The position numbers and the translations under genes were made by a program. From positions 192,001 to 256,000 of the forward strand of contig JAZDCY010000014.1 in NCBI GenBank assembly GCA_036679645.1: a DNA stretch of 64,000 nt. The letters run 5' to 3'. The notes under the pieces are model-generated. The model worked only from the letters and a program-made list of their open reading frames with translations, was not told the DNA's origin and did not search any database. This document shows, in pieces, positions 1 to 64,000 of this stretch (positions within the stretch are counted from its first letter, which is position 1; every line of letters begins with the position of its first letter). Source of the stretch: Gemmatimonadota bacterium (lineage in GTDB: Bacteria > Gemmatimonadota > Gemmatimonadetes > Gemmatimonadales > GWC2-71-9).

Positions 1-676
1 TGGGGTCGAGGCCGCGTGTCACGGCGCGGTGGATGATGGCCCGTTTCTGCTCCTCCAGCAGCTCGATCAGCTCCCGCTTGGCGCGGATGTAGCGCCGGAT
101 TCGCCGGTCCACGTAATCGAGGAAGCGGACGATGGCGGTTTGTTCTGGGAGGGGTGGGACCGGAACCCACATGTACTTGAGTTGATCGCCGTAAATGTGC
201 ATCACGGTGATCCCACGCCCCATACAAGACTTTTGGAATGCAGCCTGCGGGCAGCCAGTTGCGTAGCCCATGAAACGCGCGTCGACGGGGATGGCAAAAC
301 GGAACAAGAGAACATCGCCCCCGCATCGTGCCCGCGACTTGATCAGGTTGACTGACGACTTGCCGATCTCCTCGATGGTCTCACCGGAGGCTGCGAAAAG
401 AAGGTCCCCGTACAGTATCGGTGTGTACTCAGACGCGCGTTCCGCAGTGATGCACGAGCGGCTTCGTTCGATGAAGAAGTTATGTCGTGTATACAGATCG
501 CCGTATCGGATGCAAGGAACGCCTTCGGGTACGTCGTCTTCCTTCGTGCCGCCATTGCCCTTCGAGAATCTCCCGATGCGTCCAAGTTGCCGCACGCCCC
601 AGTGCGCCGGCACCTCCCCAAAGCACGGCACGCCGGAATCCTTCATCCTGGGATAGGGATTGAGACGCGCGATCAT
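1..676 (-). CDS. hsdS: Type I restriction-modification specificity subunit, 5' part (runs off window)
   Basis: Own translation (absent from ORF track): MIARLNPYPRMKDSGVPCFGEVPAHW...VPPLPEQTAIVRFLDYVDRRIRRYIRAKRELIELLEEQKRAIIHRAVTRGLDP, typical HsdS conserved regions; ATG overlaps upstream TGA. Confidence 0.9.
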   Translation of the reverse strand, partial: MIARLNPYPRMKDSGVPCFGEVPAHWGVRQLGRIGRFSKGNGGTKEDDVPEGVPCIRYGDLYTRHNFFIERSRSCITAERASEYTPILYGDLLFAASGETIEEIGKSSVNLIKSRARCGGDVLLFRFAIPVDARFMGYATGCPQAAFQKSCMGRGITVMHIYGDQLKYMWVPVPPLPEQTAIVRFLDYVDRRIRRYIRAKRELIELLEEQKRAIIHRAVTRGLDP

Positions 677-1626
677 TGCGGATCCTGTTTGGGCGACGCA
701 TGCGTCGCCCGTACACCCTCGGTTGCCTGTACACGATCTGAGATTATCCGGTCCGGGTTGTCCGCGTCCTGCGCCCATCGAGCCGGGTTGTTCGCGATGT
801 ATTCGCGGATACGGTTCAACGATGACGCATCGCGGATGATGTGTTCGTAATAATTGCGTTGCCAAACAGGTGCACCTGGGGTACCGCGCAATTCGTTGAT
901 GCGTTTGGACACGACGGATTTGTACGAACCGACGATCGCGCCGATGGAACGTCGCGGCGGACCGGACGGACGTAACGGTAGGGGCGACGCATGCGTCGCC
1001 CCCATATGCGTCGCCCCCATGTCCGGCGGATCGGGCGGACGACGTGGATCGGACGGACGCGATGGTTCGGGCGACGGTGATACGGGCGACGCATGCGTCG
1101 CCCCAATTTGCGGCGGATCGGGCGAACGACGTGGATCGGACGGACGTGATGGTTCGGGCGACGGTGATACGGGCGACGCATGCGTCGCCCCAATTTGCGG
1201 CGGATCGGGCGAACGACGTGGATCGGACGGACGTGATGGTTCGGGCGACGGTCGTAGGGGCGACGCATGCGTCGCCCCTACATGCGTCGCCCCTACATGC
1301 GTCGCCCCTACGTGCGGGGGATCGGACGCCGTCGTCCCGACGGCATCGTTGGATGCGATGACGATGATGCCATGGATATGATTGGGCATTACGACAAACG
1401 CGTCCAATTCCACGTGCGGAAAATGCGCCGGGATTTCTTCCCATACCATGCGCGCCACACGCCCGGCCTCGTTCAATCGCACGATGTTGCCATCCACGTT
1501 GCCGAACAAACAATGGCGATCTTGCGCGACGATGGTGACGAAATACGCGCCGCGTTGGCGGTAATCATACCCCCGCAGACGAATGGATCGCCGGTGGTAG
1601 CGCTCCGGACCGTGACGCACCGTCAT
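673..1626 (-). mobile_element. REP-associated tyrosine transposase (Y1/HUH, RAYT-like) with internal repeat expansion
   Basis: RRSIRLRGYDY, AYFVTI, VVMPNHIHGI (HUH), WQRNYYEHIIR, YIANNP motifs. Confidence 0.88.
978..1311. repeat. REP-like palindromes (GTAGGGGCGACGCATGCGTCGCCCCTAC) in 87-bp and 15-bp tandem repeats inside the transposase CDS
   Basis: Core GGGCGACGCATGCGTCGCCC at 982, 1084, 1171, 1258 (also 691); perfect 28-bp palindrome 1254-1281. Confidence 0.9.
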
Positions 1627-3560
1627 ACATCAGATCCGATGATCTCGCCCAGCAATCCCTCGGTCTCCTGCTCCAGCGCAACGATATCGGCGCGGATCTC
1701 ATCAAGAGAGCGCAGCGGCTGCGGCTTGTAGAAGTGGCGGGTAAAGCTTATTTCGTAGCCAGTCTTGACGCTGTCCGGGACGTACCACGCATCGGGGGCG
1801 TGGGGCAACACCTCGCGGCGCAGAAAGGCCTCGATGCCACCTTCTTCGAGCAGCGGTACCTGCTCGGTGTCGCGCAGGTCGGGGTCGGGCTCGTACTCAA
1901 CCACGGCGGGCTTGCCGCCGATCGTGGCCGCGAAAAGGCCGCGCAACGGGTCAGGCTCTATCCCACGCCTGCAGATTCTCCTGATGACCGGCGGCGCGTC
2001 CTCCGCCCGCTCGGCGGTCTCCTTGAGGTCCTTGATCTCCCTGGCGGTGTAGACCCGTTCGGAGTCGATGCCTTTGAGCCGCAGCGGTCGCTCGACGGTC
2101 ACCTTCCAGTAGCCGAAGGCGGCGTTCGGGAAGATCTTGGACTGCTCGGTCTCCTCGAAAGCGAGGAAAGTGTCGCAGATGCGCTGGATGTCATCTCCCG
2201 ACAGCTCGCAGTTCTTTTTGCCGAGTTGCACGCGGCCGGCGCGGTTCTTCGGTTTCCGGTTGCTGAGCACCCAGATGTAAGTGGCGATCCCGGTGTTGTA
2301 GAACATGTTGAGCGGCAGCGCGACGATGGCCTCGAGCCAGTCGTTCTCGATGATCCAGCGCCGGATGTTGCTCTCGCCCTGTCCCGCGTCGCCAGTGAAG
2401 AGCGAGCTGCCGTTGTGGACCTCGGCAATCCGGCTGCCACGTTCCGTCCTCTGTTTCATCTTGGACAGCATGTTGACCAGGAACAGCATCTGGCCGTCGC
2501 TCGAGCGGGTGACGAGCGAATACTCCGGGTCATCTGCGTGATCGATGACGAACCGCGGGTCCTTGAGGCCCTTCTTGCCGCCCATGCGCTCCAGATCGCT
2601 TTTCCAGCTCTTGCCGTAGGGCGGATTGCTGAGCATGAAGTCGAATTCCATCGACGGGAATGCGTCGTTCGCCAACGTCGAATGCTCGGGCCCACCGATG
2701 ATGTGGTCTGCCTCGTCGCCCTCTCCCTTGAGAAGCAGGTCCGCCTTGCAGATGGCGTACGTCTCGGCGTTGATCTCCTGACCGTAGAGGTGCGTAGCCA
2801 CCTGCTTGTCACGGTTCTGGGCGAGTTGCTGCAGCGTCTCTTCCCCGACAGTCAGCATGCCACCGGTGCCGCAGGCTCCGTCGTAGAGCAGGTACGTGCC
2901 TGACTCGATCTCATCCGCGATGGGCAGAAAGATCAGTTTGGCCATGAGCCTCACGGCGTCGCGCGGCGTCCAGTGCTCCCCTGCCTCCTCGTTGTTCTCC
3001 TCGTTGAAGCGTCGCACCAGCTCCTCGAATACGGTGCCCACGCCGTGGTTGTCGAGGGCGGCGTGCTTGACCGAGCCGTCGCTGTTCATGACCGGATTCG
3101 GGCTCAGGTTGATATTCGGCGACAGGAACTTCTCGATCAGCGTCCCCAACGCGTCGGCCTTCGAGAGGCGCGGGATCTGATTGCGGAACTCGAAGTTCTC
3201 GAGAATATCCTGCACACTGGGGGAGAAGCCATCGAGGTACGCCTCGAAATCGGCCCTGAGCTGCTGTTGGCTGGCGCGGGCCTTGAGATCCCGCAGCGTG
3301 AACTTGGACGTGTTGTAGAAGGCCTGGCCTGCGGCAAGCCGGAGCGCCTTGTCCTGGTTGGTGATTCTTTCCTTGTCGAGCGAGGCCTTCATCTCTAGCA
3401 CCGCCTGCTTGGTCGGCTCGAGAACCGAATCGAGCCTGCGCAACACGGTCATCGGCAGGATTACATCTCGGTATTTGCCGCGGACGTAGAGGTCGCGCAG
3501 AACGTCGTCGGCGATGCCCCAGATGAAGTTCGCGATCCAGTTGAGTTGGGAAGGATCCAT
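1623..3560 (-). CDS. hsdM: Type I restriction-modification N6-adenine methyltransferase subunit
   Basis: NFIWGIADDVLRD N-terminus, GEHWTPR, DGACGTGGML (motif I), NPPYG (motif IV); start taken at MDPSQLNW. Confidence 0.95.
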   Translation of the reverse strand: MDPSQLNWIANFIWGIADDVLRDLYVRGKYRDVILPMTVLRRLDSVLEPTKQAVLEMKASLDKERITNQDKALRLAAGQAFYNTSKFTLRDLKARASQQQLRADFEAYLDGFSPSVQDILENFEFRNQIPRLSKADALGTLIEKFLSPNINLSPNPVMNSDGSVKHAALDNHGVGTVFEELVRRFNEENNEEAGEHWTPRDAVRLMAKLIFLPIADEIESGTYLLYDGACGTGGMLTVGEETLQQLAQNRDKQVATHLYGQEINAETYAICKADLLLKGEGDEADHIIGGPEHSTLANDAFPSMEFDFMLSNPPYGKSWKSDLERMGGKKGLKDPRFVIDHADDPEYSLVTRSSDGQMLFLVNMLSKMKQRTERGSRIAEVHNGSSLFTGDAGQGESNIRRWIIENDWLEAIVALPLNMFYNTGIATYIWVLSNRKPKNRAGRVQLGKKNCELSGDDIQRICDTFLAFEETEQSKIFPNAAFGYWKVTVERPLRLKGIDSERVYTAREIKDLKETAERAEDAPPVIRRICRRGIEPDPLRGLFAATIGGKPAVVEYEPDPDLRDTEQVPLLEEGGIEAFLRREVLPHAPDAWYVPDSVKTGYEISFTRHFYKPQPLRSLDEIRADIVALEQETEGLLGEIIGSDV

Positions 3561-3785
3561 GTCGATTTCTAATGAAAGGAACGTGGTCCCATAGAGCCGC
3601 ATCCGATGGTTGCCACGCCACTGGCACACAACGACCAAGGGCAAGGAACCCGTCCAGGATTACTCGCCCTCTATCTTGTTGCTGGGTACCAACTACCGCC
3701 AGTCGGGCCAGCCGGATTCGCAACACAGAGGCTCTCGTGATTTCTCAGCGCTCTCTGCGATCTCCGCGGTGAAGAATCATGGCCA

Positions 3786-3819
3786 AGAAAATGCCGGCGA
3801 TACGTTTCGTACCGCCGGC
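3786..3819 (-). terminator. Rho-independent terminator downstream of tRNA-Lys
   Basis: GCCGGCGGTACG-AAA-CGTATCGCCGGC stem followed by ATTTTCTT on minus strand. Confidence 0.65.
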
Positions 3820-3822
3820 CCA

Positions 3823-3895
<73 letters not shown>

Positions 3896-3924
3896 GCGAG
3901 GGACGAAAACTACCCACCCCGGCC

Positions 3925-4320
3925 TCACCCCTCAACCCGCCTCGTAAACACGTACTGCTTCCCCCGATCCGGCAGCCGCCTGAATCCCGACAGATGAAAG
4001 AGCTACACCGTGAACCACCGCGCAATCTTGGGATTCACGCAGAGACGCGTGGGACGAATCGGGTCACGCCGCACGCCCGGCAGATACGGCAACAACCGAT
4101 CCACCCGCAGCGTACGCATCACCGTCGAGACCGCGAGCCACGCCCGGTGAACGGGTCGCGCAATGAAGAATCCGTCTTCACCCTGTTCCTGATACAGCGG
4201 CATCAACAACAACCCCGACTCGGGCACGCGAACGGGACCGGAGGAATCGTCTGCAACCACCTCGCCACGCTCCACCGGCTGGAAGTTCCGGTATCCGGGA
4301 CTCCTCGACACCCAGGATGA
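3925..4320 (-). pseudogene. 3' remnant of succinylglutamate desuccinylase/aspartoacylase family gene
   Basis: PGYRNFQPV...[15 protein letters not shown]...ARWFTV*LFHLSGFRR; in-frame TAG at 4003-4005 and no N-terminal catalytic part. Confidence 0.55.
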
Positions 4321-4618
4321 GCGGAATAGGCGTCTCGATGGCGATGGCGCGGCTGCGCAGCGTGTCACTAATACAATGGAAAGGAGGACCGTCCCCGGAT
4401 GTCGAATGAAGGTCGAGGAAAACGAGGTCGTTCCTGCCGCGCGCAGCCGCTCCACCCGCTCGAGACCGTTGCCCCGCACGATGGGAAGAGACGGGTTGGA
4501 CCGCCTCCCCCACCCCTCTATCTTCCGTCGGCCATTCGGACCCGTACGGCCCGCAGCGGTGTATGTTCTCCCGCGACGTGCCCGACGACGGCAACACGAC
4601 GTCGGCGTCGGCAGAACG

Positions 4619-6823
4619 ATGCCGGGCGACCTGCGTCAACGTGGGGAGCAGAAGATTCCAACCGAGGCGTACAAACTGCGTCGACTCATATCGCTCGGCA
4701 CTCTTGTCTTAGGCGTCGCCCCGTTCGCAGACGATCTCGCGGCGCAGGGACCCGACTCTTTGCCTCGGGATACGGTGGACCTCCCCGAGGTCGTCATCAC
4801 GGCCACCCGCGGCGAACGCACGGAGCGCGCGGCGACCCCGATCGCGATATCGATCAGCTCGCCGCGTACGGCGGATCGCGGTGCGAGTCGCGTCACCGCC
4901 GATCTCTTTCGCGACATCACCGGCGTGTACGTGCAGCAGACGTCCGCCGGTCAGGGTGCGGTGATCCTGCGCGGGTTCATCGGCAACCAGGTCCTCCTCC
5001 TGGTCAACGGCATCCCCATGAACAACGGGACCTACCGCGACGGTCCCGGCCAGTACCTTGCGACGATCGATCCGGACGCCGTCGAGCGGATCGAGGTGAT
5101 TCGCGGCCCGGCCTCGGTGCTGTACGGGTCCGATGCGCAGGGCGGTGTAGTGAACGTGATCACGCGGCCGCACACGGCCGCTGCCGGGTGGACCGTGCGC
5201 GGAACGGTCCAGGCGTCCAGCGCGAACAGCGGCGGGCGGGCGCGGATGTCGCTCGGGTACGGTAGCGATCGCGTCAGCTTTGGGCTCGGCGGATCGCTGT
5301 TGCACGCCGGCGACCTGCGCGCCGGAGGAGACGTGGGCGCGCAGCGACCGACGGGCTTCACGGGCGAGGGAATCGACGGCCGCCTCACGTACAGGCCCAC
5401 CGGCGCCCACACGCTGACCGTGGGTCTCGAGCACTTTGGCCTGCGCGACGTCCCGCGGTACGACCGGTACGTCGATTTTCGGGCCCCAGCTTTGGGGCGT
5501 GACGCGGAGCACGTGTTCGATCCGCAAATCCGCCAGCTCGCGTTTGCCCGACATCGCTTCCGCGCCCAAACCAGCGCGCTGTGGACCCTGCAGACGACCG
5601 CCAGCCTCGCGATCCAGCGCGAGGGCCGAACGCGACAGCGGCTGGACGGAAACGGAAACCCACGATCGACCATCGAACGCACGCGTGACGATGTCTACAC
5701 TCCCGGGCTCAGTGTGGTGGGAACCAGTCTGCCACATGTGGGGGCGCGCGCCGTGATGCTCACCTGGGGCGCGGAAGCGTACCGCGACTATCTCAGCAGT
5801 CACGGCGACTTGACCTCGCTCACGCAGGGCAGCACGACGCCGCTCACGCGCGATACCCCGGACGGCCCCATCGCCACCGGCCGTTTCCCGGACGGCGCCC
5901 GCATGGACCGCTTGGGCGTATTCCTGGCAGCCGAGTCGCAGGTGATACCCCGCCTCATCGTGTCGGCGGGGGCCCGGTGGAGCCGGTTCGACTCGGAGGC
6001 GAACGTGGGGTCGTTGTTCGGCGGTGCCGTGGAGAACAGCTCGTCCGCCCTGACCGGTCAACTCGGGGTGGTCATAACACTCCCGCGCGACATGCGGCTC
6101 GCGTTCCGCGTGGCCCAGGGATTCCGCGCACCCAACCTGTACGACCTGACCAATGTCGGCTCGGTTCCCGGTGGGATCGTGGTGCCCAATCCCGACGCCA
6201 CTTCGGAAGAATCGGTCAGCTATGAGGCGAGCGTTCGGTGGGCAGACGAGATGACGACGTTTGAGGTCACGGGCTATCGCACCGATGTAGATGGATTCAT
6301 CGACCGCGCCTTCGGGACATTCAACGGCGACACGCTCTTCAACGGGGAACGGGTCTTCCAGGGACTGAACATCGCCACGGCCCGACTCACCGGCGTGGAG
6401 GGAGAAGCGGTCCACTCGTTCGGCATCGTGGCGGTGCGACTAACGCTCCTGCTCACGCACGGTGAACAGACCCTGGCCGACGGTACCGAGGGGCCGATGG
6501 CGAAGATACCGCCGCTGCGCGGCCTGGCGAGCTTCCGGTGGCAACCCGCCGACCCGCGTTTCTGGGTGGCGTACGATTTTGACTGGGCCGCACGTCAGGG
6601 CCGCCTCGCCCAGCGCGATGTCGTCGATCCGCGCATCCCGTCGGGTGGCACGCCGGGATACATCGTGCACAGCATCACCGCGAACGCCGCGCTGACCCCA
6701 TCGTTCACTGCCACCCTCGGCATCGAGAACATCACCGACAAGCTCTATCGGCAGCACGCAAGCGGTGTCGACGCCCCCGGGCGACATCTGTGGGTTGGTG
6801 TGACGCTGTTCGACGGGCTCTGA
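4619..6823 (+). CDS. TonB-dependent outer membrane receptor (start uncertain, may be near 4676)
   Basis: Signal peptide, EVVITATR TonB box, plug motif [45 protein letters not shown]. Confidence 0.92.
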
Positions 6824-6895
6824 CGGCGGACGAGACCCCTCCACCCCCCGGCTTGCCTGCCATTCCGGGGCTGGCGATATTCTCTGGTCGTTTCC

Positions 6896-6967
6896 GGCGG
6901 TATCGTCTAGGGGTGAGGACGCGGCCCTCTCAAGGCCGAAACACGGGTTCGAATCCCGTTACCGCTA
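6896..6967 (+). tRNA. tRNA-Glu(CTC)
   Basis: GGCGGTA/TACCGCT acceptor stem, anticodon loop CTCTCAA, GGTTCGAATCC T arm. Confidence 0.93.
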
Positions 6968-6980
6968 TCGCCAATCCTCC

Positions 6981-7052
6981 GCCCCCATCGTCTAACGGCT
7001 AGGACACCACTCTTTCAAGGTGGTAACAGGGGTTCGATTCCCCTTGGGGGCA
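6981..7052 (+). tRNA. tRNA-Glu(TTC)
   Basis: GCCCCCA/TGGGGGC acceptor stem, loop CTTTCAA, GGTTCGATTCC T arm. Confidence 0.95.
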
Positions 7053-7060
7053 TCGGCCGG

Positions 7061-10000
7061 CTACCAGCCCCGGCCTGACCGAACGAGTGCTTCCGCGTCC
7101 TGCGGCTCCATTGGCCCGGAGAACAGGAACCCCTGCACGTGTTCGCATTCGAGCGTCTGGAGGAACGCACGCTGCTCCTCCGTCTCCACCCCCTCCGCCA
7201 CGACCGCCATGCCCAGGTTGCGCGCCAGCGTCACGATCGTCCTGACGATCTCGGTGTTCTCTTTATCGATGCCCACGCGACCGACGAACGACTGGTCGAT
7301 CTTGAGCGCGTCCAGACTGAACCGGTGTAAGTAGCCGAGCGAAGAGTATCCGGTCCCGAAATCGTCGACCTGCACCTGGATGCCGGACGCCTTGAGTTCA
7401 TCGAGCAGGCGTACGCTGGCCTCCGCTTTATCCATGAGGACGCTCTCGGTGATCTCGAGTTTCAGGGACGAGGCCGGGAGACCCGTTACCGCCAGCGCAT
7501 CGGCCACGCTCTCGACGAGTCCGGTCTCGCCAAACTGCTTGGGCGACAGATTGACCGAGATCAGGAGCGGCGGATCGCCGTTCCGCGGGATGTCCATCCA
7601 GCGAGTAGCCTGGCGGCACGCCTCCCACAGCGCCCACTGACCAATCTTGACGATCAGGCCGGTCTCTTCGGCGAGTTGAATGAATTCGGTTGGGGGAACG
7701 CAGCCCCGTTCGGGGTGCTCCCACCGCAGCAACGCCTCGAAACCCGCGAGTCGTCCCGTTGCGAGCGTGATGATTGGTTGATAGACGAGCCTGAATTCGT
7801 TTCGGTCGAGCGCGTGCCGCAGGTCCGTCTCCGTCTTGAGCAGCGACATTGCCCGCTCGTGCATGTCTGCATTGAAGATCTCGTGCTCGGCTGTCCCGTG
7901 CGACTTGGCGCGGTACATCGCCGTGTCGGCGTCGCGCAGCACCTCTTCCGGCCGGCGGTACCCGTCGTTCGAGAGCGTAATCCCAATGGAGACCGACGTG
8001 AAAACCTCGTGCCCGCCCAGCGAGAACACCGCCATCAGTTCCGATTGAATGCGGTCGGCAATGGCGATCGCGTCGTCCTCATCGACGATGTCGTCCAACA
8101 GCACGGTGAACTCGTCTCCGCCCAATCGCGCCACCGTATCGCCCGGTCTGAGAGAGGCAGACAACCGGTGGGCGACCTCGATCAATAGCTGGTCGCCCAG
8201 CATGTGCCCCAGGCTGTCGTTGATGACCTTGAAGCGGTCCATGTCGAGAAACAGCACGGCAAACTGATAGTCCTTGCGCCGCTTGAGACGCGCGAGCGAC
8301 CGCTCGAGCAGGTTGGTGAAGAGCGCGCGATTGGGAAGACCGGTCAGGGCGTCGTGAAACGCATCGTGGATCAACCGCTCTTCGGCGAGCTTACGGTCGG
8401 AGATGTCGGTCTGCGACCCGGCAATCCGGGTGGCGATGCCGGCGCCATCCCGCTCCACGACCCCGCGGCACAGCACCCACCGGTACGATCTGTCCGCGTG
8501 CAGGATGCGATGCTCGTTCTCGAAGTGCGGTGCCCGACCCGTGACGTGAGCATCGATATCGGTCCGTAGCCGATCGACATCCTCGGGATGCACGATAGAG
8601 AACCAGTCCTCGCTGCGGTCGCCGATCTCCTGCTCGCCCCGCCCGAGCTGGGCACGCCAGCGGGGCGAATAGTAGACGCGGTCGGTCTCGAGGTTCCAAT
8701 CCCAGAGCCCGTCGTTTGCGCCGCGGGCCGCCAAGGCGTAGCGCTCTTCGCTCTCCCGCAGCGCCTGCTCGGTCGCCCGGCGATCGGTCACGTCGCGAAC
8801 CATCCCGCGGAAACCGATGGTGAGGCCCGCCTCGTCGCGCACCGGGCTGACGGACGCCTCGACCTGACGAAGCGTGCCGTCACCGCCAGTCACTTCCCAA
8901 TCGAAGATGCGCGCCGATGCACCCGTCTCATACACGTCGTGGAACGTGGCGAACACACGCCGCGCATTGATCGCGTCCGTGTACTCGCGATAGTGCAATC
9001 CCCGCAACTCCCCGGCGGGGTACGCGAGAATCCGCTGCAGGGCGCTGTTGAACGAGATCAGTACGCCGGCAGCGTCAACCTCGTAGTAGCCGTCCTCGAT
9101 CGTCTCGAGAATGGAACGGTATTGCTCTTCGCTACGTTGTAGAGCGAACTGCGCGCGCTTGCGGTCTGTGATGTCGTTGGTGAGGGCCAGGAGACAGCGC
9201 TCGCCACCCCGCTCGATCACGTCCGCGGAGAAGAGCCCCGAGCGCTCTTCGCCGCTCTTTGTGCGGAACGTGTACTCGAAGTCGCGCACCATGCCACAGC
9301 ACTCCAGCAGGTCACACACGCGCTCCCGCTCGGCCGGATTGGCCCACAGCCCGATCTCCAGAGTCGTCCGCCCGATGACGGCCTCACGCTCGTGTCCGGT
9401 GATCTCGACGAACGCGTCGTTCACCTCGATGATCCGTCCGGTTTCGAGCGCGCTGATGGTGGCGGGCCCGGGCGTGGACCGGAACGCGGTGGAGAATTTC
9501 TCTTCCGAGGCCTGAAGCGCCCGAAGCGTGTCGTTCCGCTCGGTGACATCGCGGTAGATGGCGTACACCGCGATCTGGCCGCCCTCGTAGTGGATGGGCG
9601 TTCCCAGCACCGAGACCTGGACGAGCGACCCGTCCTTGCACCGCCGGGCCGTCTCGAAGCTGACATGGTCTCCGCTGGCAACCCGGCGCGTAGCGTCCTG
9701 CGCCTCGGCCCGAAGACCTTTGGGCGCCAGCAGATCGTCCAGCGCCTGCCCCACCGCCTCCGTCTGGCTGTACCCGAACAACTCCGTGAACGCCCGGTTG
9801 ACCCGCATGACGCGACTGTCGTTGTCCGCGAGCACAACCGCCTCGGGCGTGCTCTCGAAGAGCTGATCGAGAAGCGCCCGATCCGCCCCGGCGGCATGGG
9901 CCCGCACACGTGCCGGCACAGGTGCCTCCGGAAGCACCGGTTCCCGCCGGCGGTGGGAGAGCGCCCAGCGGGCTGCCGTGGCCACTGCGGCGAACGACGC

Positions 10001-10081
10001 GACCGGGAAAGTCACGGTGACCGTCCCGGCGCGGGGAACTGCAGATTTCCGCCACTGAAGGCGCGCATGCGCCAACTCCAT
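7061..10081 (-). CDS. Multi-PAS diguanylate cyclase/phosphodiesterase (4x PAS, GGDEF, EAL); true start probably ~150 nt downstream
   Basis: Four PAS/PAC repeats, HDALTGLPNR, GGDEF, FEALLRW, DDFGTGYSSL. Confidence 0.95.
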   Translation of the reverse strand: MELAHARLQWRKSAVPRAGTVTVTFPVASFAAVATAARWALSHRRREPVLPEAPVPARVRAHAAGADRALLDQLFESTPEAVVLADNDSRVMRVNRAFTELFGYSQTEAVGQALDDLLAPKGLRAEAQDATRRVASGDHVSFETARRCKDGSLVQVSVLGTPIHYEGGQIAVYAIYRDVTERNDTLRALQASEEKFSTAFRSTPGPATISALETGRIIEVNDAFVEITGHEREAVIGRTTLEIGLWANPAERERVCDLLECCGMVRDFEYTFRTKSGEERSGLFSADVIERGGERCLLALTNDITDRKRAQFALQRSEEQYRSILETIEDGYYEVDAAGVLISFNSALQRILAYPAGELRGLHYREYTDAINARRVFATFHDVYETGASARIFDWEVTGGDGTLRQVEASVSPVRDEAGLTIGFRGMVRDVTDRRATEQALRESEERYALAARGANDGLWDWNLETDRVYYSPRWRAQLGRGEQEIGDRSEDWFSIVHPEDVDRLRTDIDAHVTGRAPHFENEHRILHADRSYRWVLCRGVVERDGAGIATRIAGSQTDISDRKLAEERLIHDAFHDALTGLPNRALFTNLLERSLARLKRRKDYQFAVLFLDMDRFKVINDSLGHMLGDQLLIEVAHRLSASLRPGDTVARLGGDEFTVLLDDIVDEDDAIAIADRIQSELMAVFSLGGHEVFTSVSIGITLSNDGYRRPEEVLRDADTAMYRAKSHGTAEHEIFNADMHERAMSLLKTETDLRHALDRNEFRLVYQPIITLATGRLAGFEALLRWEHPERGCVPPTEFIQLAEETGLIVKIGQWALWEACRQATRWMDIPRNGDPPLLISVNLSPKQFGETGLVESVADALAVTGLPASSLKLEITESVLMDKAEASVRLLDELKASGIQVQVDDFGTGYSSLGYLHRFSLDALKIDQSFVGRVGIDKENTEIVRTIVTLARNLGMAVVAEGVETEEQRAFLQTLECEHVQGFLFSGPMEPQDAEALVRSGRGW

Positions 10082-10228
10082 AACTCGTTGTAAAATAGTG
10101 ACTTACGTGCCTCATCCGTTTGGAGGAGGCACGCTGGCTCACAGACCCTCTTGAGTTTGCGACAAACCCGGCTTCGCTGCTGTGCGGTGCCGCACACCGG
10201 CCAAAACGGCGCCTGACCATGTTCGAGC

Positions 10229-11449
10229 GTGCCAAACCGCATGTTGGCCCTGGTCGTCCCCGAGGGCGTGGTCCTGCTGCTGGTCGTACTCGCACTTCGG
10301 TCGAGCGCGCTCACGGCGCACGCGGGGGCGTTCGTCGACCTCTACCCGCTGGGCGTTCTCGTGGCCGGCGTGGCACTCGCGTGGCGCTTCGAGCGGAGCG
10401 GCGTTGTGCTGGGCTTACTGGTCCTCGCCGCGGCAGCCGGTGGACTCGCCTGGAGCACCACCCGACAGCCGGGTGTGGCCTCCGCGATGCCGCTCGTTGC
10501 GGGCGTGCTCGTGCCGCTCAACCTGATCGCGCTCGGCCTCATCCGCGAACGCGGTCTCTGGACGCGTGAGGGCGGAGTGCGGCTCGTAGTCCTGATCGCC
10601 CAGGCCGGGGTGGTCCTTGCACTCCTGACACGCGGACCCGTAGACCTCGCCCCGATCGACTTCCACGTACTTCCCGCATGGCTCACGCGCTGGACGGGAC
10701 TCGGGGATCTTCCGCTGACCGTACACGTCGCAGCGGTGGGACTGTTTGCGGTGCGCGCGTTCTTCTCCGGTCGCCCAATCGATCGCGGGTACCTATGGGC
10801 GAGCGTGGGGAGCCTGCTGGCGTTCTCCGCCGCGCCATCCGTTGCAACTCCGATCGCTACGGCGCTGTTCGCGACCGCGGGCCTGGCACTCGCCATCGCC
10901 GTGGTGGAGTCATCCTACTCGCTGGCCTACCGCGACGGGCTGACGGGACTACCGGGCCGCCGAGCACTGGACGAGGCCCTGGACCGAACCCCAGGGTGCT
11001 ACACGGTGGCGATGGTCGATATCGATCACTTCAAGCGGTTCAATGACCGCCACGGTCACGCAGTGGGCGACCAGGTGCTCCGCATGGTTGCCAGGGTGCT
11101 GGGGAAGGTCGGGGGAGGCGGCCGCGCCTTTCGTTACGGTGGAGAGGAGTTCGCCATTCTCTTCCAGCGGAAGGCGGTCGATGAAACCGAGCCGTACCTC
11201 GAGCGTCTCCGGAGCGGCGTCGAGCAGTCGCACTTTACCGTTCGAGGTCGCGATCGCCCCAAGAGCAAGCCCCGGCAGCCACGGAAACGGCGTTCCGCAT
11301 CCCGGCTGTCGGTGACGGTGAGTATCGGCGTCTCGGCCAGAAACGGACGGGATCTCCCACCGATGGAGGTGGTCAAGGCAGCCGATGCGGCGCTGTACAG
11401 GGCGAAGCGGGGGGGCAGGAACCGGGTGCGCTGTGACAGGGCGATGTAA
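10229..11449 (+). CDS. Membrane-bound diguanylate cyclase
   Basis: Multiple hydrophobic helices then DGLTGLP, DIDHFKRFND, RYGGEEF, ADAALYRAK. Confidence 0.92.
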   Translation: MPNRMLALVVPEGVVLLLVVLALRSSALTAHAGAFVDLYPLGVLVAGVALAWRFERSGVVLGLLVLAAAAGGLAWSTTRQPGVASAMPLVAGVLVPLNLIALGLIRERGLWTREGGVRLVVLIAQAGVVLALLTRGPVDLAPIDFHVLPAWLTRWTGLGDLPLTVHVAAVGLFAVRAFFSGRPIDRGYLWASVGSLLAFSAAPSVATPIATALFATAGLALAIAVVESSYSLAYRDGLTGLPGRRALDEALDRTPGCYTVAMVDIDHFKRFNDRHGHAVGDQVLRMVARVLGKVGGGGRAFRYGGEEFAILFQRKAVDETEPYLERLRSGVEQSHFTVRGRDRPKSKPRQPRKRRSASRLSVTVSIGVSARNGRDLPPMEVVKAADAALYRAKRGGRNRVRCDRAM

Positions 11450-11667
11450 GGGGGGAAGCCCAGGGGCAGGTGGGGACGGAAGGCAGGGCCACGGTTGAGA
11501 AAACCACGGCCGCTGCAAAAGGGAGCGCGCGCATGGGACCTCCGGGAAGACGAGGCGGGGACAGCCGCACTATGGGAGGCGGTACGGGGGAGGTCGACGA
11601 GGGGCGATGAAAGGGGCGCAAATGGAACTGGTCGGCGGCCTCGCTGAGCTCTATTCTTCAGCTGCAC

Positions 11668-11742
11668 AGACGCTCAGGTGCTCAGACGCTCAGGTGCTCA
11701 GGTGCTCAGGTGCTCAGGTGCTCAGACGCTCGGGTGCTCAGA
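11668..11742. repeat. 8-bp tandem repeat (GCTCAGGT/GCTCAGAC) about 9 copies
   Basis: Directly visible, upstream of aminotransferase RBS. Confidence 0.9.
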
Positions 11743-11755
11743 TGGAGAGGTGGAT

Positions 11756-13038
11756 ATGAGAGGCAGGCGTTCCTTCCTACGGGGTATCACGGGGGCTGGG
11801 GCAGCGGCGGTATTTGGGGACCTAACGACGGCTCGGGAAGCGGTTGCCGCTCAGATTGCCGCAACACCTCCACTCGCCGCACACCGCTCACCGCGCACGC
11901 TTGCGAACGAGTACCTGCTCGACCCGGACATCGTCTACCTCAACCACGCCTCGATCGGGACCATTCCGCGCGTCGTGCACGAGGCCCACACGCGGTATCT
12001 CGCACTCTGCGAGGCGAACCCGTGGCTCTACATGTGGGGGGGTGCGTGGGACGAACCGCGCGAAGCGGTCCGGGACGCGGCGGCACGCTACCTGGGTGCA
12101 ACGCCTGCCGAGATTGCCCTCACGCACAATACGACCGAAGGGTTCAACACGATCGCCCAGGGCCTGCCGCTCGGACCGGGTGACGAGGTCGTCTTCAGTT
12201 CGCTCAATCATCCCGGGGCGAGCGTCTGCTGGCATCATCGGGCGCAAGAAAGAGGGTTCGCGGTCAGACAATTCACCTTTCCTATCGCCGACGCGCCCTC
12301 GCTCACCACGCACGACGTACTGAACGTCTACGATGAGCACATCACGCCGCGTACGCGTGTGCTTGTCTTCCCGCATATCGACAACATGATCGGCCTGCGT
12401 TACCCGGTCCGGGAGCTGACCGACCTCGCACGATCGAAGGGTGTCGAGTTCATCGCGGTGGATGGCGCGCAGGCGGTGGGCATGATCCCGATCGACATGC
12501 ACGCGCTCGGCGTGGACTTCTATGCCGGGAGTCCGCACAAGTGGATCCAGGCTCCCAAGGGCTTGGGCGTGCTGTACGTGCGCCGGGCGGTGGAGGACAC
12601 GCTCCGGCCAATGTGGGTGACCTGGGGCCAGGAGCGTTGGGCCGGTAGCGCACGCGTGTTCGAGGATTATGGTACGCGTAACCTGGCAGCGGCCCTGGCG
12701 CTCGGCGACGCCTTCGATTTCCAGACGCGATTGGGCCAAGAGACGAAGGTGCAGCGCTACCAAACGCTCTGGCAGCACGCGCGCTCGGTGGTCGAGGCCT
12801 CGCCGCGGCTCATCTGGCGAAGCCCACGTTCGTGGGAGCGCGCAACGTCACTGTTCGCCGTGAGGTGCGCGACATCGGGATCGCGCAGGTCTACCGCGCT
12901 CTGTGGCCCGATCAGGGCGTCGTCTTTCGCGCCTTTGCCGACCCGGAATTGAACACCGCACGCCTCTCACCAAACACGTTCACGACCGAAGAGGATCTCT
13001 CCCGCGCGCTCGCTGCCATGGCGTCCGTCGGGCGCTGA
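11756..13038 (+). pseudogene. Tat-exported PLP aminotransferase class V (cysteine desulfurase/isopenicillin N epimerase-like), frameshift near 12861
   Basis: MRGRRSFL Tat motif, YLNHASIG, VDGAQAVG, SPHKW (PLP Lys); C-terminus (EVRDI...ARLSPNTFTTEEDL) continues in another frame. Confidence 0.85.
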
Positions 13039-13121
13039 CAGCGTGACCGCCGCACACTGGCAGAGACCGATTCCTCGCGGTATCGTTCTCACGAACTCGA
13101 AACTCTTGGAGTATCCGTCGT

Positions 13122-13361
13122 ATGGCCATCACGATCGAGCGATTCGTAGAAGAGATGGAGAAGCTCAAGACCGAAATGGATGCCGGCCTACAGCATGGGG
13201 AGTACGATCAGCGGCTCGCACGGATCATCCACGAGTTGCGCGAGCGGAAACTCGACGCCGACAGAGCGAAGATCACGAGCACGCTCGAAGACCTGCTGAG
13301 CCGGGCCGTGATTACATCGGGTGTCAAAGAGCACTTGGAGAAACGTCTCGGTCTCGTCTGA
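13122..13361 (+). CDS. Small helical hypothetical protein
   Basis: 79 aa, protein-like composition and codon usage. Confidence 0.7.
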   Translation: MAITIERFVEEMEKLKTEMDAGLQHGEYDQRLARIIHELRERKLDADRAKITSTLEDLLSRAVITSGVKEHLEKRLGLV

Positions 13362-13452
13362 GCGCCGCGCCGTGAAGATTGACGGCCGCCTCTCTGCGGT
13401 GAAGCATCCCAACACTCGGCGAGGAGCTAACCTTCACTCACCGCAGAGCCCG

Positions 13453-15537
13453 CTAGGGTACGGTCACTTCCCGCCTTTCCGTCATTAGCGGCAACGCCAC
13501 CAACGTCATCGTCGCCGCCGTCACCGTCCCGATGATCACTGCAATGCCAAATCGTTGCGTCGGTGGGAACTGCGACAGCGCAAAGATGCCAAACCCAGCG
13601 CAGATGATCAGCGTTGCGCCGAGGATGGCCGGCAGCAGTTGCGACCGCGCGTCGCGCCACGCCCGGGAGTCGGAAAGCCCCTCACCCCGGAGCCGCCGGA
13701 CCCGTGTCACCAGGTGAATCATCGAATCGACGCCCATCGCGAGCGAGATGTTGGCGGCAGGTGAAGTGATGATATCGAGCGGGAGCCCTAGATGACCCAT
13801 CGCGCCCAGCACGACCACGGGAATCCCCGCCAGGCCTGCGACCATGGCCGCCGCCCACGAGCCACGCCGCGCAACAATGAACGCGATCCCCACAAACAAA
13901 ACGACAAGCCCGCCGAGCCCGTACCGCACGCTGCGTGAGATCAGCCGTCCAAGCTGCGCCTGTAGCTCGAAGACCCCGCCGGTTTGAGCGACCTCGAACC
14001 CGTGCCCGCGCGCGACGGCGCGCATCCGCTCCGTCGTCGCGGCGCGTCCCTCGAACACGCCCGACTCGCGCATGCGGAGGAAGTAGAGCGCCTCACTTCG
14101 GTCGGCGGACACGAAACTGCGCGAGATGTGGTTGAAGAGTGGCGTATCGAGGATATCGAGTAGCTGACTCCAGCCCAGCAATCCCGCGAGTGGCTGCCGC
14201 TTCGCGTGCGACAACATGGGGGCCGGCGACAAGACGACACCCACCGCCGAATCCGACTCCAGTTCCTCCTGCAGATCCCACATGCGCTCGTAGATGGCAT
14301 CGGTATCGATGCGCGCACCGGCCGTATCGCGGACCGCGAGATAGAGCGTGCTGCTCCCGCCATCCCGATCGATCGCCTCGAGCCCCGCGCGGAGGTCGCT
14401 CCCGGGAGCGAAGTACGACAGTAGGGACGGTTCCGTCGCGAGCCGGAACACACCCGGCACGCCCGCGATCACGAGAGCGGCGATGAGCACGAGCCAGATG
14501 CGCCGCCGCGGCGGCCGTGAGAGGATTTCGGGCATGCGCGTCCCGCGCGCCGTCCGCGCGCCGACGCCCGCCGAGCGCAGGAACAAAGGAAAGACACCGT
14601 ACGCCACCGCGAGCGCTACGCCTGCGCCGATCGCCCCAGCTATCCCCAGCTCGCGCAGCGGGCGCGCGGACGCCAGCAACAGTGCCAGGAACCCGAGCAT
14701 TGTCGTGGCCATACTCCAAAACGACGCCGAGAATGTCATCCGCACGGCCGCGGACGCGGCATCGGGTGAGAGATGTTCCGCGAGGGCCCGCCGCCAGTTG
14801 GCGGTGAGAAAGACCGCGTGCGAGAGCGTGAGCACGAAGACGATGGTCACGATGTTCGCCGTCAGCAGCCCGATCCGCACGCCGAGCAGCGTGTTGACGA
14901 TCAGCGTCACGGCACAGGAAAGCAGACATGCCGTGAGCGTGCCAAGGACCACGGCCCCGACTCGATAGACGACAGCGATCATTGCACCGAATACCAGCAA
15001 CGCTGCGAGGCTGAACGTCACGAAGTCGCGCGACAGGCTGCGGCGGATCAACTCGACGACGTACAGGACGCCCGAGACCTGGATCTGCCGGGCCCCCGCC
15101 CCCCTGTCCACCCCACTGATGACGTGCTCGACCCCTGCCACGAGGGTCGCGGTACTCTTCTCATCGACCTGCAGGATGATGTTGGTGGCGCGCCCGTCCG
15201 GCGTGGTTAGCAGCCGACCCCAGAGCGGGCTGGTGGCGTCTTCGGTCGCGACGCTGTACGCCGCCACGACGCCGTCGACAGCCCGGAGGGAATCGGCGAG
15301 CGAGCGCACGGTCGCCCGGTACTCGGCGCTCTCGAGGTTATCTCCGGGGACCCGCACCACCAGTTGCTCGGGTGAGGGGAACCGTTCCTGAAGCTCGGTG
15401 GTAGCTCGCAGTTGGGGATCGTCTTCCGAGAAGAAGAACTCGCTCTCGACGCGCGGCGCGAGATCCACGAACACGATGACCCCCGCCACGACGACGGCCG
15501 TCGCGGCGACGAGTACCAGGTCAGTGCGGATGCGCAT
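13453..15537 (-). CDS. MMPL/RND family transporter
   Basis: Two repeats of TM + periplasmic loop + TM bundle; GVDSMIH, AGFGIFALSQFPPTQRFG. Confidence 0.88.
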   Translation of the reverse strand: MRIRTDLVLVAATAVVVAGVIVFVDLAPRVESEFFFSEDDPQLRATTELQERFPSPEQLVVRVPGDNLESAEYRATVRSLADSLRAVDGVVAAYSVATEDATSPLWGRLLTTPDGRATNIILQVDEKSTATLVAGVEHVISGVDRGAGARQIQVSGVLYVVELIRRSLSRDFVTFSLAALLVFGAMIAVVYRVGAVVLGTLTACLLSCAVTLIVNTLLGVRIGLLTANIVTIVFVLTLSHAVFLTANWRRALAEHLSPDAASAAVRMTFSASFWSMATTMLGFLALLLASARPLRELGIAGAIGAGVALAVAYGVFPLFLRSAGVGARTARGTRMPEILSRPPRRRIWLVLIAALVIAGVPGVFRLATEPSLLSYFAPGSDLRAGLEAIDRDGGSSTLYLAVRDTAGARIDTDAIYERMWDLQEELESDSAVGVVLSPAPMLSHAKRQPLAGLLGWSQLLDILDTPLFNHISRSFVSADRSEALYFLRMRESGVFEGRAATTERMRAVARGHGFEVAQTGGVFELQAQLGRLISRSVRYGLGGLVVLFVGIAFIVARRGSWAAAMVAGLAGIPVVVLGAMGHLGLPLDIITSPAANISLAMGVDSMIHLVTRVRRLRGEGLSDSRAWRDARSQLLPAILGATLIICAGFGIFALSQFPPTQRFGIAVIIGTVTAATMTLVALPLMTERREVTVP

Positions 15538-15593
15538 GGCAACTTAGATTACCACCACGGGAACCAATCACGAAAGCCGCAGGCAGGAAAACC

Positions 15594-16046
15594 ATGATCG
15601 AGCTGAAAGCCATACTCGCAGCGGCCGCCTTGGCCGCACCAATCTCAACCGCAGCGGCGCAGGAGGCCGAGGTCCAGGCCGCGATGGAGGCAACGCTTGC
15701 GGCGTGGAACGTTGGTGACCTGGAAGAAGTTGCCGCGCACTACGCGGCCGGGACGCGCGGGTTCTTCCTGGACGGGGGCGTGCTGCTGCGCGGGTTCAAC
15801 CTCCCGGCACTGCAAGCGGCATACGCTGCCGGGTTCCGCGCGAGCTTCACTGCACGCGACGTCGACGTACGGGTACTCGGGAACGTTGCGGTGGCCGCCG
15901 CCTACCTCGACGGCTCGCTCACGCTTCCGGGTGGCGAGCCACAGGCAGGCATATGGCGGTATACGGAGACGCGGGTGAACGAGGACGGGCGTTGGCTCAT
16001 CGTGCAGTATCACTTCTCGCAGATGACTACGCCCACCGGACGGTAG
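15594..16046 (+). CDS. Secreted NTF2-like (SnoaL/DUF4440) protein
   Basis: Signal peptide; C-terminal GRWLIVQYHFS. Confidence 0.8.
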   Translation: MIELKAILAAAALAAPISTAAAQEAEVQAAMEATLAAWNVGDLEEVAAHYAAGTRGFFLDGGVLLRGFNLPALQAAYAAGFRASFTARDVDVRVLGNVAVAAAYLDGSLTLPGGEPQAGIWRYTETRVNEDGRWLIVQYHFSQMTTPTGR

Positions 16047-16067
16047 CCGCGGCCCCGAATCCCGCGG

Positions 16068-17402
16068 CTAGTACTCGTCGCCCAACCCGAACGTCGGCTG
16101 CCGAGTGACCCAGCGCCCGCCGGTGAAGTCCGGAAACGGGACGGGTTGGCTCCCGCCGGCCACCGAACGCTCCGACAGCGGGCTGATCACGCTCCACGCC
16201 GCAGCATCGTACACATCGAGCGGGGTCGGCTCGTGCCGCTTCACCGACTCGAGAAATCCGTGCAGCACGAAAAAGTCCATGCCGCCGTGTCCCGCACCGG
16301 TGGCGCGTTCCTCGTATCGCTGCCACAGCGGATGGTCGTACCGTTCGAGATAGGGAGCCGCCTCTTCCCAGCGATGGGGCCGCTCGCTCACCCCCTCGAG
16401 ATAGATCGACCGGTTGTCGCTCATCCAGATACCTTTCGTGCCCTGCACGCGGAAGTTCAACGAGTAGGGTCGCGGCAGATTCGTATCGTGACTCACGACC
16501 ATAGTCTGACCGTTGGCGCACTTGATCACGGTCGTCACGATGTCACCCAACGCGAATCGGACGCCGGCGTTCGGGTGACCTTCCCCACCCTGCGCCACGA
16601 TGTACTCGTGTAGTCCACGGGTCTGGGTGGCCGTAGAGGTGAGGTACAGGAAGCGATTGCCGTGGTTGATGTTCAGACAGTTCGCCATGGGACCCACGCC
16701 ATGCGTGGGGTAGAGATCGCCGTTGCGGCGAATGGCATGTTGTGTCCGCCAGCGAGCCTCACCCGTCGACCCCGGACCGAACTCGGCGCCGGGCTGGAAC
16801 TTGATGGCGCGCAGGTCGTGCTGATACCCACCCTGGCAGTGCATCAACTCGCCAAAGAGCCCCTCGCGCACCATGTTGAGCACGGCAATCGTGTCCCGGC
16901 GATAGCAGACGTTCTCCATCACCTGGCACGGCATACCCGTGTCCTCGGAGGTGTGCACCAGTTCCCAGCAATCCTCGACCGTGACCGCCGCGGGGACCTC
17001 GACGCCGACTGTCTTGCCGGCCCGCATCGCGGCGACGGCCATGGGCGTGTGCCATAACCAGGGAGTGGCAATGATGACGGCATCCAGATCGTCCCGCGTC
17101 ACGAGGTTGCGGAAATCCTCTTCGCCATTACCGTAGGCGACGGGGGCATCCTGCCCCGCTTCCTCTACGGACCGTACGGCGTTGCCGAGCGCCTCCGGAT
17201 CGATGTCGCACAGGGCGTTGATCTTCGTATCGTCGCGCCGCAGCGCAAGCCCAAGGGTGCTCGTCCCGCGGCCGCCGACCCCGATGATTCCGAGGCGTAC
17301 TTCGCGGTCGTCGCGGCCGATCACGATATTGGGTCTGAAACCCGCGATTCCGGCCACGGCGCCGGCGCTCCCTTGAACGAACGTCCGTCTGTCCATCGGC
17401 AT
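16068..17402 (-). CDS. Tat-exported Gfo/Idh/MocA oxidoreductase, GH109 alpha-N-acetylgalactosaminidase-like
   Basis: DRRTFV Tat motif, IGVGGRG, TPWLWHTPMA, ENVCY, YPTHG, GHGGMD, FPDFT. Confidence 0.9.
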   Translation of the reverse strand: MPMDRRTFVQGSAGAVAGIAGFRPNIVIGRDDREVRLGIIGVGGRGTSTLGLALRRDDTKINALCDIDPEALGNAVRSVEEAGQDAPVAYGNGEEDFRNLVTRDDLDAVIIATPWLWHTPMAVAAMRAGKTVGVEVPAAVTVEDCWELVHTSEDTGMPCQVMENVCYRRDTIAVLNMVREGLFGELMHCQGGYQHDLRAIKFQPGAEFGPGSTGEARWRTQHAIRRNGDLYPTHGVGPMANCLNINHGNRFLYLTSTATQTRGLHEYIVAQGGEGHPNAGVRFALGDIVTTVIKCANGQTMVVSHDTNLPRPYSLNFRVQGTKGIWMSDNRSIYLEGVSERPHRWEEAAPYLERYDHPLWQRYEERATGAGHGGMDFFVLHGFLESVKRHEPTPLDVYDAAAWSVISPLSERSVAGGSQPVPFPDFTGGRWVTRQPTFGLGDEY

Positions 17403-17453
17403 CGTCGCTCCTTGCTCGTGCGGTCGGTGCAGAAGGGTTAGAATCTACCTGCC

Positions 17454-18665
17454 ATGGCCGTGACGACCAGAGACATCGACGACCTGAAGCGCCGCTTTCA
17501 CCAGGCGTACGGCTCCCGTGCGCCCACGCATCTGGTCCAGGCTCCGGGCCGCGTCAACCTGATCGGCGAGCACATCGACTACAACGGTCTCCCCGTGCTC
17601 CCGATGGCCATCGACCGCCGCATCCTGCTGTTGCTCCGTGCCCGCACCGACAACGTCATACGGGTCACGAACACCGATCCACGTTTCTATCGCGCGGAAT
17701 TCACGTTACGTCATGATATCCCGACGTCCCCGGGCGGGAACTGGGTGAACTACCTCAAGGCGGGGGCGCAGGCGGTTGTGCGCGCGCACGGGGTGGAGGT
17801 GGGGTTCGACGCTGTGATCGGGTCGTCGCTTCCCATCGCGGCGGGGTTGTCCTCTTCGTCGGCACTGGTGGTCGCAACGGCGCTCGCCTTGAATCATGTG
17901 AACGCGATCGATTCGGATCCGGTCGCGCTGGCGTCTCTGCTTGCCGAGGGTGAACGCTACGTGGGCACGCAGGGCGGCGGCATGGACCAGGCGATCTGTC
18001 TCGCCGCGCGTGCGGGCACGGCCTCGCGGATCACGTTCGATCCGTTGCGCGTCACACCGCGCCGCGTGCCCAAACACTGGCGCTTCGTCGTGGCACATTC
18101 TCTCGCGGACGCGGAGAAATCCGGCGCCATACAGGAGACGTACAACAAGCGGACACAGGAGTGTGAGGCCGCCCTCGCGACCATGGCACAGGCGCTGAAC
18201 CGGCCCATGCCCACGTACATGTCGTTACTCGAGACCGAAGACTACGGCGCCTTGCGCAACGCCATCGAAACGCTCGACGAGCGCTTCGCGAAGCGGTTTC
18301 GCCACGTCGTCTCGGAGGTGCGCCGCGTGTTCGAGGCGGAGCGCGCGATGGAAGCTGATGACCTCGCCGCGTTTGGGGGCATGCTGGTGGCGTCCCACCT
18401 CAGCCTGCGTGACGACTTCGAGGTGAGCACACCCGATCTGGACATGCTGGCGGAGATCGCGCTGGATGGCGGTGCCGCAGGCGCGCGGCTCACCGGGGCC
18501 GGCATGGGCGGCTGCGCGATTGCCGTCACCGACGCGGATCACGTGACGTCGGTGGTCGAGGCATTGGCCGAGCGCTTCTACCGCCGGCGTGGGGTGCGCG
18601 ATCCGGAGGCGATGCACCTTTTCGCGGCGGAGCCGTCACACGGGGCTTCCGTGTCAGCGATGTGA
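17454..18665 (+). CDS. galK: Galactokinase (GHMP kinase)
   Basis: APGRVNLIGEHIDYNG, PIAAGLSSSSA, GGMDQ, GARLTGAGMGG. Confidence 0.92.
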   Translation: MAVTTRDIDDLKRRFHQAYGSRAPTHLVQAPGRVNLIGEHIDYNGLPVLPMAIDRRILLLLRARTDNVIRVTNTDPRFYRAEFTLRHDIPTSPGGNWVNYLKAGAQAVVRAHGVEVGFDAVIGSSLPIAAGLSSSSALVVATALALNHVNAIDSDPVALASLLAEGERYVGTQGGGMDQAICLAARAGTASRITFDPLRVTPRRVPKHWRFVVAHSLADAEKSGAIQETYNKRTQECEAALATMAQALNRPMPTYMSLLETEDYGALRNAIETLDERFAKRFRHVVSEVRRVFEAERAMEADDLAAFGGMLVASHLSLRDDFEVSTPDLDMLAEIALDGGAAGARLTGAGMGGCAIAVTDADHVTSVVEALAERFYRRRGVRDPEAMHLFAAEPSHGASVSAM

Positions 18666-18822
18666 TGATGTGTCGGCGTCGGCCGGCTCCACCCCATGCC
18701 CTCCGGGGCGTTATGGACCCGATCCCCGTGTCGGCGGGCGGGATGCCACCGCCTCCCTGCCCGATACAGTGTTCCGGTGAACATCTTGGACATGTTCTCC
18801 TCCTGACTGGAGTGCAAACACC

Positions 18823-19086
18823 ATGAGGCTCAATACCAAGGCGTTGATGATCGTGTGCGCCGCCCTCTGGGCGGGACTCTTCCTGTTCGTGGGCGTCGCC
18901 AACCTGATCTGGGAGCCCTACGGCGCGGGGCTGCTCCAACTCGGCGCGTCGATCTATCCGGGTTACGAAGGACCGGCCGGGTTCGGCTCGGTGATCGTCG
19001 TAACACTGTACGCGCTGGTGGATGGTGCCATCTGTGGCGCGCTCTTCGGCTGGCTCTACAACATGGTGGCGAGCAAGTCGGCCTAG
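18823..19086 (+). CDS. Small two-helix membrane protein
   Basis: 87 aa, GGAG RBS, SIYPGY and FGWLYN motifs. Confidence 0.7.
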   Translation: MRLNTKALMIVCAALWAGLFLFVGVANLIWEPYGAGLLQLGASIYPGYEGPAGFGSVIVVTLYALVDGAICGALFGWLYNMVASKSA

Positions 19087-19326
19087 CGCGCCATCATCGG
19101 AGTCCATGACCACGAGCCCATCCGGTGGTTCCCGCGCTCAAGCGCGGGCTCGGCGCTGGCGCGGCGCGATTTGCAGGCGCTCGGCAGTCCTTCACGACCA
19201 CCCGCGCGTAGCGCGCCGACCGCGTCCGCGAGCTTGCGAGCGGCGCGGCGCCGAGCATCGCGAGTCGGAGACGAGCGATGACTCGGCAACCGGGGCTTCT
19301 AGCCCCGGGACACGAGGGTCAGCTTC

Positions 19327-19402
19327 ATGACGTCAGTTGATCGTCTCATCGAGGCCCTGGCCGACCGCTACCGCGTCGAACGCGAACTCGGTCGCGGCGG
19401 GC
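19327..19402 (+). pseudogene. 5' fragment of Ser/Thr kinase gene
   Basis: MTSVDRLIEALADRYRVERELGRGG then abrupt loss of similarity. Confidence 0.7.
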
Positions 19403-19406
19403 AATG

Positions 19407-19438
19407 GAAAAGCCAGGCGGCACTGAGCCACCCGGCTT
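19407..19438 (-). terminator. Terminator-like hairpin closing the tRNA-like transcript
   Basis: AAGCCGGGTGGC-TCAGT-GCCGCCTGGCTT followed by TT on minus strand. Confidence 0.55.
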
Positions 19439-19522
19439 CCCTCGGCGTAGCGAGTCTGGCTACGCAGCGGCACTCCGTGTCTCAAAGGTATGGTTCGGCG
19501 TGAGCCGAGTCAACGCGGTGGG

Positions 19523-19606
19523 TGCTGGCGGTGGGATTCGAACCCACATGGGCTTGCGCCCCACGGAGTGCCGCTCCGCTGCGTCTGCCAATTCCGCCAC
19601 GCCAGC
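19523..19606 (-). tRNA. tRNA-Leu-type body with atypical anticodon loop (GCGGCAC, nominal anticodon GGC)
   Basis: GCTGGCG/CGCCAGC+A73, D arm GGCGGAATTGGCAGACGC, long variable arm GGGC-GCAA-GCCC, T arm GTGGGTTCGAATCCCAC; lacks U33. Confidence 0.8.
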
Positions 19607-19762
19607 ACCACAACGGCAGCGAACCATGGCAGCCCAAAGGCCGAAGACGCGGGAGATCGTACCCGATGCCGACCGCCCGACCATGATAGCACCGTCGGTG
19701 CGCAGCGTTGGTACCATTTCGTTGCCGACTCTACCAAAGCCACGCACGGAGGCCGCCTAGTA

Positions 19763-20125
19763 ATGGGCGTCGCTGAGAGCCTGGCGTCCGCACTCGCCGA
19801 CCGCTACCGCGTCGAACGCGAACTCGGCCGCGGCGGCATGGCCACCGTCTACCTCGCCGAAGATCTCAAACATCACCGGCAGGTCGCGCTTAAGGTCTTG
19901 CGGTTTGCCAGCGTAGCCGAGGTCAAGAACCGGCTATCCGAGTATCTAGCCAGGGCCCGGCGGAAGAACGAGCCCATTATCGTCACTTACCACGGCAAGC
20001 CTTACGCCTTGATCCAGCCCCTTTCGGAACAGGATCTGGAGGAGTTGGAATGGAGGGAATTGGCGACGACGCGCTTGGCCGGCGCATGGGAGGGTGAGAA
20101 GGACGCCCTCTATGACTACCTATAA
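19763..20125 (+). CDS. Phd/YefM antitoxin fused in frame to a Ser/Thr kinase 5' fragment (antitoxin part starts ~19898)
   Basis: ALADRYRVERELGRGGMATVYLAEDLKHHRQVALKVL joined to RFASVAEVKNRLSEYL...PIIVTYHGKPYALI. Confidence 0.75.
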   Translation: MGVAESLASALADRYRVERELGRGGMATVYLAEDLKHHRQVALKVLRFASVAEVKNRLSEYLARARRKNEPIIVTYHGKPYALIQPLSEQDLEELEWRELATTRLAGAWEGEKDALYDYL

Positions 20126-20294
20126 ACGCGGTCAGGTCGTCGTGGTCGACGTCCCGTTCTCGGGTGGGTCGGGCTCCAAGCTTCGGCCCGCCCTCGTCAT
20201 CAGCGCCGAGACCTTCCACCGAGACCTTCCCGACGTGATCGTCTACCCTGTCAGCAGCCAGCCTCGCTATTACGATCACGCTAGATCGGCTTGA
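20112..20294 (+). pseudogene. PemK/MazF toxin, 3'-truncated
   Basis: YKRGQVVVVDVPFS..SKLRPALVIS; only 60 aa, runs into convergent gene. Confidence 0.8.
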
Positions 20295-20831
20295 ACAGCT
20301 CCGTCAACGCTAGCTCGAACGGCGCGCCCGTTCCCGAAGGCACCCATTCAATGTGCTCACGCTCTTCGTGCGGAACCGTCGCTTCCGGAGTCCACACTTC
20401 GACCACTTGGGCATCCGGATCCACGATCCAGTAGAGCGGAATCCCAACTTCCTGATACAGGCGTCGCTTTGTGAATCGATCGTAACGGGCAGTCGACGGG
20501 CTCAACACCTCGACCGCGAGTTGGAGATGCTGCATCCGCGACCAGTCCATGGTCCGGGCTTCCTCGAGATCGACCACGAAGAGATCCGGTTGCACGAGAA
20601 TATATCCGGACCCCACGAGATGTCGGCTGGAGAAGCGAGCAGGTGCCCGCACGGCTCTGTCTCCAGATAGCGAAAGAGAGCGCTATGGAGCCGACCGACC
20701 ACGGTTTGGTGCCAGGCCCGCGGCGCGGGCGTCACGAGGAGTTCGCCGTGGACGGTCTCGTACCGTTTGCCGTCGTCGGGAAGGGCTCGGACCATGTCCG
20801 CAGTGTGGTACAGAGGAGCGGCCATACCCAT
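20281..20831 (-). pseudogene. Uma2 family endonuclease, frameshift near 20600
   Basis: LPDDGKRYETVHGELLVTPAP...HQ in one frame; VQPDLFVV, LAVEVLSPST, KRRLY, YWIVDP in the next. Confidence 0.85.
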
Positions 20832-20872
20832 AAGGTCTGCTCGGCGTGTTGGGGAGCGCAAGGGAAACGCGC

Positions 20873-22636
20873 CTACTCAAACCCCACCTTCGGCAACACC
20901 CGAAACAACCCAACAGCCCCCACCACCGTGACGACGGCGAGCACCGCCCCCAACCCGATGTTGCCGTAGACGAAGAACCCGGTAGCGAACAGTGCCGAGT
21001 AGACCGCGAGACATCCAAAGAACCACCCCGCGAGCCCCGCGCCGATCCCGCTATCGGGACCGTCACCCGTTACCACCACCTTCTTCCATCCTCGACCCGA
21101 GGGGCGGACCGTGTCGTAGAACGATTGGAGCGTGTCCCGATCGGCAGGTGGTGTGAGCGCGGTGACGCTCAGCCAGGCGACGGTCGTGATCGCGACGCCT
21201 ATGACCAACTGAAGGGATGCGTGCAGCGGCGCGAAACCCAGATTCTCGTGCGCGAACTGGAAGTACACGGCCACGACAAACGAAACGATCATCCCCGATA
21301 TCTCGCTCCACGCGTTTACGCGCCACCAAAACCAGCGCAGCAGAAAGATCAGGCCGGTGCCGGCACCGACCTGGAGCAGGATCTGAAACGCCTGTAACGC
21401 ATTCTCCAACCACAGCGACACGATCGACGCCAACACGATCAGGATCACCGTCGACCCCCGTGCCACCGTCACGTAGTGCCGCTCGTCCCGATTGGGCACG
21501 AGGAACCGGCGATAGAAATCATCGACGATGTATGAGGCACCCCAGTTGAGATGCGTGCTGATCGTGGACATGTAGGCGGCGGCCAACGACGCCACGACTA
21601 GGCCGAGGATACCGTGCGGTAGGAACACGAGCATTGCCGGATAGGCGAGGTCGTGGCCGATGATCGACGGGTCGAGATTCGGGAACCGCACGGCAATGGA
21701 GTCGAGCGTCGGATAGACGACCAACGACGCGAGCGCCACGATGATCCACGGCCAGGGACGGATCGCATAGTGGGCGATGTTGAACCAGAGCGTCGCGCGC
21801 ATCGCATCCCGCTCGTCGCGCGCGGCGAGCATGCGCTGCGCCACGTACCCGCCCCCACCGGGCTCCGCCCCCGGATACCACGTGCTCCACCACTGTACGG
21901 CGATGGGGATGATCAGCACGGTGGCCGCCGTGCGCCAGTCCGAGAAGTCCGGCAACAACGCGAGCTTGTCCGCTACCGCCGGGTTCTGGATCAAGGCGGT
22001 CAGGCCACCCACCTCCGGCTGCCCCACCGCAAAGTACGCCGCCGCGAGCGCGCCGATTATGGCAATCGCAAAGAGGAGTAGGTCGGTCACGACCACACCC
22101 CACAGCCCCGACGTAGCGGAATACAGCACCGTGACCGAGCCGGCGACCAGAACGGTCGTGTACCTGTCCACTCCCAACAGCACGCCACTTATCTTGATGG
22201 CCGCCAAGGTAACGGTCGCCATGATCATGACGTTGAAGAACACGCCGAGATAGAGCGCGCGAAATCCGCGCAAAAAAGCGGCGGGTTTCCCCGAATAGCG
22301 CAATTCGTAGAACCCCATGTCGGTAAACACGCCGGACCGCCGCCACAGTCTTGCATAGAAAAACACGGTACACATACCGGTGATCAGGAACGCCCACCAC
22401 ACCCAGTTCTGGCTCACCCCGCCGGTGCGCACTAGATCGGTGACCAGGTTCGGTGTGTCGGTAGAGAAGGTCGTCGCGACCATCGACGTGCCCAACAACC
22501 ACCACGGGAGCCGCCGTCCCGAAAGGAAGAACTCCTTTGTCCCGCTTCCCGCCCGACGTGCGAAGACCAGGCCCGCCACAAGCACTGTGATTCCATACAA
22601 GGAGACGACGAACCAATCCAAACCGGTGAGTTGCAC
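20873..22636 (-). CDS. Sodium:solute symporter (SSS family)
   Basis: FFLSGRRLPWW, SMVATTFSTDTP, YVAQRML, AAYMSTISTHLNWG; ~14 TM. Confidence 0.93.
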   Translation of the reverse strand: MQLTGLDWFVVSLYGITVLVAGLVFARRAGSGTKEFFLSGRRLPWWLLGTSMVATTFSTDTPNLVTDLVRTGGVSQNWVWWAFLITGMCTVFFYARLWRRSGVFTDMGFYELRYSGKPAAFLRGFRALYLGVFFNVMIMATVTLAAIKISGVLLGVDRYTTVLVAGSVTVLYSATSGLWGVVVTDLLLFAIAIIGALAAAYFAVGQPEVGGLTALIQNPAVADKLALLPDFSDWRTAATVLIIPIAVQWWSTWYPGAEPGGGGYVAQRMLAARDERDAMRATLWFNIAHYAIRPWPWIIVALASLVVYPTLDSIAVRFPNLDPSIIGHDLAYPAMLVFLPHGILGLVVASLAAAYMSTISTHLNWGASYIVDDFYRRFLVPNRDERHYVTVARGSTVILIVLASIVSLWLENALQAFQILLQVGAGTGLIFLLRWFWWRVNAWSEISGMIVSFVVAVYFQFAHENLGFAPLHASLQLVIGVAITTVAWLSVTALTPPADRDTLQSFYDTVRPSGRGWKKVVVTGDGPDSGIGAGLAGWFFGCLAVYSALFATGFFVYGNIGLGAVLAVVTVVGAVGLFRVLPKVGFE

Positions 22637-22639
22637 TGG

Positions 22640-23545
22640 CTACACCTTTCGGCTCGCGTGTGAAGCGCGACGCCACAATGTCGCGGGATAGCTCCCCGCT
22701 TCCATCAAATGCTGCAACCGGCTCGCGACCCACGCCCGGTCGTCGGGAAACGTGACGCCGACAGTCCGTTCATCGGTCGGCACCGCTCGGACGCGCGCCA
22801 CCCCGCGCTCGATCATGCCGTGGACTTGAGAACTCAATAGAAATTCACTCGCCTCCGCGTTGCCGGGTATCCGCCGAAACGTGTCGAAGACCGTGCGGAG
22901 TAACGGGAAAACCGCAGGCGTGAACGCCCAGAGATTCATCGACACGATCTCATTACCCGCAAAAGCGCACGGCTCGCCGTCGAGATCCCGTCCCACTATG
23001 TGGCCGTGGTCATCACGTGCAAGGTCACGGATCTCACTTAAGCCCACCACATACTCGTCGTCCGCGACGGCACAGACTGCCCGCGACACACCGCCGCACG
23101 GCGACAGCGTGTTCTCCAATCGGTACGCGGCCATCGCAAACGTATTCGGCGCCCGTTCCGCCCGCAGCGCATCCCACGTAGAGCGCAACGCCGACGCTCC
23201 GTAGAAGTCGTCGGCGTTGATCACCAGGAAGTCGGACCGGACTGCGGCGGCCGCTGCGAGCACGGCCTCCCCCGTACCCCAGGGCGCGGCGCGTCCGGGT
23301 ACCGGTTCCTGGAACGCGAACGCCACGTCGAGCACCGAGCCAAAGCTGCGTGCCACGTGGTGTTGGAAGGCGGATGCGAGATCGGGACGTATGACGATGA
23401 CAACACGAGTGCACCCGGCCTGAACGGCATCGTAGACCGCATACTCGAGGAGCGTCTCGCCGTGTGGCCCAAGCGGCGCTAGTTGCTTATGGCCACCGTA
23501 TCGGGTCGCCCGACCCGCCGCCAGGACGACGAGGGTGAAACTCAA
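22640..23545 (-). CDS. Sugar nucleotidyltransferase (NTP transferase domain)
   Basis: LVVLAAGRATRYGGHKQL, PWGTGEA, VINADDFYG, VSMNLW; TTG start overlaps upstream stop. Confidence 0.88.
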   Translation of the reverse strand: MSFTLVVLAAGRATRYGGHKQLAPLGPHGETLLEYAVYDAVQAGCTRVVIVIRPDLASAFQHHVARSFGSVLDVAFAFQEPVPGRAAPWGTGEAVLAAAAAVRSDFLVINADDFYGASALRSTWDALRAERAPNTFAMAAYRLENTLSPCGGVSRAVCAVADDEYVVGLSEIRDLARDDHGHIVGRDLDGEPCAFAGNEIVSMNLWAFTPAVFPLLRTVFDTFRRIPGNAEASEFLLSSQVHGMIERGVARVRAVPTDERTVGVTFPDDRAWVASRLQHLMEAGSYPATLWRRASHASRKV

Positions 23546-23817
23546 ACCCGCTGCGGCCGCTCGTCCAACTCGATGACCATGCCTCCAATCCGCGGCGCCA
23601 GCAAATTGTAGGTCACGGCGAACAGGTAGGTGGTCGCCCCCATCGCGATCGTCACGACGGGGCTCCAGACGACGACTACTACGACGGTGCCCCACTCGGC
23701 GGACCCGAACAGGGCGACCAACGCAAGAATAACGAGCCACATGGCTTGCATGACGAAGAACGTGGTCGCGAGCATGAACGAAGTGCGTCGCGCCTCGATA
23801 CGCTTGATCTCGATCAT
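23542..23817 (-). CDS. Small membrane protein (DUF3566-like)
   Basis: GGAGG RBS; two TM; YNLLAPRIGGMVIEL terminus. Confidence 0.65.
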   Translation of the reverse strand: MIEIKRIEARRTSFMLATTFFVMQAMWLVILALVALFGSAEWGTVVVVVVWSPVVTIAMGATTYLFAVTYNLLAPRIGGMVIELDERPQRV

Positions 23818-23879
23818 GGGAACCTCCTGCACCCAGTCACAGGGTTGCGCGCCGAACAGAGTCGGCCATACTATGTGGC

Positions 23880-24097
23880 GTACATGCCCGAACTCCAACC
23901 CTATCCGAGGAGGTGATCCCTTGTCCGACTGTAGACCCGGCGCCAGCCTGGTGTGGGCAAACGATCGCCGTTCGGTAAGCTGATCCAGAACCGAATCGCG
24001 ACTCCGCGCCGCTGATCGGACGCCATAGGGCGATCGTACCAGGCTGCGCGCAGGAACAACCGCGTCGTCGGGCATTCGGTCCCGACGGCGCGGTTTG
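23880..24097 (+). ncRNA. Candidate structured small RNA (possibly with 20-aa sORF 23921-23983)
   Basis: TTGCGC-16-CATACT promoter, nested long-range stems, closing terminator hairpin 24058-24095. Confidence 0.4.
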
Positions 24098-24107
24098 GCG
24101 TACGGCT

Positions 24108-24198
24108 AGGTGCTCAGGTGCTCAGGTGCTCAGACGCACAGACGCACGGACGCACGGACGCACGGACGCACGGACGCACAGATGCGCAGGCGCTCAGA
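24108..24198. repeat. 8-bp tandem repeats (GCTCAGGT grading into GACGCACG)
   Basis: Directly visible; same unit as 11668-11742. Confidence 0.88.
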
Positions 24199-24475
24199 CT
24201 AGCCCGTCGAGGGTCGCCGTCCCATTGCTCATGCGAATTGGGCGATGGAGACGAGTAGGTGACAACATTCGGGGAACGCGTCAAGGCGGGACGCTGGGTG
24301 CGAACACCCTGCACAACTCCTGTCAGCCAGCGCACGAGGCGTCGTTGGGAAGTCCGGTCGAGTTTGCCGCAATCGGGTATCCCGCCCCAACGCATGGGGA
24401 CTTGCGCGCTGCGTGCAAGGTAGGGGCGCACGCAGTGCGCTTGACGACTACCGTCCAAAATGCAACTTTTAGGGC

Positions 24476-24880
24476 ATGGTCACTACCCCAACCCGGGACC
24501 CGAACGAGGGAATCCATCGGTTTTTCGACGACCTACGTGCTGGACTCGATCGCAGGGCCTGGCACGACCGGCGGAAACAAGATCGGCGAGCGGAACCGAG
24601 ACGGATCAGCATCGACCGTCGCAGTCGGGCCGACCGCCGGGCGCTAGAGCGCCGCGATGAGGATGATCGCCGCCGCAGCGACTTCCAGCCGTTTACCCGA
24701 GACGAAATGTCGGCGATCGAGGCGATGCTCCACGGAGACCGCAAGCCGGTGGTCTGCCCGAAGTGCGGGGGCAACCTGCTGCTGGCCCTCCCCGGCGCGC
24801 GCGGCGCCAAGACGCCGCATGCGGTGCATGCGGTGCAGTGTACTGCCTGCCGCGGCCGTATGGCGATCGAAGCCGCCTAG
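24476..24880 (+). CDS. Arg-rich (DRR/ERR repeats) protein with CxxC...CxxC zinc ribbon
   Basis: Repeated DRR, then CPKC and CTAC; homologous to N-termini of 27413 and 29209 ORFs. Confidence 0.7.
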   Translation: MVTTPTRDPNEGIHRFFDDLRAGLDRRAWHDRRKQDRRAEPRRISIDRRSRADRRALERRDEDDRRRSDFQPFTRDEMSAIEAMLHGDRKPVVCPKCGGNLLLALPGARGAKTPHAVHAVQCTACRGRMAIEAA

Positions 24881-25455
24881 GAAGTGCGCGGTTCGAAGAA
24901 ATCCTCCGGCTCGACTCCGAGCCCGTCCGCAACGCGTGCGTAATAGTTGAATAGCGAGATCACCTGCACGGCGTCGTGGATTGCCCGGTCATCGAACCCC
25001 CGTCGGCGCAGCGCAGCGACGTCTTCGGCGCACATCGATCGTTCGTCACGTGTGAGTTTGGCCGCGAACTCGCACAGTGCCCGATCAGCAACCGGCAACT
25101 CGGCCGTGCGCCACGACCGGACAACTGCACGGACGTACCTATCCGCCTCATCGCTCGTCGCGAACTGCCCGGCGACCTCTTCCCGGAGGTCGTACGCGTG
25201 CGCCTGCGTTCAGTAGAAGCATTCGAGTTCCGCCGAGGTCACGGTGGCCAGCAACTCGCGTTGTGCGCGTGTGAGAGGCGATGGGCTATTCATGATCGCC
25301 ACATACAGATCCATGCTCGCCTTGAGGACGAGCGGGTTCTGGCTCATGATGTGGACGATGTGCCAAACCCGCCCGGCCCGGCGGAACGCCTTGTCGAATT
25401 CCCGCTTGAGCGGGCCGGTCGCCTCATCGAGGGGGACTTGATCGATCCAGGGCAT
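24877..25455 (-). CDS. AhpD/carboxymuconolactone decarboxylase-like peroxidase, probable selenoprotein (CFYU)
   Basis: LTRAQRELLATVTSAELECFY-TGA-TQAH continues in frame to ALCEFAAKLT...SLFNYYARVADGLG; hairpin after TGA. Confidence 0.85.
25173..25192 (-). promoter_or_regulatory. Candidate bacterial SECIS element
   Basis: CGACCTC-CGGGAA-GAGGTCG hairpin beginning 17 nt after in-frame TGA (25210-25212). Confidence 0.6.
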
Positions 25456-25481
25456 CAGCCATAATAGCAGGAGGAGTTGCC

Positions 25482-25691
25482 ATGTCACTTGGACCACGAA
25501 ACCGCTCAGCGCCGGAGATCGACGCGCGCCCCGGCCGGAAAGGCCACTTAGGCCCCTTCCCGGAGCCGCCGTGCACACCGCGGCCGCCTGCCGATCCGCC
25601 GCCAATCCGACTCCCCGACGGGTTCTGCACGACCGAGCCCGATGGGGGTCTACTCCGCATGCTGAGCGGCCTGTTCCGCACCCGGCGCTGA
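25482..25691 (+). CDS. Small Pro-rich hypothetical protein
   Basis: AGGAGGAG RBS, abuts next gene. Confidence 0.4.
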   Translation: MSLGPRNRSAPEIDARPGRKGHLGPFPEPPCTPRPPADPPPIRLPDGFCTTEPDGGLLRMLSGLFRTRR

Positions 25692-25695
25692 GGCG

Positions 25696-26364
25696 GTGAC
25701 CGCCGGCGCAGGCGACGCGGCCGTACAACGCGGCCGCCGTACGACCGTGCTCAGCATCGGCGTGGCCCTGGTGGCCAGTGTCGCAACCTCCACGGTCGCG
25801 CTGATCCAGCTCGATTACGATTGGACCGATGCCCCAGGCAGTACGCTCATGGCCATCGTGCGCTGGGTAGCGGCCCCGCTCGTTGTCCTCGTTCTTGGCG
25901 GGATTGTCTCGTCCGGACGTCCCTGGGCTCGCTGGGCGCTGACCGCCTTCCTCGCCGCTGGGGCGGCGTGGGTTCTGGTCCTCGCCGACTTCAACCGCCC
26001 CATCCTGCCGTTCGCGCTGGCGCTGGCCGCGGCCTGGGGACTGGGTGGGACCGCACTGGCGCTCACCCCGGGTGTCGCCCGTTTCCTCTGCCACCGCCGC
26101 CGGCAATGGTTGACGCAGACACTGGGACCACTCACGTGTATCGTCGATAGCGAGCGATGGCTCGACGTGCTGGCGGCCTGGCAGCGGGACCAGCTCATGT
26201 CGCGCCGGGAGCACCGCCGCGCCACTCGCGTCCTCGCGGATTGGCTGGACGCGCAGCAGATCTCGCCGGATCGGGTGCGCGGATTCCGGACCCGTCTCGA
26301 GGAACTCGGCATGGGCGATGGCGCGGAATCGGAGCAGATCGCACTCGGTACGGCGGTCAGCTAG
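25696..26364 (+). CDS. Hypothetical membrane protein
   Basis: Four hydrophobic segments plus soluble tail. Confidence 0.6.
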   Translation: MTAGAGDAAVQRGRRTTVLSIGVALVASVATSTVALIQLDYDWTDAPGSTLMAIVRWVAAPLVVLVLGGIVSSGRPWARWALTAFLAAGAAWVLVLADFNRPILPFALALAAAWGLGGTALALTPGVARFLCHRRRQWLTQTLGPLTCIVDSERWLDVLAAWQRDQLMSRREHRRATRVLADWLDAQQISPDRVRGFRTRLEELGMGDGAESEQIALGTAVS

Positions 26365-26462
26365 CCGCGCCGGGGCCGCGGGCGTATCGTTGGCTATTCG
26401 GCACCTCTACCGCGCCACGACACCGCGGCGCAACGGCCTGAGGGTCGAGACAGGAGACGAGA

Positions 26463-27338
26463 ATGTCATCGCCCGATACCGCACACGATACGGACACTCC
26501 CCGCAAGCCACGGGATGACGAGGTAGATGTCTATGGCTTGACGCACGTCGGGAAGGTCCGGAAGACCAACCAGGACCACTTTCTCATCTGCTCACTCCGG
26601 AAACAGATCGAGATCCACAACACGAGTCTCGAGGTGGAGAAGCTCCAGACGGAAGGCGACCGGATGGCTTTTCTCGCCATGGTCGCGGACGGTGTGGGTG
26701 GCGGTACGAAAGGTGAGATGGCGAGCCGAATTGCGCTCGAGACCGTGACGCGCTACGTGACGATGAGCATGCGGGCCTACCACGAAATCGATTCGAACGA
26801 CGACCAGGCGTTCCTCGACGCACTCCAGGAAGCCGCGTGGCAGTGCCACGCGAGCGTCGTGGCCGAAGCCGAGGCGGACTCGGATCGCCGCGGCATGGCG
26901 ACCACGCTTACTCTGTGGATCGGCGTCTGGCCCCGCGCGTATCTCCTTCAGGTCGGCGACAGCCGGTTCTATATCTTCCGCGACAACGAGCTGACGCAGA
27001 TTTCACGCGACCAGACGATGGCCCAGGAGCTAGTGGATCAGGGTGTCCTGACCATGTCCGGCGCGTTCAACACCAGGTGGGCCAACGTCCTCTCGAGCTC
27101 GATTGGTGGACAACAGACCGCACCACTCGTCACACGAATGGACCAGGATTGGAACAACGTGGCGTTGCTCTGCAGCGACGGGCTCACGAAACACGTGACG
27201 GACGAGCAGATTGCAGATCGCCTGCGCTCCTGGACGACCGCAAAGGAGGTGTGCGAGACGTTGCTACAGGACGCGCTGGATGACGGTGGGACGGACAACA
27301 TCACGGTGATCGCCGGGAGGGACGTCAAGAAGGACTAA
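26463..27338 (+). CDS. PP2C-family Ser/Thr protein phosphatase (copy 1)
   Basis: THVGKVRKTNQD, VADGVGG, GMATTL, VGDSR, LCSDGL, GGTDNIT. Confidence 0.95.
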   Translation: MSSPDTAHDTDTPRKPRDDEVDVYGLTHVGKVRKTNQDHFLICSLRKQIEIHNTSLEVEKLQTEGDRMAFLAMVADGVGGGTKGEMASRIALETVTRYVTMSMRAYHEIDSNDDQAFLDALQEAAWQCHASVVAEAEADSDRRGMATTLTLWIGVWPRAYLLQVGDSRFYIFRDNELTQISRDQTMAQELVDQGVLTMSGAFNTRWANVLSSSIGGQQTAPLVTRMDQDWNNVALLCSDGLTKHVTDEQIADRLRSWTTAKEVCETLLQDALDDGGTDNITVIAGRDVKKD

Positions 27339-27412
27339 CTTTTGCGCTCCGTCTCTCTGCGATTAAGTTGAACGGAGCACGGCATCAGGATTCATGATTC
27401 GCAGGGAGGCGA

Positions 27413-28210
27413 ATGCCGGCACGTCCATCCGGACAACGACGAAGGAGCGACCGTCGCCACCTTTTCGACCGGCGGTCACCGCTCCAGCGTCGATCGGCGC
27501 AAGACCGCCGCCGCGGCGAGCGGCGGGAACTGAGTCTCCGACTCGCCCAGGAGCGCCGCCTGCGACACGATCGGCGAACCGAGCACCGGCGCGAGGCAGA
27601 AGACCGGCGGGTCAATTCCCTGCGCCGTCACCTGCGCCGGCGGCGCGAGACCCCGACACCCTACACGGCCGACGAGCTGGCGATGGTCCGCGAACTCTTC
27701 TTCGTTCCAGGCCGGCGGCCAGTATGCCCAACCTGTTCCGGCACATTCTCCCTCGGCCGCCCGCGAGCCCGGGGGGAGGAGATCGTTCGCCGGGTACAGT
27801 GTACCGGCTGCGGCAAGGCCGCCATCGTGACAAACAGCCGCGCCCTACGCGTCCTGGTGATCGAACAGAAAGATTCCGTCCGGCGTGCGGTGCGTGAGAT
27901 CCTCGCCGGCGCCGGCCACGAGGTCATCGAGGCGGCCGATGCGGGCGTGGGCTTGCGTGCCTATGAAGCACGGCCGCCCGACCTCGTGTTCATCGATGTA
28001 CACGCACCGGGGCGCATGAATGCGGCGGACTTCGTGCGCAACCTCCGCAAGGCCTTTCCCGACGCGCGCGTCGTGGCGATGGCCGGCCGGCCGTCGTACG
28101 GCATGGTCGACCCCGCCATGGTGACAACCCAACTCGGCGCCATGCGCACCATCCGCATGCCGTTCTCCAAAGACGATGTCCTCCGTATCGTTGAAGAAGC
28201 CCGCCGGTAG
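27413..28210 (+). CDS. Arg-rich repeat + zinc ribbon + atypical receiver domain protein (copy 1)
   Basis: DRR/ERR repeats, CPTC/CTGC, REC fold with PDLVFID but MPF in place of KPF. Confidence 0.82.
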   Translation: MPARPSGQRRRSDRRHLFDRRSPLQRRSAQDRRRGERRELSLRLAQERRLRHDRRTEHRREAEDRRVNSLRRHLRRRRETPTPYTADELAMVRELFFVPGRRPVCPTCSGTFSLGRPRARGEEIVRRVQCTGCGKAAIVTNSRALRVLVIEQKDSVRRAVREILAGAGHEVIEAADAGVGLRAYEARPPDLVFIDVHAPGRMNAADFVRNLRKAFPDARVVAMAGRPSYGMVDPAMVTTQLGAMRTIRMPFSKDDVLRIVEEARR

Positions 28211-28229
28211 CGGTGAGAGGAGCAGCCGG

Positions 28230-29105
28230 ATGACCGAGCCGCGATCAACACCGGACCCGACAGACCGAAAGCCCCGCAACGACGAGATCGATGTCTTCGG
28301 GCTGACACATACGGGCAAGGTGCGCAAGGTAAACCAGGACCACTTCCTCATCTGCTCGTTGCAGAAGAACGTTGTCGTGCACGGGACGAGCCTCCCCACA
28401 ATAGAGGACCTCCCACTCGGCGGGGAGCGGGTCGCCTTTCTGGCCATGGTGGCCGATGGCGTCGGCGGGGGCGCCAAGGGAGAGACCGCGAGTCGTCTGG
28501 CGCTACAGGCCGTCACCCGGTACGTGGCCGACAGCCTGCGCTGTTACTACGACTCCAATGTGACGAACGACCAGGAGTTTCTCGATGCGTTGCAGAACGC
28601 GGCCATGGAAAGCCACGTGAGCGTGACGCAAGAGGCAGAGGGTCACCCGGACTATCGCGGGATGGCGACCACACTTACGGTCTGGTTGGGTATCTGGCCG
28701 CGGTCCTACCTGCTCCAAGTCGGCGACAGTCGCCTTTATTTGTTCCTAGACGGGACGTTGACCCAGATCACGCGTGACCAGACGATGGCGCAGGAGCTGG
28801 TCGACAAGGGAGTCCTGACGAGCTCAGGCGCCTTCAGCACGCGGTGGGCGAACGTGCTGTCGAGTTCCATCGGCGGCCACCAGACCGCACCGGTGGTCAC
28901 ACGGCTCGACCAGGCGTGGGGAGCGGTCGGGTTGATCTGCAGCGACGGCCTGACCAAGCACGTGTCGGACGAGCAGATCGCCGAGCGGCTCGGGAACATG
29001 ATATCCGCGAAACAGGTCTGCGAGGACCTGATTCAGGATGCCCTGGACGGAGGGGGAACCGACAACGTGACGGTCATTGTTGGTCGATCAGTCCGGAAAG
29101 ACTGA
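28230..29105 (+). CDS. PP2C-family Ser/Thr protein phosphatase (copy 2)
   Basis: Same motifs and same length (291 aa) as copy 1. Confidence 0.95.
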   Translation: MTEPRSTPDPTDRKPRNDEIDVFGLTHTGKVRKVNQDHFLICSLQKNVVVHGTSLPTIEDLPLGGERVAFLAMVADGVGGGAKGETASRLALQAVTRYVADSLRCYYDSNVTNDQEFLDALQNAAMESHVSVTQEAEGHPDYRGMATTLTVWLGIWPRSYLLQVGDSRLYLFLDGTLTQITRDQTMAQELVDKGVLTSSGAFSTRWANVLSSSIGGHQTAPVVTRLDQAWGAVGLICSDGLTKHVSDEQIAERLGNMISAKQVCEDLIQDALDGGGTDNVTVIVGRSVRKD

Positions 29106-29208
29106 CGGCCACCGGGCGGGACGACACAGATCATCTGGCGCGCAACCCGCGCGCGTGGTATAACACATGCTGTATTCCACTACTACGTTAACCTTGGTAC
29201 CTCACGCT

Positions 29209-30003
29209 ATGGGTTCTGCCGTATCCGAAGAACGCCGAGTGGATGAACGGCGTCACATCGTCGACCGCCGTTCTCCCGCCTCGCGTCGCGCCGTCCGTGA
29301 TCAGCGGGCGCGACAGCGCCGGTCTGTGCACCTTCGGGTGGCACGCGATCGGCGGGGGAGCGGAGAGCGGCGTTCGTCGTATCGCCGACATCTCCCCGAT
29401 CGGCGCGGCCTGAGCCGTCGCCAAGGTGGTCGCAGGCGCGCAACACCATCACCATTCACAGTGCAGCAGGCCGCCGACATTCAGGTCAGCCACACGACGC
29501 CGGGCTCCCGCCCGAAATGTCCGGTCTGCAGCGGGACGTTCAACTTGGGCTCGCCCCGCCGCCGGGGAGACGACCTGATCCGCCAGGTCCAGTGCTCGAG
29601 CTGCCGCAAGACGACGATCGTGACCAACAGCCTCAAGGCACGCGTCATCGTGATCGCACAGCGTGAGGCCGTGCGCCAGATGATGCGCGCCGTCCTGAAC
29701 GACGCGGGACACGAGGTACTCGAAGCCGCCGATGCCAGCATCGGGTTGTGGGCGTACGGCGAAAACCCGGCGGATGTGGTCTTCATCGACGTCCTGGTTC
29801 CCGGCAGAATGGGCGCCGGGGAGTTCGTCCGGCAGCTCAGACGCGAGCACGGGGACGCAAGGGTGGTCGCGATCTCCGGCCGGCCATCGTATGGCATGGC
29901 CGATCCGCTCGTCGTGGTGAAGCAGTTGGGGGCCGCCAAGACCATCCGGATGCCGTTTTCCTCGGCAGAACTCCTCCACACACTCGAAGAAGCTCGCCCG
30001 TAG
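29209..30003 (+). CDS. Arg-rich repeat + zinc ribbon + atypical receiver domain protein (copy 2)
   Basis: Paralog of 27413: CPVC/CSSC, DVVFID, GRPSYGMADP, IRMPFS. Confidence 0.82.
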   Translation: MGSAVSEERRVDERRHIVDRRSPASRRAVRDQRARQRRSVHLRVARDRRGSGERRSSYRRHLPDRRGLSRRQGGRRRATPSPFTVQQAADIQVSHTTPGSRPKCPVCSGTFNLGSPRRRGDDLIRQVQCSSCRKTTIVTNSLKARVIVIAQREAVRQMMRAVLNDAGHEVLEAADASIGLWAYGENPADVVFIDVLVPGRMGAGEFVRQLRREHGDARVVAISGRPSYGMADPLVVVKQLGAAKTIRMPFSSAELLHTLEEARP

Positions 30004-30084
30004 CATTCGACCGGCCGTACTGCTCCTGCCACGGCGCGAGACATTACCCGGCCAGACCTAGCCACGCTCCTTCCGCACCAAGGG

Positions 30085-31110
30085 CTAGCGCTGCGGCTCC
30101 ACCATCACCTTTAACGACTCCCCTGCATCCACGGTCATTCGGAACGCCTCGGCCGTGTCGGCGAGGCCCACCCGGTGCGTCACCATGGACGCCACGTCGA
30201 CTTTGCGTTCGGCGATCAGATCCAGTGCGGTGCGCATGTCAGCGGGAGGGCCGGCATAGGTGTGCGTCACGGTAATGCCGCGCGACCAGATCTTCTGTAG
30301 CGGGAACGGCCACGTCACTCCGGGGGCGGCCGGGGCAAAGATCATCACCATCCCGCCGAGGTCGACGCTGGCAAACGCATGCTCGATCGCGGCGAGCGCA
30401 CCGGTGCACACGATCACCAGCTCCGCGCCGCGGCCGTCCGTGGCTTCACGAATTCGCGTCGGTACGTCCTCGTCCGCGCGCACCGCCACGTCCGCGCCGA
30501 ACCGACGCGCCTGCGCAAGCCGCCACTCGCTCAGATCGGTGGCAATGACGGTACCGGCCCCGTTCGCCTTGGCAAGCTGGATCTGGAGTATGCCCGAGAT
30601 ACCGCTCCCAAGTACGGCAACGCTCAGTCCGGGTTCCATGCGGGCGAGGCGTTGTGCGCGTATGGTGCAGGCGAGCGGCTCGACGAACGAGCCCTCCTCG
30701 TAGCTCACGCCGTCCGGCAACGTGAACGTGCCATGCGAGACGTTGAGCGCCGGCAGGCGGATGTACTCCGCGAATCCGCCCGGATCGAAGCTGGTCGTGC
30801 GCAACGTCTCGCAGACGCTGTGGCGATCCGTCTCGCAGTACCGACACGCGCCGCACGGCACGTGGTGGGTGGTGCAGATCCTGTCGCCGGGTGCGAAGGC
30901 GGTGACCCCATCACCTACCTCAACGACGTCGCCGGCCACTTCATGACCCAGCACAAGCGGCGCCCGCTTCACGCGGTACCACTCCATGACATCGGAACCG
31001 CACACGCCGCTGGCCTCGATGCGCATCAGCAACTCGCCCGGCCCGATCGCGGGTCGGGGACGTTCCTCGAGGCGGATATCGCGATTGTTGTAGTAGACGG
31101 CGACGCGCAT
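30085..31110 (-). CDS. Zinc-dependent alcohol/polyol dehydrogenase (MDR)
   Basis: GVCGSD, GHEVAG, CGACRYC...C, VEPLAC, GSGISG. Confidence 0.92.
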   Translation of the reverse strand: MRVAVYYNNRDIRLEERPRPAIGPGELLMRIEASGVCGSDVMEWYRVKRAPLVLGHEVAGDVVEVGDGVTAFAPGDRICTTHHVPCGACRYCETDRHSVCETLRTTSFDPGGFAEYIRLPALNVSHGTFTLPDGVSYEEGSFVEPLACTIRAQRLARMEPGLSVAVLGSGISGILQIQLAKANGAGTVIATDLSEWRLAQARRFGADVAVRADEDVPTRIREATDGRGAELVIVCTGALAAIEHAFASVDLGGMVMIFAPAAPGVTWPFPLQKIWSRGITVTHTYAGPPADMRTALDLIAERKVDVASMVTHRVGLADTAEAFRMTVDAGESLKVMVEPQR

Positions 31111-31116
31111 TGCGTC

Positions 31117-32205
31117 CTAGTGTAGTGTCGCCAAAGTCTTATTGGCTTTGTTCACCTTCGTCAGGATCTGGCGCGTGGTGGCGGTCCAAGCGAAGGGTTT
31201 TGGGTTTTGGTTGCGGCGGTCGATGTAGCGCGTGATGTGCTCGATGAGCTCGTTCACGTTGTGGACCGCCAACCGACGCAAGTGCCGTTCGGTCAGTTCG
31301 CTGAAGAACCGTTCGACGAGATTGAGCCAGGAGGTAGAGGTGGGGGTGAAGTGGAAATGGACCCGGTGATGGCGCGCTAACCAGGCTTTGACCTTGGGAT
31401 GTTTGTGTGTTTGGTAGTTGTCGAGGATGACGTGGATGGCCAGATGCTTGGGGACGGTCCGGACGAGCTGACGCATGAACTTCAGGAACTCTTGATGGCG
31501 GTGCCGCGGCATGCAGTCGCGGAGGATCCGGCCCGTGGCAACCTCCAGGGCGGCAAACAGGGTGGTCGTCCCATGCCGCTTATAGTCGTGCGTCATGGTT
31601 CCCGCTCGACCCCGCTTCAACGGCAGCCCCGGTTGCGTGCGATCCAGCGCTTGGATTTGGCTCTTCTCATCGAACGAGAAAACGACGGCCCGCTCGGGGG
31701 GATCAAGATACAGTCCCACCACGTCGCGCAGCTTCTCTACGAACGCCGGATCGGTCGACAACTTGAACGTCTCGACCCGGTGTGGTTGCAGCCCGTGCAC
31801 CTTCCAGATGCGAGCAATCGTGGAATGGTGCAGCCCGGTCACCTCGGCCATCAGCCGCGTACTCCAGTGCGTGGCGCGGTCGGTCGGCGGCTTGGTGTGC
31901 AGGGTCCGGTGGACAATCGCTGCTTCATCCGCCGGGCTCACGCGCTTCGGTCGGCCGGAGCGGGGCCGGTCGGTCAGCAGGCCGTCCAGCCCTTCGGCGG
32001 CGTAGCGATCGAGCCAGAGCGTGACCGTGGGGCGCGACACCCCCAGCTGCGCACAAATGACATTGCCCGACTCACCGGCGGCGGACGCCAGAACAATCCG
32101 GGCGCGTTCCACCACGCGGTGGGGGGTGGTGCGCGAGCGCGTCAGCCGCTCCAACTGCTTCCGATCCCCTCGCCGCAATCGGATCACCCGAACTGGAAGT
32201 GGCAT
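31117..32205 (-). CDS. IS630 family DDE transposase
   Basis: HTH, DRPRSGRP, DEKSQIQALDR, HDYKRHGT, ILDNY, SWLNLVERFF. Confidence 0.96.
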   Translation of the reverse strand: MPLPVRVIRLRRGDRKQLERLTRSRTTPHRVVERARIVLASAAGESGNVICAQLGVSRPTVTLWLDRYAAEGLDGLLTDRPRSGRPKRVSPADEAAIVHRTLHTKPPTDRATHWSTRLMAEVTGLHHSTIARIWKVHGLQPHRVETFKLSTDPAFVEKLRDVVGLYLDPPERAVVFSFDEKSQIQALDRTQPGLPLKRGRAGTMTHDYKRHGTTTLFAALEVATGRILRDCMPRHRHQEFLKFMRQLVRTVPKHLAIHVILDNYQTHKHPKVKAWLARHHRVHFHFTPTSTSWLNLVERFFSELTERHLRRLAVHNVNELIEHITRYIDRRNQNPKPFAWTATTRQILTKVNKANKTLATLH

Positions 32206-32262
32206 GCACCAAGATAGGCTCCCCGTGAACATTATACAAGACACTTTAGCGACACTACACTA
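31118..32262. mobile_element. IS630 family insertion sequence, intact
   Basis: Terminal IRs TAGTGTAGTGTCGCCAAAGT / ACTTTAGCGACACTACACTA, CTAG at both ends (TA target). Confidence 0.93.
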
Positions 32263-33072
32263 GGAGGTGGGAGCGGGAGCCAGGACCGGTCCCTGTTTCG
32301 CCTTCTCCTCTTGGTAGATTCCGTACGCGTCGGCGACGCCGGCGGCTTCGTGCACCACGGCGCGCACGGCGCGGATCATGCCTACCGGGCAGTCCGACTG
32401 GAAGATGTTCCGGCCCATGTCAACGCCCGAGGCGCCCGCGCTTATGGCGTTGAAAGCCAACTCGACAGCATCCCGCTCGGGAATCTTCTTGCCGCCCGCG
32501 ATCACTACCGGAACCGGCGTGTCCCGCACGATCTTCTCGAACCCGTCGCAGAAGTAGGTCTTGACCATCTGCGCTCCCAACTCGGCGCAGATACGGCACG
32601 CGAGACCGAGGTAGCGTTGATCGCGCACCATGTCCTTCCCCACCGCGGTGACCGCGAGTACGGGCAGGCCGTACTTGTACCCCTCGTCGACCAGCTTCGC
32701 CAAATTAAGCAGCGTGGTCCGTTCACCGTCGGCGCCCACGAACACCGAGAGCGTGATCGCCGAGGCGTTCACACGCAGGGCGTCATCCATCGCGACGGTG
32801 AGGCCCTCGTCGGACAACTCGCGCAGCACGCTCGTACCACCGGACATCCGGAGCACGATCGGGATGTCGGTCTGAGGCGGCACGCACGTTCTGAGGATGC
32901 CGCGCGTCAGCATCAGCGAATCGGCATGTGGCAGCAACGGCTCGATGGTCTTGCCCGGCTGCTCGAGCCCCGAGGTGGGGCCCAGAAAATAGCCGTGATC
33001 GATCGCCAGCATGACGGTGCGGCCGGTCTCCTGGAAGATCCGGCTCATCCTGTTGTGCATTCCCCAATCCAT
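32260..33072 (-). CDS. lsrF: LsrF-like class I aldolase/thiolase (DhnA family)
   Basis: MDWGMHNRMSRIF, LAIDHGYFLGP, VKTY, IAGGKK, GVDMGRNIFQ. Confidence 0.88.
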   Translation of the reverse strand: MDWGMHNRMSRIFQETGRTVMLAIDHGYFLGPTSGLEQPGKTIEPLLPHADSLMLTRGILRTCVPPQTDIPIVLRMSGGTSVLRELSDEGLTVAMDDALRVNASAITLSVFVGADGERTTLLNLAKLVDEGYKYGLPVLAVTAVGKDMVRDQRYLGLACRICAELGAQMVKTYFCDGFEKIVRDTPVPVVIAGGKKIPERDAVELAFNAISAGASGVDMGRNIFQSDCPVGMIRAVRAVVHEAAGVADAYGIYQEEKAKQGPVLAPAPTS

Positions 33073-33193
33073 CGTCTCACCTCTCCGGGATAGCGCCTAC
33101 TCGCCTCCGAATATACTCATGCCCCCGCAACCGACCACCACGAACCACCAACGATCCCTCGCCACCTCAGTGTCATCGGGTTAAAACAAGATC

Positions 33194-33985
33194 ATGAACC
33201 CGCTCGTGGACCTCACTGCGCGCCCAATCATCGCGCACCGCGGCGCATCTGCGGAAGCCCCGGAGAACACCATGCCGGCCTTCGAGTTGGCGGTCGAGCA
33301 GGGAGCTGACGCGATCGAGTTTGATATTCAGGTAACGGCAGACGGGATACCGGTCGTCATGCATGACCCCATGCTAGAGCGCACGACCAACCGGAGCGGC
33401 GCCGTCGCCGCCCACACACTGTCCCAGCTCCGGGTTGCGGACGCTGGCGCACAGTTTTCTCCAGACCATGGCCAGTCATTCCCGTGGCGCGATCGAGGCG
33501 CCCGGATTCCCACGCTCGCAGAGGTTGTTGATGCGTTCGCACTCCCACTCCTAATCGAACTCAAGACTCCACGCGCGCAAGACGCGGTGCGCCAGGTGCT
33601 CCAGCAGCACGGCGCCACTGACCGCTGCGTGATCGCCGCGGCGGACGCGAACGCAACTACCGCGTTGCGGGATTCCCCATTCCTTCTGGGGGCGTCCCGG
33701 CGCGACATCGTCCGGCTTCTTCTCCGTACCTATTTCAGGATACCCGTTGGCAACATTCACTACAGCGCGCTGTCTGTTCCGGAACGCCATCGCCGCCTAC
33801 CGATTGCCACGAGGGGTTTCGTCATGGCAGCGCGTCGCCTGGGCTGTCCCGTCCACGTGTGGACGGTCGACGAACCGACGACGGTACGCGCGCTATGGAA
33901 ACGGGGGGTAGCTGGGATCGTTACGAACGTGCCCGGCGTCATGCGCGAGATTCGCGACACCATGCCTCGCACCGCACCCCCCTAG
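33194..33985 (+). CDS. Glycerophosphodiester phosphodiesterase
   Basis: IIAHRGAS..APENT, IEFDI, HDPMLERTT, IELK, VHVWTVD. Confidence 0.93.
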   Translation: MNPLVDLTARPIIAHRGASAEAPENTMPAFELAVEQGADAIEFDIQVTADGIPVVMHDPMLERTTNRSGAVAAHTLSQLRVADAGAQFSPDHGQSFPWRDRGARIPTLAEVVDAFALPLLIELKTPRAQDAVRQVLQQHGATDRCVIAAADANATTALRDSPFLLGASRRDIVRLLLRTYFRIPVGNIHYSALSVPERHRRLPIATRGFVMAARRLGCPVHVWTVDEPTTVRALWKRGVAGIVTNVPGVMREIRDTMPRTAPP

Positions 33986-34044
33986 CCACCCGGGTCGTCC
34001 CCGTAGCATCTTTCCGACCGCACCCAGCCTGGAGCCTCCCACAC

Positions 34045-36978
34045 GTGGCCGAGATCACCGAGCACCTCTCCAAGGCACTGGCGGGCCGCTACACCGTCGA
34101 GCGCGAGCTAGGGGCGGGCGGCATGGCCACTGTGTACCTGGCGCACGACGTCAAGCACAACCGCAAGGTCGCGATCAAGGTGCTGCGCCCGGAGCTGGCG
34201 GCGGCCATCGGGGCGGAGCGGTTCCTCAAGGAGATCGAGGTCACCGCCAACCTGCAGCATCCGCACATCCTGCCGCTCTTCGATTCTGGGGAAGCCGATT
34301 CGCTCGTCTACTATGTCATGCCGTTCGTCGAAGGCGAATCGCTACGCGACCGACTCAACAGAGACGGACCGCTCCCCATAGCAGACGCTCTTGCCATCAC
34401 GAAGGACATCGCGGCAGCGTTGACACACGCGCATGCGCACGACGTGATCCACCGCGATATCAAGCCCGATAACATCCTGCTCGAGGATGGCGAAGCGCTG
34501 GTCGCAGATTTCGGCATCGCGCTGGCCTTTTCCGCAGCGGGAAAAGCGCGGCTCACGGCGACTGGTCTCTCGCTCGGCACACCTGCGTACATGAGTCCCG
34601 AGCAGATCGGTGGAGAGCCGACGATCGATGGGCGCAGTGACGTATACGCACTGGGATGCCTGTTGTACGAGATGCTCACCGGGTCACCACCGTTCACCGG
34701 CCCCAACGCCCAAGCCATCATCGCGGCGGCGCTCGCAGATCCGGCCCCCTCCGTCCGGGACCGCCGGGCGGACATCCCAGCGGCAATCGACGTCGCCATC
34801 ACGACGGCGTTAGCCAAGCGGCCCGAAGGCCGTTTCGAGAGCCCCCGAGCCTTCTACGATGCGTGTCGCGTATCGGAGACAGTAGTGCCGACAGGGCGAC
34901 CGCTCGCGAGACTGGGAGTTGGAGTCGCGGTTTTCGTCCTGGCGATCGCGGCATTCTTGAGTTGGGGCACTGCGCGCGTGTCAAAGGCGCGAGCGTCGCT
35001 CGCCGAGATCGCGTCGCTCGCTGCGGACGGCAACTACGTCGATGCATATGACCGAGCGGTGCGCGCCGAGCGGGTCCTGGGGGACGATAGCGTCCTCGCC
35101 GACCTCATGTTCGAGGTATCCGATCTTCTCAGCGTCACGACCGAACCGGCGGGGGCAAGCGTCTTTCTCCAGCCGTACGCCGGCGGCACTGATGGGGCGC
35201 CTGACAGCCAACTCGTGGGGGTCACGCCGCTGCGCCACCACCGCGTGCCGCGCATTGACCACCGCGTTGTCCTCGCGCTGGTCGGATTTCAAGCGGTGGA
35301 GCGCATCGCGAGCAGCGCTCTCGATCGGAGTATGAGACGGTATGCTGACAGCAGTCAGACAATCCGTCTGGCTCTCACGCTCCAACCGCTCGATAAGGGG
35401 CATGAGGGCCTGGTGTTCGTGCCGGGTGGCGAGTACACCATGACGAGCCCCGACATACCTCCCGGTCTCTCGGCAAGGCTCGATGATTTCCTCATCGATC
35501 GCTTCGAGGTGACCAATGCCGCGTACCAGAGGTTCGTAATGGAAAGCGGATACGCCAACCCGACGTACTGGTCTGGTGCCAACTCAACCGTCCGCTCCAC
35601 GCTGGTCGATCGCACGGGACTTCCGGGCCCCAGACATTGGGTCGGCCAAGCCTTCCCCGATGGGAAAGATCGATACCCAGTCACGGGCATCACGTGGCTC
35701 GAGGCCACCGCGTACTGTCGCTCGGTCGGCAAGCGGCTTCCTACGGTGTACGAATGGGAAAAGACGGCGCGCGACGGTCGGGTGTCGCTTGGCGTGCTGA
35801 TGCCGTGGGGCTACATGAGTTCCACCGGCCCGAGTGTCGGTCGCGCCAACTTCGCAGGCAGCGGATCGATGCCGGTCGACGCGTTCCCGTTTGGTATCAG
35901 CCCGTACGGAGCGTACGCGATGGCCGGCAACGTCAAGGAATGGACCGCCAACCCGATGGGTGACGGATACGTCGTCACGGGAGGATCGTGGGAAGACCCC
36001 GCCTATCTCTACACTGAATTCGGTTCTCAGCCCGCATCGCACTCGTCGATGGCCCTCGGGTTCCGCTGCGCGCGGACGGTCAGCGAGGCTCGGGCAGCGC
36101 AGGGGGAAGAACGGATCGAATTCGAGTTGCGGACCCCAGTATACAGTCCCGTAGACCGCACCGCATTTCGTTCGCTCCTCGCACATTATCGGTACGACCC
36201 GCGCCCGGCAAACGCGCGCATGATAGAGAGCGCCGAGACCGAGGGATGGACTCGAGAGCGGATTTGGATAGATGGCGTCGAAAGCGACTCCGTGCTGTTG
36301 TACTTCTATACTCCCACAGGCACCCCGCCCCCGTTTCAGACGATCGTGTTCGTGCCTGGCAGTGACGCGTTCTGCTGCCGTACGCTCGTGGAGCACGTCG
36401 AGTGGGCCATCGGACCTGCCATTCGTGCTGGGCGGGCCGTGCTGGCCGTGGTGCTCGAGGGCATGGTGGAACGCGGCTGGGGACCGGGGTACACCCGGCC
36501 TCCAACCAACTCCGTCCGCTTTCGCGACCAGATGGTCCGTCATGCCACAGAGCTGCGCCTCGGCATGGATTATCTCGCAACACGCGGCGACGTGAACATG
36601 GACCTACTCGCCTACGTCGCGGTGAGCTTCGGGGCCGGCTCACGCCTCGGTTTCGCCGCGGTCGACGATCGGTACAAGGCAGTCGTGTTCATTGGTGGCG
36701 GCATTGACGAACGCATGAAGCCGACGCTGCCTGAAGCCGACAACGTCAACTTCGCCCCCTATATAGATGTGCCCAAGCTCCTACTCAACGGACGGAACGA
36801 CGAGGAGCACCCGTGGCTCACACGCGCACTACCGTTATGGAATCTGCTCTCGGAACCGAAGAAGCTGGTCCTAGTAGACGGGGCTGGCCATGTGCCGCCG
36901 CTGGAGGCGCGCATCCCGGCTATCAACGATTTCCTGGATGAGACGCTGGGACCGGTGCAGGCGCATAGGCGCCCTTGA
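34045..36978 (+). CDS. Ser/Thr kinase fused to FGE-sulfatase (SUMF1) and alpha/beta hydrolase domains
   Basis: HRDIKPDN, DFG, GTPAYMSPEQ; TM; FLIDRFEVTN, RLPTVYEWEK, MAGNVKEW, GFRCAR; VSFGAG...D...GHV. Confidence 0.9.
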   Translation: MAEITEHLSKALAGRYTVERELGAGGMATVYLAHDVKHNRKVAIKVLRPELAAAIGAERFLKEIEVTANLQHPHILPLFDSGEADSLVYYVMPFVEGESLRDRLNRDGPLPIADALAITKDIAAALTHAHAHDVIHRDIKPDNILLEDGEALVADFGIALAFSAAGKARLTATGLSLGTPAYMSPEQIGGEPTIDGRSDVYALGCLLYEMLTGSPPFTGPNAQAIIAAALADPAPSVRDRRADIPAAIDVAITTALAKRPEGRFESPRAFYDACRVSETVVPTGRPLARLGVGVAVFVLAIAAFLSWGTARVSKARASLAEIASLAADGNYVDAYDRAVRAERVLGDDSVLADLMFEVSDLLSVTTEPAGASVFLQPYAGGTDGAPDSQLVGVTPLRHHRVPRIDHRVVLALVGFQAVERIASSALDRSMRRYADSSQTIRLALTLQPLDKGHEGLVFVPGGEYTMTSPDIPPGLSARLDDFLIDRFEVTNAAYQRFVMESGYANPTYWSGANSTVRSTLVDRTGLPGPRHWVGQAFPDGKDRYPVTGITWLEATAYCRSVGKRLPTVYEWEKTARDGRVSLGVLMPWGYMSSTGPSVGRANFAGSGSMPVDAFPFGISPYGAYAMAGNVKEWTANPMGDGYVVTGGSWEDPAYLYTEFGSQPASHSSMALGFRCARTVSEARAAQGEERIEFELRTPVYSPVDRTAFRSLLAHYRYDPRPANARMIESAETEGWTRERIWIDGVESDSVLLYFYTPTGTPPPFQTIVFVPGSDAFCCRTLVEHVEWAIGPAIRAGRAVLAVVLEGMVERGWGPGYTRPPTNSVRFRDQMVRHATELRLGMDYLATRGDVNMDLLAYVAVSFGAGSRLGFAAVDDRYKAVVFIGGGIDERMKPTLPEADNVNFAPYIDVPKLLLNGRNDEEHPWLTRALPLWNLLSEPKKLVLVDGAGHVPPLEARIPAINDFLDETLGPVQAHRRP

Positions 36979-37112
36979 GGAAACTGCCAGCGGCGCGCCT
37001 CCTCCACGGCGCGGCGTGAGATCAGTAGTGGTAAGGCGGCAACCGTGCTCCCTGGACGTTTATGCTAGCGTATTATATGTTTCGCTATCAAATGCTACCC
37101 ATAGGCGCTTCG

Positions 37113-37337
37113 ATGGCAACAGTACAGATCAACGCCCGCATTGATGCCTCCCTGAAGAAGGCCATCGATGCATACTGCCGGTCCCGCGGAATAGTGATGA
37201 ATCATTTCGTCCAGGAAGCACTGCTCGATCGGCTGGAAGAACTCGAGGATGTTGAGGACCTCAAGGCGCTGCGCCACGAACCGACCCGGCCGCTTTCCGA
37301 CGTGCTCGCCGAACTGAAACTCGATGGCCGTCTATAG
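37113..37337 (+). CDS. Ribbon-helix-helix antitoxin
   Basis: VQINARID N-terminus, acidic tail, overlaps RelE gene. Confidence 0.8.
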   Translation: MATVQINARIDASLKKAIDAYCRSRGIVMNHFVQEALLDRLEELEDVEDLKALRHEPTRPLSDVLAELKLDGRL

Positions 37338-37584
37338 CATCGAGATCAGTCGCACCGCTGAGAAACAACTCAAGAAGCTCCGCCGTGACGATCAGCGTCG
37401 TGTTGTAAGAGCCATTCTCGCCCTGAGCGGCGACCCACGCCCCCAAGGATCTCGCAAGTTGACGGGATACGATGACGTCTTTCGCATCCGCGTAGGTCGC
37501 TATCGAGTCTTGTATAGTGTCTCAGGTACAAAACTCATCGTCATCGTCCTGAAGATCGGTCATCGTAAAGACGTCTATCGCTAG
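37324..37584 (+). CDS. RelE/ParE family toxin
   Basis: AEKQLKKL, PRPQGSRKLTG, FRIRVGRYRVLY, IGHRKDVYR. Confidence 0.93.
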   Translation: MAVYSIEISRTAEKQLKKLRRDDQRRVVRAILALSGDPRPQGSRKLTGYDDVFRIRVGRYRVLYSVSGTKLIVIVLKIGHRKDVYR

Positions 37585-37599
37585 CTACCGCAGTCCCGC

Positions 37600-37875
37600 T
37601 CAACCGATGATGAGCCGTCCGATACCGAGCATGGTGGCCACGGTCCCGAGCCAGAACAGGAACATCCACTTGATCAGCTCTGCCTCGAGCTCGGCCATGC
37701 GCTGTTCGAGCTTGGCGTCGAACCGCTGGAAGTTCTGCTCGTTCATTTCGCGCAGCTCGGCCCTGAACGTGGCGTCCATGTCGTTCAACAGCCCCACCAG
37801 CTCGTCGACGACCTTGTCGCCGAGCCGGTCGTAGAATTCGCGGGACAGCTTCCCGGTTACGGGCGTGTCCCACAC
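37600..37875 (-). CDS. DUF1640-like coiled-coil protein with C-terminal TM (start uncertain)
   Basis: RFDAKLEQRMAELEAELIKWMFLFW. Confidence 0.7.
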   Translation of the reverse strand: MWDTPVTGKLSREFYDRLGDKVVDELVGLLNDMDATFRAELREMNEQNFQRFDAKLEQRMAELEAELIKWMFLFWLGTVATMLGIGRLIIG

Positions 37876-37964
37876 GATAATGTACGCTCGGCCTTGCCTC
37901 GTGATCAAATCAACGCGGCAGACGAGCGGGAATATGCCGGGGCCGACCGTCGGAGAGCAGTTTC

Positions 37965-38393
37965 CTAGGAGGAGCCTTCAGCAGCCTCGAGCATCACCGC
38001 AGCGATCAGATCGTACGCGTCCCCCCACGCCCGCTGCACGTCTGGAGTGAAGGTAGGCCCGAGCGTTTGGGCGAGTGCCCACATGAGGGCGTCTCGCACG
38101 ATCGGGTAGTGCTCTGGCTTGGCGCCGTATGCCACGTGATCGCGACCGAGCCGCTCCATGGCCGGGCGCACCCGCTCCAACAAATAGAGTCCGTGCACCA
38201 TATGAGCGAGGGTGTCCATGAACTTCTTGCCCTGCTCCGCCATGTCGTGCGTGAACAACTGCCGAACGGAAGGATCCAGCTCAAACAGACGCGCATAGAA
38301 GCGCTCGGCCGCCGCCTCTTGCTTTGGCAAGAGGGCTGTCAAACTGGAGCGGACGAGGTCGAGCTTGTCGGTTCGTAACGGCGCCCAACTCAT
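37965..38393 (-). CDS. Single-domain globin
   Basis: FYARLFELDPSVRQLF, EQGKK, LGRDHVAYG..EHYPIV, AWGDAY. Confidence 0.92.
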   Translation of the reverse strand: MSWAPLRTDKLDLVRSSLTALLPKQEAAAERFYARLFELDPSVRQLFTHDMAEQGKKFMDTLAHMVHGLYLLERVRPAMERLGRDHVAYGAKPEHYPIVRDALMWALAQTLGPTFTPDVQRAWGDAYDLIAAVMLEAAEGSS

Positions 38394-38464
38394 CGTGACC
38401 TGCCTAGGAGTGCTGCGCCCCCAAAGATGCGGCTCGCGTCGAGCGGAAGGAAGACCCGAAGGAT

Positions 38465-38487
38465 TGACCCGCGGGTAAACCCGCGGC
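38465..38487. repeat. REP-like palindrome TGACCCGCGGGTAAACCCGCGGC (second exact copy 41547-41569)
   Basis: 23-bp identical copies on both sides of the kinase gene. Confidence 0.8.
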
Positions 38488-38556
38488 ACCGACCCTACCG
38501 CCTCGAGTCTCCTGACCCCATCTTCTTGAACGGCCATCCTCGCTCCGGAGTGACCC

Positions 38557-41478
38557 ATGGCTCAGATCATCGACCGCCTCACCGCTGCCCTCGCCGACCG
38601 CTACAGAATCCAGCGGGAGATCGGCAGTGGTGGCATGGCCACGGTCTACCTTGCGGAGGATCTGAAGCATCACCGCCAGGTAGCGGTCAAGGTGCTGCGG
38701 CCGGATCTTGCCGCAGCGTTGGGGTCGGAACGGTTTCTGCGGGAGATCGAAGTCGCCGCGCGGCTCATGCATCCCCACATCCTGCCGCTGCACGACTCGG
38801 GCGAGGCCGACGGCTTTCTCTTCTACGTGATGCCGTACGTCGCAGGCGAGTCGCTACGCGCCCGATTGGAGCGCGAGCACGAACTGCCCATCGGTGAGGC
38901 GGTTCGCATCCTGCGCGACGTGGTCGACGCGCTCGCCTCCGCACATCGCCACGGCGTCGTGCATCGGGATATCAAACCCGACAACGTGTTGATGAGCGAG
39001 GGCCACGCGCTGGTGACGGATTTCGGCGTGGCCAAGGCGGTGAGCGAGGCCACCGGCCGCGGGCAGATCACCACCGCGGGCGTGGCACTGGGTACGCCGG
39101 CGTACATGGCACCCGAGCAGGCATCGGCAGATCCCAACATCGACCAGCGCGTGGACATCTACGCGGTGGGCGTAATGGCGTACGAGCTGCTCACCGGACA
39201 ACCACCGTTCACCGGCGCCACTGCGCAGGCCATCCTCTCGGCGCAGGTGATGAAGGCGCCCGAGCCCATCACGACCCATCGACAGACGGTACCGCCCGAA
39301 CTCGAGGCGATCGTGATGCGATGCCTGGAGAAGAAGCCCGCGGACCGCTGGCAAAACGCTGAGGAGCTGCTGCCGTCGTTGGAGGCCCTGACGACGTCGA
39401 GCGGTGGGATCACGCCCACGGACACGCGGCCCGTCACGGGCATCAGTGCCGCACCGATTCGGAGCAAAGGCGTATTGCTCGGTACCGGTGCATTGGTGGT
39501 GGCCGCAGCCGCGGCGGGCGGGTTCCTCCTGTTCGGCGGTGGGGAGGACCTCGATCTGGACGCGAACCTGCTCGCGATCGCGCCCTTCGACCTGGTGGCG
39601 GGCGATGAGCGCCTGGAAGACTGGCGCGAGGGGATTTCCGATATCGTCTCGCGTCACCTCGACGGCGTGGGGCCGTTGTCGACGCTTTCCACCACCGTGG
39701 CGGTGAACCGCTGGCAGGGACGGGCCGAGCCGGCGAGTGCCGCAGCGCTCGGCCGGGCAACGGGGGCGGGGTTGGTGGTGTTCGGAACGATCGTCGGGTC
39801 GGGGCCCGATTCGGCCCGCGTGCAGGCCACGATCTATGACGTGGTCGCCGGACGCGTAGTCGCCGAGACGGAGCTACGCGAGTCGCGCGACCGCGTAGAC
39901 CGGCTGGCCGATTCCTTATCCCTGCGGCTCGCCAACGCGCTCAGCGCCGAGCGCCAGTTCGGCAACGTCCGGCTCTCTCGCCTCGGCTCCACGTCGCCGG
40001 CGGCGGTCAAGGCGTTTCTCCGTGGCGAGCAACTGTTCCGTCATGCAGTGTGGGACTCGGCGGCAGCCGCGTACGAAGAAGCCACCGGACTCGACAGCAC
40101 CTTCGCGCTCGCATGGTGGCGCCTCGGGAGTGCTCGAGGGTGGGGCGCCGGAGGCGACTCGCCCGGAGCGTACCGGCGAGCCGGCGAGTTGAACCACGGC
40201 CTGCCGCCGCGTGACAGCCTGCTCATCCGCATCACCACGCTCTATACGCTTCAAGGACAGTACGACAGCGCGTGGGAGGCGAATCGTTCCGAGTATTGGC
40301 GCACGGTCCGTGGGGGCGTGCAGCGCTATCCGCAGGAACCGTGGATGTGGTACGCGCTGGGTGAAGCACAACTACACCGTGGAGTCGGTGCGGAGGAACA
40401 CCCGGACAGCGCGTACGTCGCATTCGATCGCGCGCTCGCGCTCGACTCCACCATGGTCGAGCCGCTCGTGCACGCCGTCGAGGCGGCCATGTATCGGGAC
40501 GGCGGGATCGAAGCAAGCCGCTACATCGAAGCCGCTCTGGCGACGAGTCCGGGCGAGGATGCACGCGCGGGCTGGGAGCTCACACGTGCGATCGTGGATT
40601 CCGGCCTGACAGGCGACGTGCTCACGGAGCGTCTGGCCACCATGTCCACCTCTGCGATCACGCGGGCCCACACGAATCTCACGCACTGGCCGGGCTCAGC
40701 CGATGCCGTACTAGCGGTGGCTGCGGAGAGGGCAGAGCGCGTCGGCATCTCCTTCCCGCTTGTGGGTACGCTCGCGCTGCGCGGTCGGCTGCGGGAGGCT
40801 GCCGCCGCCTCTGGCAGCATCTGGAACGGCTACCAACGCGCGGTGGCGAGTAGCTGGGGCGCCCTGCCTAGCGACACCGCGCAAGCTATCTTCGACGTGG
40901 CACTCCAACAGATTGAGGGCAACGACTCCGACGCTGACTTTCTGGGGTGGTACGCGGTACTACCCTGGCTCGCGCAACAACAGGACACCGTCCGGCTGGA
41001 ACGTGGACTCGAGGGGATCAGATCCGGGTGGCGCGAGGCACCGGACTCGATCCGGCGGCAGTTCACCCAGCGCGAGGGTTTTGCGTGGAGTGAAGCGATG
41101 GTAGCCGGCTACCTCGCCCTGGCACGTGGAGACACGGCTGGGGCACTCGACGCCCTCGCGCAGAGTCGCTTCCACCGTTTCGCCCCGGTCTTCCTGAACG
41201 AGTACCTCACGCGCGCACGCCTGCTCGCCGCCACCGGCCGCGATTCGGAGGCGCTGGCGATTCTCGAGCACGGCGGCATGGGCAGTGGCATCCCGATGGC
41301 CGAGCAGGCATTGTGGATTCTCGAACGCGGGCGCATCCACCGGCGACTCGGCAACCGCGACGAGGCGATCCGCGATTTTTCATACGTCGCGGCCATCTGG
41401 GAGACCGCGGACGACGTGTTGCAACCGCTGGTGCAGGAAGCGCGCGACGCGGTGGCGGAGTTGACGGGCGAGCGGTAG
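38557..41478 (+). CDS. Membrane Ser/Thr kinase with TolB-like and TPR C-terminal region
   Basis: HRDIKPDN, DFG, GTPAYMAPEQ, TM, TPR-like helices. Confidence 0.92.
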   Translation: MAQIIDRLTAALADRYRIQREIGSGGMATVYLAEDLKHHRQVAVKVLRPDLAAALGSERFLREIEVAARLMHPHILPLHDSGEADGFLFYVMPYVAGESLRARLEREHELPIGEAVRILRDVVDALASAHRHGVVHRDIKPDNVLMSEGHALVTDFGVAKAVSEATGRGQITTAGVALGTPAYMAPEQASADPNIDQRVDIYAVGVMAYELLTGQPPFTGATAQAILSAQVMKAPEPITTHRQTVPPELEAIVMRCLEKKPADRWQNAEELLPSLEALTTSSGGITPTDTRPVTGISAAPIRSKGVLLGTGALVVAAAAAGGFLLFGGGEDLDLDANLLAIAPFDLVAGDERLEDWREGISDIVSRHLDGVGPLSTLSTTVAVNRWQGRAEPASAAALGRATGAGLVVFGTIVGSGPDSARVQATIYDVVAGRVVAETELRESRDRVDRLADSLSLRLANALSAERQFGNVRLSRLGSTSPAAVKAFLRGEQLFRHAVWDSAAAAYEEATGLDSTFALAWWRLGSARGWGAGGDSPGAYRRAGELNHGLPPRDSLLIRITTLYTLQGQYDSAWEANRSEYWRTVRGGVQRYPQEPWMWYALGEAQLHRGVGAEEHPDSAYVAFDRALALDSTMVEPLVHAVEAAMYRDGGIEASRYIEAALATSPGEDARAGWELTRAIVDSGLTGDVLTERLATMSTSAITRAHTNLTHWPGSADAVLAVAAERAERVGISFPLVGTLALRGRLREAAAASGSIWNGYQRAVASSWGALPSDTAQAIFDVALQQIEGNDSDADFLGWYAVLPWLAQQQDTVRLERGLEGIRSGWREAPDSIRRQFTQREGFAWSEAMVAGYLALARGDTAGALDALAQSRFHRFAPVFLNEYLTRARLLAATGRDSEALAILEHGGMGSGIPMAEQALWILERGRIHRRLGNRDEAIRDFSYVAAIWETADDVLQPLVQEARDAVAELTGER

Positions 41479-41484
41479 AAGCCA

Positions 41485-41647
41485 GCGGCTTCATGCCGCC
41501 GATCCTCGCCGCGACGATGCACTGCCCGAACTTCGGCTGCGTGAGATGACCCGCGGGTAAACCCGCGGCTCGGCTCTTCCGCTAAAGCGGATTGAGGCGC
41601 GGCCGATTCATCGGCAGAGCCCAGCGGCGGCTTCATGCCGCCGATCC
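41485..41647. repeat. Cluster of REP-like hairpins
   Basis: GCGGCTTCATGCCGCCGATCC at 41485 and 41627 around the 41547 palindrome. Confidence 0.75.
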
Positions 41648-41689
41648 AACCATATCGCAATGACACTATCTTTCAAGTAATTTCATAAT

Positions 41690-43402
41690 GTGACACCTCA
41701 TCCGACGAGGACGCACTTGAGAACCGGCGGGCTGGGCAGCATCACACTCATCGTCACCGCACTAGCACTTGGGTGCGGGGGTGGCACGCGCAACGCGCAA
41801 ACAACCCCGCAACCACGGGCTGCTCCGCCGAGGCTGGCCGTCGTACTGGTAGTGGACCAGATGCGGGCGGACTACCTCGACCGCTTCGCCGACCAGTTCA
41901 CGGGAGGCCTGAACTGGCTTCGGAGTGAGGGCGCCCGCTTCAGCAACGCCCACCAGGACCACGCGCGTACCGAGACCGCCCCCGGACACGCCACCCTGTC
42001 CACCGGCCTGTTCCCCTCTCACCACGGCATCGTGGGGAACTCCTTCTACCAGCGATCGACCCAGACCCGCGAGTACTCGGCTGGTGACAGTACCTCACCG
42101 CTCATCGGGTTCCCGGACGAAGCAGGAAGGTCTCCAGCGCCACTCCTCACCACCACCATCGGCGACTGGCTGAAGGAGGTCTCCCCGGCCTCGAAGACCT
42201 ACTCGGTCGCCATCAAGGACCGCTCAGCCATCCTGATGGGCGGCAAACGGCCTGACGGGGTCTACTGGTACCACAGCAACACCGGCCGCTGGATCACGTC
42301 GACGTACTACCGCGCCGCATACCCCGCGTGGGTTGAGACATTCAACAACGCGCAGCACGCTGCCGCCTATTTCGGGCGGGAGTGGACCTTGTGTTGCGAG
42401 GAAGATGCGTACGCAAGATCTCGGGAAGATGCGTTTCCCGCGGAAGCCGACGGCACTCACACCACCTTCCCGCACCTGATGGGACAAACAAATGGAGAGC
42501 CAGGTCGGCGGTTCTTCACCGCTCTCCCTAATTCACCGTTTGGCACCGAGCTCACGCTGGCGTTTGCTCGGCAGCTGATCGCCAATGAGGGCCTAGGGAC
42601 CGATTCAATTCCCGACATCGTGTTCCTCGGCGTTTCATCCGCCGACTACGTAGGTCACGCATATGGCCCGTTCAGTAGAGAAGTGCAGGACTACTACCTG
42701 CGCCTCGACCGCTATCTCGGCGAGTTCTTTTCGTACCTCGACGCACACATCGGCGCAGGCCGGTACGTCGTTGTCCTGAGCGCCGACCACGGAGTGGCCG
42801 TCATGCCGGAGGAACTGACTCGGCGCGGTGTCGAGGCGGGACGGTTTGATCCAGGGCCACTCGTGCAAGAGATCAGGCAGCTGGGCCGATCAGCCGCAGA
42901 AGCAGGCGAGCTGCCCACCGCACCCGAACTCGTATTCAATGGAGGTATAGCGCTCCGCTTTCCAGATCGGCCGCCTACATCCGATCAGTTGACTGCGTTT
43001 CGCAGCCGCCTCGCGGATCTGCTTTTGTCCAAACCACACATTGACCAAGCGTACACCTACGAGGAACTCCTCCAGGGTGCCGGCGCCGGCCTAATTTTCG
43101 ATCGCCATCTGCGGAGCTTTTACCCCGACCGCTCGGCCGATGTCGTGCTCAATCTGACTGAGAACTATCTGACTGGGACCACTCCGCGCCGAACGACACA
43201 CGGCTCACCCTGGGACTACGACACACACGTTCCGCTGGTGTTCGCGGGGCCGGGCACGGTGCCCGGAGAACACCTCGAGTACACACGCACCGTTGACATG
43301 GCCCCGACGCTGGCTCGCCTGTTGGGCATCACGCCGCCGGACGATCTGGACGGCCGGGCGCTCCCTGTCGGTCAGTCGTTGCCACCCATCGACAGGAAAT
43401 AG
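41690..43402 (+). CDS. Alkaline phosphatase family lipoprotein (PafA-like)
   Basis: Lipobox LGC, VVDQMRADYL, TAPGHAT, KDRSA, DYVGH, SADHG, THGSPWDYD. Confidence 0.92.
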   Translation: MTPHPTRTHLRTGGLGSITLIVTALALGCGGGTRNAQTTPQPRAAPPRLAVVLVVDQMRADYLDRFADQFTGGLNWLRSEGARFSNAHQDHARTETAPGHATLSTGLFPSHHGIVGNSFYQRSTQTREYSAGDSTSPLIGFPDEAGRSPAPLLTTTIGDWLKEVSPASKTYSVAIKDRSAILMGGKRPDGVYWYHSNTGRWITSTYYRAAYPAWVETFNNAQHAAAYFGREWTLCCEEDAYARSREDAFPAEADGTHTTFPHLMGQTNGEPGRRFFTALPNSPFGTELTLAFARQLIANEGLGTDSIPDIVFLGVSSADYVGHAYGPFSREVQDYYLRLDRYLGEFFSYLDAHIGAGRYVVVLSADHGVAVMPEELTRRGVEAGRFDPGPLVQEIRQLGRSAAEAGELPTAPELVFNGGIALRFPDRPPTSDQLTAFRSRLADLLLSKPHIDQAYTYEELLQGAGAGLIFDRHLRSFYPDRSADVVLNLTENYLTGTTPRRTTHGSPWDYDTHVPLVFAGPGTVPGEHLEYTRTVDMAPTLARLLGITPPDDLDGRALPVGQSLPPIDRK

Positions 43403-43444
43403 CGCGACGCGTGAGGGAGGCTCGCGCCGGCGGGCCCGGCTGTC

Positions 43445-44149
43445 TCACTTTTGCGTCCCCAACGGCACGAACCGCACCAAACTCAACCCGATCGCAAAAC
43501 ATATCGCAGCGTAGCCACCTACCCATGCAACGTGCCACCAATCGACGCCGGTCGCGGGAAACAACGGGTTATCCAGCAGATGGCCGGGAGGAAAGAGCAC
43601 AGTGAAGATCTTGCCCCTGATTGATTCGGCGGGCGGATACCAATTGCGTATCCCCGAACCCATAATAAACAGGAACAAGCCGATCAACCAGTCCAGCCGA
43701 ACCACTCGTGACAGCGCGAAGATGACCGACCCGAAAAGAACGAAACTGGCGATCATCTCGAGGAACAGTAGTCCCGGCCACGCGGGCTGAACCACCACGG
43801 CAAACAGGCCGACCATGATGAACTGCACCGCGAAGAACGTGATTGCGGCCGCGATGAATGCCTGCGTGTAGTAGAGTACCGGATTGATGGGCTTGGAAAA
43901 CAGAAAACGAAAATAGCCGCGCCTAACATCCTCCCCGATAATGCTGTACGTGGCCACCATGATCAGGAACGCCGATGTGCCCTGCAACGTGTTGCCCAAT
44001 AGCGCGCCGACATCGGCGTCTTCAGCAATAGGAACGGCCCCCAGCAACAGCGGCAGGCTCAGCATCACTGCGATGACCAACATGGCGGCGCCGCGGGTCA
44101 GGACGATGTCGCGGAGTTGACGCGGGAAGTACGCGAGGAGTGTGGTCAT
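43445..44149 (-). CDS. ABC-2 type transporter permease
   Basis: Six TM, EDVRRGYFRFLFSKP; coupled to ATPase. Confidence 0.8.
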   Translation of the reverse strand: MTTLLAYFPRQLRDIVLTRGAAMLVIAVMLSLPLLLGAVPIAEDADVGALLGNTLQGTSAFLIMVATYSIIGEDVRRGYFRFLFSKPINPVLYYTQAFIAAAITFFAVQFIMVGLFAVVVQPAWPGLLFLEMIASFVLFGSVIFALSRVVRLDWLIGLFLFIMGSGIRNWYPPAESIRGKIFTVLFPPGHLLDNPLFPATGVDWWHVAWVGGYAAICFAIGLSLVRFVPLGTQK

Positions 44150-45063
44150 CACTCCTCCCCCAGGGCTTCCATGAACGCCGCCTCGAGCCGGCTCCGGGCC
44201 GGGAAGAACGCCTGCACCTGTCCACCCTCCGCCAAGAACCGAGCGAGCCCCGCATTCAAATCGGCGAGACCGCCGCGCACGTCGTACATCACCTGCCGGG
44301 CGTTCTCCACGCGTTCCGCCCCGGGGAACGCCGCCTGCAACGCATCGTGCTCGCCCTGCAACACCAACCGATAGTGCTGGATTTCCCCAGAGGGAGCGCG
44401 GTGTGTGCTCACCTGGCGGGATAGAGCGCCCTTGTCCAGGATCGCCACGTTGTCCGCGAGGCGCTCGAGTTCGTCGAGATTGTGCGAGGCGATGATGATG
44501 ATGCGGTCGTCGCGACGGAGGCCGACCACGATATCGCGAAATCGCTGGGTCCACAGGGGGTCGAGGCCGTGGGTGGGTTCGTCCAACACCACGAGGTCAC
44601 TGTCACTCAGCAGCGCCTGGGTCAGGCCGAGTCGCTGCAGGTTGCCCTTCGACAGTTGCTTGACCCGTTTGGATTTGTGTTCCTCCAGGCCCAGTCGTTC
44701 AATGGCCTCTCCTACTACGCGTGTCCTATCCCGCTCCTTGACCCCGGCCAGCACCGAATAGCGTTTGAGTGCTCCGGTGACGGTCCACCACGTGGGGATA
44801 GCGACGAGTTCGGAGAGATACGCGACGCCGTGTCGTTCGACGTGGTGGCGCGGCGTGTCTCCGTCGATACGAACCGTTCCGCGATTCGGCCGGAGAAACC
44901 CCAAGGCGAGCCCGATCATCGTCGTCTTGCCCGCGCCATTCGGTCCGGCAATGCCGAATACCTCACCGCGCTCGATCGTGAGCGTTAGATCCTTCAACGC
45001 TTCCGTCGTACGCGGCGGTATGAGGCTCTTGTATTCTTTGGAGACGCTCGTGAATTCGATCAA
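44149..45063 (-). CDS. ABC transporter ATP-binding protein
   Basis: GPNGAGKTT, LSKGN, LDEPT, SHNL. Confidence 0.95.
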   Translation of the reverse strand: MIEFTSVSKEYKSLIPPRTTEALKDLTLTIERGEVFGIAGPNGAGKTTMIGLALGFLRPNRGTVRIDGDTPRHHVERHGVAYLSELVAIPTWWTVTGALKRYSVLAGVKERDRTRVVGEAIERLGLEEHKSKRVKQLSKGNLQRLGLTQALLSDSDLVVLDEPTHGLDPLWTQRFRDIVVGLRRDDRIIIIASHNLDELERLADNVAILDKGALSRQVSTHRAPSGEIQHYRLVLQGEHDALQAAFPGAERVENARQVMYDVRGGLADLNAGLARFLAEGGQVQAFFPARSRLEAAFMEALGEE

Positions 45064-45217
45064 AGAGATGGGATCCGTATGGGGCTGCTGGTTTGCGCGT
45101 GACCATGCGCCACGCTGGGAAAACTTGGCCGCTCAGGGCCCAAATATGAGCCCGGGGCATGCGTAGTCAAGAAACGGGCAACCTACGACGCGCCGACCCG
45201 AACACTCCGCCGCAACC

Positions 45218-45995
45218 TCATGGTGTGAACACATCGACAGCCGCTGTTTGTGCGAATCCGGCGCGGGGCGCCGCCTCCTATCATGAAGATCCGGCCACCC
45301 AGCCCAACCGCACCCAGTCCGTGTCGTGCCGTGGGCATCGCCTCGAGCGGACGCCAGGAGTTGGTCACGATATCGTAGGCCTCGTGCTCGTCGAACACGC
45401 GAGTCGAGGTCTCACCCCCATAGGCATAGATGACGCCGCCCAGCGCAGCCACCGCTAACCCGCCTCTCGCCGTCGGCAGCGGTGCGAGGCTGCGCCACGA
45501 GTCGGACGCGAGGTCGTAAACGTCCACCGAGTTCAGGTTACGGTCCGGGTCGAGCGGACGGCCGCCAACCGCGTAGAGCAAATCGCCCACGACGGCAGCA
45601 CCAAGATGATCGCGCCGCGTCGGGATCGGGGCACCGCGCGACCAGGAGTTGGTCGAGGGGTCGTAGATGGCAATCGAATCCACCTATCGCATACAGCGAG
45701 TCGTTGGCGACGACCAACGGCATGTGGTGCCTAGCATTAGGGAGCGGACCGATCCCGGTCCATGTGTCAGACGCGCGATCGTACCGGTACGCGACGCTAG
45801 TGGCAGCCCCGTTCGCGTTGATCCCACCAGCGACAACAATATCCCCCCGTAGCACTGCAGCGAAAAGCTCCTGCAACGGTTCAGGCAAAGACGCGGCGCC
45901 AGACCATGCGCCCGACGCATCTGTGTCGGTGGTGTCGCCGCATCCAGCCGCGAGAACGGCTGCGAACGCGAGACGTATTGGTAGGGTACGGTTCG
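45218..45995 (-). pseudogene. Kelch-repeat lipoprotein with two frame breaks (~45684, ~45270)
   Basis: LAAGC lipobox; repeated GG...YD...W kelch motifs spread over three frames. Confidence 0.8.
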
Positions 45996-46126
45996 TGATC
46001 GTCGCTTGACGGTTTGGAGGAGCGCGGAGCAAACCCGCATAGGTGTCTACAATCATCTACCCTGCGTGGCCGTCAGGTTCCTCGGCCGGGCTCGTCGAAG
46101 GCGAAGGTGGTGAGGCGCGACTCGCG

Positions 46127-47938
46127 TTACTTGATCGTCACGAGGGCATATCCCTCGATCGAGCGCAGCACGACGGTGCTGTCGGTGTCGGCACCGCGCA
46201 AACTCGAGAAGTACACGATGACGCGCGCCCGCTCGTCGTCGATCGCACTCCGCAGCACTGTCGGAGGCAACCCGCTACCATCCGCGTCCGAGTTGTCGCT
46301 CAGATATGCACGGGCGGCCTCGAGGGCCGGATCGACCGGAACCTCCGTGATCACCGCGCCCCTCATGCGGATCTGGATGACCCGGCGGTTGAACACCGTC
46401 CACGCAACGAGACCGGTGTCTGACTCGACGGTTCGCTGGCTCCGCAGGCGCACCGCGTACTCATAACCGCTCAAGGGCATCACCAGCCCGGTATGGTCGG
46501 CGACGTATTCGATTCTGCGGTTCGGTTCCCGCTGCCACCGGCTCACGTACTCGATGCCGAGGTAATCCCCGATCGCTTTGGCCTGCGCGGTGATGCGACG
46601 AGACTCCGGCGTATTCTCGACCACCGCCGCAATCGTCGACAGTGAGTCCCCAAACCAGGCATCGATCCCGCCCGTGCCGTGCGTCTCCAGGACATAGCGG
46701 AAGCCGGCGTTGATCTCGCGCGCCTGATCGAAGGTGACCGCCCGGTCGCTCGGTATCGCCCGGTCATTTGCGAATCGCTGGTTGGCTGTCAATAGAGCCT
46801 CGAGGCGGTTGGTCTGACTTCGTTCGGAAATGCTGTACGGTCCCCACGGACCCGCGAGCGTGAGAAAGGCGACGAGACAGAGCGAGGCGGGAATGGGTGT
46901 GATGTTTCGTGAGCGTGTCCGGGCGTAGTGAATCGCGATACCGGCGAGCCAGAACGAGAGCACGAGCAGGAAATAGCGTCGCTCCGTCACACCGTACTGC
47001 TCAATGCGCTGCCAGATCGCGAGCCAGAGCATCACGATGGCCGGGAGGAGCGTGATGTAAAACCACCTAGTGTAGGTAGCGACCCATCGGTTCGCGTGTT
47101 CCTCGGCGACGGGATACACGAGCAGCAACGCGAGTATGCCCACCGCCGCTACGCTCGAGACCAGCCATCCAATCCATCCGCTCGGCCAATCCCATGTGAC
47201 CAGCACCTTGGCCAAATACGCCATGAGAATCACGAGGTACGTGACGACAAGCGGAATCAACACGTATTGCGTGAACCTCTTGAGGCCTGGCGGATAGTCG
47301 TGTCGATCCTCGAGCGCGCTCAGGTCGTTCGGAATACCGGCAAGGAAGAACCACGTATTGAACAAGAATGCGGCGACGACCCAGAGCCGACCGTACGCCT
47401 CTCCCGGAATGTTCGCAGCGAAGAGTTGGCCGATCGCGGCCAGGGCGATTGCGAACCCGCCGTACAGGACCACGGTGTACAGCGCACCGGTGACAAAGCG
47501 TTCGAGTAGCAGGCGGTTGTACTGCCAGAATCCGTTTTGCTCGCGAAAACACAGAAACGGAAGAAATGACACCGACAGGTGAAAGGCGACGCTCATTTGG
47601 AAGTACCGCGCCACGCGTACCGGTTCGGACCAACCTGGCCACGACATATAGACGAGGGTGAGCGCCGCGACGCCGGTGAGAGCAACGAGTGCTCGCGTCG
47701 TCGCTCCGTGTCGCCGGCGCTCGCCATACAACTGCAACGCAATGAAGAGCGGGATCCCCAGGGAAGTCGCGACGAGAAGGCGACCGCGCAGTTCCGACGG
47801 CCCCACCTGGTCGATCGCCAGAATTCCCGCAACCACGGAAAGGAACCCGGCAGCCATGACGAGCGGAAAGCGTGTTGCGGTACGCCGGGCAGAGTCTATG
47901 ACCGGCCCTAGCGTGGGGAGCGAGGATGCGGTAGGCAT
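46127..47938 (-). CDS. DUF4153 family membrane protein
   Basis: RFPL N-terminus, FWQYN, RIEQYGVTERRY, SERSQTNRL. Confidence 0.8.
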   Translation of the reverse strand: MPTASSLPTLGPVIDSARRTATRFPLVMAAGFLSVVAGILAIDQVGPSELRGRLLVATSLGIPLFIALQLYGERRRHGATTRALVALTGVAALTLVYMSWPGWSEPVRVARYFQMSVAFHLSVSFLPFLCFREQNGFWQYNRLLLERFVTGALYTVVLYGGFAIALAAIGQLFAANIPGEAYGRLWVVAAFLFNTWFFLAGIPNDLSALEDRHDYPPGLKRFTQYVLIPLVVTYLVILMAYLAKVLVTWDWPSGWIGWLVSSVAAVGILALLLVYPVAEEHANRWVATYTRWFYITLLPAIVMLWLAIWQRIEQYGVTERRYFLLVLSFWLAGIAIHYARTRSRNITPIPASLCLVAFLTLAGPWGPYSISERSQTNRLEALLTANQRFANDRAIPSDRAVTFDQAREINAGFRYVLETHGTGGIDAWFGDSLSTIAAVVENTPESRRITAQAKAIGDYLGIEYVSRWQREPNRRIEYVADHTGLVMPLSGYEYAVRLRSQRTVESDTGLVAWTVFNRRVIQIRMRGAVITEVPVDPALEAARAYLSDNSDADGSGLPPTVLRSAIDDERARVIVYFSSLRGADTDSTVVLRSIEGYALVTIK

Positions 47939-48184
47939 GTCGTGATTCGCTCACGTGTCGGATTCGCTGAAGATCCGCGTGGCGTCGCCGACGTCAAGTC
48001 TCGGTCGCCGAAGCAGCTCGCCAGACTGCCTCTGCGCGAGCCGACCCGAACGCGAGGGCAAGAGCCGGCAGGACTTGGATCATAAGCGCGCGCAGGTGTT
48101 CGCGGTCAGCGAACTCCTGCGCGCGCGTTGACAAGGGCCTAGCGGGCCTGGCAAAAACGCCGCGCATGAAGCGCGGCGCTTTGA

Positions 48185-48257
48185 CAGGCCCGGCAGGACT
48201 TGAACCTGCAACCTCCGGTTTTGGAGACCGGCGCTCCGCCAGTTGAGCTACGGGCCT
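48185..48257 (-). tRNA. tRNA-Trp(CCA)
   Basis: AGGCCCGTAGCTCAACTGGCGGAGCGCCGGTCTCCAAAACCGG...GGTTCAAGTCC cloverleaf. Confidence 0.95.
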
Positions 48258-48393
48258 ATACAGACAGACGCCTAGACGCTCAGCGTCTTGCAAACCACAC
48301 TCCGCTACGCGCTGCCAACGACCCACCACTGCGCGTCTGAGCGTCTCCCCACTCCAGACTGACAACGGGGTGGTGGGTGGTGGGGCGGCACAG

Positions 48394-48468
48394 GGTGGCT
48401 GACGGGAATTGAACCCGCAACCTCCGGAGCCACAGTCCGGCGCTCTAACCGATTGAGCTACAGCCACC
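48394..48468 (-). tRNA. tRNA-His(GTG)
   Basis: G-1/C73, loop CTGTGGC, GGTTCAATTCC T arm. Confidence 0.95.
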
Positions 48469-48521
48469 ACGACGACGTCCCACAATACGACTTGAAACGA
48501 TAAAGATAGCGGTTTCGAGGG

Positions 48522-49160
48522 TCAACCGGCGGGCACGCCGTTGAGCGCCGCCACCTCGCACACCCCCTGCACCGCATTGACGAGCACGAGCGGCTTCCCG
48601 ACGAGCGCGTCAGGCGTGCATCGCACCTCCTGCACGTCCAGCCCGGCGTCCGCAGCTACGTCCATCAACCGCGCCCGACCCACGCTCGGGAGGATGCCTA
48701 GGTCGAGGGCCGGAAGGCAGATCGCCTCGCCCTCGAACCACGCCAGCGCAAACCGCGGCGATTCCGCTACCCAGCCCTCTTCGGTGCACAGCAGTGGTTC
48801 GTCCGCCCCTTTCCTGCCGGCCTCCGCCGCGGCTCGCTCGAACATCGCCCGGTCGGTGGATTTGACCGGGTATCCGGTGTGTGGTTCCCGTACCAGGGCG
48901 AGCCGGATCGCTCCGTCCGCCGGAAGGTCCCGATCGTCCCACACAATCGCGCCGCCGTCCCACTGGATACGCACGACACGATCGGCGGGGGGGCGCAACC
49001 CATGGCCCTCGGCCTCCTCACGGATGTCGGGCGGAGGCGCCAGCAGATCGAGCCGGATACACGCGTCATGCAGCCGCGCCATGTGCCCGTCGAGCAGGGG
49101 GAGTGTCCCACGATACACCCGCATCATCTCGGTCAACCCGACCAACCCGGTTACCCTCAC
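48522..49160 (-). CDS. Aminotransferase class IV (aminodeoxychorismate lyase-like)
   Basis: EMMRV, HMARL, YPVKST, GILPSVGR, LVNAVQG. Confidence 0.75.
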   Translation of the reverse strand: MRVTGLVGLTEMMRVYRGTLPLLDGHMARLHDACIRLDLLAPPPDIREEAEGHGLRPPADRVVRIQWDGGAIVWDDRDLPADGAIRLALVREPHTGYPVKSTDRAMFERAAAEAGRKGADEPLLCTEEGWVAESPRFALAWFEGEAICLPALDLGILPSVGRARLMDVAADAGLDVQEVRCTPDALVGKPLVLVNAVQGVCEVAALNGVPAG

Positions 49161-49200
49161 GCCATCACGCCTTTCACGCCGAACCTCACCACCCAGTCCC

Positions 49201-49947
49201 TCACCGCGCCTGCGCCTGGTCGGCGACGGCTCGGGCCGCCGCCGCGGCCGCTTCCGGATCGCCCAGGTAGTAGTGACGAATGGGCTTCAACGCCTCGTCC
49301 AGTTCATAGACGAGCGGAATACCGGTGGGGATGTTGAGCCCGACGATCGCCTCGTCGGATACGTCGTCGAGGTATTTGACCAGCGCACGTATGCTGTTGC
49401 CGTGCGCGGCAATGAGCACGCGTCGCCCGGCCGCGACATCGGGGGCGATCGTCTCGTGCCAGTAGGGAAGAAACCGTTCGACCGTGTTGGCGAGTGATTC
49501 ACTGCACGGTAGCTCGTTTGGATCCACGTTGGCGTAGCGCCGATCCCGCGACGGATGGCGTTCGTCATCGAGCGCCAGCGGTGGTGGCGGCGTCGCGTAA
49601 CTGCGACGCCAGACCTGAACTTGCTCTTCCCCATGCTGCTCCGCCGTCTCCGCCTTATTCAGCCCCTGCAGCGCCCCGTAGTGCCGCTCGTTCAGGCGCC
49701 AGTGACGGTGCACCGGCAACCACATGAGATCCATTTCACCGAGCACGATCCAGAGCGTCTGTATGGCGCGCTTGAGTACGGACGTGTATGCCACGTCGAA
49801 CGTGTACCCTTCCTCGCGCAGCAGGCGAGCGCTCTCGAGCGCCTCGTTCACTCCCCGTTTGGTCAACCCGACATCTGTCCACCCCGTAAAACGGTTCTCG
49901 TGGTTCCAGGTGCTCTGACCGTGACGCAACAGCACGAGTTTGGGCAT
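49201..49947 (-). CDS. gpmA: 2,3-bisphosphoglycerate-dependent phosphoglycerate mutase
   Basis: [33 protein letters not shown]. Confidence 0.97.
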
Positions 49948-50084
49948 GGCAATGACCGGATAGCGTGTTCGCGTTAAACCTACCGCCCGCGAGCGGACGC
50001 GGATAGCGCGGCCGGAAGTGTATGGCCCCGGTGCGGGACCATGAGTCTCGCCGATTAGCGCCAGCTAAGCCACCCGATGGCAAC

Positions 50085-50186
50085 GAGTTGACCAGACCGT
50101 ACCGCCAATTGACCGGCCGCACCCGAGAATTGACCTCGCCAACCGAGTAATTGACGGGTTGCACCATGCAATTGATCTGGAATTGA
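50085..50186. repeat. AATTGAC motif repeated at exact 21-bp period in divergent intergenic region
   Basis: TTGAC/TTGAT at 50088, 50109, 50130, 50151, 50172. Confidence 0.75.
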
Positions 50187-50404
50187 GGTTTCGCGGGTTA
50201 ATTGGCCTCGTGCCTTTGCCGGAAGTCTCCCGAACCGCATCGGGGTGCGCGTTACGCTCCCGCGCCCCGACACGTTCACCAAGTACGATTGCAACCCCGA
50301 CGACCGTTGCCGCGTCTAACAGGTAGTTCGAAACTCACGCGACGCGGTACCGAATGGCGTTGCAACCTGTATCAGTCGTCTTGCTTCGAGAACTGGGATC
50401 ATCA

Positions 50405-53044
50405 ATGAACGCAACGCATCTCACCGCTGGTTTGCTTCTTGTTGCGATTGCCACGCCGGCCGCCGCACAGCAACAGAGTCTTTCCAACGTCAGGACACCG
50501 AGCGCCACGACCGCTGTCGCTGTTCGCATACGTGCCGACGTTCCCAAGCTCGACGGACGGATGGACGAGGCCGTGTGGCAGAGTGCGTTGCCCTTCTCCG
50601 ATTTCACCCAGCGCGACCCCGACGAAGGGGAACCGGGGACGGAGCGAACCGAGGTTCGTATCCTTTATACTGACGCCGCGCTCTACTTCGGCATCCGCGC
50701 GTTCGACTCGGAGCCCGATGGAGTTCAGGCACAGCTCACACGGCGTGATGAGCACTCGCCGTCGGACTGGATCCAGATCGCCATCGACTCGTATCTCGAT
50801 CGACGCACCGCATTCGTATTCGCCGTTAACCCGGCGGGTGTGAAACGTGACATCTACTTCTACAACGACAACAATCAGGACCGGACGTGGGACGCGGTAT
50901 GGGATGTTGCGGTAGAGCGCGACGGCGAGGGCTGGGGCGCGGAGTTTCGTATTCCCTTTAGTCAGCTCCGGTTCTCCGAGTCCGAGTCACAGACATTCGG
51001 CCTCCAGGTCACGCGGACGATCAATCGGAAGAACGAGGTGCAGCACTGGCGTCTCATGCCGAAGACGGAATCGGGCGTCGTGTCGCGCTTTGGCGATCTG
51101 GTCGGGATCGACGGCGTATCTCCGCCGCGTCGTCTCGAGATCATGCCATACGTAGTGGCACGGCAGGACGTGAACGCCGGTGTCAGTGGCAATCCGTTCC
51201 AGTCGGGGCACGATAGGGTCGGGACGATGGGTGCCGACATCATTTACGGTATATCCTCGAACCTCACGCTCACCGCAACGATCAACCCCGACTTCGGGCA
51301 GGTTGAGGCGGATCCGGCGGTTGTGAACCTGTCGGCCTTTGAGACGTTCTTCCCCGAGCGCCGTCCCTTCTTCCTGGAAGGTGTGGACATCTTCCAGTTC
51401 CCGGGCAACGGCCAGAATTCGCTCTTTTACACACGTCGTATTGGGCGGCGCCCGCAGGGAAGCGCCGATCCGCGCAACGGCTTTGCACAGTCGATCTTCA
51501 ACACGACCATCCTGGGTGCCGCGAAACTCACGGGCAAGACCCAGAGTGGGTGGACCATCGGCCTCCTTGGGGCACAGACGGCACGAGAGACCGCCGACAT
51601 CCTGGGCGGGGACGGGCTCGACTACAGAGACGTCGTGGAGCCGGCGACGACCTATCTCGTGGGCCGTCTGCAGCGCGATCTGCGCGGTGGACAGACGGTG
51701 TTCAGCCTGTTCGGTACCGGCACGATCCGAAATCTACCGGACGAGGGGAACCTCGATTTCCTGCGTAGCCGCGCGTTCTCGTTCGCGGGCAGTTGGGAGC
51801 ACCGGTTCCGCAACGACACGTACTCGATTCGTGGCTGGGCTGGGGTCACCAACATCAGCGGCTCTGAGCTGTCGATCGAGTTGGCCCAACGCTCGTCGGC
51901 CCGCTATTTCCAGCGCCCGGACAACGACTACACGACATTCGACCCCACCCGGACCAGCCTCAACGGCTTTGGTGGTGAGATGACGTTCCAGAAGCACGGC
52001 GGCGGGAACTGGCGCTTTGCCACAGGGGTCGAGACCCGCTCGCCAGGATTCGAAGTGAACGACATCGGTTTCCAGAACAACGTAGACTGGATCTCGCAGT
52101 GGGCCTGGGTGCAGCGCCGTTGGGTGCAGCCGGGCAAGGTCTTTCGCCGGTTCATCGTCAACTTCAACCAGTGGTCTAATTACACGTATGGATGGGATCG
52201 CACCAATATCGGCGGTAACCTCAACACGAACTGGACCTTCCTCAACTACTGGGGTGGGTTCGGTGGTGTGAACTACCAGACCGGCGGTCTGGGAACAGGC
52301 GCCCTCCGCGGCGGTCCCGCGTTTATTCGCCCACCGAGTATAAACGGGTGGGCCGGCTTCAGCAGCGACGGGCGCAAGAAGGTTCAGATGTCGGCCGGAG
52401 GGTGGTACTTCCGGCAGTTCGCTGAAGAGACCAAGTCAGGCGGCGTCTGGATGGACATGACGGTCCGGCCGGCTGGGAACCTGAACCTCACATTCTCGCC
52501 CAACGTGAACTGGACCCGCGACGACTGGCAGTACCTCAGCACGCAGGAGGCGCTGGGCGAGACGCATTACCTCTTTGGCGACCTGTCACAGACGACAGTG
52601 GGCACACAGTTCCGTGGGAACGTGACGTTCACGCCTACGCTCTCGCTGCAGCTCTACGCCGAGCCGTTCGTGTCGTCGGGTCGGTACCTCGAGTACAAGC
52701 AGGTGGCCGACCCGCGGGCCGAGTTATACGCGGACCGCTTCGACAAGTTCAACGACGACCGCCTGATCGTCGATGGCGCGGATGTGTCCGTCGATCTCGA
52801 CCAGGACGGCACTGCTGACCTCGACATCGGGAACCCGGACTTCACCTTCGTGCAGTTCCGATCGAATGCCGTGCTGCGCTGGGAGTACCGCTCGGGATCG
52901 TCACTCTTCGTGGTGTGGCAGCACGGGCGCAGCGGATTCAACCGCGACGGTCGGTTCGACTTCTCACAGGGTGTCGGTGACCTGTTCCGGCAGCCGGGCG
53001 AGAACACGTTCGTGGTGAAGCTGAACTACTGGTTCTCACTGTAG
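50405..53044 (+). CDS. CBM9-like + DUF5916 outer membrane protein
   Basis: Signal peptide, LDGRMDEAVW, INPDFGQVEAD, FFPERRPFFLEG, LFYTRRIG, VLRWEY, terminal aromatic. Confidence 0.88.
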   Translation: MNATHLTAGLLLVAIATPAAAQQQSLSNVRTPSATTAVAVRIRADVPKLDGRMDEAVWQSALPFSDFTQRDPDEGEPGTERTEVRILYTDAALYFGIRAFDSEPDGVQAQLTRRDEHSPSDWIQIAIDSYLDRRTAFVFAVNPAGVKRDIYFYNDNNQDRTWDAVWDVAVERDGEGWGAEFRIPFSQLRFSESESQTFGLQVTRTINRKNEVQHWRLMPKTESGVVSRFGDLVGIDGVSPPRRLEIMPYVVARQDVNAGVSGNPFQSGHDRVGTMGADIIYGISSNLTLTATINPDFGQVEADPAVVNLSAFETFFPERRPFFLEGVDIFQFPGNGQNSLFYTRRIGRRPQGSADPRNGFAQSIFNTTILGAAKLTGKTQSGWTIGLLGAQTARETADILGGDGLDYRDVVEPATTYLVGRLQRDLRGGQTVFSLFGTGTIRNLPDEGNLDFLRSRAFSFAGSWEHRFRNDTYSIRGWAGVTNISGSELSIELAQRSSARYFQRPDNDYTTFDPTRTSLNGFGGEMTFQKHGGGNWRFATGVETRSPGFEVNDIGFQNNVDWISQWAWVQRRWVQPGKVFRRFIVNFNQWSNYTYGWDRTNIGGNLNTNWTFLNYWGGFGGVNYQTGGLGTGALRGGPAFIRPPSINGWAGFSSDGRKKVQMSAGGWYFRQFAEETKSGGVWMDMTVRPAGNLNLTFSPNVNWTRDDWQYLSTQEALGETHYLFGDLSQTTVGTQFRGNVTFTPTLSLQLYAEPFVSSGRYLEYKQVADPRAELYADRFDKFNDDRLIVDGADVSVDLDQDGTADLDIGNPDFTFVQFRSNAVLRWEYRSGSSLFVVWQHGRSGFNRDGRFDFSQGVGDLFRQPGENTFVVKLNYWFSL

Positions 53045-53117
53045 ACGGAAGGGCGGACAGGCGGAAGGGCGGAATGAACACCTTCCGCACTTCCGCACTT
53101 CCGCCCTTATTCCGCCC
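53045..53117. repeat. 8-bp-unit direct/inverted repeats (GGCGGAAG / CTTCCGCA)
   Basis: Visible in intergenic gap; can form a hairpin. Confidence 0.7.
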
Positions 53118-53705
53118 ATGCTCGACAGCATCGCGAACTTGATCGAGGCCTCGGGGCCGCTGGTCTACATCCTGGCCCCGCTGTTCATGGTCTTCGTCGC
53201 GATCCTGCCGCTCCCGGCGGAGGTCCCGGCGATGGTCAACGGCATGGTGTTCGGTCCGGCGCTGGGAACGGTGATGACGTGGGGCGGTGCCATGATCGGC
53301 GCTGCCGTGAGCTTCGAGCTCGCGCGACGCTATGGGCGGCCGCTCGCGCAACGGGTTCTCCCGGGAGATGCACTCGGCAAGGCCGACCGGTTCGTCGTCG
53401 CCACCGGATGGGGCGGGCTGTTGACCGCGCGCCTGATTCCCGCAATTGCGTTCACCGCGTTGAATTGGGGACTCGGTCTCTCAGGCGTGCCGCGCCGGAC
53501 GTTCTTATGGACCACCGCGGTCGGGATTCTGCCCGGAGCCATTGTCTTCACCGCGACGGGGACCGGATTGGGAGCGCTGTACCGCGCCCACCCGTCTGTG
53601 GCCTATGGGCTCGTTGCGGCGGCGCTAGTGGTGTTCGTGTGGGCGGGGGTGCGGTACTGGCGCAACCGGGAGGCTAATCCCTCGCGAGCGGAGCCGGCTC
53701 CCTAG
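53118..53705 (+). CDS. TVP38/TMEM64 (DedA/VTT) family membrane protein
   Basis: LPLPAE...GMVFG, FELARRYGRP, RLIP, FLWTTAVGILP. Confidence 0.88.
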   Translation: MLDSIANLIEASGPLVYILAPLFMVFVAILPLPAEVPAMVNGMVFGPALGTVMTWGGAMIGAAVSFELARRYGRPLAQRVLPGDALGKADRFVVATGWGGLLTARLIPAIAFTALNWGLGLSGVPRRTFLWTTAVGILPGAIVFTATGTGLGALYRAHPSVAYGLVAAALVVFVWAGVRYWRNREANPSRAEPAP

Positions 53706-54556
53706 CTACCGTTCTCCAAGGCCACCCTCATCTCGTTGGCCGACTCCCACCGTTCCTCGCGTACCTTCCTCAGCGCCTTGCCGATCCCTTCGGCGAGCAC
53801 GGGCGGCGTGTCCTTCCGGAACTCGCGTACGTCGGGCGCCTCCTCCGTTTGCTGCAGTCGCAGCACCGTCTCTTCGCGCTGGTGGACGAATGGCGGGCGT
53901 CCGGCAAGGCACTCGAACAGCACACACCCCATGGAGTACACGTCGGTTCGGTAGTCGATGTCCTCGGCCCCGGCAACCTGCTCGGGACTCATGTACGCTG
54001 ACGTCCCAACGGTGAAGCCCGACCGCGTGAGGCGCGTCGATCCCGCGGCCGCGATCGCCTTGGCAATGCCGAAGTCGAGCAGCATGGCCCCGTTCGCGCT
54101 CAGCACGATATTCTCAGGCTTGACGTCGCGATGCATGATACTGTTGGCGTGCGCATACCCCAGTGCGGCGAGCATGTCACTGGCAATACGACACGTGTCC
54201 GACACCGACGCGCGCCGTACCCGATCGAGGTGCTGACGTATGTTCGGCCCCTCAATAAAATCCATCACATAATAGATGAAATACTCCGCTTCGCCCGAGT
54301 CGAGCACCCGTGCAATCTGTGGGTGATCGAGTTCCCGCAGCATCTGTACCTCGCGCTGGAACCGATCTGCAGTGACCGTCACCGCCAACTCGGGATGGAG
54401 CACCTTGACCGCCTTGGGCTCACCGTTCGGGTCACGCGCAAAGAACACCCGCGACGCCCCACCGCGCGCAATCAGACGCTCGACCTTGTAACGGCCTTCG
54501 AGCGCCTCCTGAATCAGCGGGAGCAACTCACGACGGGCGATGGTACACCTCCGCAA
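53702..54556 (-). CDS. Stand-alone cytoplasmic Ser/Thr protein kinase
   Basis: AVKVL, HRDVKPEN, DFG, GTSAYMSPEQ, DVYSMG. Confidence 0.92.
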   Translation of the reverse strand: MRRCTIARRELLPLIQEALEGRYKVERLIARGGASRVFFARDPNGEPKAVKVLHPELAVTVTADRFQREVQMLRELDHPQIARVLDSGEAEYFIYYVMDFIEGPNIRQHLDRVRRASVSDTCRIASDMLAALGYAHANSIMHRDVKPENIVLSANGAMLLDFGIAKAIAAAGSTRLTRSGFTVGTSAYMSPEQVAGAEDIDYRTDVYSMGCVLFECLAGRPPFVHQREETVLRLQQTEEAPDVREFRKDTPPVLAEGIGKALRKVREERWESANEMRVALENGS

Positions 54557-54577
54557 TGAAAAGCCGTGGCATGACCG

Positions 54578-56638
54578 TCACAGCAGCAAGTCGTTCCGAA
54601 TCCGCTTCCGCACCGCCCACCACATGGCGAGGAGAACGCTGGTTTGCCGCACGACGATCTTTGCCTCGCCGGTGACGCCCGGATACAGTCCGTCAAGACC
54701 ACTGGGCACGCGGATCCGCGCCTCGAGCGCATCGCTGGAATCGGCCGCCGGCGCGACGGAGTGCACCGGGGCCTCAACCGCGCGCCGCGGTGTCGCGTAT
54801 GGCAGCAGCGACGCACGCTGCCCCGCCGCCACGAGCGTTGCCCCGGCCCGGTCGAGCGTCACGCGTAACTCCAAAGAATCGAGCACGCTGACGGACGCCA
54901 CCGTTTCCCCGGCCTCGAACGCCCGCCCAACTCGCTCGCGGAGCCGCCGCGTCACCAACACACCGCTCACCGGCGCGCGCAGGGTGAGCCGCCGCACCCG
55001 CTCGCGCGCCCCGAGCAGCCGGGCGGCCGCTTCGTCCCGCGCCAATTCCGCTTGGCGGAGCGCGGCATCAAGCCCGAGCGCTCGCGCGCGCAGCGCCGAC
55101 ACACCCAGCGAATCGACGACGCGCTCGAGCGACACAACCTCGCGTTCCAGTGTGAAGTTACGCAACCGCACCACCACCGCTCCGGCATCGACCGAGTCGC
55201 CTTCGCCAGCATAGATCTCCGTAAGCACACCAGCATCGGGCGACGTTAGCGGCGCCTCGAAAACTGGTGCTGCAACGAACCTGCCCTTCACGAGCAGCGG
55301 CCATGGGACTAGTACCGACATGACGAGGAGCACGACCGCGAGCCCAGCCACGGAACCGACTACGCGCCCCCTCAAGAGACGAGCACGATGCTCACGGAGC
55401 GATGTGGCGACAGCGCGTGCCCACTCGCGGATCGTGGTGCGCAACATTACCCAGAGAAGCAGCACGAAGCCCAGCACGCCGACCACACCGAAGGCCCGGC
55501 TGGCCCATCCCATTACCACCGTCGCCACGAGGCCGAGGATGGCAAAGATGTAAGCGATCGCCAGAACACCATACGTCACCAGCGCACGGCGTTCGCGAAG
55601 ATCCGCAACAGGGGGCTCGGGCACGTTGAGCCGAATCACATGGCGCCGGATGAGCCATGTGACGTGCGCCAGCGCCCGCTGCCGCAGGTTGGGGATCTCC
55701 AGGTAGTCACTGAGGGCGTAGTACCCGTCGAGCGGTATCAGCGGGTTTGCATTCGCGATCACCGTCGTCGCACCCCCGACCAGGACCGCAAAGAACGCCA
55801 CACGGGAGATCACACTCGACGGATCCACGATGACCCACACGATGGCGGCGATTCCCGCCACCACGAGTTGAATCCACGAGCCTGCCGCCGTGACCCAGAG
55901 CCGCTGCGAGAGTTTCGAGAAGGTCCATGCATCGTTGACGTTGCAGTAGAACGCCGGCTGGAAGTACAGCAGCATTGCGCCCAACTCGTGTACCTGTCCG
56001 CCAAAGTACTTGCACGTAACGCCATGTCCGAGTTCGTGTATGATGATGACGACCATCGCCGTCCCCCAGAAGAGGACGATGTTCTGGAGCGTGTAAAACT
56101 CGACCGAGTACATCGCCGTAATGCCATTGGCGATGTCCCCCCACCGCAGCACGAAAACGCCGAGGTATACGGCGAAGAGCGCAAGCGAGATACCAATAAA
56201 CGTCCGCGTGAAGAACAGCCGCAACACCGGCATCCAGCGGTCGAACAACTCGTCGGGATCACCCGCCGACCACCGCATGCGGAGCAGGCTCCCCTCGTAG
56301 TGCGTGCCCTTTACGCGCCGATGCCGTTCCGCACGCATTCGTTCCATGAGCAGCGTGGATTTCTCGCCGAGTGTGCGCTCGAACAACTCCATCTTGGAGA
56401 GCCGACCGGCGAACTTCTGTAGCTTCGCCTCGCTTAGCGGAAGCCCCTGCTCCGCCAACCCGGCGGCGAGTTGAGCGAACGTGTGCTCTCCTGTGAACTG
56501 CTGCATGATGAGGACTTCGAGTGGCTTGAAACGAAAGTACTTGTGGGTCTCCGGGTCCTTGACGATATACGTCTGCTCGCCCCGGTACTGCTGCACGACG
56601 ATAATCAGATCGTCGCGAAGTTTGGGTCGTCCCCTCAA
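54578..56638 (-). CDS. PqqD/RRE-like domain + M50 (site-2) metallopeptidase + HlyD-type membrane fusion domain
   Basis: N-terminal YIVKDP..YFRF winged-helix pattern, HELGH, NANPLIPLDGYY, lipoyl-like halves and LYPGVTGEAKI. Confidence 0.88.
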   Translation of the reverse strand: MRGRPKLRDDLIIVVQQYRGEQTYIVKDPETHKYFRFKPLEVLIMQQFTGEHTFAQLAAGLAEQGLPLSEAKLQKFAGRLSKMELFERTLGEKSTLLMERMRAERHRRVKGTHYEGSLLRMRWSAGDPDELFDRWMPVLRLFFTRTFIGISLALFAVYLGVFVLRWGDIANGITAMYSVEFYTLQNIVLFWGTAMVVIIIHELGHGVTCKYFGGQVHELGAMLLYFQPAFYCNVNDAWTFSKLSQRLWVTAAGSWIQLVVAGIAAIVWVIVDPSSVISRVAFFAVLVGGATTVIANANPLIPLDGYYALSDYLEIPNLRQRALAHVTWLIRRHVIRLNVPEPPVADLRERRALVTYGVLAIAYIFAILGLVATVVMGWASRAFGVVGVLGFVLLLWVMLRTTIREWARAVATSLREHRARLLRGRVVGSVAGLAVVLLVMSVLVPWPLLVKGRFVAAPVFEAPLTSPDAGVLTEIYAGEGDSVDAGAVVVRLRNFTLEREVVSLERVVDSLGVSALRARALGLDAALRQAELARDEAAARLLGARERVRRLTLRAPVSGVLVTRRLRERVGRAFEAGETVASVSVLDSLELRVTLDRAGATLVAAGQRASLLPYATPRRAVEAPVHSVAPAADSSDALEARIRVPSGLDGLYPGVTGEAKIVVRQTSVLLAMWWAVRKRIRNDLLL

Positions 56639-57597
56639 TGCGCCACCGGCGCCAGCCGTTCGCCGGCGGCGAGCCCGCGCACCACCTCGACACGCCCATC
56701 CTCGAGCGTCGCGCCCAACGTGACACTGCGCAGCGAGGTCCGCCCGCCCGCCCAGACGAGGACATAGCCCTCCTCCGCAACGACCCCAGCGGGGACGACG
56801 AGGATCTGGCGCCTGGTAGCGGCAAGACGCACACGGACACTGGCCCCCGGCTCTAGAGGAGTACCCCGCGCGAGCTGCACGACGACCTCCCGCGTACCGC
56901 TCGACGGATCGATCGTCGGTGAGACGCGGTCGACCGTCGCCGGATGTTCACTCCCATCCAACGAGACGACGGTAACCTCGGTCCCCCGTTCGATCGTGCT
57001 CGCACCTTCCGGGAGCTGCACCGATGCGCGCAGCGGTTGTAGCGCGCTGACCCGGAAGAGCGAGTCGAGCTCTTCCACCAGGCGTCCACGTCGCACGACG
57101 CGCGCGGTCACCACGCCGCTGAACGGCGCGATGGCGCGTGTCAGGTCGTAATTGCGCTGCGCCTGGCGGGTGCCAAGCTCCCACCGCCGATACTCCAGCT
57201 CGGCAAATTCGGAGTCGGCTACGGCTACGGCTCCCGTGCCCGCCAACTCGCGGAAGCGTTGAACCTGACGCTCTGCGTTGGCCAGGTTGGCCTGGGCGTC
57301 CGCGAGCGCAATCTCCTGATCGACGCTCTCGAGCCGGGCAAGTACCTGCCCTTCTCGCACGCGGTCGCCAATATCCACCAGCACTCGCTCGACGATGCCC
57401 ATGGATCGCGCGTACACGTACGCGTCGTGCTCCACATACAGTTGCGTCGGCAACTCGAGCGGCAGATCGACAGTGGCCGTGTCCACCACGATGACCGGTG
57501 CCGCCGCCACGGATGGCTCGGGGGTCTCCGGCACGGCGTCACCGCCGCACCCGCTGGTGATCCACGCCATCGCCGTCGCCGTCGCATACCATCTCAT
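56635..57597 (-). CDS. RND/HlyD periplasmic adaptor (MFP) lipoprotein
   Basis: ITSGC lipobox, VDIGDRVREGQVLARL, APFSGVV, VSPTIDPSSGT; 4-nt overlaps with both neighbours. Confidence 0.9.
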   Translation of the reverse strand: MRWYATATAMAWITSGCGGDAVPETPEPSVAAAPVIVVDTATVDLPLELPTQLYVEHDAYVYARSMGIVERVLVDIGDRVREGQVLARLESVDQEIALADAQANLANAERQVQRFRELAGTGAVAVADSEFAELEYRRWELGTRQAQRNYDLTRAIAPFSGVVTARVVRRGRLVEELDSLFRVSALQPLRASVQLPEGASTIERGTEVTVVSLDGSEHPATVDRVSPTIDPSSGTREVVVQLARGTPLEPGASVRVRLAATRRQILVVPAGVVAEEGYVLVWAGGRTSLRSVTLGATLEDGRVEVVRGLAAGERLAPVAH

Positions 57598-59531
57598 GGA
57601 ACGAGCCTCCACCAGAGCAACCGCGCCCACCGTGTGGGCGCTCGCAGTAGCCGGCTGAGCACCGAAGTCGGTGCGGTTAGCACCTTGGCGTGCGCTGCCA
57701 TGCCGGGTCGCAGGACGCCCTCGTCATTGGGAACGAGACCTCGGATAACGAAATACACCTCCGACGTCGTCTCGACCGGCAGCGGCGGCACGAAGGTCAC
57801 GCGCCCCTCAAACGTCCGCTGCGGCAGTGCATCCACACGCAACCGAATGCGCTGGCCGACCTCGACCCGATTGATGTCTCGTTGCCGCACTCCCAGCTCC
57901 AACTCGAGCGAGTCGGTGCGACCAAGGGCAAGAACCGACTCACCGGCTTCGGGTCTGGTGCCGACCAGTTCCTCGGGTCGCGCCGTCAACACGACGCCAT
58001 CGACCGGCGCGCGTACCGTAGTCGCCGCAATCTCTTCGTCCAGCAGCGCCAGCTGCCGGCCCAGTGACACCACACGCGCGCGCTGGATGCGCTCCGCCGT
58101 TGCATCGTTGCGTGCGTCCGCTGCCGCCGCGCTACGTTCGGCAATCTGCAGCGTCGCGTCAGCCGCCTCCCGATCCGCCCGCAGCTCTACAGCACGCAGC
58201 AGGACGAGCGGGTCGCCCCGCGTGACCGCCTGTCCCTCGCGCACCAGGACCCGTTCGATCACGCCCGGGACGATGGGCCGTGCCTCGGAATAGGTCGCGG
58301 CGCGGAATGTGGGTGCGGCACCCGTCACCCGGAACGGCCAGCGAATGAGCGTGATCGCGGCGAGCGCGACGAGAGCGGTCACTGCGTAGACGGCCACGCG
58401 GCGGCGCGGCAGCGCCAGCAGTTTCCTCTTCTTCTCCGCGAGGGCGCCCAGCATGTCGACCAGCGGCACCTGGTTGTACAGCTCGGCGTTGCGCAGTGCC
58501 ACGGCCGTCTGGTTGGCGAGAATCGCCACCATCTCGCGCTGCGTGTCGGAAGCGAACGCCGGTCGCTTCGCCTCGAAGAGCAGCACACCCAGGGCACCTT
58601 CTTCATCGACCAGTGGGAGATACAACCCACTGCGGATCTCATCCGTTGCCAGTCCCTCACCCGCCGCGTTGACGAAGGCCCGTTCGTCGTCGGTCGAGAC
58701 CGCTTCCCGGTCCGCCAGGTAGAAAGGCTCGCCACGCCCCAGGACCCAACTGCCGCGGTCCTGGAGCCGCCGCACCCCCGCGTCCTTGGGATCGATTTCG
58801 TCCTTCCCGGCGATCGCGCGGATCTCGTACTTGGCCCGGTCCACCAGGCCGATGGCGCCGATCTCGAAATCCAGCGCACGGGTGGCGAGGTTCACCACCG
58901 ACGTCAGGATACGATCGAGGTCCAGTGTGGAGGTGACCTCCCGGCTGATCTCGAGCAACATCGCGAGATCGTGCGCGCGCTTTTCGGCGGTGTGCAACTG
59001 CGCGTTACGCAGCGCGACCGCGGCACTGCGGGCCAGGCCCTCGAGGAGCAACCGATCGCCCTCCTCGAAGATACCGGCCCCAGTCACCTTGTTGGTGACC
59101 TGAATGGAGCCGACCGTTTGGCCCCGGACCACCATTGGCGCTGCCAGCACGCCGGTCGTGATCATGGTGCTGGATCGGTCCACGCGGTCCTGGAAGCGAG
59201 GGTCCTGCATGGCGTCGGCCACGATCGTGCTGCGCTGCTTCCGGGCCACATCCCCCACAAAACCTTCCCCGATGGGAACCTCGCTGCCCACCAGCTTCTG
59301 GCTTGCCGCGCCCAGCGCCAACCGGCAGCGCAAGATCTCCCCTTCGGCAATCCAGATCGACCCGCCCTGCGCCCCCACCGCGTCGAGTACTCTGTTGAAG
59401 ACCGTGGGCAGCAACTCGTCGAAATCGAGCGAGGATGAGAACTCTTGAGATATGGAATGCAGAAGGCGGAGGCGGTCGACTTCACCCTGAAGCCCGTCGC
59501 CAGCACCTGGTTGCACCGGATCGTCGTTCAT
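57594..59531 (-). CDS. GAF-GAF-HlyD family secretion adaptor
   Basis: Two GAF domains (SSLDFDELL...VALRNAQL; STLDLDRIL...VALRNAELY), TM, then HlyD motifs, LRPGMAAHAKV. Confidence 0.9.
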   Translation of the reverse strand: MNDDPVQPGAGDGLQGEVDRLRLLHSISQEFSSSLDFDELLPTVFNRVLDAVGAQGGSIWIAEGEILRCRLALGAASQKLVGSEVPIGEGFVGDVARKQRSTIVADAMQDPRFQDRVDRSSTMITTGVLAAPMVVRGQTVGSIQVTNKVTGAGIFEEGDRLLLEGLARSAAVALRNAQLHTAEKRAHDLAMLLEISREVTSTLDLDRILTSVVNLATRALDFEIGAIGLVDRAKYEIRAIAGKDEIDPKDAGVRRLQDRGSWVLGRGEPFYLADREAVSTDDERAFVNAAGEGLATDEIRSGLYLPLVDEEGALGVLLFEAKRPAFASDTQREMVAILANQTAVALRNAELYNQVPLVDMLGALAEKKRKLLALPRRRVAVYAVTALVALAAITLIRWPFRVTGAAPTFRAATYSEARPIVPGVIERVLVREGQAVTRGDPLVLLRAVELRADREAADATLQIAERSAAAADARNDATAERIQRARVVSLGRQLALLDEEIAATTVRAPVDGVVLTARPEELVGTRPEAGESVLALGRTDSLELELGVRQRDINRVEVGQRIRLRVDALPQRTFEGRVTFVPPLPVETTSEVYFVIRGLVPNDEGVLRPGMAAHAKVLTAPTSVLSRLLRAPTRWARLLWWRLVP

Positions 59532-59603
59532 GCCAATGGGTTACCTCCGCGTACAAGAGGCTCTCTCCGAGGCACGCTGTCAAGGCGGATGCGCCAAAAC
59601 GCG

Positions 59604-59638
59604 ACGCGCCGGATCCCCACCCAGGAGATCCGGCGCGT
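59604..59638 (-). terminator. 12-bp hairpin between peptide 1 and exporter operon
   Basis: ACGCGCCGGATC / GATCCGGCGCGT perfect stem. Confidence 0.6.
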
Positions 59639-59659
59639 GTCTGTGAAAAATCGGTGTTG

Positions 59660-59803
59660 CTACCCGAGGCGGAACGGGGCGATCCGCTCTTCCAGCTCTT
59701 CAGCGGTCAGCTCGAGGGCCTCGGCATCTTTGCCGGTGACTTTCTTGAGCTCCTCTTTCTGCTCATTGGTGAGCTCGATGCGGATTTTCTTCGCGTCGGA
59801 CAT
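59660..59803 (-). CDS. Putative precursor peptide 1 (47 aa, ELEERIAP-FRLG)
   Basis: AAGGAGG RBS; MSDAKKIRIELTNEQKEELKKVTGKDAEALELTAEELEERIAPFRLG; two paralogs adjacent. Confidence 0.88.
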   Translation of the reverse strand: MSDAKKIRIELTNEQKEELKKVTGKDAEALELTAEELEERIAPFRLG

Positions 59804-59848
59804 TACTGCCTCCTTCGAAGGGTTGTGACGGATGAATCGAACGCCACA

Positions 59849-59901
59849 AAGATGGTTGGGAGTCGTGAAAACCCCGTGAATCTCCACCGGGGTATCGTGA
59901 A
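59849..59901 (-). promoter_or_regulatory. Promoter with three TTCACG direct repeats and CATCTT -10 (copy A)
   Basis: CGTGAA at 59864, 59875, 59896; AAGATG at 59849. Confidence 0.75.
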
Positions 59902-59916
59902 GGCCACAAGCGGCCC

Positions 59917-59955
59917 AACGAAAGGCGCCGGATCCCTGTCGGAGGACCCGGCGCC
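59917..59955 (-). terminator. Terminator after peptide 2
   Basis: GGCGCCGGGTCC...GGATCCGGCGCC stem then TTTCGTT. Confidence 0.65.
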
Positions 59956-59980
59956 CCGGAGTTGGTGTCTCGATCCTTGG

Positions 59981-60136
59981 CTATATGCCGAGCCCCGGGC
60001 CGCGCATGGGTGCGATGCGCTCTTCCAACTCTTCGACGGACAGCTCGATGGCCTCGGCATCTTTGCCAGTGGCCTCGCGCACGGCTTTCTTCTGCTCGTC
60101 CGTCAGGCTGATCTTGAAGCTGGGATTGGTCGTCAT
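59981..60136 (-). CDS. Putative precursor peptide 2 (51 aa, ELEERIAP-MRGPGLGI)
   Basis: Own translation, missing from ORF track: MTTNPSFKISLTDEQKKAVREATGKDAEAIELSVEELEERIAPMRGPGLGI; GGGGAG RBS. Confidence 0.88.
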   Translation of the reverse strand: MTTNPSFKISLTDEQKKAVREATGKDAEAIELSVEELEERIAPMRGPGLGI

Positions 60137-60151
60137 GGTAACAGTCTCCCC

Positions 60152-60301
60152 TTAGCTCAGGCGGAAACGTGAGGGAGCGATCCGCTCTTCCAACTCTTCG
60201 GCGGTCAGCTCGAGGGCCTCTGCATCTTTGCCCGTAATCTTCTTGAGCTCTTCCTTCTGCTCCGCGGTGAGCTCGATGCGGAACTTCTTGTCGTCGGACA
60301 T
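60152..60301 (-). CDS. Putative precursor peptide 3 (49 aa, ELEERIAP-SRFRLS)
   Basis: AGGAGG RBS; MSDDKKFRIELTAEQKEELKKITGKDAEALELTAEELEERIAPSRFRLS. Confidence 0.88.
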   Translation of the reverse strand: MSDDKKFRIELTAEQKEELKKITGKDAEALELTAEELEERIAPSRFRLS

Positions 60302-60344
60302 GGTGCCTCCTGAAACGGGTGCCGGAGTGACGCGAACGAAGGCC

Positions 60345-60397
60345 AAGATGACCTGGCGGCGTGAATCCACCGTGAATTCGACTTGCCGGATCGTGAA
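60345..60397 (-). promoter_or_regulatory. Promoter with three TTCACG direct repeats and CATCTT -10 (copy B)
   Basis: CGTGAA at 60360, 60371, 60392; AAGATG at 60345; spacing identical to copy A. Confidence 0.75.
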
Positions 60398-60439
60398 TTC
60401 CCCGTAGTTTTGACCTCCCCGTCTCTCCCGGGGAGGGCT

Positions 60440-62689
60440 GTGGACCTTCAACTGACGCTGCTGGGGCCCCCGCGCCTCACGATGGATCCGGAACCCGAGG
60501 CCGTGCCACGCCTTGGTGCGAAACCCATTGCCCTGCTTGCATTTCTGGCAATGGAGCCGGGCCCCCACGCCCGCGACGAGTTGGCGGGGCTCCTGTGGTC
60601 AGATTCCCCCAACGATGCAGCCCGGGCTTCGCTGCGTCAGGCGATCCGCCAAATCCGAGGCGTCGTGGGCGAACGGCTCCAGGCGGGGCGCACCGCGGTG
60701 GAGCTGGACCCACCTATCCCGTGTGACGCCCGTGCGTTCCTGCAAGCCGTAAGTGAGGCGCCGGAGACTGCCGTCTCCTACGCCGCTGACCGGTTCCTTG
60801 CGGGCTTCTCGGTGCGCCATGCCCCGGCCTTCGAGGAGTGGACCGATACAACCCGGGAACGGTTGCGCCAGGCGTTCCGCGATGCGCTGCGCGCCGCCAC
60901 GCTCGGCGACATAGGTCGCTCGCGTTGGCGGGATGCGGCCCGGTGGGCGGAGCGGTGGATTGCAGCCGATCCCCTGTCCGACGAGGCGGTGCGCCACGCC
61001 GCCCAGGCGTGCTACATGGCCGGCGATACCGGCGAGGCGCTGGCCCAGTTTCAGCAATACCGCGAGCGGCTGGCCAACGAGACCGGCATGGAACCGGCAG
61101 ACGCGCTGCGCGAGCTGCTGGAAAGGATTGGACCCACTCCTCCGGTGGCCCAGCTGGCCGCCCCGCCGCCGGATACCGATCTCCCGAAACGGGGGTTCGT
61201 ATCGAGCCTGATCGGCCGGGAGGCGGAGTGGGAGCGGCTCACACAGGTGTGGCGCGAGGCGGCGGCGGGCGCATGTCGGACCATGCTGATTCAGGGCGAG
61301 GCGGGAATCGGCAAGACGCGGCTGGCCGAGGAACTGCTGCAATGGACCGCGGCAGAGGGAGCAACGGCCCTCCGCGGCAGGGGATACGATCCGGAGAGCG
61401 GCCTGCCCTATCAGCCCGTGGCCGACGCGCTGCACGGCGCACTGCAGGCACCGGGAATGGCGAGCGCGGCCCCTGAATGGCTCGCGGAGCTGGCCCGGAT
61501 CGTCCCGGACGTGCGCGAGCGCTTCCCGGGCCTTCCGACTGCCGCCGGGGCCGGCGATCCAGACCGGCGCGGCCGGCTGTTCGAGGCGGTGGCGCAGGCG
61601 ATCCTGGGACTCACGTCGGAGCGAGCGGTAGTGCTCCTAATTGACGATCTCCAGCGCTGCGATCCCGAGACGTGCGCCCTGCTCCATTTCCTCACGCGGC
61701 GGTTGGCGCGTGCTCCGATCCTGATTCTCGCCACCGCGACACTGGGCGAGATCGAGCGCGCGACCCCAGCCTCGCGCCTCTGTCGCACGCTCAAGGGCGG
61801 CGGTGCCGCGATCACCGTCTCTCCGCTGTCCGAAGCCCAGGTGTGGCGCGCCATTCGTGAGTTGGGCCGTATTTCGAGCCCCGATGGTGCGCGGCGCTTT
61901 GCGCGCCGCGTCCATGCTGTGACCGACGGCAATCCGTTCCACATCCTGGAGCTGCTCAAGGCCCTCTTCGCGCAGGGCATGCTGCAGACCGACCCGGCCA
62001 CCGGCGAATGGGTCACGACCACCGCGACCGGGGATGCTCCGTACGATCATGTGCGCATGCCGGCCACCGTGCACGACGCCGTTGCCGAGCGGTGCACGCG
62101 GCTGCCATACGAGCTGCGGGACCTGCTGGTGACCATGGCGGTGGCGGGCCGGCCCGTATCGACCGGCTTGCTCTCGCACGTGCACGGGACCTCGCGGCTG
62201 CGGGCCGCGGCGCTTGCCGACGCGCTGGTCGACCGCCTCCTCCTGGCGGAAGACAACGGTATGTACGGCTGCGCGCATCCCATTGTGCAGGATGTCGTGC
62301 GCGAGGACCTGACACCCGCACGAAGAGGCGAGGTACACCGCGCGATCGCGCTTGCTCTCGATACGCTCGCCCGCGACAGCCGGGGCGGCTGCCGACCCGG
62401 CGAGATCGCACGGCACGCGGAGCGGGGTGGCGAACTCGCCCTCGCGTTTCGTTGTGCGCTGGAAGCTAGCGACCTCGCGGTAGAAAATGGCGCCTACGAG
62501 GAGGCGCTCTCGTGGCTGGATCTTGCCGGAAGTGCGGCAGATTCCGAGACCGACACCGCCGCGGTCCACGAACGCACGGCGCGCCTCATGGAACGCACCG
62601 GCTGGCCCGAGCCGCCCGTGGGCGGCCACCGGAGCGGCACGCCGGCCGCCGGCTTCAGCCGGCAGGACATCGATCTGCGGCCGTCCTGA
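60440..62689 (+). CDS. SARP-like transcriptional activator (wHTH + BTAD + AAA ATPase)
   Basis: LTLLGPP, ALLAFLA, RDELAGLLW, ARASLRQA, DPLSDEA; LIGREAE, GEAGIGKT Walker A, LIDDLQ Walker B, TDGNPF. Confidence 0.9.
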   Translation: MDLQLTLLGPPRLTMDPEPEAVPRLGAKPIALLAFLAMEPGPHARDELAGLLWSDSPNDAARASLRQAIRQIRGVVGERLQAGRTAVELDPPIPCDARAFLQAVSEAPETAVSYAADRFLAGFSVRHAPAFEEWTDTTRERLRQAFRDALRAATLGDIGRSRWRDAARWAERWIAADPLSDEAVRHAAQACYMAGDTGEALAQFQQYRERLANETGMEPADALRELLERIGPTPPVAQLAAPPPDTDLPKRGFVSSLIGREAEWERLTQVWREAAAGACRTMLIQGEAGIGKTRLAEELLQWTAAEGATALRGRGYDPESGLPYQPVADALHGALQAPGMASAAPEWLAELARIVPDVRERFPGLPTAAGAGDPDRRGRLFEAVAQAILGLTSERAVVLLIDDLQRCDPETCALLHFLTRRLARAPILILATATLGEIERATPASRLCRTLKGGGAAITVSPLSEAQVWRAIRELGRISSPDGARRFARRVHAVTDGNPFHILELLKALFAQGMLQTDPATGEWVTTTATGDAPYDHVRMPATVHDAVAERCTRLPYELRDLLVTMAVAGRPVSTGLLSHVHGTSRLRAAALADALVDRLLLAEDNGMYGCAHPIVQDVVREDLTPARRGEVHRAIALALDTLARDSRGGCRPGEIARHAERGGELALAFRCALEASDLAVENGAYEEALSWLDLAGSAADSETDTAAVHERTARLMERTGWPEPPVGGHRSGTPAAGFSRQDIDLRPS

Positions 62690-62698
62690 CCGCGCATG

Positions 62699-62737
62699 GC
62701 GCCATTTGGGGCGCACTGCGTGCGCCCCAAATGGCGC
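62699..62737. terminator. 18-bp perfect hairpin between convergent genes
   Basis: GCGCCATTTGGGGCGCAC-TGC-GTGCGCCCCAAATGGCGC. Confidence 0.65.
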
Positions 62738-62749
62738 ACCGCAACACCG

Positions 62750-64000
62750 TCAACAGCAATCAGCACCTACCGTGCAACACGCGTACGAGACACGATCCTC
62801 GTGCGGTGCGAGTAGAGCGAACATGTCGGCGTAGGGCGGCCGCTGCAGTTTCGCGACCGTGTCGGTGCAGACCTCGTAGGGCTCGTTCCGCATGAACTGG
62901 TGGCCTTCCTCGTCGACGAAGATCTTCCCCGGACCGAGATACACCGCCCGATGTCCCTGAAACACGCATCCGTCCATCTTCTCGAACTTGTACCCGGCCA
63001 CCGTGACCGACGAAAAGGCGTACCCTTCGACTTCCTTCCAGAACGACTTCTCCTGCACCGTGAGGCCGTAGAATCCGGCGCGCTCCAGCTCGGCCATGAA
63101 CTGTTCTTCGGTCAGCGCGCCCACGAGACATTCACCCCATAACTTTGGGTTCACGCGCAAGTGCGGGGGGACGGGCCGATCGCTCACAATGTCGGATATC
63201 ACGAGCCGCCCGTGGTCGGCGAGTACGCGCCAAACTTCCGCGAACACGCGGGGCTTGTCCGGCGAGAGGTTCACGACACAGTTGGAGGTGACGACGTCGA
63301 CGGTTCCTGACTCGACCGGGATGGCCTCGAGAAATCCCTTGCGGAACTCCACGACGTCGTACCCGAGGTTCGTCGCCACGGCGGGCCTGCATGAATTGGC
63401 AACCGACAACATCTCGTCGGTCATGTCGATGCCGATGGCGCGGCCGCCGGCCCCGACCAGCTTCGCCGCAATGAAGACATCGATCCCCGCGCCGGAGCCC
63501 AGATCGAGCATCATCTCGCCGAGCTGCACCGCCGCACGCGTAACCGGCGACCCGCAGCCGTAGAAACGATCGAGCACGTCCTGCGGGATGTGGTCGGTCA
63601 TGCTCCGGTCGTACGACGTCGGGCAACACAGATCGGCCTTGGGGGACTCGGCCGCGGCACCGTAATATTCACGCACCGCGCGGCGCGGTTTGTCCACGTC
63701 GAACGACAGCACGCAGTTGGAGTGCAACGGCAACACGGGTCGCTCGGCGAGGGCGCCGTCAGCGGTGCCGCAGGCAATCGCACCTTCCCCCATGGCGTGC
63801 AACACGACCGGCGCGTCGTACCCCGACCGGTGATTCAGTCGATCGCGTTTTTCCCGCCCTAGCGTGGTCATTACGCGGCGGATCAACGCCTGCGTCACCG
63901 GATAGTAGGGATCCGGGGCGAACGGATCGCCGCCGGAGAAACACCACGCGTGCTCCCAGTCGCCGCCACCCGTCAGGAAGCGCAACGGATCGTCGTGGAC
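62750..64000 (-). CDS. ArsM-like SAM-dependent methyltransferase with large N-terminal extension (5' end beyond window)
   Basis: LCCP, FYGCGSP, LDLGSGAGID, GIDMTDEML, SNCVVNLSPDK, WGECLVGAL, terminal Cys pairs; frame open to window edge. Confidence 0.85.
   Translation of the reverse strand, partial: VHDDPLRFLTGGGDWEHAWCFSGGDPFAPDPYYPVTQALIRRVMTTLGREKRDRLNHRSGYDAPVVLHAMGEGAIACGTADGALAERPVLPLHSNCVLSFDVDKPRRAVREYYGAAAESPKADLCCPTSYDRSMTDHIPQDVLDRFYGCGSPVTRAAVQLGEMMLDLGSGAGIDVFIAAKLVGAGGRAIGIDMTDEMLSVANSCRPAVATNLGYDVVEFRKGFLEAIPVESGTVDVVTSNCVVNLSPDKPRVFAEVWRVLADHGRLVISDIVSDRPVPPHLRVNPKLWGECLVGALTEEQFMAELERAGFYGLTVQEKSFWKEVEGYAFSSVTVAGYKFEKMDGCVFQGHRAVYLGPGKIFVDEEGHQFMRNEPYEVCTDTVAKLQRPPYADMFALLAPHEDRVSYACCTVGADCC

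Follow-up and report, generated by a model that had tools for sequence, protein, structure and literature searches.

Among the tRNA genes of one Gemmatimonadota bacterium is an intact gene that joins the body of a leucine tRNA to an alanine anticodon. It lies in the 64,000-nucleotide stretch of DNA analysed here (contig JAZDCY010000014.1, positions 192,001 to 256,000; hereafter the window), at positions 19523..19606 of the minus strand. What such a tRNA does, and how its host can carry it, is the question that this locus raises.

The window tRNA

The window tRNA is a Leu-bodied class II tRNA with the anticodon GGC, and the predicted toxin of the module described below. G1 is at 19606 and A73 at 19523, and CCA is not encoded. 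ARAGORN labels the gene tRNA-Ala(GGC), and it scores 47.4 bits against Rfam RF00005. Bacterial Leu identity consists of A73, A20a, tertiary contacts and a large variable region, the anticodon being no element of it (PMC9976931 Table 1, in the part of that source available). The window tRNA has all the features of a Leu body (A73, A20a within a Leu-type D loop, U8:A14, A15:U48 and a large variable arm, here of 15 nt). It lacks the tRNA-Ala determinant G3.U70, having U3-A70 in its place, and it also lacks both a Leu anticodon (NAG or YAA) and U33. The anticodon loop reads GCGGCAC (G32, C33, GGC at 19572-19570, A37 and C38). The D loop, long variable arm, A73, anticodon loop and U3-A70 of the original prediction are borne out by the sequence, ARAGORN, Rfam and the predicted fold. 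In that fold G32 pairs with C38 and a 5-nt loop is left; because this pair can close and position 33 is C, the window tRNA may decode poorly. Canonical bacterial tRNA-Leu (RF00005) and the window tRNA are alike in the D loop, variable arm, T arm, A73 and C2-G71. Unlike canonical tRNA-Leu, the window tRNA has a non-Leu anticodon, a conserved leader, an antisense partner and an arm sequence at 27-43 that varies across the family.

The genome (4.05 Mb, 64% GC, 92.7% complete) has complete sets of normal tRNAs, with all five for Leu, three for Ala and three for Val, and a bacterial-type LeuRS gene (205-aa part scanned). The window tRNA is therefore extra, and a role as stand-in for a missing tRNA is rejected. 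A Logan contig of depth 118 shows 0 differences from 19362-19825; as it probably comes from the source sample, it is a re-assembly and not an independent strain. Assembly error, which the original prediction had named as a possible origin of the odd loop, is rejected by this identity as far as contigs show.

Organization of the module

The original prediction was right about the odd tRNA and missed the other half of the element, an antisense unit downstream of it. Upstream, a predicted extended -10-like element for the tRNA transcript (19683..19691, minus strand; assigned from sequence and family position) ends 76 nt before G1, much as had been proposed. Among the matches listed (the family survey is described below), 49 of 100 modules, vs 20 of 109 normal Leu tRNAs, have a TAnnnT that ends 70-85 nt upstream of G1, with a peak at 73-79 nt in the modules. 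Between this element and the tRNA is a 5' leader of about 70 nt (19607..19677, minus strand) that is conserved in alignments. Its last three bases can pair with tRNA positions 73-75 and extend the acceptor stem; all three extra pairs are available in 78 of 100 modules among the matches listed, a count partly forced by the search pattern. A leader profile detects two of the five copies in this genome at E<0.001 and two more weakly. The duplex of leader and tRNA 5' half has a mean z of -1.38, vs 0.02 in controls. The leader as main folding block is not supported (31% vs 34% with shuffled leaders).

Downstream, a small RNA of about 75 nt is predicted to start about 45 nt beyond the window tRNA, behind a sigma-70-like promoter. 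This promoter has a predicted -35 box TTGACT (19508..19513, minus strand), placed by a family-wide promoter score, and a predicted -10 box TACCTT (19485..19490, minus strand; 3/6 consensus only), with a 17-bp spacer. The small RNA begins with a 14-nt antisense seed as its predicted 5' end (19466..19479, minus strand), which is the exact complement of the tRNA anticodon loop and flanking stem. A hairpin follows (19445..19465, minus strand), and then a strong GC hairpin with a short U run, the predicted intrinsic terminator (19403..19441, minus strand; unit z -3.16). The sequence of the first hairpin is in addition the complement of the D arm and the 5' strand of the acceptor (tRNA nt ~4-26), so that the small RNA over its full length is a mirror of the tRNA 5' half. 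No terminator was found between tRNA and antisense, and the GC hairpin would, by prediction, end both the small RNA and read-through from the tRNA. A generic promoter and terminator scan of the window copy returned 0 sites, the -10 box being below its threshold.

This arrangement recurs across the family. Among the matches listed, the downstream promoter scores at least 8.5 in 99% of 102 modules vs 28% of 117 Leu controls, its spacer is 17 in 81 of the 102, and the base opposite tRNA position 34 lies 11-16 nt past the -10 box in 94. The terminator stem has compensatory changes at 10 of 11 pairs (60 sequences); a clear U-rich tail follows it in only 53 of 102 modules among the matches listed. 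Predicted pairing of the small RNA spans tRNA nt 5-41 in most of 100 modules among the matches listed. In predicted folding, none of the 102 read-through RNAs among the matches listed forms the cloverleaf, vs 29% with shuffled trailers and 58% for the mature tRNA. Neither leader nor small RNA has an Rfam family at the gathering threshold or a credible one at E<=10, C4 included, and no conserved ORF was found in the modules.

Copies in the same genome

The genome has five Leu-bodied odd tRNA genes, with the anticodons GGC, GAC, GAC, CGC and GGC. In each case the complement of the gene's own anticodon arm lies 44-85 nt downstream, after TTGnnn-17-TAnnnT, and is followed by a hairpin and terminator. 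A run of 14 or more unbroken pairs, G.U included, is found in the 300 nt downstream of 6 of 47 tRNA genes in the genome, all six identity-mismatched (these five and one His-bodied gene); the best of the other 41 has 13 pairs. A covariance model of promoter plus small RNA, for which 60 of 94 sequences were used, recovers all five copies and a sixth antisense unit. This unit is an orphan (one of six), its tRNA being reduced to the 3' end. It lies at L300:2779-2950 (plus strand; contig C47 of this genome), 2 kb from an intact module and with a short tandem repeat just upstream. At C7:130361-130442 (minus strand) there is also a Leu-like body whose anticodon loop is damaged and whose downstream complement is weak (7 nt), perhaps a decayed module or pseudogene.

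The small RNAs of this genome make 14-19 pairs with their own odd tRNA; against 39 canonical tRNAs their best is 8-11. For the window small RNA, predicted net binding is -22.7 with its own tRNA and -1 to -9 with native Leu and Ala tRNAs. Cross-binding to two Ala-type sister tRNAs in the genome is predicted at -17 and -20, so specificity is not absolute among the Ala-type copies. For native tRNA-Ala(GGC), binding of -16.6 kcal/mol is predicted with one of the five small RNAs.

The His-bodied gene is a short tRNA with G-1 and C73, which we take to be His identity, and a Gly (GCC) anticodon (C28:57347-57418 = L297:5348-5419, minus strand). It has an 18-pair downstream antisense and a terminator. 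A homologue (L303, genome G071), from one of 150 phylum genomes, has the anticodon GAU (Ile) and its own wobble-rich antisense, promoter and terminator; the His-bodied version is known from these two examples. About 900 bp from the His-type module is a Leu-type body with a very long variable arm, the Pro anticodon UGG and G37 (C28:56342-56443 = L297:4343-4444, minus strand), with an IS1595 transposase and a GIY-YIG-like ORF nearby. A search within 300 nt of this body gave no antisense.

Distribution and anticodons of the family

A pattern scan of GTDB that forced a pyrimidine at 36 and A37 matched at least 119 stretches. The matches listed hold 114 distinct bodies, of which 15 were dropped (short flanks or broken 3' halves) and 99 were usable. 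An exact downstream complement of at least 8 nt is present at 89 of these 99 vs 1 of 119 same-bodied normal Leu tRNAs. The single control, a normal tRNA-Leu(CAA) with a 9-nt arm complement 43 nt downstream (L245), is probably a chance case. Nine relatives were added to the GTDB set, giving 106 distinct intact tRNAs among the matches listed. An antisense was anchored for 102 of these, and the 4 misses are all outside Gemmatimonadota. Among the 102, L051 is a chance anchor and L084 is without a unit; L051 was dropped for a set of 101 and both for a set of 100. The latter, at least 100 modules, come from about 72 genome labels. Among the matches listed, 96 of the 100 belong to Gemmatimonadota or kin of this genome, 1 has no rank and 3 sit in bins under other names, possibly through misbinning; the named relatives are Gemmatimonadota. 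Modules occur patchily, in 15 of 40 relatives, with 1-7 copies each.

The 102 anchored tRNAs among the matches listed have the anticodons CGC (36), CAC (29), GGC (9), GAC (8), CUC (7), GGU (4), GUC (4), AGC (2) and UUC, CGU and UGC (1 each), which are those of Ala, Val, Glu, Asp or Thr. The codons read (GCG, GAG, GCC, GAC, GUG, GUC and ACG) rank 1, 2, 3, 6, 7, 10 and 12 in codon use of the genome. No Gly anticodon was found in the Leu-bodied family among the matches listed, though GGC is the fifth commonest codon. Of the same 102, A73 is present in 100, U48 in 100, a 15-nt variable arm in 95 and G3.U70 in 0; the search pattern itself required U8, A14, A15 and A20a. Also among these 102 listed, a 7-nt loop with a 4-5-pair stem is found in 100 and C36 in 97, position 33 is U in 71 and C in 31, and A34 (2) and G32 (3) are rare.

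These counts bear on several earlier claims. That the changes are confined to the loop does not hold for the family, in which the anticodon arm is variable throughout and C33 is common (31 of 102 among the matches listed). The view that they are unlike random decay is strengthened, since the family keeps A73, U48 and the 15-nt variable arm, never has G3.U70 and uses anticodons that fit the commonest G-starting codons. The same features and choice of anticodons lend sequence-level support to the suggestion that the window tRNA may be leucylated and misread Ala codons. The 37 members with Val anticodons (of 102 among the matches listed) carry A35, C36 and A73, the main Val identity set according to the available part of PMC9976931 (Table 1), and so could be Val-charged and harmless.

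A scan for purine 36 in 301 phylum genomes gave 16 matches, namely 15 true Leu tRNAs and one deleted module that resembles an amber suppressor. Among at least 122 metagenome bodies, the same scan gave 120 Leu anticodons, 2 poor or intron-type parses and no intact member. In IMG/VR, 20 loci hold 21 Leu-like bodies, none with a complement of more than 7 nt. A phage-borne family is rejected on this count (0 of 21 IMG/VR bodies with antisense) and by 0 viral loci for the His-type pattern. Two further kinds of locus were observed in the searches. L051 and L135 are a different array, with tandem Leu-like bodies (anticodons CGC and GCC) on an Alphaproteobacterial chromosome and without antisense. L118, L133 and L179 are Leu tRNA genes interrupted at the anticodon, presumably by group I introns.

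Specificity and co-variation of the antisense

When the 106 downstream regions among the matches listed are ranked for each tRNA, its own comes first in 84 cases and within the top three in 99. The mean duplex energy is -26.0 for cognate pairs vs -13.6 for non-cognate pairs and -9.8 kcal/mol in 117 Leu controls (among the matches listed). Predicted net binding in trans is -24.1 kcal/mol for cognate vs -8.1 for non-cognate partners in the modules among the matches listed. With anchoring done without positions 33-36, Watson-Crick pairs occur at 33, 34 and 35 in 94, 96 and 97 of 102 modules among the matches listed vs 56, 55 and 41 expected, kin in the family counts not being independent. On a tree built without the arm, which is weakly resolved (8 of 99 branches starred), the anticodons of the modules among the matches listed need 56 changes vs a shuffled mean of 57.2. 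One starred clade of 13 rows in this tree holds five anticodons. Because the anticodons are scrambled on the arm-free tree, the match of anticodon and antisense reflects repeated co-change. At positions 28-38, the imperfect pairs are G.U in 47 cases vs A.C in 11 (101 modules among the matches listed), and a Watson-Crick-only anchor gives the same registers. This excess of G.U points to RNA pairing on the transcribed strand and not to a DNA palindrome. Pairing of the two RNAs, and restraint of the tRNA by the small RNA, are very probable.

One-sided loss

An antisense-first survey of 40 relatives gave 43 matches, from which 1 weak full-length and 13 partial matches were left out. The remaining 29 convincing full-length matches, in 15 of the 40 relatives, lie beside an intact tRNA in 20 cases, a broken or remnant tRNA in 6 and none in 3. 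All 20 intact tRNAs have C36 and A37 (17 scored 12-17 pairs and 3 were matched by eye), and 9 of 29 antisense genes are without an intact tRNA. The reverse, an intact tRNA without antisense, occurs in 1 of 101 cases among the matches listed. This counter-example (L084) has a Val anticodon and keeps the leader, and is without the downstream promoter or antisense. Among the matches listed, the GTDB set adds 7 broken tRNAs (six T-loop repeat insertions and one deletion), of which 4 keep an 11-14-nt antisense. Loss of the tRNA is tolerated and loss of the antisense rarely so, which is the pattern expected of toxin and antitoxin.

The T-loop insert is a palindromic repeat of 50-70 nt (L061, L117, L123, L136, L139, L159, L316 and L322). 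It is apparently an undescribed small mobile repeat that targets the T-loop sequence and so inactivates the tRNA. In L163 the 3' half of the tRNA and the antisense promoter are deleted; the 5' half is fused to the small-RNA hairpin and terminator and mimics an amber anticodon.

Gene neighbourhood

Of 135 neighbour ORFs, 131 were scanned. These nearest ORFs include 18 Ser/Thr kinases, 6 parts of type II toxin-antitoxin systems (a raw share of 6/131), 3 Uma2 nucleases, 2 transposases and 1 ArgRS. No conserved partner protein, integrase or cas gene was found among the 131 proteins, nor any synthetase other than the ArgRS. A dedicated partner protein is rejected, as none recurs. The earlier idea of non-ribosomal aminoacyl transfer finds no support here, the 131 neighbours holding no recurring transferase or dedicated synthetase. 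Of 68 genes that come next downstream, 40 lie on the other strand; the next genes belong to unrelated families and are not conserved.

The window module lies between two 5' fragments of Ser/Thr kinase genes (19327-19440 and 19763-20125, plus strand), the second of which continues in frame into a Phd/YefM antitoxin. Elsewhere, too, no neighbour is commoner than the start of a kinase gene (18/131), which hints at an insertion preference. A PemK/MazF-like ORF (20112-20294, plus strand) is cut at 60 codons by a convergent Uma2-family gene (20281-20830, minus strand), which is itself frameshifted and split over two frames.

Proposed model

The module is probably an RNA-only toxin-antitoxin system (probability roughly 0.6), in which the toxin is a leucylated missense tRNA acting at GCC/GCU and the small RNA is its antidote. 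The anatomy, the identity elements, the co-variation and the one-sided loss are features of the loci themselves; the promoters, the self-inhibited precursor and the duplex enter the model as predictions. The upstream promoter is predicted to make leader, tRNA, spacer, antisense and terminator as a single transcript of about 275 nt. This transcript would fold back without a cloverleaf, and only 3'-trimmed precursors would mature; the need for 3' trimming would delay toxin production, as in type I systems. The free RNA of about 75 nt is predicted to seed on the anticodon loop by its unpaired 5' end and then to zip into the D arm and acceptor strand. The duplex would block maturation or be sent to decay.

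For the later steps (trigger, leucylation, decoding and toxicity) we infer the following. If the antisense supply dropped (locus loss, transcription shut-off or phage infection), stable mature tRNA would remain. It would be charged by the ordinary LeuRS, which ignores the anticodon, and would corrupt proteins at very frequent codons. Fast turnover of the arm, tracked by the antisense, would give each copy its own lock and key, which would explain why several copies coexist per genome. In this pair the tRNA appears to be under regulation, by an antisense RNA of its own, which reverses the earlier idea of a regulatory or decoy mimic.

Reports on other odd tRNAs bear on toxicity in both directions. 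In the available parts of the sources, natural missense allo-tRNAs that insert Ser for Leu killed E. coli (PMC5389517), and tRNAProX mistranslates although it is without U33 (PMC11415595). In yeast, tRNA-Leu variants with AGC, CGC and UGC anticodons reduced growth to 35, 54 and 67%, and the CUC variant yielded no transformants, while the GGC variant, with the anticodon of the window tRNA, had no significant growth defect (PMC11028032, available part). His-charged irregular tRNAs and allo-tRNA(UAU) species were unused in E. coli translation (PMC5389517 section 16, as available).

With the pair and its addiction logic kept, harm might arise without Leu insertion: the tRNA might be charged and unused, might sequester LeuRS, EF-Tu or RNase P, or might enter the A site uncharged at frequent codons and cause stalling or a stringent response. 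One-sided loss and co-variation are independent of decoding, and C33 (31 of 102 among the matches listed), the varied bases at 32 and 38 and the charged yet untranslated irregular tRNAs reported in the available part of PMC5389517 all suit such harm. It is nevertheless unlikely, given that the 7-nt loop, stem and C36 are kept and the anticodons fit the commonest codons (among the matches listed), and that A73 and variable-arm length are kept as for LeuRS. A host-beneficial switch, whose antisense holds mistranslation off until stress or phage attack and whose Ala-, Val- or Glu-to-Leu misreading then slows growth, spoils phage proteins or diversifies the proteome, is distinctly unlikely. It overlaps the model above and differs mainly in the beneficiary. 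Chromosomal location without an attached mobility gene (the 131 neighbours include 2 transposases and no integrase), absence from all 21 bodies of the viral scan and maintenance across the whole order agree with it, but patchiness, copy-number variation, dead tRNAs with surviving antisense and the lack of a fixed neighbourhood fit selfish modules at least equally.

That the complement works in cis only, as fold-back control of tRNA maturation or as a tRNA-regulated leader of a downstream gene (T-box-like or phage C4/CI-like), is very improbable; the read-through RNA is predicted to fold back in 102 of 102 modules among the matches listed, but a separate promoter stands 11-16 nt before the base opposite 34 in 94 of the 102, the unit closes with a terminator, the next gene is unconserved and on the opposite strand in 40 of 68, and antisense units persist without a tRNA. 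A DNA-level inverted repeat without RNA function (an invertible segment, an integration scar or a template-switch correction) is highly improbable. Arm and mirror are indeed inverted repeats about 75-90 bp apart, L163 resembles a deletion between tRNA and mirror, and template switching could help the mirror to keep pace. DNA pairing, however, would not distinguish G.U (47) from A.C (11, among the matches listed), the mirror is flanked by a fixed promoter and terminator, no inverted form was seen by eye in the loci inspected, and no recombinase is among the 131 neighbours. Reversed roles, with the small RNA as effector against host Ala or Val tRNAs and the odd tRNA as decoy, are scarcely credible: the -16.6 kcal/mol predicted for one of five small RNAs with native tRNA-Ala(GGC) is the point in favour, against 14-19 nt of pairing with the own odd tRNA and at most 8-11 with 39 canonical tRNAs, arms that vary freely as host tRNAs do not, and antisense genes that outlive the supposed decoy.

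The modules may, with odds somewhat better than even, represent a widespread and previously undescribed protein-free class of addiction or defence element with a code-breaking tRNA as toxin and an anti-anticodon RNA as antitoxin. In this class the arm would be a rapidly re-keyed lock, the element would have arisen on at least two anticodon-tolerant bodies (Leu, and His with G-1:C73), and the proteomes of host and phage alike would be corrupted once antisense decay set the tRNA free. If the proposed model is right, there would be a toxin-antitoxin system with a code-rewriting tRNA as toxin and a natural small RNA that silences a tRNA via its anticodon arm. The occurrence of 'isotype-mismatched' or 'pseudo' tRNA genes in bacteria would be accounted for in at least one family, and the question of how natural missense tRNAs, some lethal in E. 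coli, are carried would have a testable answer. Annotators miscall the family genes as Ala, Val or Glu tRNAs. A protein-free, re-keyable module of about 290 bp would also be a compact switch for controlled mistranslation.

Comparison with known systems

No description of a tRNA paired with its own anticodon-directed antisense RNA was found in the open full-text literature (titles and abstract starts), and as far as searched the two-RNA module is previously undescribed. tRNAProX/ProRSx of Streptomyces and Kitasatospora resembles the window tRNA in natural bacterial dual identity, Ala anticodon included, and in loss of U33, and tRNAProX tRNAs mistranslate in E. coli (PMC11415595, available part). 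tRNAProX has a Pro body, A34 and a co-encoded synthetase, whereas the module has a Leu body, C34 or G34, no dedicated synthetase nearby and an antisense partner; the word antisense is absent from the available part of PMC11415595. The allo-tRNAs and irregular polycistronic tRNAs of Acidobacteria are like the family in their mismatch of identity and anticodon and in having toxin-antitoxin genes nearby, and they include some lethal missense suppressors and G-1 His-identity members with a foreign anticodon (PMC5389517, available part). They have 8/4 or 9/3 acceptor/T stems and Ser or Ala identity, whereas the window tRNA has a standard 7/5 Leu body without an 8/4 or 9/3 branch in its fold; 'antisense' and 'complementary' are absent from the main text of PMC5389517 as available.

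A conserved co-oriented downstream gene, as in T-box or C4/CI systems, was not found beside the modules, the downstream families being unrelated. In C4 of phages P1 and P7 and CI of P4, an RNase P-processed tRNA-like RNA pairs with its own primary transcript and regulates downstream genes. There the tRNA-like RNA is the regulator, whereas the module tRNA has true identity elements, appears to be regulated and has no conserved downstream gene. The type I system hok/sok has a self-inhibited transcript activated by 3' trimming, an antisense with an unpaired 5' seed and several non-identical copies per genome; its toxin is a protein from the target mRNA, whereas the target RNA of the module is a tRNA. 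In SdsR-RyeA (type VIII) both partners are RNA and neutralisation is by base pairing.

According to the available part of PMC12737573, CreT resembles an mRNA and acts by sequestering a rare tRNA, and its promoter is repressed by CreA via Cascade. CreTA and the module are alike in that both partners are RNA and the toxin hits translation through tRNA. Unlike CreTA as described there, the module has a mismatched-identity tRNA as toxin candidate, an antidote that pairs with the anticodon arm from a same-strand tandem unit, and no conserved protein; no cas gene is among the 131 neighbours, and the antidote is a tRNA mirror, not crRNA-like. As in type VIII, the module has two linked non-coding units with predicted promoters and no protein component, and specificity of the antitoxin for its toxin is indicated by co-variation and binding predictions. 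Should toxicity and rescue be confirmed, the module would by definition be nominally type VIII, with a way of working like that of neither described member.

Follow-up and report, generated by a model that had tools for sequence, protein, structure and literature searches.

On balance, we favour the view that the locus described here encodes a leader-guided cut-and-export system for unmodified micro-peptides, which are probably signals. The locus lies in a window of 64,000 nucleotides, the whole stretch of DNA that was analysed, and all coordinates refer to it. Its genes form a fixed cassette of a SARP-type activator, a GAF-GAF-HlyD protein, an MFP lipoprotein, an RRE-M50-HlyD protease and a short kinase. 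We propose that the RRE of the membrane protease binds the ELEERIAP end of the precursor and that the M50 site would cut after the leader proline, a position taken from the daptide cut at P(-1) (PMC10036551). The unmodified tails of 4–8 residues would then pass, without a dedicated ATPase, through a tunnel that the three adaptors probably form together with a TolC encoded outside the cassette. By analogy with the models for a related module (Kamneva 2015, PMC4452313) and for EpeP (PMC10885120), both of which were accessible in part, the protease may double as the inner-membrane path. The activator would act on both promoters of the peptide genes, and the system may be tuned by the kinase and by the GAF domains.

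Precursor peptides and their linkage to the cassette

Three small genes on the minus strand encode P0001 (60152..60301; 49 amino acids), P0002 (59981..60136; 51 amino acids) and P0003 (59660..59803; 47 amino acids). Each is preceded by a ribosome-binding site, and the products, 56–85% identical pairwise, consist of a 43-residue leader closing with ELEERIAP and a tail of 6, 8 or 4 residues (SRFRLS, MRGPGLGI and FRLG, respectively). The pattern L[EDQ][EDQP]RI[AV]P is confined in the 4.05-Mb genome to these precursors and one match deep in a long ORF. They have 467 database homologs and belong to a large Gemmatimonadota family in which a conserved leader with the same ending precedes a hypervariable, cationic tail of 3–21 residues. 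Leaders are 80% identical and tails 12%, and the pN/pS of the leader is 0.26 (1627 pairs). Within the tag, E-8, L-7, E-6, R-4 and P-1 are conserved at a level of at least 99%, and L-33, T-32, Q-29, T-21 and G-20 upstream of it at a level of at least 96%. Judged by these substitution patterns, the small ORFs are under purifying selection and evolve as coding sequence. The initial annotation, which had taken them for three paralogous small ORFs, is borne out by this coding-type evolution, by the ribosome-binding sites and by the position kept in 58 of 59 loci.

The tails themselves share no residue among the 149 compared: Ser or Thr is present in 83, Trp or Tyr in 27, Cys in 2 and a terminal Thr in 2. 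A shared enzyme target would not fit tails of such shortness and diversity, so they are most likely strain-specific signals; this role is the least certain part of our reading. A second leader type has a different N-terminal half and the same last residues, and in two loci tandem repeats ending in R-x-x-P follow a homologous leader. Small proteins lacking the tag also carry the N-terminal module of the family. Orphan peptides are frequently found near long kinases, a proximity that is uninformative because the genomes concerned hold 48–99 kinases. Weak Pfam and NCBIfam matches of the peptides (DUF1192, HTH_OrfB, Os1348 NHLP) were discarded at 16–17 bits versus cut-offs of 21–40, and the ESM Atlas returned unnamed clusters only.

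The peptide–exporter linkage expected from the single locus holds across genomes. In a survey of 401 Gemmatimonadota genomes (peptide cut-off E<=1e-10), 46 of 50 peptide-bearing genomes hold the protease, within 10 kb in 42 of the 46, and 345 genomes have neither; these counts, like all others given here, include kin, so that entries are not independent. One to three peptides are present in 58 of the 59 loci with enough upstream DNA, and GAF-GAF-HlyD in all 59 informative loci. Exceptions are a genome with all three machine genes in which no cargo was found (G409), a locus with no peptide nearby (L074), and 33 of 112 strong peptide matches that have no protease within 10 kb, some of them due to contig breaks.

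Regulatory elements and machine genes

Upstream of precursor 1 lies promoter 1 (60345..60397, minus strand), with a probable SARP box of three TTCAC repeats and a probable -10, CATCTT. Promoter 2 (59849..59901, minus strand) precedes precursor 3. As the initial annotation had it, the two are identically built: in both, the repeats are spaced by 21 and 11 bp and followed after 8 bp by CATCTT. This pattern occurs upstream of 74 of 108 homologous peptide genes versus 18 of 3000 random windows; sigma-70 promoter and terminator scans of the stretch returned matches at chance level. A strong RNA hairpin 3' of precursor 2 (59924..59955, minus strand; fold z -3.3) is a probable terminator or stabiliser, and another strong one separates precursor 3 from the machine genes (59604..59638, minus strand; fold z -4.0).

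The divergent activator (60440..62689, plus strand) combines wHTH-BTAD with a STAND/AAA ATPase (Pfam BTAD and AAA_16), in agreement with the earlier call of a divergent BTAD-AAA regulator. Its start is probably GTG 60440 rather than the ORF-finder start at 60383, and it is present in 58 of 59 informative loci. Residues 22–255 are similar to EmbR (E 1e-5) and, more weakly, to AfsR (E 0.002). AfsR-type repeats are described as lying 11 or 22 bp apart, with 8 bp separating the last of them from the -10 of a gene for a small protein (PMC10936776, accessible part). Sequence features of an AfsR-type SARP regulon recur here, namely wHTH-BTAD plus NOD and spaced repeats 8 bp from the inferred -10, with an upstream spacing of 21 bp at this locus. 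Common to this locus and the Streptomyces AfsK-AfsR-afsS system (PMC10936776, same part) are a SARP plus NOD activator and a kinase in the cluster. By contrast with that system, the activator has a shorter C-terminal region and no clear TPR sensor, its predicted target is a secretion-type precursor, and the phylum is different.

All machine genes are on the minus strand, and the earlier domain calls (GAF-GAF-HlyD, MFP, M50 plus HlyD, Pkinase, BTAD plus AAA_16) were upheld. The GAF-GAF-TM-HlyD adaptor (57594..59531; 645 amino acids) has one transmembrane segment at about residues 378–396. The MFP lipoprotein (56635..57597; 320 amino acids) scores above the cut-off of TIGR01730 and has an RLS-type hairpin tip; its start is probably ATG 57597, which gives the lipobox ITSG-C. 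Next comes the RRE-M50-HlyD fusion, an intramembrane zinc protease (54578..56638; 686 amino acids) with about seven transmembrane segments. Overlaps of 4 nt join the GAF-HlyD gene to the MFP gene and the latter to the M50 gene. The proposed coupled operon thus stands for these three genes but not for the stand-alone Ser/Thr kinase (53702..54556; Pfam Pkinase; probable start ATC 54541, downstream of GGAGG), which sits beyond a gap, uncoupled. Cassette kinases nevertheless form a clade of their own (support 0.999 in an approximate FastTree tree), separate from the 92 other kinases of the genome, and occur in 32 of the 37 loci whose flanks are long enough. Rather than being an incidental neighbour, the kinase belongs to the cassette as a conserved, dedicated member.

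The HELGH zinc motif of the protease (56024..56038, minus strand; residues 201–205) has its third ligand, D304, in NPxxxxDG, and H201, E202, H205 and D304 are invariant among 87 homologs. The protease family comprises 2,052 representatives (50% clustering, E<=1e-30), and the best NCBIfam model, NF041824, is matched with 204 of 300 bits, below its cut-off. Residues 5–90 (56369..56626, minus strand) are predicted to adopt a PqqD-like RRE fold with b3a3 topology. The ten best Foldseek rows for this model are all RRE-bearing, and superposition on 6jx3_B gave Z 10.5 and rmsd 2.5 with 82 residues aligned, which corroborates the RRE suspected at the N-terminus of the M50 protein. A profile comparison with one daptide RRE gave a probability of 6%, and a structure search with the full-length protease model had only MFPs among the matches listed. 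Going by its fold and by analogy, this RRE would bind the leader at the ELEERIAP end.

In the MFP family the tip is conserved as R (74/74), L (74/74) and T or S (67/74), with Ala at the third position in the copy at this locus; a clear RLS motif is absent from the other two adaptors, GAF-GAF-HlyD and RRE-M50-HlyD. This sequence motif points to a TolC conduit. Ten TolC-type genes are present elsewhere in the genome, and TolC genes adjoin 5 of the 10 plasmid homolog loci that were inspected by annotation or ORFs. Hence the system, first suggested to be self-contained, probably is not. The absence of a tailoring enzyme, ABC ATPase or TolC from the locus, by contrast, extends to the relatives: among the recurring elements of the cassette there is no ABC pump, no TolC, no SecA copy and no tailoring enzyme.

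Related systems and larger cargo

Kamneva, Poudel and Ward (2015) described in silico a module of secondary SecA_DEAD, Peptidase_M50-HlyD, GAF-HlyD and HlyD and proposed the M50 protein as an inner-membrane pore (PMC4452313). The same HlyD-bearing trio is found here; that module, too, has no ABC transporter and often has TolC elsewhere, and our protease is 26–28% identical over 570–645 amino acids to plasmid examples of this type. Unlike it, the present cassette has no secondary SecA, precursors of 47–51 amino acids as cargo, and an added SARP activator and kinase. Based on these sequence comparisons, the machine is a SecA-less form of the T1SS-related Kamneva module with a protease resembling daptide DapP. 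The idea of an undescribed system therefore needs qualification: the three-protein core had already been reported together with SecA, whereas the accessible portion of that paper gives no cargo, leader, RRE or functional experiment.

Daptides share an RRE–intramembrane site-2 protease fusion (MpaP/DapP) and several precursors per locus, and their leader motif ELExMEAP, cut at P(-1), has E, L, E, A and P in register with ELEERIAP (Ren et al. 2023, PMC10036551, accessible part). They differ in that HlyD is fused on here, cores are cationic and not aliphatic, the host is Gram-negative, the invariant terminal Thr is missing, and the cassette has neither DapB/C/D/M enzymes nor an ABC transporter. 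LEPR-XLL (NF012209)/DUF4347 giants have h-x-h-E-x-L-E-x-R-h-h as their N-terminal tag, in matching register, and their genes adjoin homologous machines; those proteins comprise thousands of residues, the tails here 4–8. Daptide precursor HMMs gave no peptide match at E<=0.1, and P0001–3 did not match NF012209, while a genuine daptide precursor and the positive controls matched. Both links thus rest on motif register because the peptides miss both HMM sets. A 2026 preprint (10.64898/2026.03.19.712371) reports transfer of two LEPR-XLL-type giants with a TolC/SapC/HlyD model, M50 being unmentioned in its text.

The M50 epipeptide protease EpeP/YydH is likewise thought to cleave and export its peptide (PMC10885120, accessible part), but our protease reaches only 55 of 225 bits against the YydH/LiaK family and has RRE and HlyD fused on; a radical-SAM epimerase, which epipeptide systems have, does not recur near the cassette. 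PCAT/T1SS bacteriocin exporters also couple leader removal to export via MFP and TolC, but here ABC and C39 domains and a double-glycine leader are lacking, and there are three adaptors in place of one. A literature search with LEERIAP returned unrelated papers only, and the peptide–protease pairing is not described in the open literature searched. M50 and HlyD are absent from the main text of RRE-Finder (PMC7470986) and PMC12710340, and we found no experimental study of an RRE-M50-HlyD machine.

Related proteases adjoin cargoes bearing the same tag with Gly/Asn/Ser-rich tails of 24–82 residues or with tails of 1084 and 1204 residues, and more distant ones adjoin LEPR-XLL giants whose tags align in register. 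Of 80 distant metagenome loci, only 15 gave true hits to the strict tag, at a density of about 30 per Mb; for the genome the figure is about 1 per Mb. Cargo classes track protease clades. Where leaders are lysine-rich, the RREs are acidic (net -5 to -10 versus about +2 here), a charge pairing that is essentially one sister-clade contrast, with L258 (acidic tag, RRE -8) as an exception. More tentatively, we suggest that RRE-M50-HlyD, GAF-HlyD and MFP may constitute a distinct secretion pathway without an ABC or RND pump, in which the RRE reads an N-terminal E-x-L-E-x-R-x-x-P tag and the intramembrane protease, acting as the inner-membrane gate, removes it. Cargo would range from 3 to more than 12,000 residues, giants adding a SecA motor and micro-peptides none, and in Gemmatimonadota the pathway would underlie a so far unrecognised and highly diversified language of peptide signals.

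Alternative explanations and implications

The cassette could instead serve an envelope-sensing feedback loop in which the leader or its removal acts in the cytoplasm to regulate the SARP activator, the kinase or the GAF domains, the tail being little more than filler for cleavage. This we regard as rather unlikely. It would account for the conservation of some 30 leader residues outside the RRE tag, though some other cargo classes have leaders of 10 residues, and it fits the lack of a tail consensus, the N-terminal module on small proteins without a tag, and a kinase/SARP/small-protein trio reminiscent of AfsK-AfsR-afsS (PMC10936776, accessible part). However, tail composition is selected (R+K 21–28%, D+E 0.4–3%), SRFRLS recurs among relatives (P0001, P0005 and P0006), large extracellular-type cargo adjoins related machines, and the RLS-type tip suggests a TolC conduit.

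It also seems unlikely that transport is powered by an ABC or RND pump or a housekeeping SecA encoded elsewhere, with the cassette supplying peptidase and adaptors. Homologous modules beside giant proteins often come with a secondary SecA (PMC4452313), daptide clusters contain ABC transporters, and tripartite systems are described with an energised inner-membrane part (PMC8277102; both papers accessible in part). On the other hand, two of the three adaptors carry their own transmembrane anchor, some giant-protein loci have no SecA within the stretch examined, and each of five genomes searched gave a single SecA_DEAD match, our own genome being 92.7% complete. Moreover, no transporter or enzyme family recurs near the cassette in 80 loci, in a survey of the 627 ORFs that passed a filter, by which some others may have been removed. 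Two neighbour clusters, in 20–22 loci, were dismissed as antisense shadows of cassette genes, and the other recurring neighbours, each in at most 10 of the 80 loci, are housekeeping-like by eye.

The same survey bears on the idea of a modified RiPP, with tailoring enzymes acting in trans or the cassette kinase phosphorylating the tail, which we consider very improbable. An RRE and a leader/core layout are typical of RiPPs, multi-copy and orphan precursors occur, and the kinase is a dedicated member; yet no enzyme family recurs, no residue is common to the 149 tails, and 5 of the 37 loci with enough flank have no such kinase. Purifying selection, ribosome-binding sites, the 467 homologs and the conserved position effectively exclude that the small ORFs are repeats without translation or arose through faulty assembly, even though neither RNA nor proteomic records of them were seen. 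Run X1 contains the entire window without a mismatch but may be its source, and so adds no independent support.

The cassette is the smallest form of the machine with a defined, synthesisable cargo and can therefore be used to test an intramembrane protease as the inner-membrane part of a tripartite exporter. It likewise makes the purpose of the LEPR-XLL tag on giant proteins testable. If leader-guided cutting and export holds true, the function of RREs would extend from RiPP tailoring to secretion targeting. Gemmatimonadota are an abundant, little-studied soil phylum, and the same reading, if true, would reveal their peptide repertoire, with 144 distinct tails among 149.

Composition and linkage of the cassette

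The composition of the cassette is fixed. The initial annotation placed its three small ORFs and its five large genes correctly (53702–62689), and among the 59 loci with enough upstream DNA (from the best 80 of 305 GTDB loci) GAF-HlyD and MFP genes occur in all 59, the regulator in 58 and peptides in 58. The short kinase, a clade separate from 92 other kinases of the own genome, is found in 32 of the 37 loci whose flanking sequence is long enough. No further recurrent family near the cassette exceeds 10 of 80 loci. Genes for a DUF5916/CBM9 protein and a VTT/DedA-family protein (50354–53705, forward strand) adjoin the cassette in the closest relatives only and do not belong to it. Positions 62750–64000 (reverse strand) hold the C-terminal end of a long gene with an arsenite-methyltransferase-like domain; its product has 824 aa in L031, a relative from the same genus. 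The proposed translational coupling holds for GAF-HlyD, MFP and M50-HlyD, which have 4-nt overlaps, but not for the kinase, which is set off by a gap.

Homolog names assign the organism to the Gemmatimonadales. Co-occurrence of peptide and exporter was borne out in 401 genomes spread evenly over the phylum: the protease is present in 52, the peptide (E ≤ 1e-10) in 50, both in 46 (42 of them at most 10 kb apart) and neither in 345, counts that are descriptive and not statistical, related genomes and loci not being independent. Weak peptide matches (E ≤ 1e-3) without protease occur in 16 further genomes. Of six protease-only genomes, four have a different, short-leader peptide class adjoining the protease and one has a contig break inside the cassette; in G409 a cargo was looked for and not found. 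Frameshift-split cassette genes (G277:C57, G360:C14, G394:C4, G408:C7, L093, L124) are probably long-read assembly errors.

Precursors and their probable regulation

The small peptides are real genes. Those of the window share 56–85% identity and carry ELEERIAP followed by 6, 8 or 4 residues; the peptide profile picks up 467 proteins out of 547 candidates. Across 149 peptide genes from retrieved loci, five tag positions reach 99% conservation or more, and the conserved stretch ends exactly at the proline of the tag. In 1627 pairs at 75–97% nucleotide identity, leader pN/pS is 0.26, and the leader is 80% identical versus 12% for the tail. Tails range from 3 to 21 aa, 144 of 149 are distinct and 126 are net positive. 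Orphan precursor copies distant from the cassette (G193:C3, G394:C3/C5, G101:C3/C10, G226:C1; L142–L149) reach six per genome, with one array of four, and are presumably processed in trans. Further small proteins (L016, L017, L018, L028; L014, L159, L160) also carry the N-terminal leader module, there followed by different C-termini that are themselves conserved; one is Trp/Arg-rich and another closes with a hydrophobic His/Trp stretch. Most of these proteins come from genomes in which a search did not find the protease.

TTCAC repeats stand at both promoters with 21 and 11 bp spacing, the last one 8 bp before CATCTT. The pattern lies upstream of 74 of 108 peptide genes versus 18 of 3000 control windows, 11 bp being the most common spacing, followed by 22 and 33; this layout corresponds to the SARP promoter geometry given in PMC10936776. 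The divergently encoded regulator shows similarity to EmbR and AfsR. Hairpins located after precursors 2 and 3 would hold peptide mRNA above machine mRNA. Kinase translation probably begins at a non-canonical ATC (54541), 6 nt downstream of GGAGG and aligned with a TTG start in L032. The own genome (G000, 4.05 Mb) encodes 99 Ser/Thr kinase domains, many of them arranged in tandem, as on contig C8.

A proposed model for processing and release

The RRE initially proposed for the N-terminus of the M50 protein is supported by its predicted fold, three strands and three helices best matching leader-binding RREs. Foldseek placed TbiB1 first (E 1.5e-3), with no match below E 0.001, and in a structure comparison the four best matches were all RRE-bearing (Z 10.5 to 6jx3_B). 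The zinc ligands of the M50 domain are invariant among homologs. Two invariant cysteines, C209 and C232 (56012 and 55943), lie on either side of the loop that follows the zinc motif. About seven TM segments precede a periplasmic adaptor in M50-HlyD, GAF-HlyD has a single TM, and the third protein, the lipoprotein MFP, bears an RLS-type tip. RLS is known as a contact motif for TolC. The own genome encodes one SecA and ten TolC-type proteins, with the closest TolC-type gene about 26 kb away.

The most economical reading, which we hold somewhat more probable than not, is that the RRE of the protease would recognise the leader, the M50 site would cleave after proline, and the freed tail would leave through the adaptor tunnel into a shared TolC. 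The cut site has a precedent in daptides, whose leader ELExMEAP accompanies an RRE-site-2 protease (PMC10036551), with DapP later given as predicted leader remover (PMC12670281), and a protease serving as pore was proposed for the Kamneva module (PMC4452313), with EpeP as a second precedent (PMC10885120). Speculatively, a peptide of few residues might do without a motor after cleavage. Alternatively, the long leader might work in cytoplasmic feedback, which we consider unlikely; a pump borrowed from elsewhere seems a shade less likely still. Tailoring in trans is very improbable; no residue is common to all 149 tails (2 contain Cys, 2 end in Thr and 83 contain Ser/Thr).

Related machines and other cargoes

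Among 80 metagenome loci with distant proteases, a strict tag search matched 17, including two with spurious matches at internal positions; tagged cargo mostly has 24–82-aa low-complexity tails, and in L258 the tails measure 1084 and 1204 aa. Some of the remaining loci were inspected by looser criteria, and part of these had no visible cargo. At L184 (12387–12767) and L188 (12359–13176), a homologous leader precedes 7–9 tandem repeats of about 10–13 aa ending in RANP; these possible multi-core substrates adjoin triple-GAF-HlyD/MFP/M50-HlyD. Lysine-rich leaders with short tails adjoin sigma-54 regulators, and lysine-rich leaders pair with acidic RREs, with one exception. At L193, L200, L201 and L203 (12.2–13.7 kb) and at L219, L220, L227 and L244, genes for lysine-rich 23–38-aa precursors, and for longer ones that contain repeats, converge with those of the same machine; a sigma-54 response regulator, often with STAS genes, stands in place of SARP. 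Elsewhere (L050, L162–L165, L199, L208), arrays of 1–5 short-leader precursors lie immediately upstream of a lone M50-HlyD, with no GAF-HlyD or MFP at these loci; their tails are rich in Asn/Gly/Ser/His, and near-identical tails occur on distant contigs.

The protease matches 38 plasmid records. In ten full-length Proteobacterial matches examined, a large or giant repeat protein lies upstream in nine and one is at the record's edge; five have TolC and several a SecA-like gene. Four of the N-termini compared show LEPRFLL, LEPRVLL, IEPRILL and LEARYMF in the LEERIAP register; two others, from Azospirillum and Magnetospirillum, begin without a tag as annotated. In a 68-sequence protease tree, each cargo class occupies clades of its own; support for the class-B node is 0.43, and G409 clusters with two class-A proteases.

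The cassette is not a daptide cluster because it lacks the terminal Thr and the daptide enzymes, nor a T1SS/PCAT because it has no ABC; it shares the three-protein core of the Kamneva module but is not a full one because the secondary SecA is absent. The literature accessible to search yielded no account of the peptides or the tag–protease pairing. In its proposed working, the system resembles a cross between leader removal as in daptides and export of type I.

Follow-up and report, generated by a model that had tools for sequence, protein, structure and literature searches.

The window analysed here, a 64,000-nucleotide stretch of a Gemmatimonadota contig, carries three short genes whose products share a constrained leader and end in a hypervariable, coding-like tail. 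They belong to a fixed cassette that includes an operator and a membrane protease with intact motifs. We consider it reasonably probable that the products are activator-driven, leader-cleaved and exported peptides, likely unmodified, with targets beyond the cassette selecting for variation in the tail. We found no description of these peptides or of such a system in open-licence papers and bioRxiv, and this is likely an undescribed secreted-peptide system.

Three short genes in a fixed cassette

The locus has the following layout:

53702..54556 (-): Ser/Thr kinase, ~275-284 aa; often the last cassette gene
54578..56638 (-): predicted RRE-like domain, M50 intramembrane metalloprotease and HlyD adaptor in one protein, 686 aa; H201, E202, H205; NPxxPxDG at 298-305
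56635..57630 (-): RND-type membrane fusion protein, 331 aa
57594..59531 (-): GAF-GAF-HlyD adaptor, 645 aa
59604..59638 (-): hairpin after peptide 1 and before GAF-HlyD, 15 bp, z -4.8, weak U-tract
59660..59803 (-): precursor peptide 1, 47 aa; 43-aa leader ending ELEERIAP, tail FRLG
59849..59901 (-): predicted SARP-type promoter B; TTCACG at 59901, 59880 and 59869, CATCTT at 59854-59849
59926..59957 (-): hairpin after peptide 2, 13 bp, z -3.3
59981..60136 (-): precursor peptide 2, 51 aa; tail MRGPGLGI
60152..60301 (-): precursor peptide 3, 49 aa; tail SRFRLS
60345..60397 (-): predicted SARP-type promoter A; TTCACG at 60397, 60376 and 60365, CATCTT at 60350-60345
60440..62689 (+): divergent AfsR/EmbR-like SARP-STAND regulator (BTAD, AAA_16), 749 aa from GTG at 60440

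The first-pass annotation had proposed ORFs of 47, 51 and 49 aa with good ribosome-binding sites, and these are real genes: all three start with ATG, have homologues, and carry GGAGG, GGGGAG and GGAGG (peptides 1, 2 and 3) at 5, 9 and 4 nt upstream. It had also noted that peptides 1 and 3 are mis-started in its ORF list, and a first-start ORF caller likewise makes them too long, at 75 and 138 aa. The shared motif is as it described (26 of 52 aligned columns are invariant), but the sharp divergence it saw in the tails is blunted by the FRL common to tails 1 and 3. The peptide-1 unit, promoter plus gene, is a duplicate of the peptide-3 unit, and these 336-337 nt are missing from close relatives' contigs from two studies. 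Peptide 2 lacks an operator of its own, and its ribosome-binding site lies immediately 3' of the peptide 3 stop. The hairpins after peptides 1 and 2 are related in sequence, and the first, which the terminator scan did not call, is likely a terminator or attenuator; strong hairpins in these positions would favour precursor over exporter transcripts.

The leader is under the anticipated purifying selection. Over its last 36 codons, peptides 1 and 3 differ with pS 0.42 and pN 0.042, and pairs picked by neighbouring gene also have a constrained leader. We rely on these two comparisons because the dN/dS of 0.10 from 47 pairs is biased low, those pairs having been chosen by leader identity. No Pfam or NCBIfam model reached its cut-off for peptides 1-3, the best NCBIfam match of the leader being a weak one to the Os1348 NHLP-clan model (17 bits, cut-off 40). 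The predicted structure has a strand-helix-strand-helix leader (pLDDT 83); a fold search with this model returned nothing at E<=0.001, and the matches in the protein atlas were all unnamed clusters of similar size.

Further copies are plentiful, with 54 homologues and 872 clusters at 50% identity (E<=0.001). That the peptides are fragments of a longer known protein is rejected: the ORFs have their own ribosome-binding sites and stops, and of the 11 longer family matches (from 7,993 scored candidates of at most 2,000 aa) nine appear to start too early or to run on into the gene that follows. The remaining two are a repeat protein of 474 aa and P0065, a protein of 442 aa in which sigma-70 region 2 and a TIR domain come after the second half-leader. 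In P0209 the leader runs into a segment that we take to resemble ribosomal protein L29, and this sequence may be a chimeric assembly.

Counting matches of any strength, the family occurs in 53 of 301 Gemmatimonadota genomes. The best 79 genome loci include 77 labelled Gemmatimonadota, together with a 1.6-kb contig labelled Acidobacteriota and an unclassified contig; 54 pattern matches on viral contigs included no relatives, and no RNA data set was listed among the sequencing runs that carry the peptides. The recurring order is divergent AfsR-like activator, one to eight peptides, GAF-HlyD, adaptor, RRE-M50-HlyD and often the kinase. Over the 79 loci, many of them cut by contig ends, BTAD was found in 64, GAF-HlyD in 60, the adaptor in 53, M50 in 52 and the kinase family of 53702..54556 in 33, while SecA-like matches occurred in two and TolC and DUF3467 in none. 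Among genomes with peptides at E<=1e-15, 34/36 also encode the M50 fusion, and such peptide matches occur in only 2/262 of the genomes without it (same 301 genomes, related genomes counted separately). Another 17 of the 301 have weaker peptide matches only. Two of these have the protease; in the 15 without it the matches are mostly to half the leader, which suggests that the leader's first half occurs without export too.

Several other gene arrangements were seen. Small proteins with the first half-leader and no ERIAP occur in L007-L011 and L168 and as the third ORF of L036, L047 and L083. Solo peptide genes with TTCACG repeats upstream lie several kb from the cassette in L018, L024, L037, L046, L052 and L079, and solo copies are also found on other contigs. 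Within the window, an arsenite-methyltransferase-like gene (62750-63985, minus strand) converges on the regulator and lies outside the conserved cassette.

The leader and its putative protease

The family leader ends in ELxxEELEERIAP. Annotated daptide precursors on a Streptomyces plasmid have the leader end ELEMQELEALEAP in register with it, and the daptide paper, in its available part, gives the leader motif as ELExMEAP with the Pro numbered -1 and describes leader removal by an RRE-dependent (RRE-fused) site-2 intramembrane peptidase (10.1101/2023.03.08.531785). Five of the eight motif residues are alike in the same register. By profile the match is short and weak (hhalign E 0.016, probability 2.9), and peptides 1-3 had no match to daptide HMMs at E<=1. 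The daptide leader is a closer match to the family leader than LEPR-XLL; the first-pass annotation mentioned neither it nor the processing cassette and the operator.

The protease also resembles that of daptides. Its best family match is the daptide protease NF041824 (204 bits, under the cut-off of 300), and HExxH (201-205) and NPxxPxDG (298-305) are invariant in 40/40 full-length homologues. In the structure model (pLDDT 85.6) the N-terminus consists of three strands followed by three helices, which we take to be the RRE/PqqD topology; together with a weak PqqD-related match (E 0.017), this predicts an RRE-like domain. The C-terminal part matches MexA/MacA adaptors in a fold search, where the listed matches were all to the adaptor and none covered the N-terminal domain. 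On the reading we favour, the protease would bind the leader and cut after the Pro of ELEERIAP, a site suggested by the P-1 register of daptides. The freed tails of 4-8 residues would be exported by way of the three HlyD-type adaptors, with a TolC from another part of the genome. The source genome (G000, 92.7% complete) has a single M50-HlyD protease of this kind, about ten TolC-family genes (21 domain matches), all away from the cassette, and one SecA on another contig.

Daptide clusters share with this locus several tandem short precursors and an adjoining RRE-fused M50 protease, and their leader end, EL..ELExxxAP with Pro at -1 (in the available part of the daptide paper), resembles that of the family. 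In contrast to daptides, whose C-terminal Thr is invariant, only 3/160 tails here end in Thr. The recurring cassette genes include no MpaB/C/D/M enzymes or ABC transporter, the protease is fused to HlyD, the tails are cationic, hypervariable and 3-26 aa long, and the host is a diderm with SARP-type control. A second comparison is with double-glycine/NHLP-clan leaders, which presumably share the Leu at -12 and -7 in the ELSxEELE frame. Those leaders end in xxGG and go with peptidase-ABC transporters, whereas here the end is RIAP and no C39-ABC transporter was seen in the cassette.

The first-pass annotation had likened LEERIAP to the LEPR-XLL motif of giant secreted proteins. This fares well by context: among the best plasmid homologues of the protease (11 of 82 records examined), five Alphaproteobacteria plasmids have a GAF-HlyD / RRE-M50-HlyD pair directly behind proteins of 4,000-12,700 aa. 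In these five loci a GAF-HlyD-type gene and mostly DUF3467 separate the giant gene from the protease gene, and SecA-like or TolC genes follow. Of the other six records, two are Streptomyces RiPP clusters, one has an ELWxxDGT-repeat gene accompanied by TolC and adaptors, and the last three have no adjacent tagged cargo in view. LEPR-XLL is present in 4/5 giant N-termini, its L-E-x-R aligning with the peptides' L-E-E-R, and four of the N-termini pass NF012209 or PF07595. By profile, however, the likeness is not significant (hhalign E 0.17). Peptides 1-3 did not match Planc_extracel PF07595 (E<=0.1) or LEPR-8K NF012209 (E<=1), and one family member, P0188, matched these models weakly, with E values of 0.024 and 0.16.

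The M50 fusion and its LEPR-XLL-locus counterpart are 27% identical over 585 aa (E 2e-50), and in BLAST the giant-associated proteases score 133-162 bits vs 100 for the daptide protease MpaP; in a 22-row protease tree MpaP forms a long branch whose position is not settled. As the same adaptor and protease machine stands behind the giant proteins, our peptides look like its smallest cargo, in a version without the SecA motor, and the family leader may sit between the daptide and LEPR-XLL forms. In both settings the cargo gene lies directly upstream with an LExR motif in register, but the cargo here is 47-51 aa rather than 4,000-12,700, its motif ends in AP and not LL, and no very long secreted protein follows the motif (7,993 candidates, none above 2,000 aa). 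The suggestion that LEERIAP is an export signal thus holds by context and is not supported as a general signal on other proteins of the source genome: a six-frame motif scan of this 92.7% complete assembly gave no plausible other carrier and no long LEERIAP protein.

A 2015 computational description reported a SecA_DEAD / Peptidase_M50-HlyD / GAF-HlyD / HlyD locus with a secondary SecA, and its available part names no substrate (PMC4452313); the string "Gemmatimonad" is absent from its main text. That locus, as far as the available text describes it, likewise groups three adaptor-bearing genes without an ABC transporter, but our cassette lacks the secondary SecA, DUF3467 and TolC found there or beside the giants. 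The system would act as a combination of a daptide leader peptidase with the HlyD locus of 2015, and it belongs to neither group. Daptide leader removal, the LEPR-XLL tag of giant proteins and the ABC-less HlyD locus would then come down to a single leader grammar and a single protease family. With a substrate of 49 residues the machine becomes open to experiment, unlike with one of 10,000.

TTCACG repeats and the AfsR-like regulator

Promoters A (peptide 3) and B (peptide 1) have TTCACG repeats 21 and 11 nt apart, a 9-nt spacer and a -10-like CATCTT. The 11-nt pair precedes the peptide in 65/65 loci with a BTAD regulator and no Crp gene, in 0/4 loci with a Crp-type gene and in 5/11 loci with neither regulator; it occurs in 0/659 upstream regions of other genes, a background from which regulator and GAF genes were left out. 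An alignment of 97 promoters shows 95% conservation of the A and 98% of the final T in the -10-like hexamer, which lay outside the operator search pattern. According to the available part of PMC10936776, direct repeats in SARP promoters are spaced by 11 or 22 bp and the last one stands 8 bp from the -10; the family's spacing of 11 and 21-22 with a 9-nt gap has this geometry. The promoter scan called no sigma-70 sites.

The N-terminus of the divergent regulator matches EmbR and AfsR, and the TTCACG repeats are likely the binding site of this activator. The regulator would switch on precursor transcription from them. As in the AfsK-AfsR-AfsS system of Streptomyces, a SARP plus nucleotide-binding regulator has a Ser/Thr kinase nearby, and direct repeats 11/22 bp apart stand just upstream of a weak -10 (PMC10936776, available part). 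As far as that text goes, our system differs in its repeat sequence, its 9-nt rather than 8-nt gap and its phylum, and its targets are precursor peptides coupled to an exporter. The conserved operator offers a handle for inducing the system and charting its regulon in a soil phylum that is abundant but poorly cultured.

The source genome has seven strict TTCACG pairs, of which only promoters A and B add a third copy. The other TTCACG-N5-TTCACG pairs (C37:30398, C60:20538, C66:42385, C4:122688 and C22:4681) are possibly weak regulon members or chance. A Crp-type regulator stands beside the peptides in L040, L049, L077, L082 and L176, and the four of these that were examined lack the TTCACG pair.

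Variable tails and their possible function

Tails mostly have 3-12 residues (range 3-26), and 32 of 168 have only three or four. Across 160 tails, GC3 is 0.84, equal to that of the leader, vs 0.65 past the stop; 115 carry a positive net charge and 15 a negative one. A pattern is also kept at positions +1 to +3. In pairs picked by neighbouring gene, the leaders are nearly the same and the tails usually unrelated, and tails are unrelated even between loci whose neighbouring genes are 95-98% identical and whose flanking DNA is almost the same. The clearest pair is L053/L057, where flanking non-coding DNA is almost identical and both tails are wholly different. Tails can also be stable within a lineage, as three database relatives keep SRFRLS or GRFRLS. 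We prefer to see the tail as a payload that would be under diversifying selection, perhaps through an arms race whose targets lie elsewhere than in the cassette. A counterpoint is that tails of three or four residues are small for specific effectors.

Two explanations for the variability were rejected. A synonymous peak near the tail, expected from cassette swapping or balancing selection, was present in L053/L057 only (17 pairs: 37/136 near vs 100/437 far, p 0.30). Nor do the tails look like captured pieces of host genes: against 6,760 G000 ORFs, 6/138 matched at E<=0.1 vs 9.0 in shuffles.

Could the tail be a peptide pheromone, a quorum or kin signal that returns to be sensed by the GAF domains or by the sensor region of the regulator, with positive feedback on the TTCACG promoters? 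Pherotypes typically have short cores that vary between strains, the cassette unites regulator, precursor and processing exporter, and each promoter has an operator. STAND regulators such as MalT and GutR are moreover activated by inducers (PMC10936776, available part). We nevertheless find this improbable. L053 and L057 have regulators that are 95% identical and GAF-HlyD proteins that are 97% identical, every 50-residue window reaching at least 88%, and no cassette protein has a variable patch to match the change of tail; this lack of co-variation speaks against a cognate receptor encoded in the cassette. The cassette has no conserved importer or membrane receptor either, and a pheromone leaves the Hcp-like tails described below unexplained.

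It is very doubtful that the leader is the active part, as a small folded AfsS-like regulator or an RRE-occupying decoy that tunes the machine, and the tail mere baggage. The coding GC3, positive charge and +1 to +3 pattern of the tails speak against it, as do their ability to change faster than flanking non-coding DNA and the subset that matches Hcp far above controls; the source genome also yielded no other cargo for the machine. Such a role would draw on the predicted fold of the leader (pLDDT 83) and on the first half-leader found on methyltransferases and on small proteins without ERIAP. The AfsR target afsS is, in the available part of PMC10936776, itself a regulator.

The first-pass annotation read the peptides as RiPP-type precursors. 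A conserved leader with a variable core is supported. Modification as a defining feature is not: the kinase is the only candidate enzyme at this locus and in the conserved cassette, and the tails have no modifiable residue in common. Among 160 tails, Cys occurs in two and Ser/Thr in 94; the tails of the window end in G, I and S, and tail 2 has neither Ser nor Thr. Against these facts, a true RiPP, with its tail modified before export by the cassette kinase, leader-bearing methyltransferases or enzymes encoded elsewhere, is distinctly improbable, even given the daptide-type leader end and RRE protease, the weak NHLP-clan match of the leader, the half-leader methyltransferases in some relatives' peptide arrays and the multi-core NHNET precursors in the family. 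The kinase may equally serve the AfsR-like regulator, as AfsK does (PMC10936776, available part). Exported tails would thus be unmodified on our preferred reading, with the counterpoint that the kinase, and methyltransferases in some relatives, could modify them.

The methyltransferases in question are PrmC/HemK-like and lie in the peptide arrays of L056 (11294-12049), L169 (7577-8326 and 9313-10107), L180, L185, L194 and L213. Their N-terminus resembles the first half of the leader, a possible sign of leader-to-leader docking of a tailoring enzyme. In a sub-family (P0062, P0156, P0164, P0188, L021, L081 and L230) the tails end in NHNET plus hydrophobic residues, and some of these are multi-core repeats of leader end, core and NHNET. 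In P0062, NHNET-type repeats stand behind an M6-protease-like domain.

Some longer tails resemble Hcp. Of 178 distinct tails of 8-26 residues, 21 match a profile of 11 Hcp sequences (shuffle p<=0.0034), vs 0-2 for six control profiles, which used fewer shuffles. With a 29-Hcp profile and a narrower leader pattern, 20/189 tails pass, from a set enriched by its query, and cover 100 of the 162 profile columns. The tails are as similar to one another (identity 0.34) as they are to Hcp (0.33), which is the expectation for independent draws or shared constraint and not for one ancestor. Whole-peptide Pfam scans gave sub-threshold Hcp matches in 3/36 (E 0.12-0.26) and one match to a T4-like tail tube segment (E 0.15). 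Arrays of peptides with Hcp-like tails lie inside full cassettes in L180 and L185; no full Hcp gene was found in 80 metagenome loci or in the two draft, possibly incomplete genomes richest in such tails. FRLG, MRGPGLGI and SRFRLS, the tails of the window, are too short for this scoring.

Because relatives load the same leader with Hcp-resembling segments, we give somewhat less than even odds to a role in conflict with other microbes. A broader proposal, which we hold to be unlikely, is a reloadable display or secretion platform, in which the leader is loaded with segments from or mimicking attackers' machines, and these are exported. The parts mimicked would be, with similarly low probability, the T6SS Hcp tube, a PAAR-like tip, the phage tail tube and type IV pilin, and the exported segments would act as assembly poisons, decoys or alarm signals. 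One RRE-read leader would then be common to daptides and giant LEPR-XLL proteins, the hosts would be soil and sediment bacteria, and this repertoire would have its trimmed, fast-cycling extreme in the ultra-short tails of the window. If Hcp-like tails are functional, bacteria would secrete mimics of injection-machine pieces.

Likeness to pilin, PAAR-like or tail-tube segments occurs in L056 (10349-10839), L064, L157, L188, L196, L234 and L249, in P0196 and L087, and in P0143. Some, such as IIAILIG and LLPAV, resemble what we take to be pilin N-terminal helices, and others presumably the PAAR-like DUF4150 motif.
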